This document shows positions 1 through 64,000 of a DNA stretch of 64,000 nucleotides, piece by piece. The translations under genes and the position numbers were made by a program. This stretch comes from Candidatus Babelota bacterium. GTDB lineage: Bacteria; Babelota; Babeliae; Babelales; JAHIUU01. Positions within the stretch are counted from its first letter, which is position 1. Every line of letters begins with the position of its first letter. The notes under the pieces are model-generated. The model did not search any database. It was not told the origin of the DNA and saw only the letters and a program-made list of their open reading frames with translations. The stretch lies in the NCBI GenBank assembly GCA_018817025.1, contig JAHIUU010000003.1, positions 16,854 through 80,853 of the forward strand. Reading direction: 5' to 3'.

Positions 1-2
1 TT

Positions 3-284
3 TTTTCTGATCGTGATGACAAAATGAATACCAGTTTGATTGACAATAACTATGAACTGTTACTTGTTTCTCAGTTTACTTTGTACGCAGACTGCACGAA
101 GGGTAATAGGCCTTCATTTATGCAGGCGATGCCGCCTGATCAGGCAAAAGATCTATACCAAAAATTTATTGAACAGTGCAGACATGAATATGTCTCTGAG
201 AAAGTTAAGGATGGTGTCTTTGGAGCGATGATGCAGATTTCGCTTATCAATGATGGTCCGGTTACGATTGTTTTGGAAGGCTAA
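3..284 (+). CDS. dtd: D-aminoacyl-tRNA deacylase, C-terminal part (5' end lies outside the window)
   Basis: The frame is open to the window edge. It carries the conserved Dtd motifs '[21 protein letters not shown]' and C-terminal '[10 protein letters not shown]'. Confidence 0.85.
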
Positions 285-305
285 CAGGAGTGAATTTTCA
301 GATAT

Positions 306-797
306 TTGCCTAAGATAATCACTGATAGTCGATTGCTTGTTTTTCTTTCGTATATTCCAGAGCGATTGCGTTGGGTCGTCACCGGAGCCGTGACTGCAGC
401 TCTCATACTTGTATGGGGCTTTTTCTTTTACGTTCCATTATTTTTGAAGACCAATGCGTGCAAAAAAAATATAGAGACGCAGAAAGCGATTTATCACTCG
501 CTTACGAAGAAAATTGGCACACAGCTTTTCTTCGGAGAGAGCTGCTTGTTTGAACAGGTTCCAGCAGAGCTTGCGACACAGGTAAGAAAGTCACGAGCTG
601 TTTGTACGCATGTCATGCAAACCGAAGCCGGCGACTATGACGTTGGTTTGAAAAGCAGTTTTCGAAATTTTCTGCGTTTTCTGGAGCGCTTTTTACAGAA
701 ATTTTCTTGTGTAGAGATAAAAAAAATGTTTTGTTGTCGATCGGGGAGACGCAAAATCGAAGTTCGACTACTTATAGGTGACAGTAACCATGCGTAA
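306..797 (+). CDS. PilO/GspM-like inner-membrane assembly protein (tentative)
   Basis: 163-aa ORF with a TTG start, one N-terminal TM ('VVTGAVTAALILVWGFFFYV'), a short coil and a small C-terminal domain. It lies immediately upstream of the secretin and overlaps it. The call rests on architecture and position only. Confidence 0.35.
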   Translation: MPKIITDSRLLVFLSYIPERLRWVVTGAVTAALILVWGFFFYVPLFLKTNACKKNIETQKAIYHSLTKKIGTQLFFGESCLFEQVPAELATQVRKSRAVCTHVMQTEAGDYDVGLKSSFRNFLRFLERFLQKFSCVEIKKMFCCRSGRRKIEVRLLIGDSNHA

Positions 798-2349
798 CCA
801 TCGAGTTTTGTTTTTTCTCTGTGTTCAGGTAAGTAATTTTTATTTGTTTGGGTTTGCTCTAGAGCGAGACCCTTTTGATATACCGCCATTTGCCGAAAAT
901 CTCGTTCGCTATGAGCGAGAAAAACTTGAGAAAACTAGATGCAAAAAAGAAAAGCGTGCGTCCGAGCCATCACGAAAACAGGAAGCGTCTTATTTGACAA
1001 AAAACATGCGACGATTTTTGTACCGTCAGTATGACGACCCGATACTTCGCGAGAAAAAGATATCGCTTGTCCTTCAGGATACCGACATTCGTGAGGCTTT
1101 TGGCTTTTTGAGTGAAAAGACGGGATTTAATTTTATCGTTGATCCTGATGTGAGCGGGGTTGTCTCGTCAATCTGTGTCAAAGAGGTTCCGATTGCTCTT
1201 GCTCTGAGAACACTCCTTGCAAGCAATCGACCTCGGCTGGCACTTCTTAAGGACAATGGATTGTTCCGTGTTGTTCGACTCTCGAATGCAAAGGAGATTT
1301 TGCTTGAACTAGAAGATCAAGATTGCGAAAGTGCGGCGGTCTTACTTGCTCATCGCCATCTAAGCGAAAAGCAAAAAAAACAGATGAGAAATGTGTGGGA
1401 GGGGGTTACGGCCGATTATTTTGGCAAACAAAAGTTTTACCTGGTTTTTTCTGATGTCAGTCGGCAGGTGATTTTCAAGGGGAAGAAGCATCACGTTACT
1501 CAGTTCAAAAAATATTTGAAAAATATTGACCATCAGGTACCTCGTGTAAAGATCGAAGCCCGTTTCGTTTGTGCTGAGAAGGGGTTTGAAGAAAACGTTG
1601 GATTTCAGTGGTCTGGCATCTACAACCGACGGGCAAGTGTGAAACGAGGGTTTGATTTTATTGGTGTGGGCAAGCCTCTTTCTGCCATTAGCAATAACCC
1701 GACGCAACAACCTCGGGAGTCGCTAATCGATTGGGCACTCAATTTTTTACCGACACCAGATAAAGTTGCAAAAAACCTACGATTGCCATTTGTGTTTGGA
1801 GGAAACGATCTCAACACCAAGCGACTTAATTTAGTTTTGAACGCCGCTGAAAATAGGCGAGAAATAGAGACAATTTTGCAGCCGTCCGTGCTCACAAACG
1901 ACAAGGAGATGGCACAAATTCTTGTTGGAGAAAACGTTCCTATAGAAACAATTATCGAAGAAAGCGTCGAAGGGCGACTACGCAATGTGAAAACGGCTCA
2001 GTACAAAGATATTGGCATACAGTTGAAAGTTCTTCCCATTGTTGCCCCCGATCAGCGATCAGTCTTTCTCGATGTTTATATCGAAAACTCACAGCAAAGT
2101 GATGCGCTCGCAACCAGCCAGGCAACCTACCCAGTTATACGTACGACCCGGTCTCACACCAAAGTACGCTTGCGCAGTGGTCAGACAACCATGATCAGTG
2201 GACTGCTCAAAGATATAAAAGAATTATATAAGACGAGGGATCCGCTTCTAGGTAGGATTCCATTTTTAGGAGCGCTTTTTAGGGGGCGTCGTCGTGTGAA
2301 GCAAAATATGCAGTTGCTCATTTTTATTACCCCAACAATTGTCACGTAA
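790..2349 (+). CDS. Secretin (PilQ/GspD family)
   Basis: Secretin_N-like segment 'ISLVLQDTDIREAFGFLSEKTGFNFIVDPDVSGVV'. C-terminal secretin signature 'GQTTMISGLLKD...RDPLLGRIPFLGALFRGRRRVKQNMQLLIFITPTIV'. A GTG at 778 is an alternative start. Confidence 0.85.
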   Translation: MRNHRVLFFLCVQVSNFYLFGFALERDPFDIPPFAENLVRYEREKLEKTRCKKEKRASEPSRKQEASYLTKNMRRFLYRQYDDPILREKKISLVLQDTDIREAFGFLSEKTGFNFIVDPDVSGVVSSICVKEVPIALALRTLLASNRPRLALLKDNGLFRVVRLSNAKEILLELEDQDCESAAVLLAHRHLSEKQKKQMRNVWEGVTADYFGKQKFYLVFSDVSRQVIFKGKKHHVTQFKKYLKNIDHQVPRVKIEARFVCAEKGFEENVGFQWSGIYNRRASVKRGFDFIGVGKPLSAISNNPTQQPRESLIDWALNFLPTPDKVAKNLRLPFVFGGNDLNTKRLNLVLNAAENRREIETILQPSVLTNDKEMAQILVGENVPIETIIEESVEGRLRNVKTAQYKDIGIQLKVLPIVAPDQRSVFLDVYIENSQQSDALATSQATYPVIRTTRSHTKVRLRSGQTTMISGLLKDIKELYKTRDPLLGRIPFLGALFRGRRRVKQNMQLLIFITPTIVT

Positions 2350-2377
2350 AAACGTATAGAGAGACAAGGAGTTTTTT

Positions 2378-3907
2378 GTGCATGCAAAAGTTTTTTCTGC
2401 CACAACAATAGGAATAGATGCCCACCCCGTTGAGGTCGAGGTTGACCTCTCGATGGGCATAGTTGGCTTTTTTATTGTTGGTCTTCCTGACAAAGCGATT
2501 AGAGAGAGCAAGGATCGTATTCGAGCCGCAATAAAAAATAGTAAACTGCGCTTTCCTCTGCGAGTAATTACGGTCAATCTTGCACCTGCAAACTTAAAAA
2601 AGCAGGACATTCTGTTTGACGTTCCAATTGCAATCGCAATTTTACAGGCATCAAGAGTGCTATCAATCGATCCAGAATTTATTAATGAAACGCTTTTTCT
2701 TGGAGAGCTTTCTCTTGACGGGACCATTCGTCCAGTTTGTGGCGTTCTCTCAATAGCTCATACAGCTTTGAAGATGGGAAAGAAGAGATTAATTGTTCCT
2801 AAAGCGAACACCAGAGAAGCAAGCCTAATCAAGGGGATCGAGGTCATTGGCCTTGAAAACCTAGGCGAACTTGTTTCATATCTTAAAAATGAAACCTCAA
2901 TTACTCCAACGCCCTCGACCTTCGACTCATTTCAAGGGGCGATAAAAAGTCATCCGCTCGATTTCCGCCAGGTTAAGGGACAATGGCAAGCGAAGCGGGC
3001 GCTTCAAATTGCAGCGGCTGGCCGTCATAATATTCTATTTATTGGCCCCCCAGGTTCCGGTAAGACGATGCTTGCAAAACGACTTGCGACTATTCTTCCC
3101 GCAATGTCATTTAACGAAGTAATCGAAACAACAAAGATTTACTCTATTGCAGGTATGCTTAGAGATACCACGCTTATTGTTCATCGTCCATTTCGCTCCC
3201 CACATCATACGATATCTCAAGCCGGTCTTGTTGGTGGAGGCTCCAATCCTAGGCCAGGTGAAATTAGCCTCGCAAACAATGGCGTTCTATTTCTTGATGA
3301 GCTTACAGAATTTACCCGGTCGACCCTCGAGGTTTTACGGCAACCGCTCGAGGGGAAACAGGTGCTTATTTCACGCGCAAACATGTCGGTTGAGTATCCG
3401 GCATCGTTCCTGCTCATTGCAGCCCTTAACCCATGTCCGTGCGGTTACTTTGGCGACAAGTCAAAAAAGTGTTCTTGTTCTGAGCCGCAGATTAAAAAGT
3501 ATATTGGCAAACTGTCTGGGCCGTTGCTCGATCGAATCGATCTTCATGTAAATGTCATGTCGATCGATTATGACGAATTAAAAAATAAAAAAGAACAAAG
3601 CAAAGGGTCTCAAGAAATGTTTGACGAAGTGATGCGGGCCGTTGAGTTTGGCAAAAACCGACATGGTCAAGTAGCTAACGCAAACCTCACGTCTGACCAA
3701 GTCGAACAATTTTGCATGCTCTCGCCACCAGCAGAACGGATCATCAAGCTTGCGTTTGAAAAACTTCATCTAAGCATGCGTGGTTACCACAAGATTTTGA
3801 AAATTGCACGGACAATTGCTGATCTTGCTAACTCAGACACCATTGAACAAACCCATATTCAAGAGGCGATCATGTATCGCTCGTTAGACCGGGAGGAGGG
3901 CACATGA
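2378..3907 (+). CDS. comM: Mg-chelatase-like AAA+ ATPase ComM/YifB
   Basis: N-terminal Lon-like domain 'VFSATTIGIDAHPVEVEVDLSMG'. Walker A 'GPPGSGKTM', 'VLFLDELTEF', a Cys cluster 'CPCGYFGD..KCSCS', and C-terminal 'SMRGYHKILKIARTIADL'. Confidence 0.9.
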   Translation: MHAKVFSATTIGIDAHPVEVEVDLSMGIVGFFIVGLPDKAIRESKDRIRAAIKNSKLRFPLRVITVNLAPANLKKQDILFDVPIAIAILQASRVLSIDPEFINETLFLGELSLDGTIRPVCGVLSIAHTALKMGKKRLIVPKANTREASLIKGIEVIGLENLGELVSYLKNETSITPTPSTFDSFQGAIKSHPLDFRQVKGQWQAKRALQIAAAGRHNILFIGPPGSGKTMLAKRLATILPAMSFNEVIETTKIYSIAGMLRDTTLIVHRPFRSPHHTISQAGLVGGGSNPRPGEISLANNGVLFLDELTEFTRSTLEVLRQPLEGKQVLISRANMSVEYPASFLLIAALNPCPCGYFGDKSKKCSCSEPQIKKYIGKLSGPLLDRIDLHVNVMSIDYDELKNKKEQSKGSQEMFDEVMRAVEFGKNRHGQVANANLTSDQVEQFCMLSPPAERIIKLAFEKLHLSMRGYHKILKIARTIADLANSDTIEQTHIQEAIMYRSLDREEGT

Positions 3908-4344
3908 CAACAATAGGAACCGACATTGTTTCGGTCGAGCGGTTTGAGGCGTGGGGTGACTATTCGTATGATCAGATGAGACACGTTTTCTCAAAGCAGG
4001 AGCTTGCTTATTGTAAACAGGATAGCTCGTACAAGTATGCTTCGTTGGCAGCTCGCTTTGCCGCGAAAGAAGCGTTCTTTAAAGCGTTAAGTGCGATGCT
4101 GGTGAAGCTAGATTTGACCGAGCATGAATTTACCCTTCTGTTTTTATGTCAGCGTGTACAGGTCAAGAAAACAACCTGGGACGTGCCGGTGCTTGTTGTC
4201 GATTGGCAGGAGATTGAAAAAAAAATACAAACAACTCTTCCTAAATTGCAGGTTGAATTGTCGATATCACACGAAAAAAAATATGTGGTTGCTTTTGTTG
4301 TCCTAGGGCTTCCCTGCGGGGGGGTTAAGGGCGGGTCACCCTAG
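3904..4344 (+). CDS. acpS: Holo-[acyl-carrier-protein] synthase
   Basis: 'IGTDIVSVERFE', 'AARFAAKEAFFKAL' and 'ELSISHEKKYVVAFVVL'. ATGA overlap with comM. The last ~12 codons and the stop lie inside a REP-like repeat. Confidence 0.85.
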   Translation: MTTIGTDIVSVERFEAWGDYSYDQMRHVFSKQELAYCKQDSSYKYASLAARFAAKEAFFKALSAMLVKLDLTEHEFTLLFLCQRVQVKKTTWDVPVLVVDWQEIEKKIQTTLPKLQVELSISHEKKYVVAFVVLGLPCGGVKGGSP

Positions 4345-4379
4345 GCTGGCAGGATGGCAGTCGCCCTAGGGGGGCTCCC
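4302..4379. repeat. GC-rich REP-like palindromic element, left flank of the transposase
   Basis: CCTAGGG (4302-4308) pairs with CCCTAGG (4339-4345) around an inner CCC-TGCG-GGG hairpin. It is followed by GCAGTCGCCCTAGGGGGGCTCC (4358-4379), which reappears inverted at 4834-4855. Confidence 0.75.
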
Positions 4380-4405
4380 GTCGAATGGTTTGAGAAAGGG
4401 TTTGC

Positions 4406-4822
4406 ATGGGTCAAAGTTATGTAGCTTTGTATTTTCATTTAATATGGACAACGAAAAAACGAGAGCGTTATTTCTCTTCCTCTGGAAAAATAAGATTGTA
4501 TGATTATGTGAAAGATATGGTCGAAAGAAAGGTTGTTGAGTTGCTTGCCATTGGTGGGATGGCCGAGCACGTTCATCTTCTTGTGTGCATGAAGACCGTT
4601 GATGCGATTGCTGATTTTATGGCCTATATCAAACCTGCCTCCTTAGGTTTTGTTAAACGGGCTGGTAAAAATTGTGACTGCTTTTCTTGGCAAAAGGGAT
4701 ACGCTGTTTTTTCTGTGAGCGCTTCGCATGTCGGTTACTTGAGACGATACATTTGTAATCAGGAGAATCATCACAAGATCTGGAGCTTTGATGAGGAGTT
4801 AGATTTTTTCTTGAATTTTTGA
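4406..4822 (+). CDS. IS200/IS605-family Y1 (HUH) transposase, RAYT-like
   Basis: 138 aa. 'YFHLIWTTKKRE', HUH motif 'EHVHLLV', 'FSWQKGYAVFSVS' and the catalytic Tyr motif 'RYICNQENHH'. Confidence 0.9.
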   Translation: MGQSYVALYFHLIWTTKKRERYFSSSGKIRLYDYVKDMVERKVVELLAIGGMAEHVHLLVCMKTVDAIADFMAYIKPASLGFVKRAGKNCDCFSWQKGYAVFSVSASHVGYLRRYICNQENHHKIWSFDEELDFFLNF

Positions 4823-4833
4823 CAAACGCTATA

Positions 4834-4855
4834 GGAGCCCCCTAGGGCGACTTGC
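4834..4855. repeat. REP-like inverted repeat, right flank of the transposase
   Basis: The reverse complement of GGAGCCCCCTAGGGCGACTTGC matches 4358-4379 apart from two single-base indels. Confidence 0.75.
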
Positions 4856-4874
4856 TCAGGATACACAAAACATT

Positions 4875-6485
4875 ATGGGAGATGCTGTGCGTCGAAAAAG
4901 ATTAGGTCATATTTTGGCCGGTTCATTGGTAGAGGGATTAGTAATGCGACTTGATTCGTCGTGTGATCTTGAGTCGGTCAAGACAGGTAAGTTTGTTTGT
5001 GTTCAGGGGAAAGAATATAATTTCTTTTCGCTTATTACTGATCTTGAGTTGCAGGTGACGAATCCTGATATTTTACTCTTTCCGCCAGAGGAAGATGAGG
5101 CTCTTTTGAAACAGGTGCTACAGAAGCGTGATATCTATGCAAAAGCCAAGCTTCGTCCCATGTTAATGTTGGACAAGCGCGGGAGGCATATGCCGGTCAA
5201 GACGATACCAACTCACTTTGCGACAGTGTTCGAGGCGAGTCGCGATGATGTGGCGCTTATTTTTGGGGATGAACGGGAGGGAGAAAAGTATTTCAGCATT
5301 GGAAAACCGCTTGATATGGAAACGCCGGTTTGCGTTAATATGGACTTATTGACCGAGCGAAGCAATGGTATTTTTGGAAAGACTGGAACGGGAAAAACAT
5401 TTTTGACTCGTTTGATTTTGGCCGGGCTGGTCAGAAGTGGGCGTGCAGTTAACTTGATTTTTGATATGCATAGTGAGTATGGATTGCAAGCTCGTAAAGA
5501 GGGCCCAGGTAACTCTTTTGTGAAAGGGCTGAAGACGTTGTTTCCTGATAAAGTTGCAATTTTTTCACTAGACCCAGAGTCAACGCGCCGACGAGGTGGC
5601 TCGCCTGACTTTGAGGTAACCTTAAGCTATCAGGATATTCGGGTTGAAGATGTGATGCCATTGCAGGGAGAACTCAATTTGCATCCAACGGCCCTTGAGG
5701 CAGCATATTTGATTGCAAGTAAATATCGTAAAGATTGGTTGTGTATGCTGTTGGCGCAAGATGGGACGGTCAAAGAGTTTGCTGAGGACGTCGGGGCTCA
5801 CGCAGAGTCGGTTGGGGCCCTGTACAGAAAGTTAAAGCGGCTTGAGCGATTTGCGTTTTTGAAGAAAGGTGGGCTAGAGAAATCTGTCATTGATACGATG
5901 ATTGAGTATTTAGATAGGGGTATTCACGTGGTGCTGGAGTTTGGAAATCACACGTCAATGCTATGTTATTTATTAATAGCTAATATTATTACGCGTCATA
6001 TTCACGATGCGTATATGACCAAGACGGAAAAATTTCTATCATCGCAAAAAAAAGAAGATGAGCCGCGTAAGTTAATGATTACGATTGAGGAGGCCCATAA
6101 GTTTTTAAATCCTCAAGCGGCACGGCAAACGATTTTTGGGGTTATTGCGAGGGAAATGCGTAAATATTATGTGTCGCTATTGGTGGTTGATCAAAGGCCG
6201 TCCGGGATTGATCAGGAGATTATTTCTCAAATTGGTACGAAGATTGTGGCATTACTTAACGACGAGAAAGATATTCAGGCGGTTTTGACCGGGGTAAATA
6301 ATTCGAGTGGTTTACGTTCTATCTTGGCGACATTGGATACGAAAAAGCAGGCACTTATAATGGGTCATGCGGTGCCGATGCCGGTGGTAATTAAAACGCG
6401 AGAGTATGACGACGTTTTTTATAAAGACCTTGGTTGTATGATTGGCGAGAGAGAGGTTAAAGAAGCTATAGAAGAAATTTTTTGA
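4875..6485 (+). CDS. HerA-like (DUF87/FtsK-HerA superfamily) ATPase
   Basis: N-terminal HAS-barrel-like 'GHILAGSLVEGLVMRLDSS...GKFVCVQ'. Walker A 'GIFGKTGTGKTFL', 'MITIEEAHKFL', and Walker B-like 'YYVSLLVVDQRPSGID'. Confidence 0.75.
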   Translation: MGDAVRRKRLGHILAGSLVEGLVMRLDSSCDLESVKTGKFVCVQGKEYNFFSLITDLELQVTNPDILLFPPEEDEALLKQVLQKRDIYAKAKLRPMLMLDKRGRHMPVKTIPTHFATVFEASRDDVALIFGDEREGEKYFSIGKPLDMETPVCVNMDLLTERSNGIFGKTGTGKTFLTRLILAGLVRSGRAVNLIFDMHSEYGLQARKEGPGNSFVKGLKTLFPDKVAIFSLDPESTRRRGGSPDFEVTLSYQDIRVEDVMPLQGELNLHPTALEAAYLIASKYRKDWLCMLLAQDGTVKEFAEDVGAHAESVGALYRKLKRLERFAFLKKGGLEKSVIDTMIEYLDRGIHVVLEFGNHTSMLCYLLIANIITRHIHDAYMTKTEKFLSSQKKEDEPRKLMITIEEAHKFLNPQAARQTIFGVIAREMRKYYVSLLVVDQRPSGIDQEIISQIGTKIVALLNDEKDIQAVLTGVNNSSGLRSILATLDTKKQALIMGHAVPMPVVIKTREYDDVFYKDLGCMIGEREVKEAIEEIF

Positions 6486-6577
6486 CGCCTTTGTGCAATA
6501 GCGATACGATTATCTACGATAATTTGCTGAGAATTTTTGTGTTGTGTTATGGGTTTTTTATAGAAAGGGTAAGGACG

Positions 6578-7150
6578 ATGTCAAAGAAATTATTGGCTAG
6601 TTTTGTGTTTTTGGCGGTTTCAGGGTGTTGTGTTGCGGGCGATGCGTCAAATAACGTTTTTTCAATTGATAGCAACAAACTGCTTCGTGAGTCTCGCGAA
6701 GGACGGGCCCTTTTGGGAACAAGTGAAAAAGATAAAGAAAATGTGATGAAGATTGAATACGAGCAATCAAAGAAGATTGGCGAGCTGAGAAGTAAGATCG
6801 AAGATGGCGTTAGAGCTGGTAAGTTTACAGAAGATGTTTTGCAAGAAAAGTACGAAGAGTTGGGGCGTCTTCAGAAGAAAGCAAAACGACTTGTTGAGGA
6901 CGCGAGAGAAGACTTTGACTTGAAAAAACAGAGAGAGATCGTTAAATTTCGCAACAAGGTCCATATGACTGCGGCAGATTATTTCAACAAAGCCGGTGGC
7001 AGCATTGTGTTCGATAAAGCAACACCCGGAATAATTTATGTTGCTGACTCAACCGATAGAACCGACTCTTTGCTGAAGGAGCTTAATAGTCGTTATGAAA
7101 AAGAAAAAGCAACGTCGATGCTAACAAAAGATAAAACAAAAAAAGCGTGA
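6578..7150 (+). CDS. skp: Skp/OmpH-family periplasmic chaperone
   Basis: Signal peptide 'MSKKLLASFVFLAVSGCCVAG', a long charged coiled body, and 'DRTDSLLKELNSRY'. It sits in the conserved position directly upstream of lpxD. The track ORF starts at 6482, but the ATG at 6578 fits the signal peptide. Confidence 0.7.
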   Translation: MSKKLLASFVFLAVSGCCVAGDASNNVFSIDSNKLLRESREGRALLGTSEKDKENVMKIEYEQSKKIGELRSKIEDGVRAGKFTEDVLQEKYEELGRLQKKAKRLVEDAREDFDLKKQREIVKFRNKVHMTAADYFNKAGGSIVFDKATPGIIYVADSTDRTDSLLKELNSRYEKEKATSMLTKDKTKKA

Positions 7151-7160
7151 GATTCAAGGC

Positions 7161-8243
7161 GTGAGACCTGTTAATTTAACAATTAAAGAATTGATGCAAG
7201 TGGTCGAGGGATGTGCAACGTCCCTCGACCCTGCTTTTTTAGTTAAGCATATTGCGAGTTTGGAGGGGGCCGGAGAGCGTGATTTAGCGGTGCTTTTCGA
7301 TCCCGAAGACAATTCTGTTTTTGCGCCTGTTTCCATTGAAAAAATTAAATCGTGTCGAGCAGGACTTATTTTAGCAAGCAAGCCGGTTGCTCCTGGCAAA
7401 AATTATTTGCTTGTTGATGATCCATTGGTTGCATTAGAGCGACTTGCGAAGTTTTTGGATGAGAGAAAGAGTGGAAAGAGAGATGGTGTGCATGAGCTTG
7501 CACATGTTGGAGAGTTTGCTGTTATTGAAGATGGGGTGACGATTGATTCATATGCGGTTGTTCAAGATGATGCAAAGATTGGTTATGGGGCAAAGATTGG
7601 GTCCCATGTTTATATTGGGAGGGGGTGTCAGATTGGGTGTCATACGATCGTCCATCCTGGGGCAAAAATTTTAGATCGATGTGTTGTTGGAGAAAATTCA
7701 ATAATTCACGCTGGGGCTGTTATCGGTTCGGATGGATTTGGGTATCGAGTAATGAAGACAGGCTTGCAGAAAGTGCCCCATGTTGGGATTGTTCGCATTG
7801 GTTCATGGGTTGAAGTTGGGGCGAACGTAACGATTGATCGAGCAGAGTTTGAAGAGACGGTTGTTGGGGATGGGGTAAAGATTGATAACGGCGTGCACAT
7901 TGCGCACAACGTAAAGATTGGGCTAGGGACAGCCATTTTGGCGCAGACCGGCATTGCTGGGAGTACGATCATTGGCCTGGGTTGTCAGATTGGTGGACAA
8001 GTTGCGATAAAAGATCATCTGGTGATTGGTAATTACGTTAAGATTGTTTCAAAGAGTGCCGTGATGAAGAATTTGAAAGATGGGGAAGTGGTCTGTGGTA
8101 TTCCGAGTGTGCCTTTTTCTCAGTGGAAGCGAATAGCGGTATCGATGATGACGTTGCCGGATGTGATGAAGTCGTTTAAGGAGACTAAAAAAAATCTTGA
8201 GAAGCGAAAAATGGGAGGGTTTTGGCGGTTTTTGAGAGGGTAG
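7161..8243 (+). CDS. lpxD: UDP-3-O-acylglucosamine N-acyltransferase
   Basis: 360 aa with a GTG start. It has an LpxD-type N-terminal domain followed by a long run of hexapeptide repeats ('IGYGAKIGSHVYIGRGCQIGCHTIVHPGAKI...'). skp-lpxD synteny supports the call. Confidence 0.85.
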   Translation: MRPVNLTIKELMQVVEGCATSLDPAFLVKHIASLEGAGERDLAVLFDPEDNSVFAPVSIEKIKSCRAGLILASKPVAPGKNYLLVDDPLVALERLAKFLDERKSGKRDGVHELAHVGEFAVIEDGVTIDSYAVVQDDAKIGYGAKIGSHVYIGRGCQIGCHTIVHPGAKILDRCVVGENSIIHAGAVIGSDGFGYRVMKTGLQKVPHVGIVRIGSWVEVGANVTIDRAEFEETVVGDGVKIDNGVHIAHNVKIGLGTAILAQTGIAGSTIIGLGCQIGGQVAIKDHLVIGNYVKIVSKSAVMKNLKDGEVVCGIPSVPFSQWKRIAVSMMTLPDVMKSFKETKKNLEKRKMGGFWRFLRG

Positions 8244-8253
8244 GAAGGGTAGT

Positions 8254-26501: not shown

Positions 26502-27179
26502 CTACACAAAGTCTAGGCGCTTTTTGAGACGCGCAATTCCAAGCCAACCAAACATTACAGTAAAAGATGTCAAAGCAAGAACGCATATCCAGTATGGCAG
26601 ATAGCCTGTTTGCCCTAGTACAGCAGCCCTAATTCCCTCCATGGCATATATAAGGGGGTTGAGAAGAGAACAATACGAAATGGTTGGAGAGAGCTTATTG
26701 AGCATTTGCCACGAATAGTTTGTGCCTCCAAAAAACCAGAGCGGGAATAAGAAACGCATATTTACTTTTGCCATATGATGAAGATCTTTGATGCAGCTTG
26801 TTATAAAGAGAGAAAACGCTCCGGTGAAGATGTTTATCAACACATAGAAGAGTGCGAACTTGAGCATTGAAAAGTTCGACAAATTCATTCTGTTCCATAA
26901 GAAAAGTTTTCCAAGTGGGAGTATGATTAGCGTTGGGATACCGGCTTTAAGAGCGTAACTAATCACTTGCTTAATTAGCACAAGCACGTTTGGCATGGGC
27001 AGTGTTAAGAAGTAATTGATTGTTTTTTCCCCTTCTATATCGGAGACGAAGGTAGTTGTGTTTGCCCAAACGTCCCAGAACGAGCAGCTTACAATTGCTC
27101 CTATAGCGATGAATACACTAAAATGGTCAGGCATTCCGATCATTGGAAAAACATAGCCGAATGTTGCAATAATACACAA
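26502..27179 (-). CDS. ABC-2 type transporter permease (true N-terminus probably extends to about 27287)
   Basis: A multi-TM ABC-2 pattern. The same frame stays open upstream to 27326 and encodes a typical ABC-2 N-terminus, 'SYLKIFWELIKTDLYIYKQAILDAFVDATIWF', with no ATG/GTG/TTG. Confidence 0.7.
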   Translation of the reverse strand: MCIIATFGYVFPMIGMPDHFSVFIAIGAIVSCSFWDVWANTTTFVSDIEGEKTINYFLTLPMPNVLVLIKQVISYALKAGIPTLIILPLGKLFLWNRMNLSNFSMLKFALFYVLINIFTGAFSLFITSCIKDLHHMAKVNMRFLFPLWFFGGTNYSWQMLNKLSPTISYCSLLNPLIYAMEGIRAAVLGQTGYLPYWICVLALTSFTVMFGWLGIARLKKRLDFV

Positions 27180-27283
27180 AAACCAGATCGTTGCGTCTAC
27201 AAATGCGTCAAGAATTGCTTGCTTATAGATATAAAGATCTGTTTTTATCAGTTCCCAAAAGATTTTTAGATAAGAATGCTTCG

Positions 27284-27916
27284 TTATAGAGTTTTCGAAA
27301 TTTCTTCTCCTTTTGTTTGTCTGATTTCATCGATAGAGAGCCCATGTAATTCGTGAGGAAAAACGAGCCAGTGGTTGGTCTTGCGAACATAAAAATCAGG
27401 AATTATTATTGCAGAGTTTGGTTTGTAGTAGGTGCTGGCGATTTTGATCTGTCTTGGAGTATTATCCCCACATAGAGTCTGTATTTCTTTGAGCAAAGCC
27501 TGTATTGAGGTTCCTGTGTCAACGACGTCGTCGACTATCAATAGGGTATCGTCAGGCGTTAGTGTTTTGACGACGTCGTCGAGATTGAATACCTTTGCGG
27601 TCGGTTTTAGCTGGTCATGGTTATACGCGCTTACTCTAACAGCGAGATGATTTTCGATTGGCATGTTTTTATATTCAAAATATTCTGTTATTGCGATGCC
27701 CACCTGAGAGCCTCCTCGCCATAGTGCGATCAAAAATGTTGGCTTATATCCAGACTCAAAAATTGACTGGGCTAGTTTAAAAGAGTCATCTAGGAACTGT
27801 TGCGCACTTATATATTCTTTAGGGACAGAATTTTTTTGGGGAGTTTTGTTGATCACGAAGGTTACGAACGTTCCTACGATAAGAATTATGAAAAGTAACG
27901 ATTTTGTAGTTTTCAT
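27284..27916 (-). CDS. Type I purine phosphoribosyltransferase (Gpt/Hpt-like) with an N-terminal membrane anchor
   Basis: An SD sequence (GAGGA) lies 6 nt before the ATG at 27916. TM 'SLLFIILIVGTFVTFVI', 'FLIALWRGGSQVG', PRPP loop 'TLLIVDDVVDTGTSI', and 'NHWLVFPHE'. Confidence 0.75.
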   Translation of the reverse strand: MKTTKSLLFIILIVGTFVTFVINKTPQKNSVPKEYISAQQFLDDSFKLAQSIFESGYKPTFLIALWRGGSQVGIAITEYFEYKNMPIENHLAVRVSAYNHDQLKPTAKVFNLDDVVKTLTPDDTLLIVDDVVDTGTSIQALLKEIQTLCGDNTPRQIKIASTYYKPNSAIIIPDFYVRKTNHWLVFPHELHGLSIDEIRQTKGEEISKTL

Positions 27917-27941
27917 AGAAAATCCTCTAGTTGAGTATGAT

Positions 27942-28691
27942 TTATTGTGATTCTTCCTGCATAAGCTGTAAGAAAACATCTTCCAGTCGACTTTTTTGAT
28001 ACATGGACTTAAGCTTTGTTGGTGTATCAATCAACCGTATAACTCCTTTATCAAGTATGCAAATTCGGTCGGAGAGCATCTCAGCTTCTTCAATGTAGTG
28101 CGTGGTCAAAATAACGGTAACCCCGTCCTGTTTGAGTTGCTTGATACTGTCCCAAAGGTAACGCCTAATATGCGGGTCCAATCCAACGGTTGGCTCGTCA
28201 AGGATGACCAGCTTTGGTTTGTGGATCAGTGCTCGGACCAACGAAACTCTTTGTTTGTAGCCGCCTGAAAGTATCTTAGGTTTTGAGTCGAGATATTTTG
28301 CAAGATTGTACGTTTCGACGAGTTGCCTGACTCGCTGCTCGATAGTTTTTTCCGGCAAACTAAAATACCGCCCCGCAAATACAAGATTCTGCCTGACGGT
28401 AAGATCGTTAATAAGATTCGGTTCTTGCGGACAGAGGCCTATTTGCCGGCGATAAGCGTTAATATCATCATAGATCGACTTGTCGTTAAACAACACCTCG
28501 CCTTCGGTTTGGGGGTGTAGGGTTGCCAAGATTGACGATAACGTGGTTTTTCCCGCCCCGTTAACCCCTAATAACCCAAAAATTTCTCCTGCATAGAGTT
28601 CGAGTGAGATCCCGTCGAGAGCTTTGATTGGTGTTTTTTCATCAGGATAATATTTTTTAAGATTTTTGATTTTTATAATCGGCTTAGGCAT
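27942..28691 (-). CDS. ABC transporter ATP-binding protein (ABC-2/DrrA-type)
   Basis: Walker A 'GVNGAGKTT', signature 'LSGGYKQRVSL', and Walker B 'LVILDEPTVGLD'. Confidence 0.9.
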   Translation of the reverse strand: MPKPIIKIKNLKKYYPDEKTPIKALDGISLELYAGEIFGLLGVNGAGKTTLSSILATLHPQTEGEVLFNDKSIYDDINAYRRQIGLCPQEPNLINDLTVRQNLVFAGRYFSLPEKTIEQRVRQLVETYNLAKYLDSKPKILSGGYKQRVSLVRALIHKPKLVILDEPTVGLDPHIRRYLWDSIKQLKQDGVTVILTTHYIEEAEMLSDRICILDKGVIRLIDTPTKLKSMYQKSRLEDVFLQLMQEESQ

Positions 28692-28780
28692 GGCTTTTTA
28701 TCTGCTACCCCTAGGTTAAAAACGCTCTTTTTAAGTTAATTATAGTAGCAGATTTTTGTGAGATGTGGGATTTTTTTGAA

Positions 28781-28809
28781 GAGGGGTTCACCTTGGCGGC
28801 GAACCCCTC
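28781..28809 (-). terminator. GC-rich hairpin downstream of the 161-aa gene
   Basis: GAGGGGTTC pairs with GAACCCCTC across an 11-nt loop. The T-run flanks the + strand side, so the U-tract on the minus transcript is poor. Confidence 0.35.
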
Positions 28810-28839
28810 TAGCTTTTGTTCAAGAGAGATGGGCTCCAC

Positions 28840-29325
28840 TTAGTTTTTCTTAGGACCTTTACCCCAAGGCCACCAGCCTGTTTTTTGGATCCCCCCTTTT
28901 CTGGCGGTTCTATAAATATCACGCAAAGTTTTTTTGTGTGTTTTGTATGTTTCGGACTGGCCTTGCATTTCTTTCAAGATTAATTCTATTTGTTTGACGG
29001 CGTTGTCCCATGTTGCCTTTTGCTCATAGGTCAAAGGTAGTATTTCTTTGTCGAGTTCTTCTGATGTCTTGAATTGAAGCATTCTTGGAAATCTTTCTTT
29101 CCCCTTTGTTGTTTCTTGGAAGAATTTTCGGTTTTCCATCCAGTTGTGCTTACCGACTTTGCCCTCCTTCTGTTGCTCAGCACCGCCTTTGCCAGTCTTC
29201 TTTTGCACAGTACTTTCTATCAGTTCTTGTTTGCTAATTAGACTCTTTTTTTTTGCGCTTGCTTGTCCTGTAAACATGACCACGACAGCCAAAAGTAGAG
29301 CACTCCATTGCATCTGCTTCGTCAT
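28840..29325 (-). CDS. Hypothetical secreted protein (161 aa), paralogue of the upstream gene
   Basis: It has a signal peptide. 'FKTSEELDKEILPLTYEQKATWDNAVKQIELILKEM' aligns with the neighbouring ORF. Confidence 0.6.
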   Translation of the reverse strand: MTKQMQWSALLLAVVVMFTGQASAKKKSLISKQELIESTVQKKTGKGGAEQQKEGKVGKHNWMENRKFFQETTKGKERFPRMLQFKTSEELDKEILPLTYEQKATWDNAVKQIELILKEMQGQSETYKTHKKTLRDIYRTARKGGIQKTGWWPWGKGPKKN

Positions 29326-29885
29326 AGCTTCCCCTTCGAAATAGAGTTAAACAGTTCAAATAATTCACGTTCTAATTTGTTATATCTTTCTTTTAGTGGT
29401 TTAAGTTCTATGAGCATCTTTTTTATTGTGATTTCTAGTGTTGCGCTCTTAAGATTTAGGTGTAGTTGCTTAGAAGTTAGCCTGCCGAATTCTATTGTGT
29501 CTGTTGGATTTAGTCGGGAAATATTTTCTCGTATTTTTCTCATATCTACTTTAATAGATTGTTTTTGATCGAATGGTTTTTTGAATTTTGCTCTGATAGC
29601 GTCGATTTCTCTTAACGTTTTCTCGACATTCTGCACGATTTGATCCCACTCGACCAGCTTGTTAGTAAGTGAAAAATCGTCTCCAGCATTTATTTCTTCA
29701 GCCGTTTTGAAATAGCACAGCTGCCTGAGTTGAGGGATATTCGGGGCGTATTGTTGTTTTGATACCGCACGAACAATTTCGTCTCGGGGTATTTCGCCAA
29801 GTAAGAGGGAGATGGAAAGAGAAGCGCCCAAGACAGAGCTTTTAATTAATTTTTTCACGAGCCCCCTTTTAGCTAAAAAATACAA
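29322..29885 (-). CDS. Hypothetical secreted protein (187 aa), paralogue of the downstream gene
   Basis: Leader 'SSVLGASLSISLLLG'. 'FKTAEEINAGDDFSLTNKLVEWDQIVQNVEKTLREI' aligns with the 161-aa ORF. The two genes overlap by 4 nt. Confidence 0.6.
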   Translation of the reverse strand: MYFLAKRGLVKKLIKSSVLGASLSISLLLGEIPRDEIVRAVSKQQYAPNIPQLRQLCYFKTAEEINAGDDFSLTNKLVEWDQIVQNVEKTLREIDAIRAKFKKPFDQKQSIKVDMRKIRENISRLNPTDTIEFGRLTSKQLHLNLKSATLEITIKKMLIELKPLKERYNKLERELFELFNSISKGKL

Positions 29886-29944
29886 CTAGAAAGTTATGTT
29901 GTTATTATAGTACTATAGAAGGGTTGCTGAGGGCAAGATTCTTG

Positions 29945-31216
29945 TTAAAAATTAAATGCTATTTGTCCGCCGACGGTATTGGCGAGGATTGATCGTTTTC
30001 CGGCGACAGGAAGTTTATAGAAGAACGAGAGGCCCAGCGGCGAGTATGAACCTCGAAAAACAAAGCTGTGGGTCGCCCATTCTTTTAGGCTTTGTGCCGA
30101 ATTGACGATTGAGTTGTCAAAATCATACGATTTAGGAGAAAGCCTGTTCTCGTCGTGTTTGACGAAGTGGTAGCTTATCGTGGTCGAAAGGCCGGAGAAA
30201 AATATTTTTTTGGCCTGTGTAAAAAGAGTAAACTGCCACATTGGTCCTTGGCTTTTACTTGCTTGTCCTTTGTGTAGAATCAAGAAGTCTGTTTGATTAA
30301 CGTCCGTTTTCATGCGATAGGTTCTGGTGGTATCGAAAGTTCCTAAAAGGCTCAGATCAATGCCGGCTTTCAGATGATATACAAAATCGAGATCGAGTCC
30401 CAGAGATAACGGTATACCCCATGCGCCGTCAAGGCCGAGGGGAAGAGAGAGCGCCTGATCCTCATCCCTTTGTTTGCCCGTTGGGATTGAAACGCCAACA
30501 TTTGCATTGATCCTAACTTTTTTAAGATAGGTTTTGAGTTGCTTAAAATCTTTTTTCCAGCCGAGCATGATGGCAATATCTCCAATTCCACTTGCTTTCC
30601 AGCCGTGCCTATTGATGTTTAGACAGGCGTGTGTCCGAGCAAACTGTTCGATATTACCTGACACCAGTTCTTGAAACTCTCTGTCAGCAGAAAGGACGCT
30701 TTGTGTTTGGTCACACCAGCTTACGTTATACAGCTCCATTTCTTTGAAGGGGACGAATAGGCCTAGTTCGAAGGTTCCATCAAGTGTTATTGGTAGCTTA
30801 TATCGGGTAAAAAATGTGTAGCTTCGTTCTTTATAGTTACCATCAAGCTTAAATCGTCCACGACAGCTATTATCGGTTGCTGTTGCGGCAGAAACGCCTA
30901 GCGATTTAGCAAGCTTGTCGAGGTAGCTGTCCTTCGGAACACCGAGAAGCATCCCAAGACTTGACTCTGTTGTATTATACAACTGAAATATGCCGACTTT
31001 ATTCGAGTCCCAATCTCGGCCCTTATCTGTTTTGCCATCTTCAACAAACATCCCAACCCGAAAATTGTTTTTTTCCCACTCATATTGTCGAAAATCGACA
31101 TCATACGGGCGATGGAAGTTAGTTGGAGTGTAAGCACTTAGGCTAATCTCAATTGAAAAAAAAGTGGTAAGAAGTAAGACTGTTTTGAAAAAAAGATTCT
31201 TGCTGGTTCGTTTCAC
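29945..31216 (-). CDS. Outer-membrane beta-barrel protein (family unknown)
   Basis: It has a signal peptide and alternating-hydrophobic strands throughout. The C-terminal OMP signature ends in '...GGQIAFNF'. Confidence 0.65.
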   Translation of the reverse strand: MKRTSKNLFFKTVLLLTTFFSIEISLSAYTPTNFHRPYDVDFRQYEWEKNNFRVGMFVEDGKTDKGRDWDSNKVGIFQLYNTTESSLGMLLGVPKDSYLDKLAKSLGVSAATATDNSCRGRFKLDGNYKERSYTFFTRYKLPITLDGTFELGLFVPFKEMELYNVSWCDQTQSVLSADREFQELVSGNIEQFARTHACLNINRHGWKASGIGDIAIMLGWKKDFKQLKTYLKKVRINANVGVSIPTGKQRDEDQALSLPLGLDGAWGIPLSLGLDLDFVYHLKAGIDLSLLGTFDTTRTYRMKTDVNQTDFLILHKGQASKSQGPMWQFTLFTQAKKIFFSGLSTTISYHFVKHDENRLSPKSYDFDNSIVNSAQSLKEWATHSFVFRGSYSPLGLSFFYKLPVAGKRSILANTVGGQIAFNF

Positions 31217-31244
31217 GATTGTCCTTTGCTAATTTGTCGTTCAG

Positions 31245-34016
31245 TTATTCGTTGACCCGTATTCCCCAATCCCCTGGAATAACCCAGGCGCCCGAAGCTG
31301 TGTTTTGTACGGGGATTCCGGCATTGTGTGCGCTTGAATCAAGTCCTAGCGGTAACCTGCGATCGCTGGCGCGTACGCTAAACTGTGTTGAGGTGATGTT
31401 GACTTTTCGTCCGTATCCTGTTCGGTCAAAATGTTTTGGAAGGGTGTGGTAGCCAAAGGTTCCATCTGGAACGAACGTCGTTCTCAGTTCTCCAAATGCA
31501 TAGTAGTGGTCACGACTTCTTTCGGTGATCGCCTGTATTGTGTTGTCATCAACCGTGCCGGTTGGATTATTTACGGTAAATCGCAGAATGGTTGCAAGAT
31601 CGGTTGTCATGTTTGCCGAAACGGCGTACAGGTTGCCTCCACCATCAAACGATCCTTTGCTCAACGATTGCATTGAAAGATTGGTAACTTGACCCAAAGT
31701 ACGATCAGATTTCGTTTTCACCTCAGTCCATGAGCTGCCTGATTTAATAGTCTGACCGTTCGATGTTCGATACAGTCCCGATGTTGTTGCAAGCATTCCT
31801 ACGTTGCCAGAAACGAGAAAATCCAAGAGCGAATCGTTGGAGGATACAGGTTGAGCTATAACGGTAGCAGTTAGGGCGTCAGGACTGGTGTCTTTAAACT
31901 TATCAGCGTCCATCGCAATTCTATAGAGCGCACGTGGCGTGAGTACGTAGAGATACTCGTTATCGCAGACCAGTTTATGGACTCGGGAAAAATCGCCAAT
32001 TTCTTTAAATGTAAATCCTGGTGTTGAGATATTGTTTGTGAGGTCGTCGAGCTGAGTCCAGCCTGTTCCATCAGACCCCTTGCGTAGGACCGCGGCGCCG
32101 CCATACCCACCGACAAAAAGCCAGCCTTCGTCTGTATCAGAAGAGAGCGATGTTGCTGCACAGCATATTGGTCCGATGTTTTGTAGGTCGTTGTTGTTAA
32201 AAATTTTGACGTTGTCCACTAGATTTGTTGAGAAGTCTGTTCCTGACGTTGGAACGAATACCCCGTCAACTTTTCCTGATCGAATAAGGGCGACTTTTTG
32301 ATAACCGGTTGCCACCATCATTGAGAATTCGTCTTCGAGAAAGCTTGCTGTTTTTTCATCGAAGTTAAAGAGTTGGTGTATGCCGCCAATTTCCTTAGGG
32401 AGCTCTAGGACAAGCTTCTTGTGTAAGTTGCCCAGTAATTCTGTGTCATTTTGGCTCCAGAGAGTTGTTTTTACGGTGTCTCCGGGGTTGTTTGTTTGTG
32501 TTAGATACCAAAACTGTCCTGTTTCTATGTCGATATGTGCATTTAAAACAGGATCCGTTGAACCCATAACGCGTTGCCATGGTGTCCAGCCTCGTATTAG
32601 GCCGTCTTCATCGAATATCGCTGTGCTTTTAAATATTCCCTTGGCGTTTTCGGCGCTGCCGGCACAGCAGGCGTAGACGGCATCACCCAGTGTGAACATG
32701 TTTTCGACGGTGTCGGGGACCGTCCCTTGGCCCGTCTTGGCTTCAGCGTCGGTTTTTGTTCGAAGCTCACCAGGTATAGTAGGCGCGTCTTCCTGTGTAA
32801 CAGAATCTTTTTTTGCGAGGGTTCCTATGAGACTCTTATCATCAGAAGTTGTTATAATTGGCAGCGCAAACAGTTCGGTTTTTATAATAGAACCTAAATT
32901 ATTATAAATGTTTCCGTTTGCGATTAGATATGCTTTTCCTGTACTGGTGTACATGGTTTTGATGTTGTGAATGGCAACATGCTCGTCTGGAGCAGTGATG
33001 AGCGTATCTTTGTGAAATGCGACAATCTTATCCGTGGCCGTATCTGTTCCGATAACGCTTGCTGGAACGACCGGCTCAAGAATAAGCTTATCTCCATCCA
33101 TTCTTCCGACAAGAACACCAGAAATAAACGTTGAATCATTAGAGTTAATTTTTCCCTGTAGTCCAATGAAAAGTCTCTTGAGAATCGAATCCCAGAACAT
33201 CACTGCGCCATCGAGCAGGTCGATGTTTGTTGCATCAGATCCAGCTACTGTTTTTACGGTAACGGATTTATTGCCTTCTTGGCCTGTTGTTGCATCGATC
33301 GGGGTAAGATCGACGCCGGTCGACTTAACAACGGCGATACCCGAGTTTGTTCCACCGAACGTTGCTTCTTCTGTATGGTTGACCGCCGCAAAGATATGAC
33401 TTGTAGACGAAGCAAGACCCGAAATTCCTCCGGTTTGGTTGCCGTTTGAATCGTTGATTTTTTTTGTGTTTGTTAAAACAAAATCGCCTTTAGTAGCGCT
33501 GAGAACCATAACAATATTTTGGTTGGTTCCTGTTGTATTAGAATCGACGTAATTTGGGTTTCTTGTTGCGGGAACGGCGACTGGATAGGGGCCGGAGAGC
33601 GAGAGGTGAGCGATGTCTGCGTTATAGAGCGGGTTTTCGGTTTTGCCTGACTCTTTAGCACCGTTGCTTTGACTTTGATTGACAAATGCTTTTTGGGGCG
33701 CAAGTGCTAAGAAGTCTAACGTAACCAGGTCGCTGGTTACATTGATAAATGCTCGCGAGAGTGCGTATGTTTTTTGATTTGTATTGGAAGCCCCCAGGTA
33801 AAAATTATTTGCCGACAGAAAGGTGCTGGGGCCAAAGGTGAGTGGGGCGGTTGTTATGACGTCTACGCTTCTGGTTGCAATCTCCACTTCTTCTTTTTCT
33901 ACCGTGGCCATCGTAACCGATCTTGGGCCGCTTGAAAGTGTTGGAAGAACGGTTTGATAGACTCCCATATTTAGGGCCATCGTCACGATTATTGTCAATC
34001 TCGTGTGTCTACTCAT
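31245..34016 (-). CDS. Large secreted/surface protein (923 aa), possible beta-propeller
   Basis: Hydrophobic leader and a T/S/N/G-rich composition. Asp-box-like motifs 'LRKGSDGTGWTQL' and 'GLYRTSNGQTIKSGSSWTEV'. No family was recognised with confidence. Confidence 0.6.
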   Translation of the reverse strand: MSRHTRLTIIVTMALNMGVYQTVLPTLSSGPRSVTMATVEKEEVEIATRSVDVITTAPLTFGPSTFLSANNFYLGASNTNQKTYALSRAFINVTSDLVTLDFLALAPQKAFVNQSQSNGAKESGKTENPLYNADIAHLSLSGPYPVAVPATRNPNYVDSNTTGTNQNIVMVLSATKGDFVLTNTKKINDSNGNQTGGISGLASSTSHIFAAVNHTEEATFGGTNSGIAVVKSTGVDLTPIDATTGQEGNKSVTVKTVAGSDATNIDLLDGAVMFWDSILKRLFIGLQGKINSNDSTFISGVLVGRMDGDKLILEPVVPASVIGTDTATDKIVAFHKDTLITAPDEHVAIHNIKTMYTSTGKAYLIANGNIYNNLGSIIKTELFALPIITTSDDKSLIGTLAKKDSVTQEDAPTIPGELRTKTDAEAKTGQGTVPDTVENMFTLGDAVYACCAGSAENAKGIFKSTAIFDEDGLIRGWTPWQRVMGSTDPVLNAHIDIETGQFWYLTQTNNPGDTVKTTLWSQNDTELLGNLHKKLVLELPKEIGGIHQLFNFDEKTASFLEDEFSMMVATGYQKVALIRSGKVDGVFVPTSGTDFSTNLVDNVKIFNNNDLQNIGPICCAATSLSSDTDEGWLFVGGYGGAAVLRKGSDGTGWTQLDDLTNNISTPGFTFKEIGDFSRVHKLVCDNEYLYVLTPRALYRIAMDADKFKDTSPDALTATVIAQPVSSNDSLLDFLVSGNVGMLATTSGLYRTSNGQTIKSGSSWTEVKTKSDRTLGQVTNLSMQSLSKGSFDGGGNLYAVSANMTTDLATILRFTVNNPTGTVDDNTIQAITERSRDHYYAFGELRTTFVPDGTFGYHTLPKHFDRTGYGRKVNITSTQFSVRASDRRLPLGLDSSAHNAGIPVQNTASGAWVIPGDWGIRVNE

Positions 34017-34026
34017 GATTTCGATC

Positions 34027-35565
34027 CTATCTCTTTAAGAAGTAGAGCTTTAGCTTACATAAATCTTTTATGAAGAACATGACCATCATTGTAAATAGAA
34101 ATAGTGGAATTGTGAATATCCAATATCCCCAGCGGATGCAAAAAAACGAATGCCATGAGGTTTGAGAAAGCAGGTAGCAGAACAGCTTGTGAGCACCAAG
34201 AAAAAGCGCTATCCCAATAAGTAAGTTAACGCTGTAGCGTCCCAAAAATACAAGATAGTTTCCGGCATGGATGCGGAATTTATGTTTTTTATAAAGAAAA
34301 AAGAGACAGATTGCGGTTAACGCTGCTCCTGAAATCGCTGTTGATGCGGCGACACCTGGGGCGCCATAATAGTGCATCCCAATAATACTGAAAACTAAGT
34401 TGATGGCCGTTGCGATGATTGATGCGACGGTTGGGTACCAGGTATCGTGTCTCGCATAGAACATGTTAATAAGTACTTTGTTGAAGCAGTAGAAGACGAG
34501 TCCGCTTGAGTAGCAGACAAGAATGGCGACCGTTTCTTGGACTCTCGATTTATCAGAAAGAAAGTGTGTCAGAATAGTTGGCGCGACAAAGAAGAGAAAT
34601 AGCATAGTTGGAACAATCATCCAGGTGATAAACTTTGCCGTTTCGATTAGATAGAAGTGAAGACGTTTTGGGGCGTAGGTTGAGATTCTAGAGAAATGCG
34701 GCAAGAGAATGGTTGAAAAAGCGACTGCAAAGATTCCCAGCGGCAGGTTCATAAACCTGTTGCCAACATATAACAGTGTGATTGATCCTTCCGGAAGATA
34801 CGAAGAGATGACCATATCGAGATAAATATTGATTTCAACAACCCCTACGCCGATCAGGCACGGGAGAAATTTTTTCAAGATGTTTTTAAACTCGCGTCGA
34901 GCTTCCTGTGTTATCGTCCCAAAGGTAAAGTGATAGCTTAGGTATAGCGTGACATGTAGTATGAAAACCAGGCTTCCGCCGACGAGGATTCCCACGGCCA
35001 GGATTGTTGGGGTTTGGTGGTACATGAGGCAAAAGATAAGTGTTCCGACGTAGGCAATATTGTGTAGGACCGGTCCAAATGATTGGGCGAAAAAGTGGTC
35101 TTTTGCTTGCAGCGCGCCAGAGAGTAGTGCGCTGCTTGATATAAAAAACAAAAGTGGGAATAGGATTTGTAAAAGAGGTACGGCATAGCTGATTTGTTTT
35201 GCCGAGAACCCAGGGGTAACAAGTTTTAAGACGATCTCAGGAAAAAAGAATACGAACACGCATAAAAGCAAGACAATTCCTTCGAAGAAGAGAAATGCGA
35301 GACTCATGGTGCCGTTTGCCGTTTTATGGTTTTTCTTTTTGGTAAGTTGTACGTAGCTTGGTATGAAAGCTGCGCTCAGGGCCCCTTCAGCGAAGATTCG
35401 ACGAAAGAAGTTTGGAAGTTTGAATGCGGCGATAAACGCATCAGCGAGAGCGCCTGTTCCAAGGAATTTAAGTTGTAAAAAGACCCGCGGGAACGCAAGG
35501 AGTCTACTGAGTAATGTGAATGCGCCGAAGTTGAATGTTTTTCGTAAAATTGATCGCTTTTGCAT
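34027..35565 (-). CDS. murJ: Lipid II flippase MurJ/MviN
   Basis: 'FGAFTLLSRLLAFPRVFLQLKFLGTGALADAFIAAFKLPNFFRRIFAEGALSAAFIP'. It is a polytopic protein of 512 aa. Confidence 0.9.
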   Translation of the reverse strand: MQKRSILRKTFNFGAFTLLSRLLAFPRVFLQLKFLGTGALADAFIAAFKLPNFFRRIFAEGALSAAFIPSYVQLTKKKNHKTANGTMSLAFLFFEGIVLLLCVFVFFFPEIVLKLVTPGFSAKQISYAVPLLQILFPLLFFISSSALLSGALQAKDHFFAQSFGPVLHNIAYVGTLIFCLMYHQTPTILAVGILVGGSLVFILHVTLYLSYHFTFGTITQEARREFKNILKKFLPCLIGVGVVEINIYLDMVISSYLPEGSITLLYVGNRFMNLPLGIFAVAFSTILLPHFSRISTYAPKRLHFYLIETAKFITWMIVPTMLFLFFVAPTILTHFLSDKSRVQETVAILVCYSSGLVFYCFNKVLINMFYARHDTWYPTVASIIATAINLVFSIIGMHYYGAPGVAASTAISGAALTAICLFFLYKKHKFRIHAGNYLVFLGRYSVNLLIGIALFLGAHKLFCYLLSQTSWHSFFCIRWGYWIFTIPLFLFTMMVMFFIKDLCKLKLYFLKR

Positions 35566-35599
35566 AGGGGGTGCCGGAGTAAGAGGTTTATTAAAAGGT

Positions 35600-36259
35600 T
35601 TATTGTTGTTTAGGCAAAGCGCCAGTGTAGCATAGTTTTCCGTTTACGAGTTCAAAAACATAATCCATGCGTTCATAGACGTTTTTGTCGTGCGAGCAGA
35701 GGATAATTCCCATCTGCCAGTCTTCCCGACAAGCAAGAAGAAGATCGACGATGTTGGCAGCGTTGGTTGCGTCAAGGTTGCCTGTGGGTTCGTCTGCGAG
35801 TAGGAATTTTGGTTTGTTGAAGATGGCGCGGAGAATTGAGATGCGCTGTTGTTCTCCTCCTGAAAGTTCAAAGGGGAAGCTGTTTGCTTTGTCAGTCAGC
35901 CCGACATGCTTGAGCAGGATTTGCGCTCTGTCTTTACAGGACGCTTTCGATTTGTCTTTGATAAGTCCCATCAGCATGATGTTTTCAAGAACCGTCAGCT
36001 CATTAATCAGGTAGTGAAACTGGAAGACGAAGCCTATCGATTGGGCACCGGTTATTTTTCCTGATGTTGGGGTATCGAGTTTTCCTAGTATGTGCAGCAG
36101 TGTTGACTTGCCGCTTCCGGAGGCGCCAGTGATGGCATATGTTTTACCCTGTTCGAATGTTTCTGAAATATCTTGAATGACATGGAGTTTTTTATTTGCG
36201 GATTCGAATGTTTTATGGATGTTTTTGGCTTCGATTTTTTGGGGCACGATTTTTGACAT
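35600..36259 (-). CDS. ABC transporter ATP-binding protein, LolD/FtsE-like
   Basis: Walker A 'GASGSGKST', 'IGFVFQFHYL', 'LSGGEQQRISILRA' and 'LLADEPTGNLD'. The start is placed at the ATG at 36259. Confidence 0.8.
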   Translation of the reverse strand: MSKIVPQKIEAKNIHKTFESANKKLHVIQDISETFEQGKTYAITGASGSGKSTLLHILGKLDTPTSGKITGAQSIGFVFQFHYLINELTVLENIMLMGLIKDKSKASCKDRAQILLKHVGLTDKANSFPFELSGGEQQRISILRAIFNKPKFLLADEPTGNLDATNAANIVDLLLACREDWQMGIILCSHDKNVYERMDYVFELVNGKLCYTGALPKQQ

Positions 36260-36520
36260 GAGTCGACCTTTTTTGTAAACCATACCATTAATCCATATCG
36301 TGGGCAATTTTTCGCTGTTGGATCGCCCGTTGACGGTCTGAACCTGCTGGTTATCAGGCTATAGAAGCGGTCGTTACAAACTTTGTTGCTTTTATGAAAA
36401 CGAATCATTTAGACTAACAACTGAACCTGCGAGTTGATGTTTTGCGACTTGAAGGGGGGCTTAAAAAAGAAAAAACAATCATTTCTGCGTTCATACTACC
36501 TTGAAGGGGGGGAGATACTT

Positions 36521-38872
36521 ATGGATGAGCAAAAAAAGTTCTTGGAGGAGATACCACAGATTTTGCCTGTTATCCCAACAATTGATGTGCTTGTTTTTCC
36601 CAATATGGTTGTTCCGCTACTTGTTTTAGATGAAAAAATTATTAACGGTATTCGTGAGGCACTTGACGGAAATAAGATGGTATTGTTGTTGGCTGCAAAA
36701 TCTCAGGAAGATGGCTACCAAGGCCCGATTGGAGTTCAGGACCTCTACTCCATTGGGACGGTTGCAACGATTATGCGGGCGATGGATTTGCCAGACGGTG
36801 GGATCAAGGTGTTGACTCAGGGGGTTGTTAGAGCGAGAGTTGGCGAGATTTATCCTGATCAGGATATTCTGCGTGCAACGGTAAGCAGCATCCCATTTAA
36901 AAAAGCAAGTCAACCTCCTGAAGTTCTCGAAAGTAAGATCAGAAAAATTGCGGCGATGGGAGAGCGTGTAAGTGAGGCTGAAGGTTTTCTCGGGGCTGAC
37001 TTTCAGGCGATTCTATCGCAGATGGAGGACCCGGAAAGAATGATCACGTTCATTCTATCTCACGTTAATTTACGGGTAGACCAGGCGCAAAATTTGTTGG
37101 AAAAAGACACTTTAGATGATTTAGTCGATAGTGCACATGAATGTCTTGGATCTCACTTAGAAGTTGCAAAGGTCGAGGAGCAGATTCGAACTGATACGCG
37201 AGAGCAAATCAACAAGTCGCAACGAGAATATTATCTGAGGGAACAGTTGAGGGCGATTCAGAAGGAACTTGGTGAGGAGGGCGACTCCGAGCTTGAGGCA
37301 TTCAAGAATAATATTGATAAGATGCCGCTTTCTGATGAGGCAAAGACTGAGGCGTCACGACAAATCAGACGATTAGAGCGAACGAGTCCTGACTCGTTAG
37401 AGGCGACCGTTTTGCGCAACCATCTTGAATGGTTACTTGCGATGCCGTGGGGGGTTGAGACCAAAGAAAAAATTGATATAAGAAAGGCAAAAGAGATTCT
37501 TGATAACGATCATTACGGCTTGAATTTAGTAAAAGACAGGATCCTGGATTATCTATCGGTTATGTCTTTAAAGGAAGATTGTCATGCGCCAATATTATGT
37601 CTGGCTGGTCCTCCTGGCGTTGGAAAAACATCGCTTGGTCGTTCGATAGCTCGTAGCATGGGACGAAACTTTGCACGGTTATCACTTGGTGGTGTTCATG
37701 ATGAATCAGAAATTCGGGGGCACCGTCGGACCTATGTTGGGGCGTTGCCAGGGCGATTTGTTCAGGCGATTCGTCGAGCTGGAAGCTCTAACCCCCTGAT
37801 TATGATTGACGAGATAGACAAGATTGGTGCTTCTGGGAAGGGTGATCCATCGTCGGCGTTACTCGAGGTGCTTGACCCGGAACAAAACGGTAGCTTTTAT
37901 GATAATTATTTGGGTGTGCACTTCGATCTTTCTAAAGTGATGTTTGTTGCGACAGCCAACAACTTGATGATGATCCCTGGGCCACTGCGCGACCGCATGG
38001 AAATTATACAATTGGCTGGATATACCTACGAAGAAAAGTTAGAGATTGCAAAGCGACATTTAGTTGAAAAATCTATAGATTCGTCAGGCTTGGGTGATAG
38101 GGGTGTTTCTTTTCCTGATGAAGTTATTAGCGAATTGATTCACGGTTATACTCATGAGTCAGGAGTTCGGGATTTAGAGCGACATGTGCAAAAGCTTTGT
38201 TCCAAGTATGCACGAGCACTATTGGAAGACGAAAGGAACGTCTCGTTTACGTTAGAGAATTTACCAAACTTCTTAGGCGCTCGTCTTAACCCTACAGATG
38301 AATCGAACCATGAGGATAAGATTGGCGTTACAAATGGTCTTGCGTGGACACCGGTTGGAGGAGAGGTTCTTCAGGTTGAAGCGGTGTTGATGCCGGGCTC
38401 TGGAAAGTTATTGCTGACTGGCCAGCTTGGTGATGTGATGAAAGAGTCTGCGCAGGCTGCGGTAACGTATGCCCGGGCGCATGCTGATGAGTTTGGCATT
38501 GATAGGAAAGTTTTCACGGACTATGACTTGCATATCCATCTGCCGGCAGGAGCGATTCCAAAAGATGGACCCTCTGCTGGAATAACGTTATTATCATCAA
38601 TTTTTTCGGTGTTGACCAGTCGCCCCGTCAACTGTGATTTTGCAATGACAGGAGAGCTCAACCTTCAGGGTAACGTACTTCCTATTGGTGGGTTAAAAGA
38701 GAAAATATTAGCGGCCAAGCAGTATGGGCTCAATAATATTTTGCTTCCGAAGCAGAACAAAAAAGATATGATCGATCTAGATGGTGTTGAAAAGGGACTT
38801 AAAATCCATTGGGTTGACCATGTTGACGAGGTACTCAACTTCGTGTTGCTTCCTAACGGTAAGCTTGCTTAA
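36521..38872 (+). CDS. lon: ATP-dependent Lon protease
   Basis: A strong SD sequence precedes the ATG at 36521. 'LPVIPTIDVLVFPNMVVPLLV', Walker A 'GPPGVGKTS', and the protease active-site region 'PKDGPSAGITL'. Confidence 0.95.
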   Translation: MDEQKKFLEEIPQILPVIPTIDVLVFPNMVVPLLVLDEKIINGIREALDGNKMVLLLAAKSQEDGYQGPIGVQDLYSIGTVATIMRAMDLPDGGIKVLTQGVVRARVGEIYPDQDILRATVSSIPFKKASQPPEVLESKIRKIAAMGERVSEAEGFLGADFQAILSQMEDPERMITFILSHVNLRVDQAQNLLEKDTLDDLVDSAHECLGSHLEVAKVEEQIRTDTREQINKSQREYYLREQLRAIQKELGEEGDSELEAFKNNIDKMPLSDEAKTEASRQIRRLERTSPDSLEATVLRNHLEWLLAMPWGVETKEKIDIRKAKEILDNDHYGLNLVKDRILDYLSVMSLKEDCHAPILCLAGPPGVGKTSLGRSIARSMGRNFARLSLGGVHDESEIRGHRRTYVGALPGRFVQAIRRAGSSNPLIMIDEIDKIGASGKGDPSSALLEVLDPEQNGSFYDNYLGVHFDLSKVMFVATANNLMMIPGPLRDRMEIIQLAGYTYEEKLEIAKRHLVEKSIDSSGLGDRGVSFPDEVISELIHGYTHESGVRDLERHVQKLCSKYARALLEDERNVSFTLENLPNFLGARLNPTDESNHEDKIGVTNGLAWTPVGGEVLQVEAVLMPGSGKLLLTGQLGDVMKESAQAAVTYARAHADEFGIDRKVFTDYDLHIHLPAGAIPKDGPSAGITLLSSIFSVLTSRPVNCDFAMTGELNLQGNVLPIGGLKEKILAAKQYGLNNILLPKQNKKDMIDLDGVEKGLKIHWVDHVDEVLNFVLLPNGKLA

Positions 38873-38876
38873 TTTT

Positions 38877-38924
38877 TCCTAGGGCTTCCCTTCGGGGGTT
38901 TTAAGAGCGGGTTGGGGGCTCTAG
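38877..38924. repeat. REP-like element, second copy
   Basis: TCCTAGGGCTTCCCTTCGGGGGTTTTAAGAGCGGG... aligns with 4301-4335 (TCCTAGGGCTTCCCTGCGGGGGGTTAAGGGCGGG). It starts 5 nt after the lon stop. Confidence 0.7.
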
Positions 38925-39056
38925 TTTTACAGTTGATTGGACGTTAACAAATAGCTTGTAGGTGTTAGTGCTATGGCAAAGCTTGATATGCTTGCGTAAA
39001 GTTTTGTTTTTTCCTACGGTTTCCAGTGAACAATTAAGATTGTAAGTTTTCTGGCT

Positions 39057-40112
39057 ATGGAGAGCAAGATGGCAAAAAATACAAGTAAGCAGAGCGTTGT
39101 AATGATTGGCGGTGCAACACGAGATATATATTTACAGTATCATGGAGCCGATTGCATGAGCATAACGGAGCGTGATTGCGAGCGACGGTATATGTTGTTC
39201 GAGTCGGGGGCCAAGGTTGAGGTTGAAGATGTTCTGTATTACACCGGCGGAGGGGCTACCAATTCGGCTGTTTCATTTAAGCGCTTAGGTTTTGACGTTA
39301 CCTGTTTCTGTATGATCGGTGATGATGAAGCTGGTCACGCTGTCTTACAAGATCTAACAAGCGAGGGTATTGATACGAGTAGTATTACCGTCTCCCAGAC
39401 TCATGCCTCAGGAACGTCGTTTGTTGTTAATTCACTACGCCGAGATCGGACGATTTTTGCCTATCGAGGGGCAAACGGGTTTCTGGCAGAAGAAAACATC
39501 GATTTAGATTTGATTGAGAACGCAAGTCAGCTGTACATAACTTCTCTCAGTCACGAGTCGTCGCAAATGCTCAGTACGATTGGGGCGTATGCGAAGAAGC
39601 ACAACATTCCTGTTGCGGTTAATCCAGGAATTAGCCAGCTATCGACAGGGGCTCAAGAGCTTAAGAAGTCGCTTAAATACATCGACATTCTTATTTTGAA
39701 TTGTTCAGAGGCCAAAACGTTTATGGGCGCGTTAGCCGAGCAGTCACGGGAGTCGTTATATTTTAGTGTTCCAAATTTCTTCAAAGAGGTTATGGGAATA
39801 GGGCCTCGGATTGCTGTAGTGACCGATGGAGCCCAAGGTGTCTATGTTGCGACGAATAATACCGTCTATTTTCACCCTAGCATGTCGGTTGAGGTTGTCG
39901 ATACGCTTGGCGCAGGCGACTCATTTGGCTCCTGTTTTGTTGGTTGCCTACGTCGGGGCATGGGCATTGAGGATGCTTTACGGTGTGGGATTGTTAACAG
40001 TGCTTCGGTGATTGGTCAGTTTGGTGCCAAACCGGGCCTTTTGTCGTACGACCAGCTTCAGAGGCGAGTTAAAAATATAAAGCCGGGCCTATTACAAAAA
40101 AACTTGCTGTGA
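39057..40112 (+). CDS. PfkB-family carbohydrate/nucleoside kinase (ribokinase-like)
   Basis: 'GGGATNSAVSFKRLG' and the C-terminal PfkB signature 'DTLGAGDSFGSCFVGCL'. Confidence 0.8.
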   Translation: MESKMAKNTSKQSVVMIGGATRDIYLQYHGADCMSITERDCERRYMLFESGAKVEVEDVLYYTGGGATNSAVSFKRLGFDVTCFCMIGDDEAGHAVLQDLTSEGIDTSSITVSQTHASGTSFVVNSLRRDRTIFAYRGANGFLAEENIDLDLIENASQLYITSLSHESSQMLSTIGAYAKKHNIPVAVNPGISQLSTGAQELKKSLKYIDILILNCSEAKTFMGALAEQSRESLYFSVPNFFKEVMGIGPRIAVVTDGAQGVYVATNNTVYFHPSMSVEVVDTLGAGDSFGSCFVGCLRRGMGIEDALRCGIVNSASVIGQFGAKPGLLSYDQLQRRVKNIKPGLLQKNLL

Positions 40113-40447
40113 GGCGAGTCTGTCTTGTGATTAGTTGTGACAAGCTGCGTATTTGTCAGTTGAGTCGACGGGGAGATTTTTTTATTGGCGAGTTTTGCCG
40201 GGAACTCCCCCTAGGGGCGCTTGATGTTTGTGAGGGAGTTGTGTATAACTTCTCAAACTTATATCGCTTAATTGTGAACTTTTTGGATGAGCATCGATTG
40301 CATGGAGTGAGGGCGATTGTTTGTTGCCCGTATCTTGCTTCTTCTATGGGCTTGAAGCGTAAGTTTGCTCTATTTCAGATTTCGTTATGTGTGAGCAAGA
40401 CTGGCCTAAGAATCGACAAATTACTTGATGAGGACTTACTTTCGTGA
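40109..40447 (+). CDS. Hypothetical; short PilM/GspL-N-terminal-like fragment (tentative)
   Basis: 112 aa, with GTGA overlaps at both ends. The N-terminal pattern loosely resembles the first subdomain of PilM. It is far shorter than a PilM (~350 aa). Confidence 0.25.
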   Translation: MRRVCLVISCDKLRICQLSRRGDFFIGEFCRELPLGALDVCEGVVYNFSNLYRLIVNFLDEHRLHGVRAIVCCPYLASSMGLKRKFALFQISLCVSKTGLRIDKLLDEDLLS

Positions 40448-40947
40448 AGCCGGTTTTTCACAAGCGTGATTTGCAAAACAAGCTCGATTTTTTTTCGCTA
40501 TTTCGTATTCGAGGGCGCCAGCGACTGATTTCTTGGGCTGGAATTTCTGCCGGTGCTATCACTATAGTTTTTCTTGTTCTTTTTATAATCTCTTGGATTG
40601 CTTCGAATCGATATATTTACCTACACCAGCAGGAGTTTTGTTTAAACGAGAAAGTTTTATTGCTGCAGCAACAAGTAAAACAAGCCAACCCATCTTTGAT
40701 CAAGCTACTACGTGTTATCTCTGACGCTATATCGCCAGAAACGTATCTAGACTCTATTCTTTGCGACAATAACTCGATTGAGATTCGTGGTGGGGCCCGT
40801 CAGGTTGAGCATGCGGTTTTATTTTATAAAAAGATTTCTGAGGCAGGGGTGCTGGATACGTGTCAATTTAAACATATTGGGCGTGATAGTAAGCATGCCC
40901 AACATGTGTTGTTTTTTGTACGAGGCCGGCCTTGTAGGCGAAAGTGA
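40444..40947 (+). CDS. PilN/GspL-C-like bitopic membrane protein (tentative)
   Basis: A short cytoplasmic N-terminus, TM 'AGISAGAITIVFLVLFIISWI', a coiled coil, then 'YLDSILCDNNSIEIRGGARQVEHAVLFYKKI', which fits the PilN layout. Confidence 0.4.
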   Translation: MKPVFHKRDLQNKLDFFSLFRIRGRQRLISWAGISAGAITIVFLVLFIISWIASNRYIYLHQQEFCLNEKVLLLQQQVKQANPSLIKLLRVISDAISPETYLDSILCDNNSIEIRGGARQVEHAVLFYKKISEAGVLDTCQFKHIGRDSKHAQHVLFFVRGRPCRRK

Positions 40948-41209
40948 CGCAAAGGTAAGAATTTGGGTCGTTCGTTCGATGGCGATACAGGAGTCTCGTT
41001 TCGGGCCGACTGTTCAATAGCAATCCTGGCCGAACCGTTAGGTGAGCCCTGGCGATAAGCGTAGGTGCAAATTTGCCTAAGAATCAATATTTTGGTAAAG
41101 TTAGGCCTGTGTTTTGTACAAGTATAACCTAAAACCTGGCTTTTGGCCCGTATCTCTTGTCTGGGAGCGGAGTTTTTATCAAGAGTCAGCCTTTTTCTAG
41201 AGGTATTTG

Positions 41210-43027
41210 ATGATAAAGAATTCCAATAATATTGCAGTTTCGAGTGCTGAGATGCTCGAAGAGATCTATACGCTTAGCGATGAGATGCGTAGCGAGTTGA
41301 CCGGTTTGTACGATGAGATTTTCAACCAATTCAAGCTTGGGAAAGTTATATCGGGGAGAATTGTTGGCAAAGACAATTCTGGTGTTCTGGTTGATATTTC
41401 CTATAAATCAAACGGTTTGATTCCAGCATATGAGTTCTCTGATTATGAGCTGAGAAAGCTCAATATTGATGACGAAATAGAGGTTTTACTCGATCGATTA
41501 GAAGACGAAAGCGGTAATGTCGTTCTTTCATATCAAAAAGCAAAATCGTTGCGAGCATGGGACCAATTGCTTAGTCTGGCTGAAAAAGATGAGCCTGTTC
41601 GAGGTGTTGTCATTCACAAGGTTAAGGGTGGTTTGAGCGTTGATATCGGGGTTCCAGCATTCCTTCCTGGGTCTCAAGTCGACATGCAGCGGGTAACCGA
41701 TTTCGATCAATTTGTTGGTCAAGAGATTATTTGTAAAATTCTCAAGGTAAACAAGAAGCGCGGTAACGTTATCGTTTCCCGTCGCCGATATCTTGAAGAT
41801 CAACGTTCGGAAGACAAGAAAAAAGCGCTCGAGACTCTCGCAGAGGATCAAGTGCTTCAGGGTATTGTCAAAAACATCACCAATTACGGTGTCTTTGTCG
41901 ATGTTGGTGGTATCGACGGTCTTCTTCATATTACTGATATGTCGTGGAGACGAATTTCTCATCCAAGTGAGCTTGTCAGGATTGGCGATACGATTACCGT
42001 AAAAGTCATCTCTTTTGATAAGAAGCACGAAAAGATCTCTCTTGGGATGAAGCAGCTTGAAGAGAATCCTTGGGAGAAAGTTGAAGAGCGTTATAAAGTT
42101 GGCGCGACGCTCAAGGGTAAGATTTCAAGTATTACCGATTATGGACTTTTTGTTGAAGTTGATCGGGGCGTTGAAGGCCTGGTCCATATTTCCGAAGTGT
42201 CCTGGACTGAACGAATCAATAACTTGTCGAAGCACTACGCTGTTGGTCAGGAAGTCGAGGTTGCTATCGTTGCGCTTGATAAGAACAACAGACGTATGTC
42301 GCTGAGTATCAAGAGGTTGCAGGAAGATCCTTGGAAAGTGGTTGCTGAGCGGTTTAAGGTTGGTGATACGTTTTCTGGACCTATCACAAATATCACAGAC
42401 TTCGGTATTTTTGTTCAGCTGTATGAAGGTGTTGATGGTTTGGTTCACATATCAGATATTTCGTGGACTGAGCATATTGTGCATCCTGCTGATCGATACA
42501 AAAAGGGTGATATTGTTGAGGTAACGATCTTGTCGATCGATCCAGAAAACAAGAAGATTTCGCTTGGAGTTAAGCAACTTGAGACCGATCCATGGGAAAA
42601 TATCGATGCCGAATATCCTATTGGTAAGGTTGTCGAAGGAACCGTTTCAAAGGTTACAAACTTTGGGGCATTTGTTAAGTTGCGAAGCGGAATCGAAGGA
42701 CTGGTCCATGTTTCAGAGCTGTCTGACAAAGAAGTAGAAAAAGTTGATGAGATCGTCAAAGTTGGTCAGACAATGCAGTTTAAAGTTATCAAGTCGAACA
42801 GAGAAGAGCGAAAATTAGGTTTAAGCTTGAAGGCGCTTAGAGAAAAATCGGGTGAAACTTTTGTCCGACAGACTCCAGCGTCAAGATCTGCTTCACAGGA
42901 GAAGCCATCCGGAAGAAGATCTGAATCACGAACTACAACAACAAGCAAAACTCCTACGAAGACGATCATGCAGCAGGCATTTGAGGAGCTCACTCGACGA
43001 CAAAACGATGACGACGAAGAAAAATAG
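41210..43027 (+). CDS. rpsA: 30S ribosomal protein S1
   Basis: Six S1 repeats, for example 'GIVKNITNYGVFVDVGGIDGLLHITDMSW' and 'GTVSKVTNFGAFVKLRSGIEGLVHVSEL'. Confidence 0.95.
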   Translation: MIKNSNNIAVSSAEMLEEIYTLSDEMRSELTGLYDEIFNQFKLGKVISGRIVGKDNSGVLVDISYKSNGLIPAYEFSDYELRKLNIDDEIEVLLDRLEDESGNVVLSYQKAKSLRAWDQLLSLAEKDEPVRGVVIHKVKGGLSVDIGVPAFLPGSQVDMQRVTDFDQFVGQEIICKILKVNKKRGNVIVSRRRYLEDQRSEDKKKALETLAEDQVLQGIVKNITNYGVFVDVGGIDGLLHITDMSWRRISHPSELVRIGDTITVKVISFDKKHEKISLGMKQLEENPWEKVEERYKVGATLKGKISSITDYGLFVEVDRGVEGLVHISEVSWTERINNLSKHYAVGQEVEVAIVALDKNNRRMSLSIKRLQEDPWKVVAERFKVGDTFSGPITNITDFGIFVQLYEGVDGLVHISDISWTEHIVHPADRYKKGDIVEVTILSIDPENKKISLGVKQLETDPWENIDAEYPIGKVVEGTVSKVTNFGAFVKLRSGIEGLVHVSELSDKEVEKVDEIVKVGQTMQFKVIKSNREERKLGLSLKALREKSGETFVRQTPASRSASQEKPSGRRSESRTTTTSKTPTKTIMQQAFEELTRRQNDDDEEK

Positions 43028-43035
43028 GAAGATCT

Positions 43036-43446
43036 ATGGAAGAAAGAACATATGGGATGATCAAGCCCGGCGCGATCAAAGCTGGTTGTACAGGCGAGAT
43101 TATTAGTCGAATTGAGAAGGATGGCTTTTCGATTGTTGCCATGAAAAAGTTGCATATGACTAAAGAGTTGGCAGAGCTTTTTTATGAGGTCCATAGACAG
43201 AGACCATTTTTTGGCGAGCTTGTTGAATCGATTTCAGCAGGGCCGGTTGTTGCGTTGGTGCTTGAAAAAGATGGCGCGATTGTGGCTTGGCGAGAGTTGA
43301 TGGGAGCGACCAACCCAGCACAAGCAGCTGAGGGTACGTTGCGTAAGCTTTATGGTACGAGCATTGGTGAAAATGCGGTGCATGGTTCAGATGCGCCTGA
43401 CACCGCTCGGACAGAGATAGAGCTTATTTTTCCTGAATTGGGGTAG
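43036..43446 (+). CDS. ndk: Nucleoside diphosphate kinase
   Basis: 'ERTYGMIKPGA', 'RPFFGELV' and 'NAVHGSDAPDTA' (active-site His). Confidence 0.95.
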   Translation: MEERTYGMIKPGAIKAGCTGEIISRIEKDGFSIVAMKKLHMTKELAELFYEVHRQRPFFGELVESISAGPVVALVLEKDGAIVAWRELMGATNPAQAAEGTLRKLYGTSIGENAVHGSDAPDTARTEIELIFPELG

Positions 43447-43455
43447 CTAAAAGAA

Positions 43456-43505
43456 CGTCGCCGCCGACATTGTAATTGAAGTGTCGGCGGCGACGGTTTT
43501 GTTTT
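43456..43505 (+). terminator. Rho-independent terminator after rpsA-ndk
   Basis: A 14-bp perfect GC-rich stem, CGTCGCCGCCGACA / TGTCGGCGGCGACG, with a 12-nt loop, followed by GTTTTGTTTT. Confidence 0.85.
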
Positions 43506-43527
43506 AAATAGATATTTTGGGGTTATC

Positions 43528-45255
43528 ATGAAAAAGATAATTTTATTTCTATGTAGTTTGTTACTGAGTACGCAGTCTGTTGTTGGTATGGAGCCAAGCC
43601 CTAAGAGGCGTAAAGTAGACACCCGTGTGGTTGATGGTGATGAGCCCGGTAAGCTTCATGAGCTTGACGATGTCATTCCAGGTGTTTTTAACGATGTTAC
43701 CAAAGACGTAATTTTTTCTTATCTGACTCTTTTTGATTTACTTGGGGCTTTGTGCTTGGTAGGCAAAGACATGAGTTTTTTGGTGGATTTTCATATCAAA
43801 GAAAGCTCACATCCGAATTACGATCGACCCTTTCTAATAAAAATAGATAGTTTTATTTATATGCCTTTGCTTCGATTTATGGAAAAAAACAGGCAGGGTC
43901 TTGTTTTATTCGTTACGCCGAGCTGTTCTATTGAAAGCTGGAATTGTTTTGAAGATTTTCTTTCAGTTAACCGATGGGAAGAGAAGTGGCTTCTTGTTGT
44001 TGGCCTAAGGATTGAAGGGGCTGGCGTTGATTGCGATTTGTTGAGTAAGTTTTCGAATCTTAAGGAGCTGCTTATTGCAAACAACCCAAATCTTAATCCA
44101 GAATTGTTAAGAGATATTCTATCAAACTTGCCCAAGCTTCAGAAGTTCAGTTGCCATTCTATTTTAGCAGAAGAGAACGAGCAGAACGAGATGATTGATA
44201 CTATTGTTGAATATGGTGCGAATCTGAAAGATCTAAAACTTGTTGGTTTTGATTGTTTACAAGGAAATTGTTTTCAGAGGCTTGTCAAGGGGTTGGGAAC
44301 GTTGCAGGCATTGCGATTATACCATTGTTGTGGTGATGATGGATCGTTTGAGAATGACTTAAAAAATAGCGCCGAGCATCTTGGAAATATAAAAGAATTA
44401 GTGATCGAGCATCAAGATTTTCCTGCGGGTGCCTTTATCGATATTGCTGGCTCGTTAAAAAATTTAGAAGTATTAGTCGTTATCAATCCAAATCTTTCGA
44501 ACAGAAGGATTACAGGAAACTTTCTGAGAAACGTTAAGAAGCTAGTAAAATTGCGAGTATTGCGTCTTGAGGGTGCGTATGTTGACGGCAAAGACTTTCA
44601 TGCGCTTGGTGATATTGCGGACTGTTCAAAACTGCGAGAATTGGCCTTTGGTCTTTGGGGCATGTGTCTTCAAGATAATAATAGAAAGATGGTTGTGAAA
44701 GCGCTAAAGCAATTTGTGCAAGCTCTTCCCGAGTTGAAAGTATTCGCAATGGCGTTGAGTGGTATCAGTGCTGAAGATCCAATAGATACCCCTTGTGGCT
44801 GTCTTGACGGTGATTGTAATTGTCCGAACTTTTGTTGGAATATGCCGAATGAAGTTGTTGAGCAGATTGTGAATATGAGGGGCTTGGAAAGTGTTTCTTT
44901 CGGTACTACTACTCGTGTGTCTAAAGAGACAATAGAAAAACTAAAAAATCTTAAAAATCTTAAAACTCTTTGGATAAGATTTCCTGCAGAGAGGTTGGTT
45001 GCTAATTTGCTGAAATCACTACCTGAAAACCTTGGTGTCTTAACGGTTGGTCTTCACAATTCAAGATTGTGTTTCTGTGGTTTTAAGAAAAAGTTTAGCA
45101 AGTATTTTCTAACGGGTTTAAAGCAATGTAGGCTTTTTGGTCTTCGTCAAAAATCTTGCTGTTGGCCAAGGCCGGACATTTTCGATCCCCCAACGCCTGG
45201 CAACAATACAGATCCTGTTGTTAATTACCCAGGTCAGGAAGATTCCGATTTTTAA
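43528..45255 (+). CDS. Secreted eukaryote-like F-box / leucine-rich-repeat (FBXL/RNI-type) protein
   Basis: Signal peptide 'MKKIILFLCSLLLSTQSVVG', 'SPKRRKVD', and an F-box-like 'VTKDVIFSYLTLFDLLGALCLVGKDMSFLV'. Repeated ~25-aa LRRs follow ('LKELLIANNPNLNPELLRDILSNLPKLQKF', 'LKDLKLVGFDCLQGNCFQRLVKGLGTLQAL'...). Confidence 0.75.
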   Translation: MKKIILFLCSLLLSTQSVVGMEPSPKRRKVDTRVVDGDEPGKLHELDDVIPGVFNDVTKDVIFSYLTLFDLLGALCLVGKDMSFLVDFHIKESSHPNYDRPFLIKIDSFIYMPLLRFMEKNRQGLVLFVTPSCSIESWNCFEDFLSVNRWEEKWLLVVGLRIEGAGVDCDLLSKFSNLKELLIANNPNLNPELLRDILSNLPKLQKFSCHSILAEENEQNEMIDTIVEYGANLKDLKLVGFDCLQGNCFQRLVKGLGTLQALRLYHCCGDDGSFENDLKNSAEHLGNIKELVIEHQDFPAGAFIDIAGSLKNLEVLVVINPNLSNRRITGNFLRNVKKLVKLRVLRLEGAYVDGKDFHALGDIADCSKLRELAFGLWGMCLQDNNRKMVVKALKQFVQALPELKVFAMALSGISAEDPIDTPCGCLDGDCNCPNFCWNMPNEVVEQIVNMRGLESVSFGTTTRVSKETIEKLKNLKNLKTLWIRFPAERLVANLLKSLPENLGVLTVGLHNSRLCFCGFKKKFSKYFLTGLKQCRLFGLRQKSCCWPRPDIFDPPTPGNNTDPVVNYPGQEDSDF

Positions 45256-46054
45256 CCCAAGCGTCAAGGCCGATTAAATATTGTAGCAGTCCTTCGAGCT
45301 GCGAGAGCCTGACTGAATTTGGTCCGTCGCAAAGAGCTTTCTCTGGGTTGTCATGGACTTCCATAAATATTCCGGCGATCTTTTGGGCGATAGCGGCGCT
45401 TGCAAGGTTCGGTATAAACTCTCGGTCGCCGCTAGACGAACACCCTTGGCCGCTAGGCCTCTGAACTGAGTGGGTGGCATCAAATACTACGGGTTTGCCA
45501 AATTTTTTCATGATCGGGAAATTTCGATAGTCTACGACCAGGTTGTTATACCCGAAGGTGTACCCGCGTTCGCAAAGCCAGATTGATTCGTTGCCGGTGC
45601 TTGTTGCTTTCTCGAGAACTTTGCTCATTGTTTCAGCAGAGACGAACTGGCCCTTTTTAATATTAACGATTTTGTTTGTCTTGCTTGCTGCTATGAGTAG
45701 GTCAGTCTGCCGGCACAAAAATGCTGGGATCTGGATGACGTCGACATGTTCGCTTACGATTTCTGCATGAGCTGGTATGTGAATGTCGGTGACAACCGGA
45801 ACCTCAAGCTCTTTCCTGACTTTACTTAGAATTTTACATCCCTCATCTAAGCCAACCCCACGAAAATTTTGCAGCGATGTTCGATTCGCTTTATCGAATG
45901 AGCTTTTAAATATAAAGGTGAACTTTAATTTTTCAGATAACTTTTTTAGATGTTCAGCGATTGTAAGTGTGTGTTGTTCGTTTTCGATGACACACGGTCC
46001 GAGAATAAAAAAAAGTGGAGAATTATTGTTTTGAAGACTCTTCAGGTTCGTCAT
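45221..46054 (-). CDS. kdsA: 2-dehydro-3-deoxyphosphooctonate (KDO-8-P) aldolase
   Basis: 'FFILGPCVIE', 'FKSSFDKANRTS', 'VVTDIH', 'IQIPAFLCRQTDL' and 'VVFDATHSVQ'. Confidence 0.9.
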   Translation of the reverse strand: MTNLKSLQNNNSPLFFILGPCVIENEQHTLTIAEHLKKLSEKLKFTFIFKSSFDKANRTSLQNFRGVGLDEGCKILSKVRKELEVPVVTDIHIPAHAEIVSEHVDVIQIPAFLCRQTDLLIAASKTNKIVNIKKGQFVSAETMSKVLEKATSTGNESIWLCERGYTFGYNNLVVDYRNFPIMKKFGKPVVFDATHSVQRPSGQGCSSSGDREFIPNLASAAIAQKIAGIFMEVHDNPEKALCDGPNSVRLSQLEGLLQYLIGLDAWVKNRNLPDLGN

Positions 46055-46535
46055 GGTTGGCTCCTTCTTCCTGGTCGGTTAGTTGTAGCTGTTTCGAGGC
46101 TTCATCGAGTATACCATTGACGAATTTATACGCATCTTTTTCGGCAAAATTTTTTGCGAGTTCTATTGCTTCATTAATGACGATGCTTGGGATTGCTTCG
46201 GGTTGCCGGAGTTCCCAGAGTGCGAGCCTAAGGATGAGGCGAGTGCAGCAGCCAAGTCGCTCGAGTTTCCAGTTGCGGAGCAGTGGTTTTATTTGTCTAT
46301 CGAGTTCTTCGCGCATCTCGGTAGCGCCGCGAGCCATCGTTACGGCGAGCGAGTCTTCCGTGATGTCGATACGAAAGCCTTTTCGGAAATTTTCGATAAT
46401 TGTATCGAGTAAAACCGTGTAGTCATGGCGATCAATTGCATAGAGAAAATGGAACGCAAGTGCTCGCATATCACGCCGAGATGCGGGTGTAATAATATTT
46501 GCGGGCGGCTCAAAATCGTTTTTTATTTGTTTCAT
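46023..46535 (-). CDS. nusB: Transcription antitermination factor NusB
   Basis: 'RRDMRALAFHFLYAID' and 'VINEAIELAKNFAEKDAYKFVNGILD'. It has an acidic C-terminal tail that overlaps the kdsA start by 32 nt. Confidence 0.85.
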   Translation of the reverse strand: MKQIKNDFEPPANIITPASRRDMRALAFHFLYAIDRHDYTVLLDTIIENFRKGFRIDITEDSLAVTMARGATEMREELDRQIKPLLRNWKLERLGCCTRLILRLALWELRQPEAIPSIVINEAIELAKNFAEKDAYKFVNGILDEASKQLQLTDQEEGANHDEPEESSKQ

Positions 46536-46610
46536 CGGCAGGCGCTCTCAGGCAACAGGTGGTTATACATCGACCAATCAGTGCTCTTACTCTCCCACCT
46601 TTTCCTAGTA

Positions 46611-47174
46611 TTATACTTCGGCACGTTCAATATATTTGTTGTCTCGTGTGTCGACCTTGATTGAATCACTTTCGTTAACAAAAAGAGGAACTTGGATGGT
46701 CAGGCCGGTTTCGAGAGTTGCCGGTTTACTGCCTCCTTGTGCCGTATCGCCTTTTACTCCGGGGACCGTCTGGGTAACTTTCAGAATCATGAACATTGGG
46801 GGTTCGACGGTTATCGGTTTGCCCTGGAAGTTGACAATGTTGTAAATTATTTCTTCTTTGAGATAGTTTTTGACTTGTTCGATTTGCTGAGGATTGAATG
46901 ACACCTGCTCATAGCTTTCTTGGTCCATGAAGTGGTACATGTCATCTGCGTATAGATACTGCATTTTTTTATATTCGAGGTCAGGTTCTGGAAATTTTTC
47001 ACCTGATCGGAAGGTTTCCTCGAGAACTCGACCGGTGATGAGATTTTTGAGTTTGGTTCGAACGAACGCGCCGCCCTTTCCTGGCTTAACGTGTTGGAAG
47101 GAGACGACCAGCCAGGGTTCGTTATTCCAAAGGATTTTTGTAGAGCTGCGTCTAAAATCGGACGTGGAAATCAC
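46611..47174 (-). CDS. efp: Elongation factor P
   Basis: 'ISTSDFRRSSTKILWNNEPWLVVSFQHVKPGKGGAFVRTKLKNLITG'. It is 187 aa. Confidence 0.95.
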   Translation of the reverse strand: MISTSDFRRSSTKILWNNEPWLVVSFQHVKPGKGGAFVRTKLKNLITGRVLEETFRSGEKFPEPDLEYKKMQYLYADDMYHFMDQESYEQVSFNPQQIEQVKNYLKEEIIYNIVNFQGKPITVEPPMFMILKVTQTVPGVKGDTAQGGSKPATLETGLTIQVPLFVNESDSIKVDTRDNKYIERAEV

Positions 47175-47258
47175 GGTTGTTTTCCTTTCAAATTTACCAT
47201 TACCAACCTCTTGAGCACTAATATTATGAAAAAGGGAAGAAATTGCAATTTTTTTGAG

Positions 47259-47291
47259 AAAAGGGCCTTTTTGCTATAAAAGGCCCTTTTT
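47259..47291 (-). terminator. Hairpin with A/T tracts (bidirectional-terminator-like) between the 240-aa gene and efp
   Basis: AAAAGGGCC (47259-47267) pairs with GGCCCTTTT (47282-47290). Confidence 0.5.
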
Positions 47292-47314
47292 GTCCGAGTC
47301 TGATAGAAGAACGG

Positions 47315-48037
47315 CTATAATTTGTTGATCAGTCGTTGTATTTCTTCTGAGAATCGCTTGATTTGTTTTGCATGGTACTCGATTGTATCGTGTGCGTTCT
47401 TGAGAGTTTCTGTTGATGCTTCCCGCGTGAGCTGGTCGATTGTGGCTCTCATTGCTGCTAGGTTGGCTTGCTGACTCTGGGTGATACTAACAACATCAAG
47501 AAGCATCCTCTTCTTGGATTTTTCTGCTGCATCAATTCTATTGGCAAGCAGATCCAGTTTGAGATTAAGAATGTTCATCTGATGATCGTAGTCGATAATA
47601 GAACGAGTTATTTCATAATCGGAGGAAGGGAGTTTTGCGACGACCAACTGTAAGTTGTCAATTGATCGGTCAAGTTCGTCGAGCGTCTTATCATAACTTC
47701 TGATTGCTGTCTCGGCCTGTTCTTTTTCTGTTTTTAGGGGATCTTTTTTAGGGCGGGATGATCGGGTTGAGGCGATTGTGAACCACAAGCTAGGTCCCAA
47801 CAACCCATACGGATAGCCGTACCATCCGTCTCGGCGATACCCACGATAACTGCGGTGCCCCATGTGGCCGCGATAACTGCCACGGCCACCATGGCCGCGA
47901 CGGGCAACTCTTACTACTGGTCCCCTTGATCTGGAGCGCCCGCCTATTTCTTGTGTTGTGCGTGCATCGAGATAGGTTCCGAAGAACATGAAGCAGAGCA
48001 GTAAGCCTCCTAAAATTTGTTTTATTTTTATATTCAC
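47315..48037 (-). CDS. Hypothetical secreted protein with an R/G/H/Y-rich segment and a coiled coil
   Basis: It has a signal peptide. 'RSRSRGPVVRVARRGHGGRGSYRGHMGHRSYRGYRRDGWYGYPYG' is followed by ~130 aa of coiled coil. Confidence 0.6.
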   Translation of the reverse strand: MNIKIKQILGGLLLCFMFFGTYLDARTTQEIGGRSRSRGPVVRVARRGHGGRGSYRGHMGHRSYRGYRRDGWYGYPYGLLGPSLWFTIASTRSSRPKKDPLKTEKEQAETAIRSYDKTLDELDRSIDNLQLVVAKLPSSDYEITRSIIDYDHQMNILNLKLDLLANRIDAAEKSKKRMLLDVVSITQSQQANLAAMRATIDQLTREASTETLKNAHDTIEYHAKQIKRFSEEIQRLINKL

Positions 48038-48045
48038 GAGCCCCC

Positions 48046-48477
48046 CTATTTTTTTATGATGACAACCCCAAGCGCGAGCAATCCTATAAATAGCAACACA
48101 ATCGCTAGTATTAGCATATTGATCGTTCTTTGTGATCGTTGCATCATATGAAACTGTTGCTGCACCATCTGTTCACGTTGTTGAGATTCCATCTTTTGTT
48201 TTATATCGAAAAGTTTTTCTTGTTGTTGCTCTCGCCTCAGCAGCTCTGTTTCTTGTTGAGCTTTCTGTGCCACTTGTTCTGCTTGTCGAGCCTTGCTTTT
48301 TCCTGATCCTGCAATTGCGGTTCCTAGCATCATGCCTCCTGCGAGGCCAGCAACAGCGCCTACCGCGGCATCGCCTCCCCTGTGGTGGTGGCCATAGTGT
48401 CGGCGGTAACCAAAGACGTTTACGCATGGCATAACTAGTGTTGCTGTCGTTATCAAGCTTATGATTAATTTTCTCAT
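48046..48477 (-). CDS. Hypothetical tail-anchored membrane protein (143 aa)
   Basis: Signal-like N-terminus, 'GYRRHYGHHHRGG', Gly-zipper 'AAVGAVAGLAGGMMLGTAIAG', a Q-rich coil, and C-terminal TM 'LILAIVLLFIGLLALGVVII'. Confidence 0.55.
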   Translation of the reverse strand: MRKLIISLITTATLVMPCVNVFGYRRHYGHHHRGGDAAVGAVAGLAGGMMLGTAIAGSGKSKARQAEQVAQKAQQETELLRREQQQEKLFDIKQKMESQQREQMVQQQFHMMQRSQRTINMLILAIVLLFIGLLALGVVIIKK

Positions 48478-48588
48478 GACCTAATCCTCCTCATTGTAGA
48501 CTCTCTATGGTACAGTGATACACAAGTTTTCTTACTATTTAGTGTGCCTAGATATAGTCTTGATTGTCAATAGGTCGGAGTTTTTATT

Positions 48589-49806
48589 ATGAAAAGTTTT
48601 ATATCTGAATTGATTGCGCGTGAGTTTGCGCGTCAGGAATCGACGATAAGCTTGATTGCGTCAGAGAATTATGCGAGTAACTCTGTTTTGCGTGCGACAG
48701 GGTCTGTTCTGACGAACAAGTATGCCGAAGGGTATCCTGGCCGTCGGTATTATGGGGGGTGTGAGGTTGTTGATCAGGTTGAAATTTGTGCGATGGATAC
48801 GGGCAAAAGGCTTTTTGAGACCGACCATATGAATGTACAGCCTCACTCTGGGTCGACGGCGAATATGGTGGTTTATTTTAGCCAGCTAAATCCAGGGGAT
48901 ACGGTTTTGGGCATGAGTCTGCAAGCCGGGGGGCATTTAACGCATGGGCATAAGCTCAACTTTTCGGGTAAGCTGTTTAATTTTGTTTCTTATAGTGTCA
49001 GCCCCGAGGACGAGTTAATCGATTATGATGAGATTGATCTTTTGGCTGCTCAGCATAAGCCAAAGATGATTGTGGCCGGAACCTCTGCGTACTCTCGCAT
49101 TGTTGATTACGAAAAATTTCATGAGATTGCCAAGCGGCATAGGGCCCTTTTGTTTGTTGACATGGCCCATGTGGCCGGTTTGATTGCCGCACGGGTTCAC
49201 CCTAGTCCTATGCCGTTCGCAGACATTGTCAGTTCGACAACGCACAAAACACTTCGTGGTCCTCGAGGTGGGTTTATTTGTTGCAAAGGCGAGTTTGCAA
49301 AATCGATTGATCGGGCGGTTATGCCAGGTTGCCAGGGAGGGCCACTGATGCATGTGATTGCGGCCAAGGGGGTTGCATTTGAAGAGGCGCTCAGGCCTGA
49401 ATTCAAGACGTATCAGGAACAGGTTTTAAAGAACGCCAAGATTATGTCGAAAATGTTTGTAGATCTAGGCTATAGAGTTGTCTCCGGCGGGACCGATACC
49501 CATCTATTTTTACTAGACACAAAACAGAGTCATGGGCTTACCGGTGATATTATTGAGCGTGCTTTGGGTTTGTGCAATATTATCGTGAACAGAAACTCGA
49601 TCCCATTCGATACCGAGTCGCCTCTCGTAACAAGCGGTATTCGTATTGGAACACCTGCTATTACGACGAGAGGATTTGGCGAGCGCGAGGTTGTTCAGCT
49701 GGTTCATTGGATTGATGAAGCGATAAAAAAGCGTGACGATGATAAGTTTTTGGCGGCGTTACGGGAACAGGTTGTGGGGCTTTGTAAATTGGTTCACGTT
49801 TATTGA
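48589..49806 (+). CDS. glyA: Serine hydroxymethyltransferase
   Basis: 'LIASENYAS..VL.A.GSVLTNKYAEGYPGRRYYGGCEVVD' and the PLP-Lys region 'SSTTHKTLRGPRGG'. Confidence 0.95.
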   Translation: MKSFISELIAREFARQESTISLIASENYASNSVLRATGSVLTNKYAEGYPGRRYYGGCEVVDQVEICAMDTGKRLFETDHMNVQPHSGSTANMVVYFSQLNPGDTVLGMSLQAGGHLTHGHKLNFSGKLFNFVSYSVSPEDELIDYDEIDLLAAQHKPKMIVAGTSAYSRIVDYEKFHEIAKRHRALLFVDMAHVAGLIAARVHPSPMPFADIVSSTTHKTLRGPRGGFICCKGEFAKSIDRAVMPGCQGGPLMHVIAAKGVAFEEALRPEFKTYQEQVLKNAKIMSKMFVDLGYRVVSGGTDTHLFLLDTKQSHGLTGDIIERALGLCNIIVNRNSIPFDTESPLVTSGIRIGTPAITTRGFGEREVVQLVHWIDEAIKKRDDDKFLAALREQVVGLCKLVHVY

Positions 49807-49955
49807 GTCTTGGGCCCACAGCGGCGCCAACGTGGGGTGTTGGTTTGGCTTGGTGTGGGCTAATAGCAAAGCCTGCGCATAATGCGCTTCGGTTTTGTGG
49901 CTGCTCTAGATGAGCAGGAGCGGGGATGTCAGAGGTTCCAGAACGGGCCGACTGC

Positions 49956-50930
49956 CTACTTTTCCTTCGGTAGCAGCCGTACGTAATCATCGGCAAGGTT
50001 TTTGGCGATCTCGATCATTTTAGCTCGTTGGCTGGGGTTGAACTCTGGGCCAAAAAAATCGATTGCTTTCCTGCTGCTAAGAATCTCGCTTTGTTCCTGT
50101 TCATTTTCTTCGAGTTGTCTCAGTATAGAACCCGCACGTTTACGTGCCGTGTTTGATTTTTTTATTTTTTCCCGTTTTGAACAACCACATCCACCATAGT
50201 TGAGCTGCTCGGGAGCGAGAGACGCTGTTCGGAAGTGAGTATTCATTTCTTGCTGGCCAAGCCATCCGAGACCAAGGTTGTTGGCATCTTTTGCGAGGTT
50301 TCCGTGTGTTGTCATGAATGACGTTGTTCTCCAGTGACGTTTTTGCCCAATAATACAGTATTTGAGGAGCATGATTTTTTTTGTAGCGTCATCACGGTTT
50401 TCTTCATTATCTATTTTACGCAAGAAACGGATAAGTTTTTGGTTTGACAGTATAGTCTCAAGTTCTTCTGTTTCAGGAGGAGAGTCTCCTGTCTTCAAAA
50501 TATTTTTTATTTCTTTTATCAAAAGTAGGTCTTGCTCAGTGAGGCCATACTGTTCTAGGACGTTCGGTTGTTCGGGGGTATCTGGTTTACCTGTAACATT
50601 GGGTTGCGTTGCCCATTTATAGCCGCATAAAACAGTCCCTGCGGCGCCGGCTCCACCAATAGCTCCAAATATCCAGGCCAGCGTCTTGTATGTTTTTATT
50701 TGGGCGATAATTTTATGGGTTTCCTCTTTTGTTAGCAGTTCTATGAGATCAAGTTTTGTTTCAAGCTCTTTTATTTTCCAAACGCTATAGGCACAGCAAC
50801 TTGCTCCGGTTAGAGCGCTTACGAGTGTTGCGGTTCCCCAGTAGGTATTGCTTTTGGCAAATGACATGGGTGCAAGAGTGATTGACAACAGAATAGTTAT
50901 GACGATTTTTTTAACCAACTCTCTAACCAT
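49956..50930 (-). CDS. Hypothetical membrane protein (325 aa)
   Basis: An SD sequence (GGGGAGAG) precedes the ATG at 50930. It has a leader plus two Gly/Ala-rich hydrophobic segments ('ATLVSALTGASCCAYSVW', 'LAWIFGAIGGAGAAGTVLCGY'), then a charged domain of unknown fold. Confidence 0.55.
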   Translation of the reverse strand: MVRELVKKIVITILLSITLAPMSFAKSNTYWGTATLVSALTGASCCAYSVWKIKELETKLDLIELLTKEETHKIIAQIKTYKTLAWIFGAIGGAGAAGTVLCGYKWATQPNVTGKPDTPEQPNVLEQYGLTEQDLLLIKEIKNILKTGDSPPETEELETILSNQKLIRFLRKIDNEENRDDATKKIMLLKYCIIGQKRHWRTTSFMTTHGNLAKDANNLGLGWLGQQEMNTHFRTASLAPEQLNYGGCGCSKREKIKKSNTARKRAGSILRQLEENEQEQSEILSSRKAIDFFGPEFNPSQRAKMIEIAKNLADDYVRLLPKEK

Positions 50931-51053
50931 TTTTCTTCTCTCCCCAAGAAATAACGGACCTATCGAACTCTGCATATTTATAGTATTCTAGTAGTCTCTT
51001 TAGGCTACTGTGTTTTTTCGTGCGAAGTCTAACAACTAAAATAAACGTGAGAT

Positions 51054-52760
51054 ATGTCTGATCTACAAAGAATTTTATCCTATACAAAAAAATATTGGTC
51101 CCGGTTCGCAATCTCGGTTTCTACGGCGACGCTTTACGGAATCTTTTCTGCGGCGCCAACCTATGCGCTAAAACATGTAATCGATAAGATTTTTGTTGGT
51201 GGTCTTGACTATCTTATTATCCCCTTTATTTTTTGTTTTATTTTTCTCTACGCCCTTAAGGGCATTTTTGCCTATTTATCGATGTACTACATGAACTGGG
51301 TTGGCAATCGAGTGGTGAACGACCTTCGTATTGATCTGTTTAGTAGAATAGTTTATTTCCCACTTTCTTTTTTTAAGAAAAAAACGACAGGTGAGTTGAT
51401 GGCGCATTTTTTGAATGATATTACAATGATTCAAAATGCCGCTTCGGTTGCTGTAAAGAACGGGGTGAGAAGTTTTTTTGAGGCGATTTTTTTGTTGGGC
51501 GTTGCGCTGTTTCAGAGTTGGCAGCTTTCGATGCTGTCGTTATTGGTTGCGCCATTTATTGTTTTTAGCATTCGGCAAATGGGTCGAGCTGTAAAAAAAG
51601 CTTCTGGTTCGATTCAGCATGAGATGGGGGTAATAAGCTCTGGGTTGCAAGAAACGTTTGTTGGTATTCGTGAGGTAAAAATTTTCAATGGAGAGGGCGT
51701 AGAGAAAGATCGTTTGGAAAAAAATCTTCGACGCTACTTTTCTTCGGTATTGCGCAATGTGAAAGTATTGGCGTTTGCTCCGGCGTTTATTGAGACGATT
51801 GCAACGACAGGCAGCGGATTTGTGTTTTATGTTGCGGCACGACAGGTTTTAGCTGGCGTGATTACTCCTGGGCAGTTGACTTCGTTTTTTGCGGCAAGTC
51901 TATTGGCGTATCAACCAATCAAGCGATTGATTAATACGTATGCAGAAGTTCAGTATGGTTTGGCTTCTGCAAGTCGTGTGTTCTCTGTCATGGACATGAC
52001 CTATCCTGCGCTTGCCGATCGTACGATTCAGATCGTTTCGTTTCGCGATTCAATAGTGTTTGACAATATGTCGTTCGGGTATGATTCGAATGAGCTTGTT
52101 CTTGAGGATGTCAACCTGACGATCAAGCGGGGCGAACGGATTGGCTTGCTTGGTCCGTCTGGCTCGGGCAAGAGTACTATTTGTGACTTGTTATTGGGTT
52201 TTTTAACGCCTGTGTCGGGGCATGTTTATATCGATGGCCATGATAGCATGAAAATTTCGTTGCAATCATTACGGTCACTGATTGGTAATGTTAGTCAGCA
52301 GACGTTTTTATTTAACGACACTATTAAAAAAAATGTGCAGTATGCATCAGGAGATACAAGCGAAGAGCAGGTTGTTGAGGCTTGCAAACGGGCGCATGCC
52401 CATGAATTTATCGAGCAGTGCTCTAACAAATATCATACGTTGGTTGGTGAGAACGGTACGTTATTGTCGGGCGGACAAAAACAGCGATTAACGATCGCTC
52501 GGGCGTTGTTGAAAGATCCTGATATTTTGATTTTTGATGAAGCTACCTCGGCGCTCGATCAGCAGTCGGAAGAGATGATTAGGTTGGCGATTGAGGAGAT
52601 TAGTAAAAACAAGACGGTTATTATTGTATCTCATAGAGTTTCTTTGATTGAAAAGATGGATAGAGTTTTTGAGATTCAGGATCGTCAGTTAGTGGAGAGG
52701 AGAATTGGGGATGGTGGTGAACGGTGCGCCAAAAATATCGGTGGTTCTTCCTACTTATAA
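51054..52760 (+). CDS. msbA: ABC exporter, fused permease-ATPase, MsbA-like (lipid A/LPS flippase candidate)
   Basis: A six-TM ABC_membrane domain. Walker A 'GPSGSGKST', 'LSGGQKQRLTIARALL' and 'ILIFDEATSALD'. It is adjacent to the glycan cluster. Confidence 0.75.
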   Translation: MSDLQRILSYTKKYWSRFAISVSTATLYGIFSAAPTYALKHVIDKIFVGGLDYLIIPFIFCFIFLYALKGIFAYLSMYYMNWVGNRVVNDLRIDLFSRIVYFPLSFFKKKTTGELMAHFLNDITMIQNAASVAVKNGVRSFFEAIFLLGVALFQSWQLSMLSLLVAPFIVFSIRQMGRAVKKASGSIQHEMGVISSGLQETFVGIREVKIFNGEGVEKDRLEKNLRRYFSSVLRNVKVLAFAPAFIETIATTGSGFVFYVAARQVLAGVITPGQLTSFFAASLLAYQPIKRLINTYAEVQYGLASASRVFSVMDMTYPALADRTIQIVSFRDSIVFDNMSFGYDSNELVLEDVNLTIKRGERIGLLGPSGSGKSTICDLLLGFLTPVSGHVYIDGHDSMKISLQSLRSLIGNVSQQTFLFNDTIKKNVQYASGDTSEEQVVEACKRAHAHEFIEQCSNKYHTLVGENGTLLSGGQKQRLTIARALLKDPDILIFDEATSALDQQSEEMIRLAIEEISKNKTVIIVSHRVSLIEKMDRVFEIQDRQLVERRIGDGGERCAKNIGGSSYL

Positions 52761-53676
52761 CGGATTGACGAGGGGGTTTGTCACGTATGCTATTGAGTCC
52801 GTTCTACAACAAACATACAAAAACTTCGAGCTTCTTATCGTTGACGACGGTTCTTCTGACGATACTCGAGAACTATGCCAAAAATATCTTGCTGACCATC
52901 GTGTAACCTATCTGCATCAAAAAAATAGTGGAGTTTCGGCCGCTCGTAATCATGGTATTAAGAAAAGTTCTGGCGACTATATTGCTTTTCTCGATGACGA
53001 TGATAGTTGGCTACCAGAAAAACTTGAAAAGCAACTTTCTTTTGTTGAAAATCTTTGCGATTCGCAATTTGGGTTGTGCTACACAGCGTTAGAATTTATG
53101 ACGAAAGACGGAAGAAAGACTGGGATTATACAGTCACATCATGCAGAGAAAAATATTTTTAGAGAGATGCTGTATGAAAATATAGTCGATTGTACCTCTT
53201 CAGTACTTGTCCCACGAAGTGTTCTGGATGATGTTGGCTTATTTCAAGAGCATTTATCTTATGCAGAAGATTATGACTTATGGCTTAGAATAGCGAAGAA
53301 GTATCATATTTATTCGATTGACGAGCCGTTAGCTTTATATCGAGAGCATAGCAATAAGCTGTCATCAAATCTGGAAAAAATGGAATTTTATGCTTTGGTC
53401 GTTACGTTTCACGCTTTACAAGATGCTGAATTAATAGATAAAAATCACGTCTTTAACTACATATATAAAAGTCGGGCAGCGTATCGGTTTTGGCTAGGTG
53501 ATTATGATGTTTTTCGTCGCTATGTTCGATTTGCAAAAACGTACGGGCCACTTGGTGTCGTTTTGCGTTTGCGCTTTATGGTCTCGTATGCCCCGTGGTT
53601 TATTCATGGTGTTCGACGGGTAAAAAAATATTTTACTCGTCTCGTTATTTTTTTAATCTTGGGGTCTTGCTTATAA
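52711..53676 (+). CDS. Family 2 glycosyltransferase
   Basis: 'ISVVLPTYNG', 'ELLIVDDGSSDDT' and 'YIAFLDDDD'. Confidence 0.85.
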   Translation: MVVNGAPKISVVLPTYNGLTRGFVTYAIESVLQQTYKNFELLIVDDGSSDDTRELCQKYLADHRVTYLHQKNSGVSAARNHGIKKSSGDYIAFLDDDDSWLPEKLEKQLSFVENLCDSQFGLCYTALEFMTKDGRKTGIIQSHHAEKNIFREMLYENIVDCTSSVLVPRSVLDDVGLFQEHLSYAEDYDLWLRIAKKYHIYSIDEPLALYREHSNKLSSNLEKMEFYALVVTFHALQDAELIDKNHVFNYIYKSRAAYRFWLGDYDVFRRYVRFAKTYGPLGVVLRLRFMVSYAPWFIHGVRRVKKYFTRLVIFLILGSCL

Positions 53677-54593
53677 AAATATTCTTGTGGCCAGAGAGTT
53701 GTTTTTGGTTTTGGTTTTGATATGTCTGTTTGGGGGCAAAGTTTAGCCAGTCTTGGGAAAATATTATATTTATTAAGTACAAGCTTTTTTGCTTGTTCGA
53801 GCGTTTCTATCGATTGTTCGTATGTATTACCTGTGATTACTTGTTCGATAACTTTAAACGCCTGTTCTGGCTTATTAATATCTATTTTGGTAAGAGATTT
53901 TTTTGGAAAATAGTCGTGAATGTTTGGACAGCCATAGTAGATTGGGTGTGACTGGGCAAGATACGAGTCAGAGAGCTTTTCTGTCCAGTAGTGCTCAATA
54001 AAACTATTTTCTAGTGCAATATGGTATTTGTACGGGGCGATAGCGTCCCATTTATCGATAATCGGGTTACGCCCGCGGCCGTAAAAATCGATTCGATCAC
54101 CAAATTTTTCTTGTAACTTTTGTATGAATAGCAGGCGTTTCTTGTGTTCTGTCGTAAAAACTTTATCTGAGCAGATAACAGAAACAAGTTTTGTTTTGGG
54201 GAGTTTTGTTGTTTTTGTAAGCTCACGATAACTTTTCGAAAAAATTTCTTTTGGTGGCTGATAGCCGATCATCCATGGCAGGCTTAGATGTGAAACAATC
54301 GCATTTGGGTGTGATACGTTTGGGTGACAGGTGATAATTGTTTGAAATTGGGCAAGAAACTTGGGATGGTATGTCTTGATTGTCGGCGGTTCGCCTGTTA
54401 TTAAAACAGTGTTTTCTTTTGGGCAAGAGCTGTGTTCTTGTTTTGTTAGGTTCTCGTAGACAACCCAGTAATCACACGACTTACCTTCATGATTACAAAT
54501 AAACGTGTGCTCTCCCCACGTCCCATCTCGATTTGGGGTTTGCCTAATCCAGTCCCACTTGGGACAGCATGAGCTTAATTTAACCGTAATCAT
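53604..54593 (-). CDS. GT10 (alpha-1,3/4-fucosyltransferase)-like glycosyltransferase
   Basis: 'YKYHIALENSFIEHYWTEKLSDSYLAQSHPIYYGCPNIHDYFP' matches the GT10 'FENS...Y.TEK...P.Y.G' core. Upstream is 'KLVSVICSDK....R..FIQKL'. Confidence 0.6.
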   Translation of the reverse strand: MITVKLSSCCPKWDWIRQTPNRDGTWGEHTFICNHEGKSCDYWVVYENLTKQEHSSCPKENTVLITGEPPTIKTYHPKFLAQFQTIITCHPNVSHPNAIVSHLSLPWMIGYQPPKEIFSKSYRELTKTTKLPKTKLVSVICSDKVFTTEHKKRLLFIQKLQEKFGDRIDFYGRGRNPIIDKWDAIAPYKYHIALENSFIEHYWTEKLSDSYLAQSHPIYYGCPNIHDYFPKKSLTKIDINKPEQAFKVIEQVITGNTYEQSIETLEQAKKLVLNKYNIFPRLAKLCPQTDISKPKPKTTLWPQEYFYKQDPKIKKITRRVKYFFTRRTP

Positions 54594-55756
54594 GGTTGCT
54601 TTCTAAACACGTTTTCAAACACCATTTCGAATCGTTTGTGCCAGGTGTGGTCTTTTAGGCAGCGAGCTTGTCCGGCACGACGAATCTTTTCTCTTTGATT
54701 ATCATGTTTTAAATAATATTTTATTTTGTCGACCAGATCGTTTTTGTTGTGATAACAGACGATTTCTTTGCCAATTTCAAAGAACTCTTCCAGTTCTTGC
54801 ATATATTCGGTCATATAGAAGCCGCCAGCCATGGGGACCTCGAAGTCGCGTAGGCGAATCTGCATGATTCGATTTTTTTTCAGATGGGTTTCGCCGCAGG
54901 TCGACAATCCAAGATTTATTTTCGATTGGCTGTACAGTTTTATCATCTTTTGATCAGACAGGATGTTGCCAATAATTTTTTTAGGCAATATTGGGGGGCT
55001 AGGGGAGAAGAGCGTTCGATAGAATTTGTTTTTTAAAATATAGAGTCCCTCTCGTGAAAATAGCTTTTTTAGTTTTAATAGATAGCTTTTTTTAGTTTGT
55101 TTTTGATCTAAGACTGATTGCTCTGTATACAGGTCCCAGTTAATTCCCCAGACACGAACGTCAATCCCGTTATCGAGAAGGTGTTTTATATAGTTGGGGC
55201 GATCACCGTAGGCCTGGCCAACGAATGTGACATCGAATTTTTGTTGGCACTGGTGTGATTTATAAATATTGGGGTTAGTAGCTTCTTGACAGTAGATTGG
55301 CGTAGCCCCTAACTTTTTATAATCGTTCAGTCGAAATTTTTCTGGCACGAGACAGTAGTCATAATGGGGGGATATTTGTGATACGAGATTGAGTTGATAT
55401 GAGCCATTGCAATACCAGTTGACTGTTTTGATGCCCATCGATTTTATTTCATCAATTGTTTCAGGCAAGATGCAGGCGTCGAAAAAGTAGCTAAAAAACA
55501 GATCGATTTTCTTGTTGTCATGTGCCTGTTTTATTTGTGTTAATAGTTCTTGTGAAATTTTTGGACGATTTGTTTTAATAAAAAACTTTTGTTTTGGGTA
55601 AGCTGGATTGAGATTTTGAAACGTTTTTCTCAGGTCATACTCAAATTCGACGACATCATGCCCTAGATCAATCAGGGGCAAATATAGATTGTTTCTCCAG
55701 AGGTTTGATTCAAAAGAGGAATTGGGGGTGGTGTCTGAGGCGTAGAAGATTCTCAT
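54590..55756 (-). CDS. CgeB-family (GT1-like) glycosyltransferase
   Basis: C-terminal 'RLRDFEVPMAGGFYMTEY..ELEEFFEIGKEIVCY.NKNDLVDKIKYYLKHDNQREKIRRAGQARCLKDHTWHKRF'. Confidence 0.6.
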   Translation of the reverse strand: MRIFYASDTTPNSSFESNLWRNNLYLPLIDLGHDVVEFEYDLRKTFQNLNPAYPKQKFFIKTNRPKISQELLTQIKQAHDNKKIDLFFSYFFDACILPETIDEIKSMGIKTVNWYCNGSYQLNLVSQISPHYDYCLVPEKFRLNDYKKLGATPIYCQEATNPNIYKSHQCQQKFDVTFVGQAYGDRPNYIKHLLDNGIDVRVWGINWDLYTEQSVLDQKQTKKSYLLKLKKLFSREGLYILKNKFYRTLFSPSPPILPKKIIGNILSDQKMIKLYSQSKINLGLSTCGETHLKKNRIMQIRLRDFEVPMAGGFYMTEYMQELEEFFEIGKEIVCYHNKNDLVDKIKYYLKHDNQREKIRRAGQARCLKDHTWHKRFEMVFENVFRKQP

Positions 55757-56352
55757 GGTGATGTCTTTTTTGCTGGGGTACCAACGTATGTACCTGGTTC
55801 GGTGATGTTTTTGATGACCGTCGCTCCAGCACCAATAGTAACATTTGAGCAGATAGAAAGGCCATCAATTATTGTGGCGCCAGCACCAACAAAGACGATG
55901 TTTCCGACTGTTGTTTTTCCTGAGATGGTTGCTTTGGGGGCGATATGGCAGTGTTTTCCTATGATCGTATCGTGTTCGATTATAGCACCAGTATTGATAA
56001 TTGTGTTGTCTCCTATGATTGTGGCTGGTCCAATATGACAAAAGTTTCCCACGAAACATCCCCTCCCAATAGTTGCTTTTTTACTGACGTATGACAAAGG
56101 AGATTGTATGGAAATGAGTTTTTTTGGCCCTACACTTTCGTAAATAGTTTTTCTTTTTTTATTATCTCCAATTGTGATTATAGATTGATGTTTTATAGTT
56201 TGCATTGGTTTGCCGCTGGAGAATTCCCAGGCTAAAAAGTTGATTTGTATGAATGGATGTATGAGATTAATTATATCGGCGACACTTTTTGCATGGCCTC
56301 CAAAGCCTATAAGAACGATTGTTTCGGTTTTATCAAACTGTTTTTTGAGCAT
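55753..56352 (-). CDS. NeuD/PglD-family sugar N/O-acetyltransferase (hexapeptide)
   Basis: N-terminal 'IVLIGFGGHAKSVADII' followed by a left-handed beta-helix of hexapeptide repeats. Confidence 0.75.
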   Translation of the reverse strand: MLKKQFDKTETIVLIGFGGHAKSVADIINLIHPFIQINFLAWEFSSGKPMQTIKHQSIITIGDNKKRKTIYESVGPKKLISIQSPLSYVSKKATIGRGCFVGNFCHIGPATIIGDNTIINTGAIIEHDTIIGKHCHIAPKATISGKTTVGNIVFVGAGATIIDGLSICSNVTIGAGATVIKNITEPGTYVGTPAKKTSP

Positions 56353-57463
56353 GATAGTTTGTTTTTTGGACCATAAAAAACTGGGTGATTGTTGTACAAA
56401 TAAAAACTATTTCTTTTTTTGTTAAACCTGGCCAGCTTGGCAGATTGATTCCTCGATTGCTTAGGTCTTGGGCGACTGGGTAGTGCTCGAGGTTGTTTTC
56501 GTTATACATGGGCATGGTGTGGATTGGGTAAAAAAGTGGCCTGGTTTCGATGCCGTTTAGCGTCAATTTTTTTCGCAAGTCTTCTTTTAGAGATTTGTTT
56601 TCGACGAGAATAGAAAACATCCAGTACGAATGATAAGTATGGCTTGCTTGTTTATGATGCTCTATAGGGAGGTAATTTAGTTCTTGTTTGTACAGGGTCG
56701 CTATTGTTTGTTTTTGTTTGAGTACCTGAGTAATATTTTCTAGTTGCGCAAGGCCGATTGCTGCGCAAATGTTTGTCATTCGGTAGTTGTATCCGACTAT
56801 GTCATGCCAGTATTCTTGTTTTTCTGTGAGTCCTTGCCCTTTAAGCTTTTGCACTTTTGCGTATAATGATCGGCTATTGGTAACTACCATGCCACCTTCA
56901 CCTGTTGTGATAGTTTTGTTTCCATAAAAACTATATGCTGCTATATCTCCGAATGTTCCAACGTGTTTGTTTTTGTACTGGGTTCCTAGCGCCTCAGCAC
57001 AGTCTTCGATCAATAAGAGATTGTGTTTATTTGCGAGCGCAACTAGTTTTTCCATATCACATGGATGGCCGTAAAGATGGACAGCCATAATCGCTTTTGT
57101 TCGATGAGTTATTTTTTTTGCAACATCAATAGGGTCCATTTGCCAGGTGTCTTGAAGTGAGTCAACAAATACAGGAGTTGCGTCTGTATACGTGATTGCG
57201 TTGACTGAGGCGATGTAGGTTAGTGTTGGAACAATAACCTCATCTCCTTTGCCAATGTCTAACGCAAGAAGAGCAGCATGAAGGGCACACGTTCCATTGC
57301 AAATGCTTGAGGCGTATTGTATGCCGGTGTATTTGGCAAATTTTCTTTCAAATGTTGTAACAAAATCTCCTTTGGAAGAGATCCAATTTGAATCGAGGCA
57401 TTGATTTACGTATAGTTTTTCGTTGCCGTAAAGAGAGGGTTGATAGACCGGTATTTTTTTCAT
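56333..57463 (-). CDS. DegT/DnrJ/EryC1/StrS-family sugar aminotransferase
   Basis: 'IPVYQPSLYGNEKLYVNQCLDSNWISSKG', 'NGTCALHAALLAL', 'DEVIVPTLTYIASVNAI' and 'SFYGNKTITTGEGG' (PLP Lys). Confidence 0.85.
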   Translation of the reverse strand: MKKIPVYQPSLYGNEKLYVNQCLDSNWISSKGDFVTTFERKFAKYTGIQYASSICNGTCALHAALLALDIGKGDEVIVPTLTYIASVNAITYTDATPVFVDSLQDTWQMDPIDVAKKITHRTKAIMAVHLYGHPCDMEKLVALANKHNLLLIEDCAEALGTQYKNKHVGTFGDIAAYSFYGNKTITTGEGGMVVTNSRSLYAKVQKLKGQGLTEKQEYWHDIVGYNYRMTNICAAIGLAQLENITQVLKQKQTIATLYKQELNYLPIEHHKQASHTYHSYWMFSILVENKSLKEDLRKKLTLNGIETRPLFYPIHTMPMYNENNLEHYPVAQDLSNRGINLPSWPGLTKKEIVFICTTITQFFMVQKTNYHAQKTV

Positions 57464-58401
57464 AATTTTCCAATCAATTTTTTTGCCAAATTAATTGGGC
57501 GCAACAGTTTCTTTTGAAGTTTGCCTTTTGCTATGAAAGCTATCGTTTTTGGGGTTATCGAGTGGACAGAAAGGAATTGTTCTGCTGTTTTGCCTTCATC
57601 AACATATTCTTTGTTTTTTGTTGCCCCGGGATTTTTGCCTGCAGGCCAATTAAAAACCGGATTCCATTTTTTATAAAACGTTTCGATGTCCTGATTTGAT
57701 TCGTTTTTACTTCTGACGCCGACGTTTGCGTAGTTATAATGTTCAACATATGAATTTGGCGAATCACCGCAGACGTATCCCTTTTGGTCTAAGCGGAGGC
57801 ATAGATCGGTGTCAGCGTTGTAGAACTGGTATGTTTTTTCGTCGATGTAGTCGATTTCTTCGAGAGCTTTTCTTAGATACATACCGTGATTAACAAATAT
57901 CTTGTCGAACACTTGTAGAACATGATAGGTGTTGTTTTTTGCCCAATTTTTTTGCAGGAGTGGGAGGTTGCGCCAATAAAACGCAAGGGCCCCAATTTTT
58001 TCTTGATTTTTTAGTTTTGCTTCAAAAAGTTTGTATCCATTTGCGATGGCGTTTGGTACGAGCAAGCAGTCGTCGCTGACCATGCAGACATATTTTCCAT
58101 GGCTACACTTGAATGCGAGATTCATGAAGTATCCCCAGGAACGACGAGTGATTGGTTTATTTTGCCAAGCGCCTCGATTATGTTGGATTATAGAGATAAT
58201 ATCTTTTTGCTGGGTGAGCCATGGGATGGTTTCATCTGTTGATCCACCATCTACGACAATAATTTCTGCCGGAAGTACGAAGCGTTTGAGTTCTTCCCGA
58301 ATATTTTTGATGGTAAGCTTTAAGAAATCATATCGATTATAGGTTCCTAAAACGATTGATATTTGTGGAGAGAGATTAAGATTGTTTTTGTTTTGCATCA
58401 T
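57460..58401 (-). CDS. Family 2 glycosyltransferase (copy a)
   Basis: 'ISIVLGTYNRYDFLKLTI', 'IIVVDGGSTDET' and 'SDDCLLVPNAI'. It is a paralogue of 62020-62925. Confidence 0.8.
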   Translation of the reverse strand: MMQNKNNLNLSPQISIVLGTYNRYDFLKLTIKNIREELKRFVLPAEIIVVDGGSTDETIPWLTQQKDIISIIQHNRGAWQNKPITRRSWGYFMNLAFKCSHGKYVCMVSDDCLLVPNAIANGYKLFEAKLKNQEKIGALAFYWRNLPLLQKNWAKNNTYHVLQVFDKIFVNHGMYLRKALEEIDYIDEKTYQFYNADTDLCLRLDQKGYVCGDSPNSYVEHYNYANVGVRSKNESNQDIETFYKKWNPVFNWPAGKNPGATKNKEYVDEGKTAEQFLSVHSITPKTIAFIAKGKLQKKLLRPINLAKKLIGKL

Positions 58402-59653
58402 ACAAATCTCTTCTTTTATTGTGCGAGACTAACGCAAAGCTTATTGCTTGCAATAGGGCTATGCCGAGTTTTTCACAAGACGCTTCCCGTATTTTTATTA
58501 ATTCTTCTATCGTTGCTTTTGTAGGACTTTTCTCAAGTATAGATGCCATTTTTTTTGCAAGGCCATGAGCGTTTTCTTTTTCAAAGAAAAACAGCCTTTC
58601 TGCTGAGATTTCCTTGTTAACAGGAATTGCTGAGACGATTGCTGGAACTCCAAGCGCAACGGCGTCATAGGTGCTTCCGCCTCCAGGACCCCCTTCAAAT
58701 AGCGTTGGCTGCAGAAGAGCAATCGACTGTTTTAGTAAAGCAATTTGGTCTTTTTTTGGAATATGCCCAAGTATGTGGATTTTTTCTGTAAGACCAAGCT
58801 GTTCGATCTTTTTTTGAAGCTGATCAAAGTAAGTTGGTTGTCGATAGTCATAAGTATGCCCGGTGCAAACAAGATGGATACCTGTGTGTTGGTACTGCAT
58901 GTGAAGAATTTTTAGCGCTTTGAACGCTGTTTCGTGGGATTTGTGGACCCAGAATTGGTTTGAAATGATGAAGTATGGGTTGGTAATATTGTATTTTTGT
59001 AAAACGGTATTGGAAGAATATGTGAGCCAGTTTTGGGGGGCGATTGGTGCGAATGGGAGAGTAAATATTTTAGTATGATCTTGTTGTGGGAACTGTTTTA
59101 TAATGTCGGTTTTTACTGTTTTTGCGTTAACGATAATTGCGGGAGCTTTTTTTATGAGCGATAAGAAACCGTTATCTCGGGCTATTCGTTCTTCTTTGCT
59201 AAATAAGTGGGGTAAATATTTGTGTTGAAAGTCAAAAATATAACCGACCCAAGGAGTTGTGTGGTCGTTGGGAGGCGGTGACATAAGTGGTAAGACAACA
59301 TCAATTTTGTTGTCAGACAAACTTTGTTTAAGATTGTCTTGATGGTTGTAAGTAACGAAGGTTATTTTTTCAGGGCTAATTTCTTGAAAATAATCAAGCA
59401 TTTGTTTGTGGTTAAGGAATTGACTTGTTGGGGGGGTATATCGAATTAGTTTTTTTATATACAGCTTTATTTTTGACTTGAAAGAGGGGTTCGGTGCGTG
59501 AAAGAAAAGTTTTATAGAAATAGGATTGAGACTGCTTTTTTTTACGAGTGCGGTGACAAATAGTCTGAGCAGCTCCGTTCCCCCTGCCCATGAAAGGGTG
59601 CATAAAATAGCGATATTTGTTTTTTTTGTTTTGAGACTATTTCGTTGCTTCAC
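58376..59653 (-). CDS. GT1/GT4-type glycosyltransferase
   Basis: C-terminal GT-B motif 'LLQPTLFEGGPGGGSTYDAVALGVPAIVS'. Confidence 0.65.
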   Translation of the reverse strand: MKQRNSLKTKKTNIAILCTLSWAGGTELLRLFVTALVKKSSLNPISIKLFFHAPNPSFKSKIKLYIKKLIRYTPPTSQFLNHKQMLDYFQEISPEKITFVTYNHQDNLKQSLSDNKIDVVLPLMSPPPNDHTTPWVGYIFDFQHKYLPHLFSKEERIARDNGFLSLIKKAPAIIVNAKTVKTDIIKQFPQQDHTKIFTLPFAPIAPQNWLTYSSNTVLQKYNITNPYFIISNQFWVHKSHETAFKALKILHMQYQHTGIHLVCTGHTYDYRQPTYFDQLQKKIEQLGLTEKIHILGHIPKKDQIALLKQSIALLQPTLFEGGPGGGSTYDAVALGVPAIVSAIPVNKEISAERLFFFEKENAHGLAKKMASILEKSPTKATIEELIKIREASCEKLGIALLQAISFALVSHNKRRDLYDAKQKQS

Positions 59654-61022
59654 AATGCTCCAGTTTTAAAACCTCATGATAATAATTTATTTGTTTGGTT
59701 ACTTGTTTTTGTATGTCAAATCGATCGTGTGCATCTTTGACAGCATTTTGTGCCATCGCATCACGTAAGTTTTTATTGTTTAATAAAAGCATAATTTTTT
59801 TAGCCAGATCGATGTGATCTTTATGTTTATACAGTAAGCCTGTGTTTTCTGTAATTTGTTCTGGTACCCCGCCAATACTTGTTCCTATAACAGGTGTTCC
59901 ACAGGCAAGGGCTTCCAGGATTGTTGTGGGGAAGTTGTCGGCGTTAGTTGCGTGAACTAAAAGGTCTGCGGCTTGATAGAAGGAAACGAGTTCTTTTCTA
60001 TTGCTTATGTAATTAACAAATTGTATCGTAACGTTGTTTTTCATGGTTATGGAGTCGCTTTCTCCTGTGCAAATCAACAGAATCGGTTTCGTTGTGGTTT
60101 TGTTTTCTGCTATGAATAATAAAGCTTTTTTTAGTGTTTCATAGTCTTTAAAGGGGTTTCTCTTTGCTTGATTTGCAACAAAAAGAAGAATGTGGGAGTC
60201 TCGAGCGAGTTTCGTTTTTTTTCTTGCTGCTATTTTATTTCCGGATCTGAACAGTGTAAGATCGATTCCATTATGAATAACGTTACTTGTTTTGATTCCC
60301 TGCGCAAGTACAGACTGCTTTGCTCTATCCATGAGCCATTGGGATGGGGTGATTAGGTGTAGCTTGCTGTTTATGTAGATGGTTTCTTTTTGCTTGAGGT
60401 TGTATCTGGTTGTGTCGCGCCATAGCGGGTCGTATGTTGAGAGGTTTGTGCAGTTGTCGCAGCCAGATTTCCATTTTTCGCAGTCAAGAGTACAGGCGCA
60501 ATGCCCGGTAAACATCCATTCGTCATGGAGCGTCAAAAAGACAGGTGTTTTTTTGCTTAGTTCTGGAAGTATGCTCAAATCAAAATAGCGTCCATGTAAA
60601 TTGTGTCCGTGAATAATGTCCGGGAAAGGGGATAGGTTTTCGAAGAAATTGCGGGTTCCTGGGTAGTTTTCGAAGTTTTCGATACCACGTAAGTTTTTCA
60701 GTAAACATGACGGCCTACCAATATTATACAAAAAATTAGTGAAACGACCGGCGCCCTTTACTTTTCCTACGTATTTTTTTGTTTGCCGACATAAAAAAAA
60801 GAACGCCTGTTCCCATAGGTTTTTTGCGTCGGTATAAGTATTTCGGGGAATCTGAAGAAAATTTTGTTTGCTGGGGTGTGGGCAGCTGGTTGCGATTTTT
60901 GATGGATATCCTCTTTGGCAGAGTTCTTCAAATAGTCCAACTGCGATTCCCGATGCCCCTCCATGGGTGGCTCCTGCGTTGATTTGTAAGATGTACGGGT
61001 TTTTATTTTTTGTATTATTCAT
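59637..61022 (-). CDS. Family 4 glycosyltransferase (copy a)
   Basis: 'FPTTILEALACGTPVIGTSIGGVPEQI' and a Cys-rich insert 'HCACTLDCEKWKSGCDNCTNL'. The ATG at 61022 forms an ATGA overlap with the upstream stop; the track ORF starts at 61112. Confidence 0.8.
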   Translation of the reverse strand: MNNTKNKNPYILQINAGATHGGASGIAVGLFEELCQRGYPSKIATSCPHPSKQNFLQIPRNTYTDAKNLWEQAFFFLCRQTKKYVGKVKGAGRFTNFLYNIGRPSCLLKNLRGIENFENYPGTRNFFENLSPFPDIIHGHNLHGRYFDLSILPELSKKTPVFLTLHDEWMFTGHCACTLDCEKWKSGCDNCTNLSTYDPLWRDTTRYNLKQKETIYINSKLHLITPSQWLMDRAKQSVLAQGIKTSNVIHNGIDLTLFRSGNKIAARKKTKLARDSHILLFVANQAKRNPFKDYETLKKALLFIAENKTTTKPILLICTGESDSITMKNNVTIQFVNYISNRKELVSFYQAADLLVHATNADNFPTTILEALACGTPVIGTSIGGVPEQITENTGLLYKHKDHIDLAKKIMLLLNNKNLRDAMAQNAVKDAHDRFDIQKQVTKQINYYHEVLKLEHCEATK

Positions 61023-62023
61023 ATCTTTTGGCGTAAAAGCTTCTTTTTTCCAAGCGTATATAGCTTTTTCAATCGAGGAAACTTTTTTGTGAGCACTTTT
61101 TTTGTTTGCCATATAATACTAGGGGTGGTTTTTATTTGAAAGATATTGTTCATCACCCAAAGTTCATCTTTCTTATCAGGTGTTATAAATAGAGGGTGAA
61201 CAATATTTTCGGTATCTATTTCTTCAGTTGGTCTGTTGCCTGAAGTTAGGTCTTCTTGTTTTGTATGTGTTGCGTCAGGCCTGAACCCTATGTTGCTTAT
61301 GAGATTTTTACATGGAGTTATAGAGAGTCCATTTTGACTAAGTATTGTGTAAGTCCATTGGAAATCCCAGATTGTTATTTTGGATAAATCATGTGCGTAG
61401 TGGTAGAATTCTTGAAATGTCCATAGCCATGATTCCTGAAGAGTTTCTTCGGTGAAAATGTTTTTTATAATATTGTTTTTTTTGAAGTTGGGAAATGATT
61501 GGAGAAGAAAGTCATATTTTTTCCATGCCCGTGCCCATGTCGCCCACCCCCATATTCGTGGGATACGAGTGAAATAATAATCGCTTGCTATATCGCTTTT
61601 TATTAGATTTTGGGATGAAGTGCCGCCAATGTGAAAAATTCGAGTATCATGTTTGTAATAATCGAGCATGGACTGACAAAAATAAAAAAAAGATTGGTTT
61701 GGTAGACAATCATCTTCAAGAATAATCCCCTGGTCGACATGATCAAAAAACCAGGTTATTGCTTGACTGGGCGCTATGCCACAGCCAAGGTTTTTGTCTT
61801 GCAAAAGTGTTTTGAGTTCACATGGCCAATTGATTTGTTTAATAATTTCTCTTGCTTGTGCGCATAGTTTGGTATCAGTCTGGCATTCTGGTCGTGGCCC
61901 GTCAGCAGCGATAAATAATGTTTTTGGTTTAATTTTTTTTATCTGATCAAACACTTTTTGTGTTGTGTCCGGACGGTTAAAGAGTATAAATAAAATGGGG
62001 GTGTTGAAATGATCTTGGTTCAT
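61019..62023 (-). CDS. GT-A-fold nucleotide-diphospho-sugar transferase (HlpA-like family)
   Basis: 'PILFILFNRPDTTQKVFDQIKKIKPKTLFIAADGPR' and 'GIILEDDCLP'. Confidence 0.6.
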   Translation of the reverse strand: MNQDHFNTPILFILFNRPDTTQKVFDQIKKIKPKTLFIAADGPRPECQTDTKLCAQAREIIKQINWPCELKTLLQDKNLGCGIAPSQAITWFFDHVDQGIILEDDCLPNQSFFYFCQSMLDYYKHDTRIFHIGGTSSQNLIKSDIASDYYFTRIPRIWGWATWARAWKKYDFLLQSFPNFKKNNIIKNIFTEETLQESWLWTFQEFYHYAHDLSKITIWDFQWTYTILSQNGLSITPCKNLISNIGFRPDATHTKQEDLTSGNRPTEEIDTENIVHPLFITPDKKDELWVMNNIFQIKTTPSIIWQTKKVLTKKFPRLKKLYTLGKKKLLRQKI

Positions 62024-62925
62024 GGTTTATTACTTGTAAAAAGTTTTTTATATATGTTGAGCACTCTGTTTTTCCGTCTTATTATGATATCTTTTACTAA
62101 AAGTGACCAAAACTCAAAATTAGTAAAGTGTGCATGGGTAAACTGTTTTACCGTTTGATTAGGATCGAGATACTCTTTTTCTTTGCACGAAAATGAGCAT
62201 TTGTTTTCCGGCCAGCCAAACACAGGTGCCCATTTTTTATTAAATGTTTCTTGATCTAGGCGATTAGAATTTTCTTGTTTTTGCTTTATATTTGCGTGAA
62301 AATAATGTTCGACGTATGAATTCGGTGCTTCCAGACAGCTATAACCTTTCTGGAGCATGCGAAAGCATAGGTCGGTGTCCGCGGCGTAAAAAGAGTACTT
62401 TTCTTCGTCGATATAGCTTACCTCTTCGAGTGCTTTTTTTAGATACATGCCGTGATTGACATAAGTCCGATCGAAGTTTTGCAGGACGTTATATCTGTTC
62501 TCTTTTGTCCAGTTGTGGTAGTGAAATGGAATGTTGCGCCAGTAAAAAGCGAGCGACCCGACTTTTTCTTGATTTTGCAACTTTTCTTCAAAAAATTTAT
62601 ATCCGTTGACGATGGCATTTGGGACAAGTAGGCAGTCGTCGCTTATCATGCAGATATACTTCCCCTGTGCAGACTTAAACCCAAGGTTCATGAAGTAGCC
62701 CCAGGATCGACGATTGGGCTTTTGGTTGTATTGGATCGTTGAAATAATATCTTTTTGTTTTGTGAGCCATTTAATAGTTCTGTCGGTTGAACCGCCGTCT
62801 ATTACTATAATCTCCGACGGTATGGCAAGACGCTTGAGTTCTTCTCGAACGCTTTTGATTGTGAGCTTTAAGAACTTGTAGCGATTGAGTGAGCCAAGAA
62901 CAACAGAAACTATTGGTTTTTGCAT
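62020..62925 (-). CDS. Family 2 glycosyltransferase (copy b)
   Basis: 'VSVVLGSLNRYKFLKLTI', 'IIVIDGGSTDRT' and 'SDDCLLVPNAI'. It is a paralogue of 57460-58401. Confidence 0.8.
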   Translation of the reverse strand: MQKPIVSVVLGSLNRYKFLKLTIKSVREELKRLAIPSEIIVIDGGSTDRTIKWLTKQKDIISTIQYNQKPNRRSWGYFMNLGFKSAQGKYICMISDDCLLVPNAIVNGYKFFEEKLQNQEKVGSLAFYWRNIPFHYHNWTKENRYNVLQNFDRTYVNHGMYLKKALEEVSYIDEEKYSFYAADTDLCFRMLQKGYSCLEAPNSYVEHYFHANIKQKQENSNRLDQETFNKKWAPVFGWPENKCSFSCKEKEYLDPNQTVKQFTHAHFTNFEFWSLLVKDIIIRRKNRVLNIYKKLFTSNKP

Positions 62926-62928
62926 AAG

Positions 62929-64000
62929 CTACCTCTGGTTTAAGATTTGTTGGTACCAATTTAGATACTGTTTTGTTTGTTTTTCAAGATCAAAGCGTTT
63001 TTCGGCATCTTTTCTTGCGCTAACACCCATTTGTTTTCGTATTGATTTATTTTGTGACAAAGAAATAATTTTTTGTGACAAATCAGCAGCGTTTTGTTGT
63101 TTATAAAGAATTCCTGTGTCTTGTGTTATTTGTTCTGGAATGCCGCCGACGTTTGTTGCAATAACCGGTAAGCCACAAGCGAGGGCTTCTAGTATTGAGT
63201 TAGGAAATGTTTCGGCTTTTGCTGGGTGGACATAAACGTCCGACAACTGGTAGTACTGAGCGACGATAGTATCATCATTGGTGTAGGGGATAAATTTTAT
63301 CTCGATATTATTAATTTTTTTCGGTTCAGCGGCTTGGCCTAGACATAGGACTATAATCTTTTGCTTGGCTTGTCGTTTCGATAGCTCGATAAGTGCTTTT
63401 TCAAGAGTTTTATAGTCTTTCCAGGGGTTGCTTTTAGTCAGATGGCCGACGAATAGAAGTACAAAGCTGTCTTGAGCGAGATGGAATTTTTCTCGAATCT
63501 TATTTTTGCTTTCTGTTGGTCTAAAGACGGAGAGATCAATGCCGTTATGGATTACTTTTTTTTCTATGATTCCGTGAGAGAGTATTGATTGGTTGACTTT
63601 ATTCATGAGCCATTGGCACGGGGTTGCGATATACAGTTTGCTTTTTTGATAGATTTCTTTTTTTCTCATCCAATTATATTTGGTTGAGTCTTGTCTAAGT
63701 GTTAGAGGGATAGATAGGTTAGGGCAGTCGTTGCAGCCTGTTTTCCACTTGGTACATTGAAATGAGTGGGCACAATGCCCCCCCAACATCCAGGCGTCAT
63801 GAAGCGTTAAGATTGTTGGGATTTTGGTGCTAAATTGTGGTAGTAGGCGAAGATCAAAATAGTCACCATGAAGATTGTGTGCGTGTAAAATATCCGGTTT
63901 TATTGGGCAAAGTTCAAGAAGTCTTTTTGTGCCTGAAAAATTAAAATTTTCGGTGCTTCTTATATACGAAAGAACGCTTTGTGGTTGAGCGATAGAAAGC
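62929..64000 (-). CDS. Family 4 glycosyltransferase (copy b), 5' end beyond the window
   Basis: The frame stays open from 63789 to the window edge ('...ILHAHNLHGDYFDLRLLPQFSTKIPTILTLHDAWMLGGHCAH...'). It is collinear with copy a. 'FPNSILEALACGLPVIATNVGGIPEQI'. Confidence 0.8.
   Translation of the reverse strand, partial: LSIAQPQSVLSYIRSTENFNFSGTKRLLELCPIKPDILHAHNLHGDYFDLRLLPQFSTKIPTILTLHDAWMLGGHCAHSFQCTKWKTGCNDCPNLSIPLTLRQDSTKYNWMRKKEIYQKSKLYIATPCQWLMNKVNQSILSHGIIEKKVIHNGIDLSVFRPTESKNKIREKFHLAQDSFVLLFVGHLTKSNPWKDYKTLEKALIELSKRQAKQKIIVLCLGQAAEPKKINNIEIKFIPYTNDDTIVAQYYQLSDVYVHPAKAETFPNSILEALACGLPVIATNVGGIPEQITQDTGILYKQQNAADLSQKIISLSQNKSIRKQMGVSARKDAEKRFDLEKQTKQYLNWYQQILNQR

Follow-up and report, generated by a model that had tools for sequence, protein, structure and literature searches.

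An IS200-related Y1 transposase with its own inverted hairpin arms as a probable insertion cassette between acpS and herA in a Candidatus Babelota bacterium

We analysed a 64,000-nucleotide stretch of a Candidatus Babelota bacterium contig (hereafter the window) in which a small transposase gene, tnpA, lies between acpS and a gene for a HerA-like ATPase. Each side of tnpA is occupied by an arm bearing a small hairpin, and a partial copy of the left arm stands alone behind lon:

3904..4344, + strand: acpS (Pfam ACPS), the left side of the insertion site
4302..4385, + strand: left arm, consisting of a 36-nt core (4302-4337), the linker GGCTGGCAGGATGGCA and an inner hairpin region, drawn from the sequence, the recurrence of the core and homology to L005
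4360..4378, + strand: left inner hairpin gtc-GCCC-taggg-GGGC-tcc, a hairpin descriptor match and half of a 15-nt inverted repeat
4406..4822, + strand: tnpA, intact gene for a 138-aa Y1/HUH transposase of subclass 1.2 type, from profile, structure and motif matches
4834..4855, - strand: right arm, about 22-25 nt, with the inner hairpin gtc-GCCC-tagg-GGGC-tcc only (stem-loop 4837-4848)
4887..6485, + strand: HerA-like ATPase gene (gene call in L001, Pfam DUF87), the right side of the site
38878..38924, + strand: solo partial left arm in the spacer between lon and the next gene, with the core followed by GGGGGCTC (38914-38921)

The 138-aa open reading frame to which the earlier note had drawn attention for its HVH and YICNQENHH motifs indeed encodes an intact Y1/HUH transposase, with Y1_Tnp as its sole Pfam match (E = 1.9e-21). 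The catalytic residues are H55-V-H57 (HVH, residues 55-57), W95-Q96, Y115, Q119 and H122-H123, with YICNQENHH spanning residues 115-123 (Y115-I-C-N-Q119), and the motifs correspond to invariant columns of the family alignment. The product passed the NCBIfam IS200 model NF033573 (57.6 bits, cut-off 55) and failed the REP_Tyr_transpos model NF047646 (22.1 bits, cut-off 80). Its nearest solved structures were ISDra2 TnpA (2xm3, E = 4.6e-9) and IS608 TnpA; the RayT structure was not returned in the PDB search at E <= 1, and no significant pairwise similarity to E. coli RayT was detected (BLASTP E = 0.08; hhalign probability 0.3%). The tyrosine motif reads Y---Q--HH and not Y---NP, by which class 2 is defined. 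Because of this motif, the failed REP model and the lack of significant similarity to RayT, the product is not a classical RAYT, although the earlier note had taken it for RAYT-like; judged from its motifs, it fits TnpAY1 subclass 1.2.

Subclass 1.2 has been described as IS200-related and low-copy, with a role listed as unknown and without REPs, encoding a protein of about 148 aa in hosts that are mostly Cyanobacteria and Bacteroidetes (Quentin, Siguier, Chandler & Fichant 2018, PMC6006769). The window motifs EHVH, WQ and YICNQENHH match its DH[IV]H, WQ and YIKNQKEHH with E replacing D, so that the shared set can be written [D/E]H[IV]H, WQ and Y---Q--HH in proteins of about 140-150 aa (138 aa in the window). 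Across related loci, Y---Q--HH was present in 80 of 85, with a median protein length of 150 aa. At the C-terminus of the tnpA product, the proximal SFDEELDFFLNF aligned with the approximately 30-aa C-terminal domain of subclass 1.2; the distal tail of longer members (…HGV-EYDE-YVF) is missing there and in P0002-P0004, and the tnpA product stops 15 residues past HH. The window gene also resembles subclass 1.2 in its low copy number (single-copy in 82.6 kb), in having no tnpB partner and in having no IS200-type ends, and it differs in its inverted hairpin arms, its Dependentiae host and the absence of the distal tail.

The two arms have the inner hairpin in common, in inverted orientation. The left arm, made up of core, linker and hairpin, also supplies acpS with its final 13-14 codons and TAG stop. 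The linker and hairpin of this arm have homologues in the L005 cassette arms, and nothing in the right arm corresponds to the 36-nt core. The inverted recurrence of 22 nt (4358-4379) at 4834-4855 that the earlier note had reported was reproduced as a 15-nt perfect match (4359-4373 / 4838-4852) and a 9-nt one (4370-4378 / 4834-4842), which combine as GCAGTCGCCCTAGGGGGGCTCC against the reverse complement GCAAGTCGCCCTAGGGGGCTCC, two single-base indels apart. This repeat had a local-alignment score of 17, whereas the best scores in a set of 12 Markov-shuffled windows were 10-13. Its 30 bits are only marginal, as 2 of 79 null pairs, made by mismatching left and right flanks between different loci, also reached 30 bits. 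A hairpin descriptor matched the window twice only (null mean 0.23), at the two flanks and facing each other, with the same hairpin inverted around tnpA (+ at 4363-4375, - at 4837-4848), a foot of (A/G)TC and a loop of T0-2AGR(D). No GT[AG]G head, as in canonical REPs, was found at the cassette hairpins.

The elements of a nested palindrome claimed for the left flank, CCTAGGG (4302-4308), CCCTAGG (4339-4345) and CCC-TGCG-GGG, were all present, but in the two remaining core copies the outer CCTAGGG...CCCTAGG stem was either imperfect or missing, and the folding check proposed alongside gave no support, the minimum free energies of predicted single-stranded folds of both flanks being no better than those of shuffles (z -0.4 to -1.8). 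Since these energies could not be distinguished from those of shuffles, the case for the hairpins is based on comparative conservation and not on energy. Homologous cassettes were flanked by inverted arms in which a small hairpin, GTC-GCCC-TAGG-GGGC, is conserved, and the stems showed compensatory changes across homologues (GCCC/GGGC, GCCCC/GGGGC, GTCC/GGAC, GCTC/GAGC and ACCC/GGGT). These stems were read directly from the arms; the MAFFT arm alignments were ungapped, with the 4-5-nt loops out of register. Symmetric inverted arms were found at L003 (60 nt at 95%), L005 (75 nt at 88%) and L004 (57 nt at 74%). The window arms are asymmetric, unlike the 57-75-nt arms of these three loci.

The reading frame of acpS enters the left arm and ends there in the tail ...AFVV-LGLPCGGVKGGSP and a stop. 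Orthologues of acpS stop 3-9 codons past ...AFV(V/I), and herA then follows within 0-34 nt. A comparison of sites anchored on HerA orthologues at 83-91% identity showed the acpS/herA junction to be empty in four of five relatives, namely L086 (HerA 91% identical), L092 (88%), L093 (86%) and L087 (85%), and no core sequence was present at these empty junctions. L088 carried a different TnpA, 35% identical, at the same junction. Since the closest relatives lack it at this site, the cassette appears to behave as an insertion rather than as a vertically kept domesticated gene. The occupancy of L088 could alternatively mean ancient residence with repeated loss and not recent mobility. Junctions with and without the cassette in Dependentiae form a natural empty-site series from which the ends and target of this kind of cassette could be derived.

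The earlier note had also placed a copy of the left-flank core just after lon, and this was borne out: positions 4301-4336 and 38877-38912 are identical at 32 of 36 nt (blastn-short E = 5e-6), the second copy beginning 5 nt past the lon stop codon (38872). The local-alignment score of this repeat was 27 (null maximum 13), and a degenerate 21-nt pattern of the core matched twice in the window and not once in 100 shuffles. The GGGGGCTC that follows the lon-side core possibly represents the 3' half of the inner hairpin; no intact hairpin was found in the solo arm at 38878. Over 82.6 kb of the source genome (the 64-kb window, 9.7 kb upstream from L089 and 8.9 kb downstream from L090), tnpA was single-copy, neither an intact dispersed hairpin nor a REPIN doublet was detected, and the partial left arm after lon was the sole dispersed copy, the L089 and L090 extensions holding no more. 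A third candidate hairpin copy at 40199-40222 aligned with a score of 14 (null maximum 13), lies inside an open reading frame (40109-40447) and failed the descriptor, and we regard it as a probable chance match.

A 19-base pattern of the core, CCTAGGGCTTCCCNNCGGGGG, had no match in the GTDB species representatives, a set without the source genome, and a single match among all JGI metagenome contigs. This contig, L002, is unrelated; in its solo arm the core leads on into GGCTGGCAGTCGCCCT, a sequence homologous to the transposase-proximal arms of L005. Because the L002 copy continues in this way, the core and the inner repeat form one unit. Neither solo copy, at 38878 or in L002, keeps an intact inner hairpin, so that neither has to be a substrate of the transposase. 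A SbcC orthologue, sought for an empty-site comparison of the L002 copy, was not present in the sequences examined.

The position of the core copies raises the question of whether the 36-nt core stands apart as a 3'-end element of its own (a terminator, an mRNA-stabilizing element or a member of another repeat family) beside one copy of which the transposase merely landed. Each of the three copies begins near the stop codon of a gene, from 43 nt upstream of it to 24 nt downstream, and has the orientation of that gene; two of them have CCC-TTCG-GGG followed by TTTT, the right arm is without the core and the solo copies are without the inner hairpin. Shared orientation has, however, a chance of about 0.25 with three copies, the acpS copy no longer has the T-run, no terminator-like site was scored at either locus, promoter-like sites were at shuffle level, and Rfam at gathering thresholds had no match in 64 kb. 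The empty acpS/herA junctions without the core and the continuation of the L002 core into an L005-like transposase-proximal arm likewise argue against a separate element, and we consider this explanation very unlikely.

We also considered an ordinary IS200-type insertion sequence, autonomous and multi-copy elsewhere, with subterminal hairpins on the same strand and the lon-side copy as a decayed end. The passed IS200 cut-off, the IS200/IS605 transposases as nearest solved structures and the presence or absence of the whole unit among relatives are what such an element would lead one to expect, and the window gene is indeed like IS200 (subclass 1.1; IS200/IS605) in its catalytic core, which is closest to it in sequence, in the HUH and Y---Q set and in being a small tnpA-only element. 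IS200 hairpins, however, lie on one strand without inverted arms, and IS200 elements are multi-copy and near-identical; neither was seen here, the end hairpins being inverted and 82.6 kb yielding no second copy of the gene. The exact tnpA protein formed a one-member cluster on one 155.5-kb contig, with the closest homologue only 49% identical, the Y---Q--HH signature and the low-copy family are unlike subclass 1.1, and close relatives of the product are nearly absent from mobile replicons, with two among 72,556 plasmid records (both of them roughly 600-kb replicons) and none among the phage records. We consider an ordinary IS200-type element very unlikely.

The flanks of the wider family were surveyed in the same terms. 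Flanking inverted repeats of at least 30 bits (best inverted match) were found at 59 of 79 family loci, compared with 2 of 79 in the mismatched null, and copies of a flank of at least 40 bits occurred elsewhere in the locus at 17 of 69 loci, compared with 8 of 207 random blocks. Gene-less doublets of a left and a right arm were present in L012 and L014. Subclass 1.2 proteins are therefore usually bracketed by inverted repeats, which recur nearby in about a quarter of the loci. No dispersed copies of their own arms were found in L003, L087 and L088 (related Dependentiae, about 60 kb). The flank and plasmid results agree with the description of 'IS200 Group 3', to which we liken the family by description only: an IS200-family subgroup that is RAYT-like in having no duplicates, no plasmid copies and abundant flanking 16-mers (Bertels, Gallie & Rainey 2017, PMC5581495).

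These observations bear directly on the proposal of the earlier note that the locus is a genuine, possibly active REP/RAYT system, in which a single-copy transposase would maintain a dispersed REP/REPIN population genome-wide. The inverted hairpin layout, the recurrence of the flank and the same layout in relatives stood up, and so did the likeness to RAYT/TnpA-REP (the REPtron; E. coli RayT = YafM; TnpAY1 class 2) as a single-copy Y1/HUH gene with inverted hairpin repeats and flank copies elsewhere. The intact tnpA, the one dispersed copy, the near-identical core in another genome and the dispersed arm copies and gene-less doublets near many family members would also fit. What did not hold was the protein class, as all RAYT sequence criteria were failed by a protein with Y---Q against the Y---NP of RAYTs; the hairpin, moreover, is without the GT[AG]G head, very few copies were seen, and the window gene shows insertion polymorphism where RAYTs are stably inherited loci. 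The 82.6 kb that yielded one partial copy and neither an intact hairpin copy nor a doublet, the 19-base core found once in JGI metagenome contigs and never in GTDB representatives (the source genome not among them), and the lack of dispersed own-arm copies in L003, L087 and L088 make the case for a REP population in this genome thin. A REP/RAYT system in this sense is unlikely, and the annotation is better corrected to an IS200-related subclass 1.2 Y1 transposase cassette.

The reading that we favour, with a probability of roughly 65%, is that a cassette of about 555-585 nt, consisting of a subclass 1.2 transposase and its own inverted arms, was inserted at the acpS/herA junction and functions much as a small RAYT/REP or TIR-bounded system would, without being a RAYT and without forming a prolific REP family here. 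The cassette is only moderately unusual. A Y1 gene between terminal inverted repeats is also the layout of TIRYTs, whose proteins belong for the most part to class 2.1, measure about 240 aa and have an HTH domain at the C-terminus, and whose repeats read GGGG[AT][CG]A[CG] (PMC6006769); the window gene shares the bounded layout, whereas its 138-aa product has Y1_Tnp only, with no HTH domain, and is accompanied by no GGGG[AT][CG]A[CG] repeats.

For this inserted cassette we infer the following course of binding, cleavage and movement. The substrate would be the small GC hairpin next to the gene in each arm; the two hairpins, with a GTC foot and a TAGG loop, mirror each other. If the enzyme acts as IS608/ISDra2 TnpA and E. 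coli TnpA-REP do, it would bind the arm hairpins as a dimer while the DNA is transiently single-stranded, and would cut and rejoin via Tyr115 with the help of an HUH/Gln119 metal site. The predicted place of the cut is the GTC foot of the hairpin or the CT/AG loop, since the solo arm in L002 stops at ...GCCCT. With inverted arms, opposite strands would present the identical hairpin and foot, in the style of RAYTs, whereas in IS200 a single strand does so. The cassette would have been moved or gained as a whole unit, and the left-arm pieces alone behind other genes would be arms mobilized in trans or scars of earlier insertions. The cassette may be crippled, since its right arm measures only some 25 nt and its left arm some 84 nt.

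A wider proposal, which we put forward tentatively as possible rather than probable, is that subclass 1.2 represents a second REP/REPIN-type lineage with IS200-type catalysis, whose own inverted hairpin arms have spread as gene-less doublets in many phyla, and that the cassette is still mobile and has repeatedly entered the acpS/herA junction of Dependentiae (two transposases 35% identical in two lineages, with four others empty). Should complete genomes bear out the survey result that the family is usually bracketed by inverted repeats, which in part recur nearby, the transposases known to maintain REPIN-like repeat populations would gain an IS200-type branch, and the IS200-to-RAYT transition discussed by Bertels et al. 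would be easier to place.

Among short words in the window, the hexamer CCTAGG was not enriched (11 found, about 10 expected). CCCTAGGG was over-represented, with 3 found against 0.44 expected, and two of the three occurrences are the cassette arms.

The 138-aa product of the ORF at 4406-4822 (forward strand) matched Pfam Y1_Tnp over its full length (E 1.9e-21) and carried H55-V-H57, W95-Q96 and Y115-ICNQENH-H123, bearing out the IS200/IS605-type HUH (HVH) and YICNQENHH motifs read from the sequence in an earlier note. The protein passed the NCBIfam IS200 model (57.6 bits, cut-off 55) and failed the model for REP-associated tyrosine transposases (22.1 bits, cut-off 80). The closest solved structures were the ISDra2 (E 4.6e-9) and IS608 (E 4e-5) transposases; E. 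coli RayT was not among the structure matches even at E <= 1, and head-to-head comparison with RayT (MG1655 record) gave a non-significant BLASTP match (E 0.08) and, by profile comparison, a probability of 0.3%. The transposase is therefore outside the RAYT family, contrary to its initial identification as RAYT-like. The exact protein is recorded once, on a 155,546-bp ENA metagenome contig, and is named by NCBI as an IS200/IS605 transposase of Candidatus Dependentiae bacterium.

Quentin et al. 2018 (PMC6006769) divided Y1 transposases into classes, with Y---NP in class 2 (RAYTs) and Y[IV]ENQ in subclass 1.1 (IS200). The little-studied subclass 1.2 is marked by DH[IV]H, WQ and YIKNQKEHH; its members have a median of 148 aa and a low copy number, and the table entry for it is 'REP: no' (PMC6006769). 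The window protein resembles subclass 1.2 in its EHVH, WQ, YICNQENHH and 138 aa, and by motif and length it and its homologues fit this subclass; H11, HVH, WQ, Y115 and H123 were the invariant columns of their alignment. Bertels et al. 2017 (PMC5581495) independently described RAYT-like behaviour in an 'IS200 Group 3'. An ordinary IS200 is a highly improbable reading. We favor, with a probability of roughly 0.65, a single-copy cassette of a subclass 1.2 (IS200-related) Y1 transposase with inverted hairpin arms, inserted between acpS and herA and with partial solo arms elsewhere. By analogy with IS608/ISDra2 TnpA and TnpA-REP, the transposase would probably act on single-stranded hairpins.

The 22-nt flank GCAGTCGCCCTAGGGGGGCTCC (4358-4379) was found again, inverted, at 4834-4855, where 15 nt were perfectly complementary (4359-4373 with 4838-4852) and a further 9-nt stretch was shifted by one base. 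This offset implies two single-base indels between the copies, as had been claimed, and the inverted partner scored 17 by local alignment, where the best in shuffled windows reached 10-13. A hairpin descriptor had just two matches in the window (shuffle mean 0.23), facing one another across the transposase gene tnpA:

4363-4375, forward strand, left inner hairpin
4837-4848, reverse strand, right inner hairpin

The arms are unequal, the left being about 84 nt and the right about 25 nt, and the right arm has no counterpart of the core that begins the left. The nested palindrome proposed for the left flank is present in the sequence there, but its outer CCTAGGG/CCCTAGG stem is not maintained in the other copies of the core. 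The suggested folding check of the flanks came out negative, with single-strand DNA folds at shuffle level (z -0.4 to -1.8).

The cassette is an insertion between acpS (3904-4344) and herA (4887-6485). Its neighbours are housekeeping genes: an Mg-chelatase-family ATPase gene and acpS come before it, and the HerA-like ATPase gene comes after, followed by an ompH-like gene and further genes. Five related junctions were obtained through HerA orthologues of 83-91% identity. In L086 (91%), L092 (88%), L093 (86%) and L087 (85%), herA follows acpS within 0-34 nt, and these junctions contain no transposase, core or hairpin. Their AcpS ends 3-9 residues past ...AFV(V/I), and the window AcpS frame runs on into the left arm (LGLPCGGVKGGSP*), with its stop a TAG within CCCTAGG. 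At 4302-4344 the left arm provides the acpS TAG stop together with the 13-14 codons before it. The fifth junction, L088 (HerA 83%), is occupied by another subclass 1.2 gene (148 aa, 35% identical) with its own arms, which could reflect separate insertions at the one site or an old residence with losses. In this second cassette (9335-9931, JGI Ga0366824_1000369) the transposase TAA stop lies in the right inner hairpin loop.

The 36-nt core at 4301-4336 was found again at 38877-38912, 34 kb away, with 32/36 identities (blastn-short E 5e-6) and a local-alignment score of 27 (null maximum 13); a 21-nt core pattern had two matches in the window and none in 100 shuffles. This copy begins 5 nt past the stop codon of lon (36434-38872), as originally reported. 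It was the sole dispersed copy in the 82.6 kb of source genome searched (the window with 9.7 kb upstream and 8.9 kb downstream). After the core comes GGGGGCTC, possibly the inner hairpin's 3' half; the intact hairpin is absent there. A scan of JGI metagenome contigs yielded one further core copy, L002, behind an SbcC/Rad50-like ORF and 35/36 identical to the lon copy. Because it continues into ...TTACCCAAGGCTGGCAGTCGCCCT and terminates in the 5' half of the hairpin, core and inner repeat form a single unit, the left arm. That the core is an unrelated 3'-end element is accordingly very unlikely, and the core is not explained by any terminator-like site, by a promoter signal or by an Rfam family. 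The earlier note had read the locus as a small, possibly active REP/RAYT system, which holds in part: the Y1 gene, inverted hairpin arms and dispersed copy stand, but the protein is not of the RAYT family and one partial copy in 82.6 kb, lacking an intact hairpin, does not make a prolific REP system on present evidence. We consider the full interpretation unlikely.

The L002 solo left arm (520-580 of JGI Ga0180007_10000073, 171 kb, of which 1.6 kb was read) lies between the stop of the SbcC/Rad50-like ORF and a convergent GIY-YIG nuclease-like ORF. Relative to it, the window left arm has, within 4344-4362, an 8-nt duplication, GGCTGGCAG-GATGGCAG-TCGCC versus GGCTGGCAG-TCGCC. Each of the three copies of the core runs in the direction of the gene upstream and of the leading strand (GC skew is positive throughout the window), which is not significant at n=3. 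A right-arm-like candidate at 40199-40222, GGAACTCCCCCTAGGGGCGCTTG, scored 14 by local alignment (null maximum 13), lies inside the ORF 40109-40447, forms no hairpin and is probably a chance match.

Close homologues were few (35-51% identity), and the arms of their cassettes are long and inverted:

L003 arms, 60 nt at 95%, with an inner pair of 31 nt
L005 arms, 75 nt at 88%
L004 arms, 57 nt at 74%
L088 arms, 27 nt perfect, plus 15 nt

The gene-proximal part of the arm is homologous between cassettes (GGCTGGCAGGATGGCAGTCGCCCTAGGGGGGCT in the window, GGCTTGCAGGAAAGGGTCGCCCCAGAAGGGGCT in L005) and contains a hairpin with a GC stem of 4-5 bp, a (T)AGR loop and an (A/G)TC foot. Its stem showed paired changes (GCCC/GGGC, GCCCC/GGGGC, GTCC/GGAC, GCTC/GAGC, ACCC/GGGT). 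The L003 cassette (P0004, 41% identical) is flanked by a DHH-family gene and one for a type II secretion ATPase, and its arms reach into the end of the upstream gene; L003 and L087, whose acpS/herA junction is empty, are two Dependentiae-type contigs of one metagenome (JGI sample 3300041086).

A scan of GTDB species representatives returned more than 596 loci, of which the best 80 were analysed. These came from Planctomycetota, Acidobacteriota, Bacteroidota, Verrucomicrobiota, Chlamydiota and other phyla, with Dependentiae absent. Y---Q--HH was present in 80/85 loci (these 80 with the window, L003, L004, L005 and L088). The best inverted flank-flank match reached at least 30 bits in 59/79 loci and at least 40 bits in 40/79, compared with 2/79 and 0/79 for mismatched pairs, in which left and right flanks came from different loci. 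Flank copies of at least 40 bits were present at other positions of the locus (<=19 kb) in 17/69 loci versus 8/207 random blocks, and at 60 bits in 14/69 versus 3/207. Left and right arms of the local transposase cassette also occurred together without the gene, at 6822-7031 and 11188-11280 of L012 (Acidobacteria MAG) and 13408-13624 of L014 (Ignavibacteriota MAG), as REPIN- or MITE-like doublets. Only 2/72,556 plasmid records, each a replicon of about 600 kb, carried full-length relatives, and the phages searched carried none. With its inverted flanks, flank copies, doublets and near absence from plasmids and phages, this subclass 1.2-type family often resembles a RAYT-like system in layout and distribution, although its catalytic signature is IS200-type.

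In a Holophagales MAG (L053, 10400-12400), a stretch of some 2 kb following the transposase is crowded with copies of its flank repeats, among them units of 224-253 nt and roughly ten of 26-32 nt; Tandem Repeats Finder detected no regular array in this tract. Across the 64 kb of the window, no Rfam family (tRNA, rRNA, riboswitch) reached its gathering score. GC skew was positive over almost the entire window, and most ORFs and gene calls examined lay on the forward strand, which fits a single replichore with co-oriented genes.

Follow-up and report, generated by a model that had tools for sequence, protein, structure and literature searches.

How does a purine phosphoribosyltransferase (PRTase) with a hydrophobic N-terminus come to be encoded between the ATPase and permease genes of an ABC-2 transporter? 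The locus lies in a 64,000-nucleotide stretch of DNA, referred to as the window. An identical protein, P0001, bears the NCBI name Candidatus Dependentiae, which assigns the window to a MAG of that group. An original prediction had interpreted it as a unit that couples purine import to phosphoribosylation at the membrane. Our reading of the sequence confirms the layout behind that idea: three minus-strand genes in the order ATPase, PRTase, permease, a 25-nt gap (27941-27917) between the first two, and a Shine-Dalgarno sequence at the expected spacing before the PRTase start (Table 1). The genes prs (8254-9195), a PfkB kinase (39057-40112) and ndk (43036-43446), which had been taken to accompany the locus, are all located in the window. 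Type II secretion system (T2SS) genes adjoin the three-gene locus.

Table 1. Sequence features of the ATPase-PRTase-permease locus, in window coordinates.
Feature	Position	Strand	Basis
G+C-rich hairpin GAGGGGTTC ... GAACCCCTC	28781..28809	-	sequence reading
ABC ATP-binding subunit, 249 aa, first operon gene	27942..28691	-	PF00005, E 1.9e-35
Shine-Dalgarno GAGGA, 6 nt ahead of the PRTase ATG (27916)	27923..27927	-	sequence reading
Gpt/HGXPRT-like type I purine PRTase, 210 aa, with N-terminal targeting segment	27284..27916	-	PF00156
PRTase codons 1-22: n-region MKTTK and 17-residue h-region, no AXA site	27851..27916	-	
ABC-2 permease, 261 aa if started at ATA 27287	26502..27287	-	PF01061

The hairpin locates between the stop codon of the upstream gene (28840) and the ATPase gene, and a TATAAT-like box follows near 28745. 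Together, they may mark an operon boundary. The terminator scan did not call the hairpin because it has no T-tract. Inside the three-gene cluster, the promoter and terminator scans gave no minus-strand call, and their overall counts did not exceed those of shuffled controls. That the three genes form one operon is part of the best explanation given below. We also considered a recent horizontal transfer of the PRTase gene and rejected it: its GC content (0.40) is unremarkable beside that of the window (0.42), and the genes most closely related to it are likewise Dependentiae-like.

The PRTase belongs to the type I phosphoribosyltransferases, scoring 42.4 bits against PF00156 (cutoff 26.3). In its PRPP-binding motif, LLIVDDVVDTGTS, residues D129, D130, D133 and G135 are invariant across 31 sequences. 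Over the family, R67-G68-G69, D129-D130, D133-x-G135, K165-P166 and W183 are invariant or nearly so. By sequence, its best solved relatives are purine PRTases from archaea and bacteria (1vdm at 7.6e-11, 4z1o at 3.8e-10, and also 4trb). The AF2 model (pLDDT 88.8) is matched best by Sulfolobus HGXPRT, the P. horikoshii purine PRTase, H. pylori XGHPRT and E. coli XGPRT, with Foldseek E values of 9e-14 to 2e-9 against 4z1o, 1vdm, 7kl6 and 4jit. The protein scores below the equivalog cutoffs for hypoxanthine PRTase (TIGR01203, 31.8 bits against 150) and xanthine PRTase Gpt (NF006613, 31.2 bits against 138), and it is thus a member of a related family only, not a canonical member of either equivalog. 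This separate family of about 190 residues is widespread in gammaproteobacteria and SAR324. PADLOC returned no match to anti-phage PRTase effectors of the retron/PRTase-CE type for the PRTase or the permease, and the PF24390 score of the PRTase, 16.2 bits, is below the cutoff of 27.

The type I fold is common to the window enzyme and the solved 6-oxopurine PRTases (E. coli XGPRT; H. pylori XGHPRT, 7kl6; Sulfolobus solfataricus HGXPRT, 4z1o and 4zfn; the Pyrococcus horikoshii enzyme, 1vdm). With the Gpt/HGXPRT group it shares the PPi loop RGG, the PRPP motif VDDVVDTG, a Lys-Pro pair at the 6-oxo position and a C-terminal Trp in W-x-x-x-P-x-E, at an identity of only 20-28%. By analogy with E. 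coli XGPRT, the lysine presumably serves the O6 position and the tryptophan presumably stacks. Judged by its fold and its active-site residues (RGG loop, Lys, Trp), the protein is predicted to work like a Gpt/HGXPRT-like 6-oxopurine enzyme; the Gpt/Hpt-like identity first proposed for it agrees with these intact catalytic motifs. Another relative, Sulfolobus GpT-1 (4trb), was deposited as an adenine PRTase. The solved relatives are all soluble and cytoplasmic, whereas the clade of the window enzyme carries a Sec targeting sequence.

The N-terminus of the window enzyme reads MKTTK-SLLFIILIVGTFVTFVI-NKTPQK, in which an n-region of charge +2 precedes 17 apolar residues. AF2 models a helix at residues 5-22, followed by a disordered linker (residues 23-32). 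An apolar run of at least 15 residues in an open stretch of 32 codons is expected in 0.35% of random sequences of the same composition, and the hydrophobic N-terminus is therefore not attributed to chance. The segment is collinear in two related contigs, L002 and L003, where substitutions preserve its hydrophobicity. No signal peptidase I site (small residues at -3/-1) follows the h-region, so we read the window segment as an uncleaved anchor. Both the helix and the missing site are as originally described.

The signal anchor of the window MlaD and the cleavable signal peptides of the window provide in-genome controls for the two hydrophobicity classes. Summed over 19 residues on the Hessa scale, the PRTase gives -0.1, the MlaD anchor -0.8 and the cleavable signal peptides +3 to +5, a comparison that is only suggestive as to export of the domain. 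The charge balance is ambiguous: the residues ahead of the helix carry +2, and so do the 15 that follow it. By the heuristics on which our topology calls rest (hydrophobicity, charge and cleavage-site motif), the segment is probably an uncleaved N-in/C-out Sec signal anchor, which would hold the domain at the periplasmic face of the inner membrane.

Orthologues also bear on the side of the membrane. About 25 of them, on contigs whose taxonomy was mostly inferred from context (hence ‘Dependentiae-like’), share the N-terminal extension, and a positively charged n-region with a hydrophobic h-region is present in 27 of the 27 clade members examined. None of about 70 non-Dependentiae homologues has a comparable extension; these start 2-5 residues ahead of K33. 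In at least 12 orthologues the extension resembles a cleavable Sec signal peptide, with -3/-1 sites such as those listed here (VSA↓I, VEA↓E, AHA↓E, SEA↓K, GYA↓Q, ISA↓Q, IYA↓K, TFA↓Q), from which we conclude that the catalytic domain is most likely exported. Short h-regions with canonical cleavage sites, found in orthologues 45-60% identical, are incompatible with a cytoplasmic domain. The original prediction had counted a periplasmic catalytic domain against itself, and it is to an exported domain that the orthologue signal peptides and the MlaD-like anchor point, on a heuristic basis.

In the neighbor-joining tree, the signal-bearing PRTases are monophyletic, and the three PRTases encoded between transporter genes (those of the window, L002 and L003) form one subclade. 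Anchor-type N-termini also occur outside this arrangement (P0005/L019, P0016 and P0009). One apparently signal-less member, P0014, is a truncated gene call, since an upstream ATG yields MHRKNNIVVCFFSIFLLC; at least one other, P0015/L023, genuinely has no extension. A metagenome profile search with the alignment of signal-bearing PRTases retrieved mainly the cytosolic family, with L022, L024 and L026 as the only signal-bearing loci and no further case of the three-gene arrangement. Over-extended gene calls were considered as the origin of the hydrophobic N-termini and rejected on the chance estimate, the cytosolic homologue control and the truncation of P0014 by the gene caller.

The Gpt-like clade has a counterpart in pyrimidine salvage. 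On Dependentiae-like contigs, signal peptides also precede at least 11 uracil PRTases, beside signal-less paralogues, and contig L006 carries such a signal-bearing and signal-less pair together with an exported-type Gpt-like gene. This pattern of sequences suggests that Dependentiae export nucleotide-salvage enzymes. Such export appears unreported: our search of the literature on Dependentiae and PRTases, on secreted PRTases and on group translocation gave no specific result and no Sec-targeted purine or uracil PRTase. The secreted share of the Dependentiae proteome is very large, many effectors included, and Chromulinavorax, which replicates in the host cytoplasm, has signal peptides in 44% of its CDS (PMC6561590).

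With so large a secretome, an exported PRTase fold might have a role other than salvage for the parasite: it could act on the host as an effector, depleting its PRPP or purines, or it could bind nucleotides. The PRTase fold can accommodate ppGpp (5vog is one of the structural matches of our model), and the equivalog scores for Hpt and Gpt, which fall far short of their cutoffs, are consistent with such a role. However, the catalytic and PRPP-binding positions are all invariant between exported-type and cytosolic family members, which argues for unchanged chemistry, and we regard a different role as unlikely.

The neighboring genes encode an exporter-type transporter. The ATPase is DrrA/NodI-like, scoring 230 bits for the drrA subfamily TIGR01188, below the equivalog-level cutoff, and its orthologues in L002, L003 and L009-L018 are 53-83% identical. 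The permease scores 34.3 bits against PF01061 (cutoff 26.9) and reaches the curated cutoff of none of the named NCBIfam subfamilies (38.8 bits against 225). Its AF2 model (pLDDT 91.7) has a six-helix fold, and its structural matches (TM-score 0.6-0.7, with weak Foldseek E values of 3e-4 to 1e-2) show the type V exporter fold common to NosY, Wzm, KpsM, TarG and ABCG/ABCH, with no importer among them. The PF00005 ATPase, the PF01061 permease and this fold place the pair among the ABC-2 (type V) transporters. No substrate-binding protein is present at the locus. As in the type V exporters NosFY(D), Wzm-Wzt, KpsMT, TarGH and ABCG/ABCH, PF01061 is combined with PF00005, encoded by adjacent genes in the orthologous loci. 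Unlike them, the transporter shows no sequence match to solved permeases (a PDB search with the permease profile gave none) and has no carbohydrate-binding or periplasmic partner domain; in the window, moreover, the PRTase gene splits the pair and the permease has no canonical start codon.

The permease reading frame is open up to 27326. Its conserved N-terminus, SYLKIFWELIKTDL, first described as overlapping the 3' end of the PRTase gene, begins at the PRTase stop, and the orthologues, of about 263 residues, are alignable from residue 3. No ATG, GTG or TTG precedes the TTG at 27179, and a start there would cost the permease 36 conserved residues. The only plausible candidate for the start, read from the sequence, is the ATA at 27287-27285, which overlaps the PRTase stop TAA at 27286-27284 (ATAA). 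In L003, a normal ATG is located 14 nt downstream. A PRTase-permease fusion by programmed -1 frameshifting was considered and rejected on account of this ATG and the absence of a slippery heptamer at ...TCG AAA ACT CTA TAA.

By comparing gene order in relatives, we find the ATPase-PRTase-permease sandwich only in the window, L002 and L003, which are related contigs with PRTases 58-67% identical. At all eight other orthologous loci examined (L009, L010, L012, L013, L014, L015/16, L017 and L018), the ATPase and permease genes are directly adjacent with no PRTase gene between them; close syntenic relatives, with permeases 62-71% identical, are included. Orthologous PRTases without the transporter are found in six other contexts (L004-L008, L019-L021). 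Searches of the genome contigs gave no match with the single permease sequence and, when a narrower permease alignment served as the profile, only 6 loci. The gene order, whose restriction to this genome would have counted against the original prediction, thus recurs in L002 and L003 and is absent from eight transporter loci. Its restriction to three contigs, whose PRTases form one clade, suggests one recent insertion; transporters without the PRTase in eight loci and PRTases alone in six contexts likewise mark the sandwich as a lineage-restricted insertion.

In L002 and L003, the PRTase start, extension included, overlaps the ATPase stop as GTGA. The sandwich has been kept through considerable divergence with this tight GTGA and ATAA coupling, which could mean selection for co-expression and not neutrality.

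The anchored, periplasm-facing PRTase might alternatively be a true accessory of the exporter, with the pump delivering PRPP or a nucleotide precursor or driving the PRTase mechanically, as NosFY drives the periplasmic NosD. The PRTase gene lies between the two subunit genes and is translationally coupled, NosDFY with its periplasmic partner is among the best structural matches, the anchor-type N-terminus arises in the clade containing the sandwich, and a cytoplasmic Prs is present. Yet the transporter of close relatives is complete without the PRTase gene, anchor-type N-termini are not confined to the sandwich, and the E values of the permease matches are weak. This role seems improbable to us, and the data do not call for a specific partnership between the PRTase and the ABC-2 pump.

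In the 1970s, membrane-associated PRTases were proposed to carry out purine group translocation in vesicles of E. coli and Salmonella. The window resembles that proposal in a purine PRTase that is predicted to be membrane-associated and is encoded beside transport genes. Applied here, the helix would be N-out/C-in, with the enzyme at the cytoplasmic face, and bases entering through the ABC-2 transporter would be phosphoribosylated with PRPP supplied by the cytoplasmic Prs. The tight, translationally coupled operon conserved in three contigs could be read in this way, as could the anchor-like h-region of the window subclade, which has 17 residues, no AXA site and lysines on both flanks. The cleavage sites of the orthologues, however, rule against a cytoplasmic domain, and two lysines in the N-tail are unfavourable for N-out insertion by the positive-inside rule. 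The permease fold matches exporters and extruders only, no substrate-binding protein accompanies it, and transporter and PRTase mostly occur apart (8 loci and 6 contexts). We consider group translocation very unlikely, and the import-and-phosphoribosylation unit of the original prediction is not supported. Unlike in the historical proposal, the window enzyme most likely faces outward, the transporter is of exporter type, and the genes became linked by a recent insertion within a single small clade. With an enzyme that is probably turned to the other side of the membrane and a pump that exports, the locus is no test of the old idea.

That the in-frame GTG at codon 21 is the true start, leaving the hydrophobic segment untranslated and the enzyme soluble and cytoplasmic, is extremely unlikely: the resulting 12-residue lead would bring the length close to soluble homologues, and a start at codon 31 (GTG in L002, ATG in L003) would recreate their MxKxYI N-terminus, but codon 21 reads GTA in L002 and ATC in L003, the window has GTC as its codon 31, the GTG has only AGGA 15 nt upstream while the ATG has GAGGA at 6 nt, and the charged-plus-hydrophobic module is conserved in about 25 orthologues.

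Taken together, we think it fairly probable that the three genes form one operon, that the PRTase is Sec-targeted, catalytically intact and located outside the cytoplasm, and that its gene entered an exporter-type ABC-2 operon by a single insertion. A Dependentiae-specific clade of Gpt/HGXPRT-type PRTases would have gained a Sec-type N-terminal targeting sequence, which in most members would be a cleavable signal peptide. In the window subclade, the longer h-region without AXA probably remains in place as an N-in/C-out anchor, or the domain may be freed by atypical cleavage. A single insertion, in an ancestor shared by the window, L002 and L003, would have brought the gene between ATPase and permease genes that had originally been neighbors, and the gene would now ride on the transcription and translational coupling of the ABC-2 operon.

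As to function, we infer that the extracytoplasmic PRTase would use host-derived PRPP together with hypoxanthine, guanine or xanthine. These substrates may diffuse into the periplasm of the intracellular parasite, or the enzyme may encounter them once type II secretion has delivered it to the host. The IMP, GMP or XMP produced could then be imported by nucleotide transporters (NTT) of the parasite. PRPP is labile and normally cytoplasmic, and the genome has its own cytoplasmic Prs, which counts against an extracytoplasmic PRTase; the extracytoplasmic source of PRPP is purely inferred.

Nucleotide-metabolism enzymes that are normally cytoplasmic have precedents outside the cell. Ndk is secreted by several pathogens. 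NAMPT is likewise found extracellularly (PMC4919578). In contrast to the window PRTase, these proteins have no classical signal peptides or have other folds.

PRPP-dependent salvage enzymes are textbook cytoplasmic proteins. We tentatively put forward, as a possibility somewhat doubtful at present, that salvage in Dependentiae is partly extracytoplasmic. Gpt-like and uracil PRTases would be Sec-exported to the periplasm or, through the conserved T2SS, to the host, where they would convert host PRPP and bases into NMPs for import. The enzyme of the window subclade would be tethered to the membrane and integrated, perhaps as a functional module, into the operon of an ABC-2 exporter. If an obligately intracellular phylum exports both enzymes, the parasite would make nucleotides from host PRPP and bases ahead of import. 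To our knowledge, metabolic piracy by salvage outside the cell before import is undescribed for Chlamydiae, Rickettsiales and microsporidia. The salvage capacity of Dependentiae would then be read differently from their genomes, since the presence of a salvage gene would not imply a cytoplasmic pathway.

The original prediction described the enzyme between the ABC ATPase and the ABC-2 permease as Gpt/Hpt-like, and this is right as an account of how the protein works. The closest solved sequence relatives of the phosphoribosyltransferase (PRTase) are the P. horikoshii purine PRTase 1vdm (7.6e-11), Sulfolobus GpT-2 and GpT-1. In the AF2 model (pLDDT 88.8), helix 5-22 is of low confidence, linker 23-32 is disordered, and the globular domain 33-210 is confident. 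The top Foldseek matches are Sulfolobus HGXPRT, 1vdm, H. pylori XGHPRT and E. coli XGPRT, and 31 family members show little or no variation in the PPi loop (R67-G68-G69), in the PRPP motif (D129-D130/D133-x-G135), at K165-P166 and at W183; the label therefore holds, although the protein scores far below the cutoffs curated for the Hpt and Gpt equivalogs. Its own family, a separate one of ~190 aa, is common in gammaproteobacteria and SAR324. A cytosolic-type subgroup of 205 aa (P0030, P0031, P0035, P0076 and others), on contigs of 1-4.7 Mb, has its N-terminus lengthened by a short uncharged stretch, MAASAVSVFMAINIANNNDVEK, without a Sec-like n-region.

The coordinates and domain matches bear out the predicted minus-strand layout of ATPase, 25-nt gap, PRTase and permease. 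GAGGA lies inside the gap, 6 nt ahead of the PRTase ATG, and the minus-strand promoter and terminator scan called nothing within the three-gene cluster. The PRTase gene is unremarkable in composition, and its product is 100% identical to an NCBI protein named Candidatus Dependentiae; the window is thus from a MAG of this group (TM6). As predicted, prs, a PfkB kinase gene and ndk are also present in the window; none of their products has a hydrophobic N-terminus. The gene directly after ndk encodes a leucine-rich-repeat protein resembling a typical candidate effector of host interaction. Between the ATPase and the secreted-protein gene upstream, we notice a G+C-rich hairpin with a 9-bp stem (GAGGGGTTC/GAACCCCTC), flanked on one side by an A-run and on the other by no more than a short run of T, at which the terminator scan made no call.

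Positions of the three-gene cluster and of other features in the window
Feature	Position	Strand	Remarks
ABC ATPase	28691-27942	minus	249 aa; PF00005, DrrA/NodI-like
PRTase	27916-27284	minus	210 aa; PF00156
ABC-2 permease	3' end at 26502	minus	PF01061
Hairpin	28781-28809		
Four Pfam-less genes	28840-34016	minus	923, 423, 187, 161 aa
Type II secretion/pseudopilin cluster	19337-24022	minus	2.5 kb from the locus
GspF	22799-24022	minus	in type II secretion cluster
N-methyl pseudopilin-like ORFs	20471-21755	minus	in type II secretion cluster
MlaD-domain protein	17801-19327	minus	508 aa; PF02470; N-terminal signal anchor
Leucine-rich-repeat protein	43528-45255	plus	575 aa; signal peptide

The predicted N-terminal hydrophobic helix of the PRTase is real. 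The window protein begins MKTTK-SLLFIILIVGTFVTFVI-NKTPQ, and its orthologues in the homologous contigs L002 and L003, where the start codon GTG overlaps the stop of the ATPase (GTGA), begin MKTTK-VVCIMLLIAATGITLVI-NKTPQ and MRKTK-IFFMIVIIVATGIVIIT-RKTSR. The three N-termini are collinear, and the segment stays hydrophobic despite substitutions. Of random sequences with the same composition, 0.35% have 32 open codons that include at least 15 consecutive apolar residues. A soluble enzyme made from the internal GTG at codon 21, which the original prediction had named as a start that would refute it, is scarcely credible, since this codon is GTA in L002 and ATC in L003 and is thus not a conserved start. 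On the other hand, codon 31, GTC in the window, is GTG in L002 (6064-6066) and ATG in L003 (4226-4228). Starting at this codon would reproduce precisely the soluble N-terminus of cytosolic homologues, MxKxYI, so these two relatives could conceivably make both an exported and a cytosolic isoform.

We compared 27 clade members with 40-75% identity to the window PRTase. In all 27, a positively charged n-region is followed by 11-22 residues of h-region, and in at least 12 a classical -3/-1 site comes shortly after (cleavage point as a slash: VSA/I, VEA/E, AHA/E, SEA/K, GYA/Q, ISA/Q, IYA/K, LHA/D, LSA/E, MNA/E, MRA/E, TFA/Q). The deposited call of an apparent exception, P0014 (L021 444-1109), begins at an internal TTG, and an upstream ATG adds the signal-peptide-like MHRKNNIVVCFFSIFLLC; such truncated calls may conceal export signals in automated Dependentiae annotation. 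P0015 (L023) truly lacks the extension. As a negative control, ~70 homologues from other phyla begin just 2-5 residues ahead of the conserved K33. The signal-bearing clade is monophyletic in a rough NJ tree.

A rough sum of Hessa-scale hydrophobicity over 19 residues divides the sequences into two classes: cleavable-type (+3 to +8), about where the window's obvious signal peptides score (e.g. MTKQMQWSALLLAVVVMFTGQASA/KKK at +5.2), and anchor-type (-0.7 to +1.7). The latter comprises the window PRTase, P0002, P0003, P0264, P0233, P0005, P0016, P0009 and P0021, and resembles the N-terminal anchor of the window MlaD homologue (-0.8). MlaD proteins are N-in with a periplasmic domain; the window homologue is much longer than typical. 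The charge of the window PRTase, +2 on either side of the helix, favours neither orientation. Orthologues with cleavable signal peptides have to act outside the cytoplasm, so the most parsimonious interpretation of these sequences is that the window's catalytic domain would be exported too and remain tethered. The location that the original prediction had named as its own undoing, outside the cytoplasm and away from PRPP, is thus the most likely one.

A parallel is found among uracil PRTases (UPRTases). In locus L006, the signal-bearing Gpt-like PRTase gene lies 1.4 kb from two UPRTase paralogues (L006 1877-3640), one ordinary (205 aa), the other (P0352) predicted to be exported and starting MKRQLFVISVLIGLSFQQAHG/K. 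P0352 also has a Thr/Ser/Val-rich C-terminal tail. A search with P0352 found at least 10 further Dependentiae-like UPRTases with signal peptides, such as MQKKVLLTLLATGALFGYAAA/E, MKTAKTLAAIFLCGQTALA/S, MSYKKSILIALSLLSLQNIFA/T and MKKKTFLLSTFCLITLFCNA/T, interspersed with signal-less ones among P0352-P0400. Therefore, two unrelated PRTase families bear export signals in this lineage. Chromulinavorax replicates in the host cytoplasm and has signal peptides on 44% of CDS (PMC6561590), a high background that tempers the surprise; exported PRTases are mentioned neither there nor in other literature found.

A sequence search of the PDB finds no relative of the permease. Its AF2 model (pLDDT 91.7) matches the type V ABC folds ABCH-9C, NosY, ABCG5/8, Wzm, KpsM and TarG with weak E-values (3e-4 to 1e-2) and TM-scores of 0.6-0.7; all are exporters or extruders. 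The operon encodes no substrate-binding protein. Orthologous permeases of ~263 aa begin M-x-x-x-x-(H/K)-SYLK(I/L)FW(E/Q)L(I/L)KTDL, and the window encodes this N-terminus fully. From the in-frame stop 27329-27327 to TTG 27179 there is no ATG, GTG or TTG in the permease frame; gene callers therefore shorten the protein to 210-225 aa, without most of the first helix. The sole position-equivalent start is ATA 27287-27285, overlapping the PRTase stop TAA (27286-27284) as ATAA, with AAGGAG 19 nt upstream, too distant for a normal SD. The independent assembly L001 has the identical sequence, and the L003 orthologue has an ordinary ATG 14 nt past the PRTase stop. A PRTase-permease frameshift fusion was considered, but there is no slippery site.

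A gene order unique to this genome was to count against the original prediction. The order is not unique, yet it is confined to three contigs of one clade. L003 has the full ATPase-PRTase-permease order (PRTase 58%, permease 77% identical); L002 has ATPase-PRTase (PRTase 66-68% by BLAST, ATPase 83%) and stops short of the permease. In eight other loci the orthologous ATPase and permease genes are immediate neighbours, with 0-45 nt between them: L009, L010, L012, L014 (a TM6 genome), L013 (a Chlamydiae MAG), and the close relatives L015/L016, L017 and L018 (permeases 71%, 66% and 62% identical), which share the window's neighbourhood including type II secretion genes. The secretion cluster keeps its position in L017 and L018. 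The four Pfam-less genes preceding the ATPase, most of which encode a signal peptide, are conserved in L002 and L015 and accompany the ABC-2 genes in relatives, a possible hint that the pump has an envelope-related role; the 423-aa product ends ...QIAFNF, resembling an outer-membrane beta-barrel C-terminus. None of 80 further metagenomic loci has the three-gene order. Orthologous PRTases with the signal sit on their own, with unrelated neighbours, in L004/5, L006, L007/8, L019 (downstream side), L020 and L021, and the PRTases of the window, L002 and L003 form one subclade (rough NJ tree). Most simply, a PRTase gene that already carried the signal would have moved once into the intergenic gap between two transporter genes that were ancestrally adjacent.

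The catalytic motifs of the PRTase are intact, and there is a small chance that the exported enzyme is an effector with a role other than salvage. A periplasmic partnership with the ABC-2 pump is improbable. For purine import to be coupled to cytoplasmic phosphoribosylation, as the original prediction proposed, the transporter must be an importer, the enzyme must face the cytoplasm and the linkage must be conserved. The evidence goes against each of these, and this interpretation is unlikely. A cytoplasm-facing enzyme is itself very improbable, against the cleavable signal peptides of orthologues, the exporter folds and the eight pairs that lack the PRTase.

What remains, judged from sequence, is a probable Sec-targeted purine PRTase, paralleled by UPRTase and placed in an exporter operon by lineage-specific rearrangement. 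An exported PRPP-dependent enzyme needs extracytoplasmic PRPP, which for an intracellular parasite only the host can supply. We consider it reasonably probable that Sec-dependent insertion would place the catalytic domain outside the cytoplasm with no specific pump partnership, that it would work in the periplasm or host cytosol on PRPP and 6-oxopurines from the host, and that the parasite would take up the resulting NMPs.

Follow-up and report, generated by a model that had tools for sequence, protein, structure and literature searches.

An orphan leucine-rich repeat protein with a predicted Sec leader, encoded at a variable site between ndk and kdsA in a genome labelled Candidatus Dependentiae

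Introduction

The closest described systems to the protein considered here are the secreted repeat proteins and ORFans of the Dependentiae (TM6), such as the ankyrin proteins of Chromulinavorax destructans (PMC6561590, PMC4776705). The Dependentiae are parasites of protists, with type II secretion system (T2SS) components among their core genes, and F-box, leucine-rich repeat (LRR) and ankyrin proteins have been noted in them (PMC4776705). Many of their repeat proteins have signal peptides; in Chromulinavorax these are found on 44% of the CDS and on 78% of the ankyrin proteins, the secreted proteins are enriched in ORFans, and the cells get into the host cytoplasm and release outer-membrane vesicles (PMC6561590). 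In Legionella, T2SS substrates can get to the host cytosol (PMC5478897).

Several other groups of LRR proteins are comparable in architecture. The Neochlamydia NEX1a family of F-box plus LRR proteins (PMC4209131) and the GALA proteins of Ralstonia place a short N-terminal module ahead of C-terminal LRRs in eukaryote-associated bacteria. Their F-boxes are readily recognised by Pfam, with 45-57% similarity to eukaryotic ones, and the proteins, which form large paralogous families, lack Sec leaders and are secreted by the type III route. The eukaryotic FBXL proteins (SKP2, FBXL2, TIR1/COI1, D3/MAX2) have helix-backed LRR solenoids and no signal peptide. Bacterial LRR scaffolds that bind host proteins include the Listeria internalins, which have a Sec leader, Legionella LRR proteins (e.g. 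PDB 4q62) and Yersinia YopM. The repeats of the internalins and YopM are short (20-22 aa) and lack full convex helices. YopM gets to the nucleus.

Here we describe an LRR protein encoded in a 64,000-nucleotide stretch (the window) of contig JAHIUU010000003.1. The GenBank label of the genome, Candidatus Dependentiae, is the submitter's, and the nearest relatives of its kdsA gene are labelled only 'bacterium' and 'Pseudomonadota'. Like the Dependentiae systems, the protein combines a predicted Sec leader with eukaryote-type interaction repeats, lacks homologues and comes from a genome with T2SS-type machinery and the Dependentiae label; it differs in having LRRs instead of ankyrin repeats and in being a single-copy orphan instead of a member of an expanded family. 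In contrast to NEX1a and GALA, it fails the test for an F-box, has a Sec leader and has no paralogues. With the FBXL proteins it shares the solenoid class, but it has no detectable F-box, its homology to them is limited to the generic LRR pattern and it has a signal peptide. To the internalins, 4q62 and YopM it has no sequence homology, and its units are longer and RI-like.

Gene and genomic position

The gene occupies positions 43528..45255 on the forward strand (GenBank MBU1007652.1, hypothetical protein KKA53_01060). An earlier note on this DNA had described it, and we confirm that the ORF is real: it has an ATG start and encodes 575 aa. The annotated start codon is split between NCBI, which gives 575 aa, and JGI, which gives 555 aa from M21. 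M1 is most likely the translation start, since a GGGG Shine-Dalgarno-like motif (43519..43522, forward strand, 5 nt 5' of the ATG at 43528) precedes M1 only; a G-rich motif stands at the same spacing before many genes of the window, and the alternative start M21 has none. The GC content of the gene is 0.391 and its GC3 is 0.350 (vs 0.422), which places it 1-1.7 SD under the window mean with codon usage in the middle of the range. Given the small size of this deviation and the mid-range codon usage, a recent horizontal transfer from a donor of foreign composition was rejected. Recent amplification of the repeats was also rejected, tandem repeats at the DNA level being absent save for one 9-bp microrepeat.

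Upstream, an intrinsic-terminator-like hairpin (43456..43495, forward strand) with a 16-bp stem, 11 GC pairs and a T-tail lies past ndk, between that gene and the LRR gene. Downstream, the 3' end overlaps that of kdsA (DAHP_synth_1; 45221..46054, reverse strand), which closes the conserved efp-nusB-kdsA block and served as our synteny anchor. The convergent overlap of 35 nt (45221..45255) and the placement among core genes, both reported earlier, were confirmed, the former from the ORF coordinates. In the nearest sampled relative ndk and kdsA are only 62 nt apart, and the LRR gene is therefore a lineage-specific insertion. Three further loci have other lineage-specific ORFs with signal peptides at the same site, one of them together with an IS200-type transposase. 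The ndk/kdsA interval is a variable site, and by comparison with the nearest sampled relative the LRR gene is an insertion there. Neither Rfam nor tRNA scanning of the window gave a match.

The protein is an orphan in all the searches performed. A word-indexed protein search returned only the protein itself, at E <= 0.001 as well as at E <= 10, and an exhaustive phmmer search of 1.84 billion cluster representatives found nothing beyond it. Additionally, no relatives were found in three contig collections (genome, viral and metagenome).

Architecture of the protein

The LRR solenoid spans aa 155-535 (43990..45132, forward strand), as judged from Pfam, unit spacing, AlphaFold2 and Foldseek. The Pfam LRR_14 match has an E-value of 4.8e-10 and scores 39.2 bits, 0.8 bit short of the 40-bit cutoff. 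Thirteen clear LxxLxL strands are spaced 23-34 aa apart, except for one unit of 50 aa, and another 2 or 3 degenerate units may sit N-terminal of the solenoid from about aa 100. The AlphaFold2 input was a single sequence because there were no homologues for an alignment; over the LRRs the model alternates strand and helix at a pLDDT of 50-80. The top Foldseek matches are all LRR solenoids (the NLRC4 LRR, FBXL2, COI1, D3 and ribonuclease inhibitor, and also internalins), those to FBXL-type structures having E-values of about 1e-8 to 1e-6 on what is a low-confidence model. BLASTP against the SKP2 LRRs gave a pairwise E-value of 0.003. The tandem 24-29 aa units of strand and convex helix that define the RI-like/Cys-containing (FBXL-type) class are present. 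Approximately 13 LRRs backed by helices, in the structural class of ribonuclease inhibitor and the FBXL proteins, thus account for about two thirds of the protein.

The Cys richness remarked on earlier is also real, with 22 Cys (3.8%) vs a window mean of 1.7%, and just 2-3 of the 22 stand at the consensus position of Cys-containing LRRs. A Cys-rich insert, TPCGCLDGDCNCPNFC (aa 421-436; 44788..44835, forward strand), falls within the sole 50-aa unit, has a pLDDT below 50 and matches nothing in Pfam. A Pro-rich acidic C-terminal tail (aa 540-575; 45145..45252, forward strand) likewise has no Pfam match, is modelled with low confidence and is probably disordered. No further domains were found with Pfam, run on fragments as well as on the complete protein, or with NCBIfam, PADLOC and PHROGs; this is an LRR protein without a detectable catalytic or adaptor domain. 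Two identities considered for such a protein were rejected: an IpaH/NEL-type E3, as a C-terminal domain after the LRRs is absent, and an NLR-like defence protein, as it lacks an NTPase domain and PADLOC gave no match.

Leader, basic motif and secretion genes

The N-terminus reads MKKIILFLCSLLLSTQSVVG, followed by MEPSPKRRKVD. By rule-based reading, aa 1-20 (43528..43587, forward strand) form the Sec-type signal peptide that had been proposed earlier, with MKK as n-region, IILFLCSLLLST as h-region and QSVVG as c-region. The putative cleavage site lies between QSVVG and M, with V at -3 and G at -1. A basic n-region, an h-region within 7-15 residues and small residues at -3 and -1, the rule set for a Sec (SPase I) signal peptide, are all present, and the N-terminal 10-residue hydropathy ranks 2nd of the 57 ORFs in the window. 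From these features we consider that the protein is probably exported by Sec. A lipoprotein identity was rejected, since there is no lipobox. The first 18 mature residues have a net charge of +1, with KRRK at +6 to +9; basic residues soon after the cleavage site disfavour Sec export. As a further point against export, a protein with 22 Cys would need to pass through the oxidising periplasm.

Five residues past the predicted cleavage site stands the monopartite NLS-like basic motif PKRRKVD (aa 25-31; 43600..43620, forward strand), of which PKRRKV (aa 25-30) has the classical pattern of a K-[KR]-x-[KR] core with a Pro before it. The earlier note had described an SV40-type NLS behind the leader. 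The motif is indeed there, and P[KR]4 occurs nowhere else in the window, but the motif type has low specificity: by our own implementation of PSORT-II-style rules, pat4 is found in 12 of the 57 window ORFs and pat7 in 6 of the 57. Because such motifs are that common, we treat this one as weak evidence.

The T2SS genes that had been claimed for the window are present. They include a GspD-type secretin (778..2349, forward strand) and a T2SS/T4P-like cluster (19337..24022, reverse strand) with GspF (22799-24022), GspG (22323-22763) and pseudopilin-like ORFs that have N-terminal methylation-type leaders (21768-22319, 21351-21755, 20471-21382 and 19337-20467), all on the reverse strand. What a T2SS substrate needs, a Sec or Tat leader and T2SS genes in the same genome, is found together here, which makes the T2SS a candidate route of export. 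No sequence motif is known for T2SS-dependent release, and the use of this particular route is not legible from sequence.

Interpretation and alternatives

Our preferred reading, to which we give a probability of about 50%, is that this is a lineage-specific orphan, a Sec-exported LRR binding protein of a host-dependent bacterium that is probably directed at the host and acts as a binder or decoy. The leader would be cleaved after G20 and Sec would take the protein across the inner membrane, after which it might leave the cell, or be displayed at the surface, by way of the window's T2SS-type machinery or of outer-membrane vesicles. The concave face of the solenoid could bind a protein of the host, a protist. 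If the bacterium lies free in the host cytoplasm, as does Chromulinavorax among the cultivated Dependentiae, PKRRKV, exposed close to the N-terminus of the mature protein, could bring about nuclear entry. The role would be that of a binder or decoy and not of an SCF substrate adaptor, because an F-box is undetectable. The host targeting is read from the lifestyle of the lineage and the domain class only.

The best placed alternative, which we regard as unlikely but deserving of weight, is that the protein stays in the envelope. It would be exported by Sec and remain periplasmic or on the outer membrane to serve the bacterium itself, whether by helping it adhere, by organising the envelope or by docking it to the host surface, never reaching the host cytosol. 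This is consistent with the signal peptide being the sole readable targeting signal, with internalins being among the Foldseek matches and with envelope genes (kdsA, MurJ, MlaD, OmpH and glycosyltransferases) in the neighbourhood. A surface location is common among bacterial LRR proteins that have a Sec leader, internalins for example. However, a lipobox, a cell-wall or outer-membrane anchor, a beta-barrel and an autotransporter domain are all absent, and the gene is an insertion that lies outside the conserved envelope block. Helix-backed RI/FBXL LRRs together with high Cys are, moreover, more typical of intracellular eukaryotic proteins.

We find it distinctly improbable that the protein is not exported at all, either because translation starts at M21 and yields a cytoplasmic protein, or because an uncleaved hydrophobic anchor, with KRRK acting by the positive-inside rule, holds the LRRs in the bacterial cytoplasm. 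The JGI gene call does start at M21 and so removes the leader, KRRK follows closely behind the hydrophobic segment with a flank charge of +3 that exceeds the +2 of the N-terminal side, and a reducing compartment would suit 22 Cys better. Set against this is the Shine-Dalgarno-like motif, which stands before M1 only. The hydrophobic core, with just 12 uncharged residues, is short for a transmembrane helix and has a small-x-small site next to it, and an in-frame MKK, h-region and VVG are unlikely to stand right before M21 by accident.

The earlier note had seen an F-box-like helix pattern at aa 58-85 (43699..43782, forward strand) and had tied the protein to the host SCF ubiquitination machinery. 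As an explanation this would make it a secreted F-box/LRR mimic, in which a degenerate F-box (about aa 54-96) docks host Skp1, the LRRs bring substrates to SCF and the NLS leads to the nucleus; we think it very unlikely. We searched with an F-box profile seeded from 14 F-box sequences, because a bait search with the 48-aa SKP2 F-box had given a single 28-aa fragment. The validated profile retrieves 54 PDB chains, all F-box proteins, non-seed families included, and nothing else. The claimed stretch has the top score with this profile among the 57 window ORFs, a score reached by just 4 of 20,000 shuffles of the segment. It shows a resemblance of 14-16 residues (IFSYLTLFDLL vs IFSCLCLPELL in SKP2) and lies immediately N-terminal of the LRRs, where FBXL proteins have their F-box. 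FBXL2, COI1 and D3 are among the Foldseek matches, and F-box plus LRR effectors are known from amoeba symbionts (PMC4209131).

The resemblance nevertheless stays at noise level, with just aa 60-75 aligning to profile columns 8-23. Its score of 6.3-8.5 bits compares with 19-72 bits in the 54 PDB F-box proteins, very divergent ones included, and hhalign aligns just 16 of the 44 profile columns, with a probability of 10.5%. Among 9,048 unrelated stop-to-stop ORFs the hmmsearch score of 6.3 bits has an E-value of 3.4, and 8 of the 9,048 score higher. The Pfam scan that the earlier note had called for was run on the whole protein and on fragments, and the F-box families (PF00646, PF12937 and relatives) left aa 58-85 unmatched at E <= 10. 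The sole Pfam F-box match is elsewhere, at aa 188-209 (E = 0.3, 11.5 bits vs a 20.5-bit cutoff); this spurious match falls inside a true LRR, and Leu-rich periodicity alone therefore yields such matches. The residues that matter for Skp1 contact are also missing: FNDVTK stands in the position of LPxE[IL]L, and M82 or D81 takes the place of the helix-3 Trp. The Foldseek matches are generic to LRRs, as they extend to NLRC4, internalins and ribonuclease inhibitor. AlphaFold2 from the single sequence, run on aa 41-267 as well as on the full length, gave a pLDDT of 29-41 over aa 1-166, a confidence too low to speak for or against a three-helix F-box fold. A PDB sequence search with the N-terminal 124 aa returned only chance matches to squalene synthase, at an E-value of about 1. 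The F-box was the only feature behind the link to SCF and ubiquitination, and the link fails with it.

A more elaborate version, a nucleomodulin released by Sec and the T2SS from a Dependentiae cell dwelling in the cytoplasm, imported into the protist nucleus through PKRRKV and engaging host SCF or another nuclear complex with a cryptic, highly degenerate F-box-like N-terminal module and possibly a metal-binding CxCx4CxCx3C loop within the LRRs, seems to us slightly less probable still than the F-box mimic. If true, it would mean an F-box-type adaptor that arose or diverged past the reach of profile methods. Finally, the idea that the ORF is spurious or decaying and without function can be set aside as scarcely credible: homologues are absent in all searches, the 3' tail extends into kdsA and GC3 is slightly low, but the frame is open for 575 codons with a significant LRR profile match and a regular repeat architecture, has its own Shine-Dalgarno-like motif past a terminator, and its codon usage is inside the range of the neighbouring genes.

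Conclusions

A practical lesson is that short Leu-rich resemblances beside LRRs should not be called F-boxes, because Leu-rich periodicity generates such matches. A claim of ubiquitin hijacking for this protein would need direct evidence of Skp1 binding. Signal-peptide repeat proteins and ORFans have already been described in the Dependentiae, and the LRR protein adds one more and opens no new question. If it is a host-directed binder, as in our preferred reading, it would be one more case among the many, mostly uncharacterised proteins that Dependentiae-like parasites secrete, and it would illustrate how such genes arise at variable sites amid core genes.

Results

The gene occupies 43528..45255 on the + strand, starts with ATG and encodes 575 aa, exactly where the earlier note placed it. 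It is indeed embedded among core genes, with rpsA (41207-43027) and ndk (43036-43446) upstream and kdsA (45221-46054), nusB and efp downstream and convergent with it; there is an overlap of 35 nt between its 3' end and that of kdsA. A strong terminator-like hairpin (43456-43495, 16-bp stem with a T-tail) closes ndk and is followed by a GGGG motif 5 nt upstream of the ATG. GC (0.391) and GC3 (0.350) are 1-1.7 SD under the window means. No DNA-level repeats point to recent amplification of the gene; the only one within it is an in-frame 9-bp tandem repeat (AAAATCTTA x3.9, 44936-44970) that codes for the KNLKNLK stretch of one leucine-rich repeat (LRR).

The description of the product as carrying about 14 RI/FBXL-class LRRs was right, because several methods agree on it. 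The only noteworthy Pfam match was LRR_14 (E = 4.8e-10; at 39.2 bits it falls just below the 40-bit cutoff), and NCBIfam, PADLOC and PHROGs gave no match. Thirteen clear units anchored on LxxLxL run from aa 155 to 535, with lengths of 23-34 aa plus one unit of 50 aa. The single-sequence AlphaFold2 model is poor overall (pLDDT 48) and has regular strand/helix alternation over aa 170-510 (pLDDT 50-80); searched with Foldseek against the PDB, it matched solely LRR solenoids (NLRC4, FBXL2, COI1, D3/MAX2, internalins, a Legionella LRR protein and ribonuclease inhibitor). The SKP2 LRRs align with the protein by BLASTP at a pairwise E of 0.003. The reported cysteine richness also holds, at 3.8% versus a window mean of 1.7%, the highest of any credible gene in the window, and just two or three of these cysteines occupy the consensus position of Cys-containing LRRs. 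A Cys-rich loop, TPCGCLDGDCNCPNFC (44788-44835, aa 421-436, pattern CxCx4CxCx3C), is inserted in the sole 50-aa unit; it has no Pfam match, is of low confidence in the model and could be metal-binding or a disulfide knot.

The presence or absence of a signal peptide is settled by the choice between two starts. NCBI annotates the 575-aa form from M1 at 43528 (MBU1007652.1, hypothetical protein KKA53_01060, 'Candidatus Dependentiae bacterium') and JGI a 555-aa form from M21 at 43588. When the 25 nt 5' of each of 57 non-overlapping window ORFs were listed, many had G-rich Shine-Dalgarno-like motifs at the same spacing as the GGGG; such a motif is present before M1 and none before M21. At the N-terminus, two Lys precede an uncharged hydrophobic core of 12 residues, positions -3/-1 are V/G, and the 10-residue hydropathy ranks second among the 57 ORFs. 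For these reasons we accept the Sec-type signal peptide proposed earlier as the most likely reading of the leader. An LRR protein that is exported and stays in the envelope is a rather improbable alternative in our judgement; the leader has no lipobox. In the mature protein KRRK occupies +6 to +9 and the first 18 residues have a net charge of +1; basic residues this early are mildly unfavourable to Sec export. Alternatively, the N-terminus could be an uncleaved membrane anchor for which this cluster is the positive-inside determinant; set beside the motif before M1 and the V/G site, we consider a non-exported or membrane-anchored LRR protein unlikely.

This cluster is part of PKRRKV (aa 25-30), which the earlier note took for a nuclear localisation signal. 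The motif is there, and it is the sole P[KR]4 of the window, but as evidence it is weak: under an implementation of PSORT-II-style rules, pat4 occurs in 12/57 window ORFs, pat7 in 6/57 and both in 3/57. Because such motifs recur, we treat it as a lead and not as evidence, and nuclear targeting through it is possible.

The crux of the earlier reading, an F-box at aa 58-85, did not hold up. No Pfam F-box-clan family matched there at E <= 10, with the whole protein or with isolated fragments. The sole F-box match in the protein (aa 188-209, E = 0.3) falls within a genuine LRR, so Leu-rich periodicity yields such marginal matches. A PDB sequence search with the N-terminal 124 aa found no similar F-box protein. 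Since the protein has no homologues, we built an independent profile from 14 known F-box sequences. The SKP2 seed matched PDB 1FQV with 745 bits, and a PDB search with the profile at E <= 0.01 gave 54 chains (19-72 bits), all F-box proteins and many from families absent from the seed. Against aa 21-164, hhalign aligned just 16 columns (8-23 with DVIFSYLTLFDLLGAL) at a probability of 10.5%, and unfiltered hmmsearch scored the whole protein at 6.3 bits and aa 41-110 at 8.5 bits, versus 70 bits for SKP2. Shuffles of the segment reached 8.5 bits in 4 of 20,000 cases, and the score is the best among the window's own ORFs. Compared with a natural background, 9,048 stop-to-stop ORFs taken from 1.5 Mb of unrelated bacterial loci, the match is no longer exceptional: its E is 3.4, and eight of those ORFs outscore it. 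F-boxes open helix 1 with the Skp1-contact residues LPxE[IL]L; here these read FNDVTK, and the helix-3 Trp is absent. Two AlphaFold2 runs gave pLDDT 29-41 over the region, a confidence too low to speak for or against an F-box fold. We regard an F-box as not detectable and the resemblance as no better than chance; an F-box/SCF mimic with a degenerate F-box is very unlikely.

No relatives were found at E <= 10 in a 5.8-billion-cluster index, at E <= 0.001 in an exhaustive search of 1.84 billion representatives, or in GTDB species genomes, IMG/VR and JGI metagenome contigs. A spurious ORF may be dismissed as most improbable for a gene of unremarkable codon usage that encodes these repeats.

Synteny was compared using kdsA as the anchor. 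KdsA identity to the closest genomes is just 65-70%, and the efp-nusB-kdsA block is intact in every one. In one related locus (L002) kdsA is followed by the convergent ndk-rpsA pair after only 62 nt, so the LRR gene is an insertion relative to it. In three others (L003, L082, L083) the kdsA-adjacent position holds other lineage-specific signal-peptide ORFs with no Pfam domains. This makes the kdsA-flanking site a variable spot beside a conserved block. Directly 3' of kdsA, the position of the LRR gene in the window, L083 has an IS200-type transposase (6017-6472). In the window, the gene for a related IS200-like Y1 transposase, with core genes around it, is at 4406-4822 (+; PF01797, E = 1.9e-21). 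The gene convergent with kdsA in L003 (4303-5538, -) encodes a signal-peptide protein with a Pfam match to Mito_fiss_Elm1 (mitochondrial fission ELM1; E = 1.6e-12).

Between the SHMT gene and efp (47315-48477, -) lie two or three small signal-peptide proteins, an arrangement kept in relatives where the locus reaches (L002 3949-4750, L082 1010-2090, L083 2408-3764, L084 1611-2758). Segments rich in Gly and Arg (GGSFAGGLAGGM, or RG/RGH repeats) occur in these proteins, at least some have coiled-coil-like tails, and the two window copies match no Pfam family at E <= 0.01. ORFs on one strand form a long run at 53604-63789 (-) that is slightly AT-richer than the remaining window and is probably a surface-polysaccharide cluster. 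In the part covered by the Pfam scan, up to 55756, it includes the glycosyltransferase genes Glyco_transf_10 (53604-54593, -) and Glyco_trans_1_2 (54590-55756, -).

Discussion

In genuine bacterial F-box/LRR effectors, such as NEX1a of Neochlamydia, the F-boxes are easily recognised by Pfam, and the proteins are type III substrates that form large families (PMC4209131). The present protein differs on each point: it has no Pfam-recognised F-box, is not a type III substrate and does not belong to a large family. The core genome of Dependentiae/TM6 includes T2SS components, and proteins of the F-box, LRR, WD40, TPR and ankyrin types have been described there (PMC4776705). The window does encode T2SS genes, as the earlier note said (GspD secretin, GspF, GspG and pseudopilin-like genes), and Legionella T2SS substrates can reach the host cytosol (PMC5478897). 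The cultivated Chromulinavorax destructans has signal peptides on 44% of CDS and 78% of ankyrin proteins, a secreted set enriched in ORFans, and cells that enter the cytoplasm of the host and release vesicles (PMC6561590). Many window ORFs at 9790-12910, 24129-26499, 28840-34016 and 49956-50975 combine a signal-peptide-like N-terminus with the lack of any Pfam family (one of them, at 31245-34016, has 923 aa), in keeping with the proteomes rich in signal peptides and ORFans that have been described for Dependentiae. With a probability of about one half, we read the LRR protein as a Sec-exported orphan binding protein of a protist-associated bacterium, which would act on a host target, either at the cell surface or beyond it.
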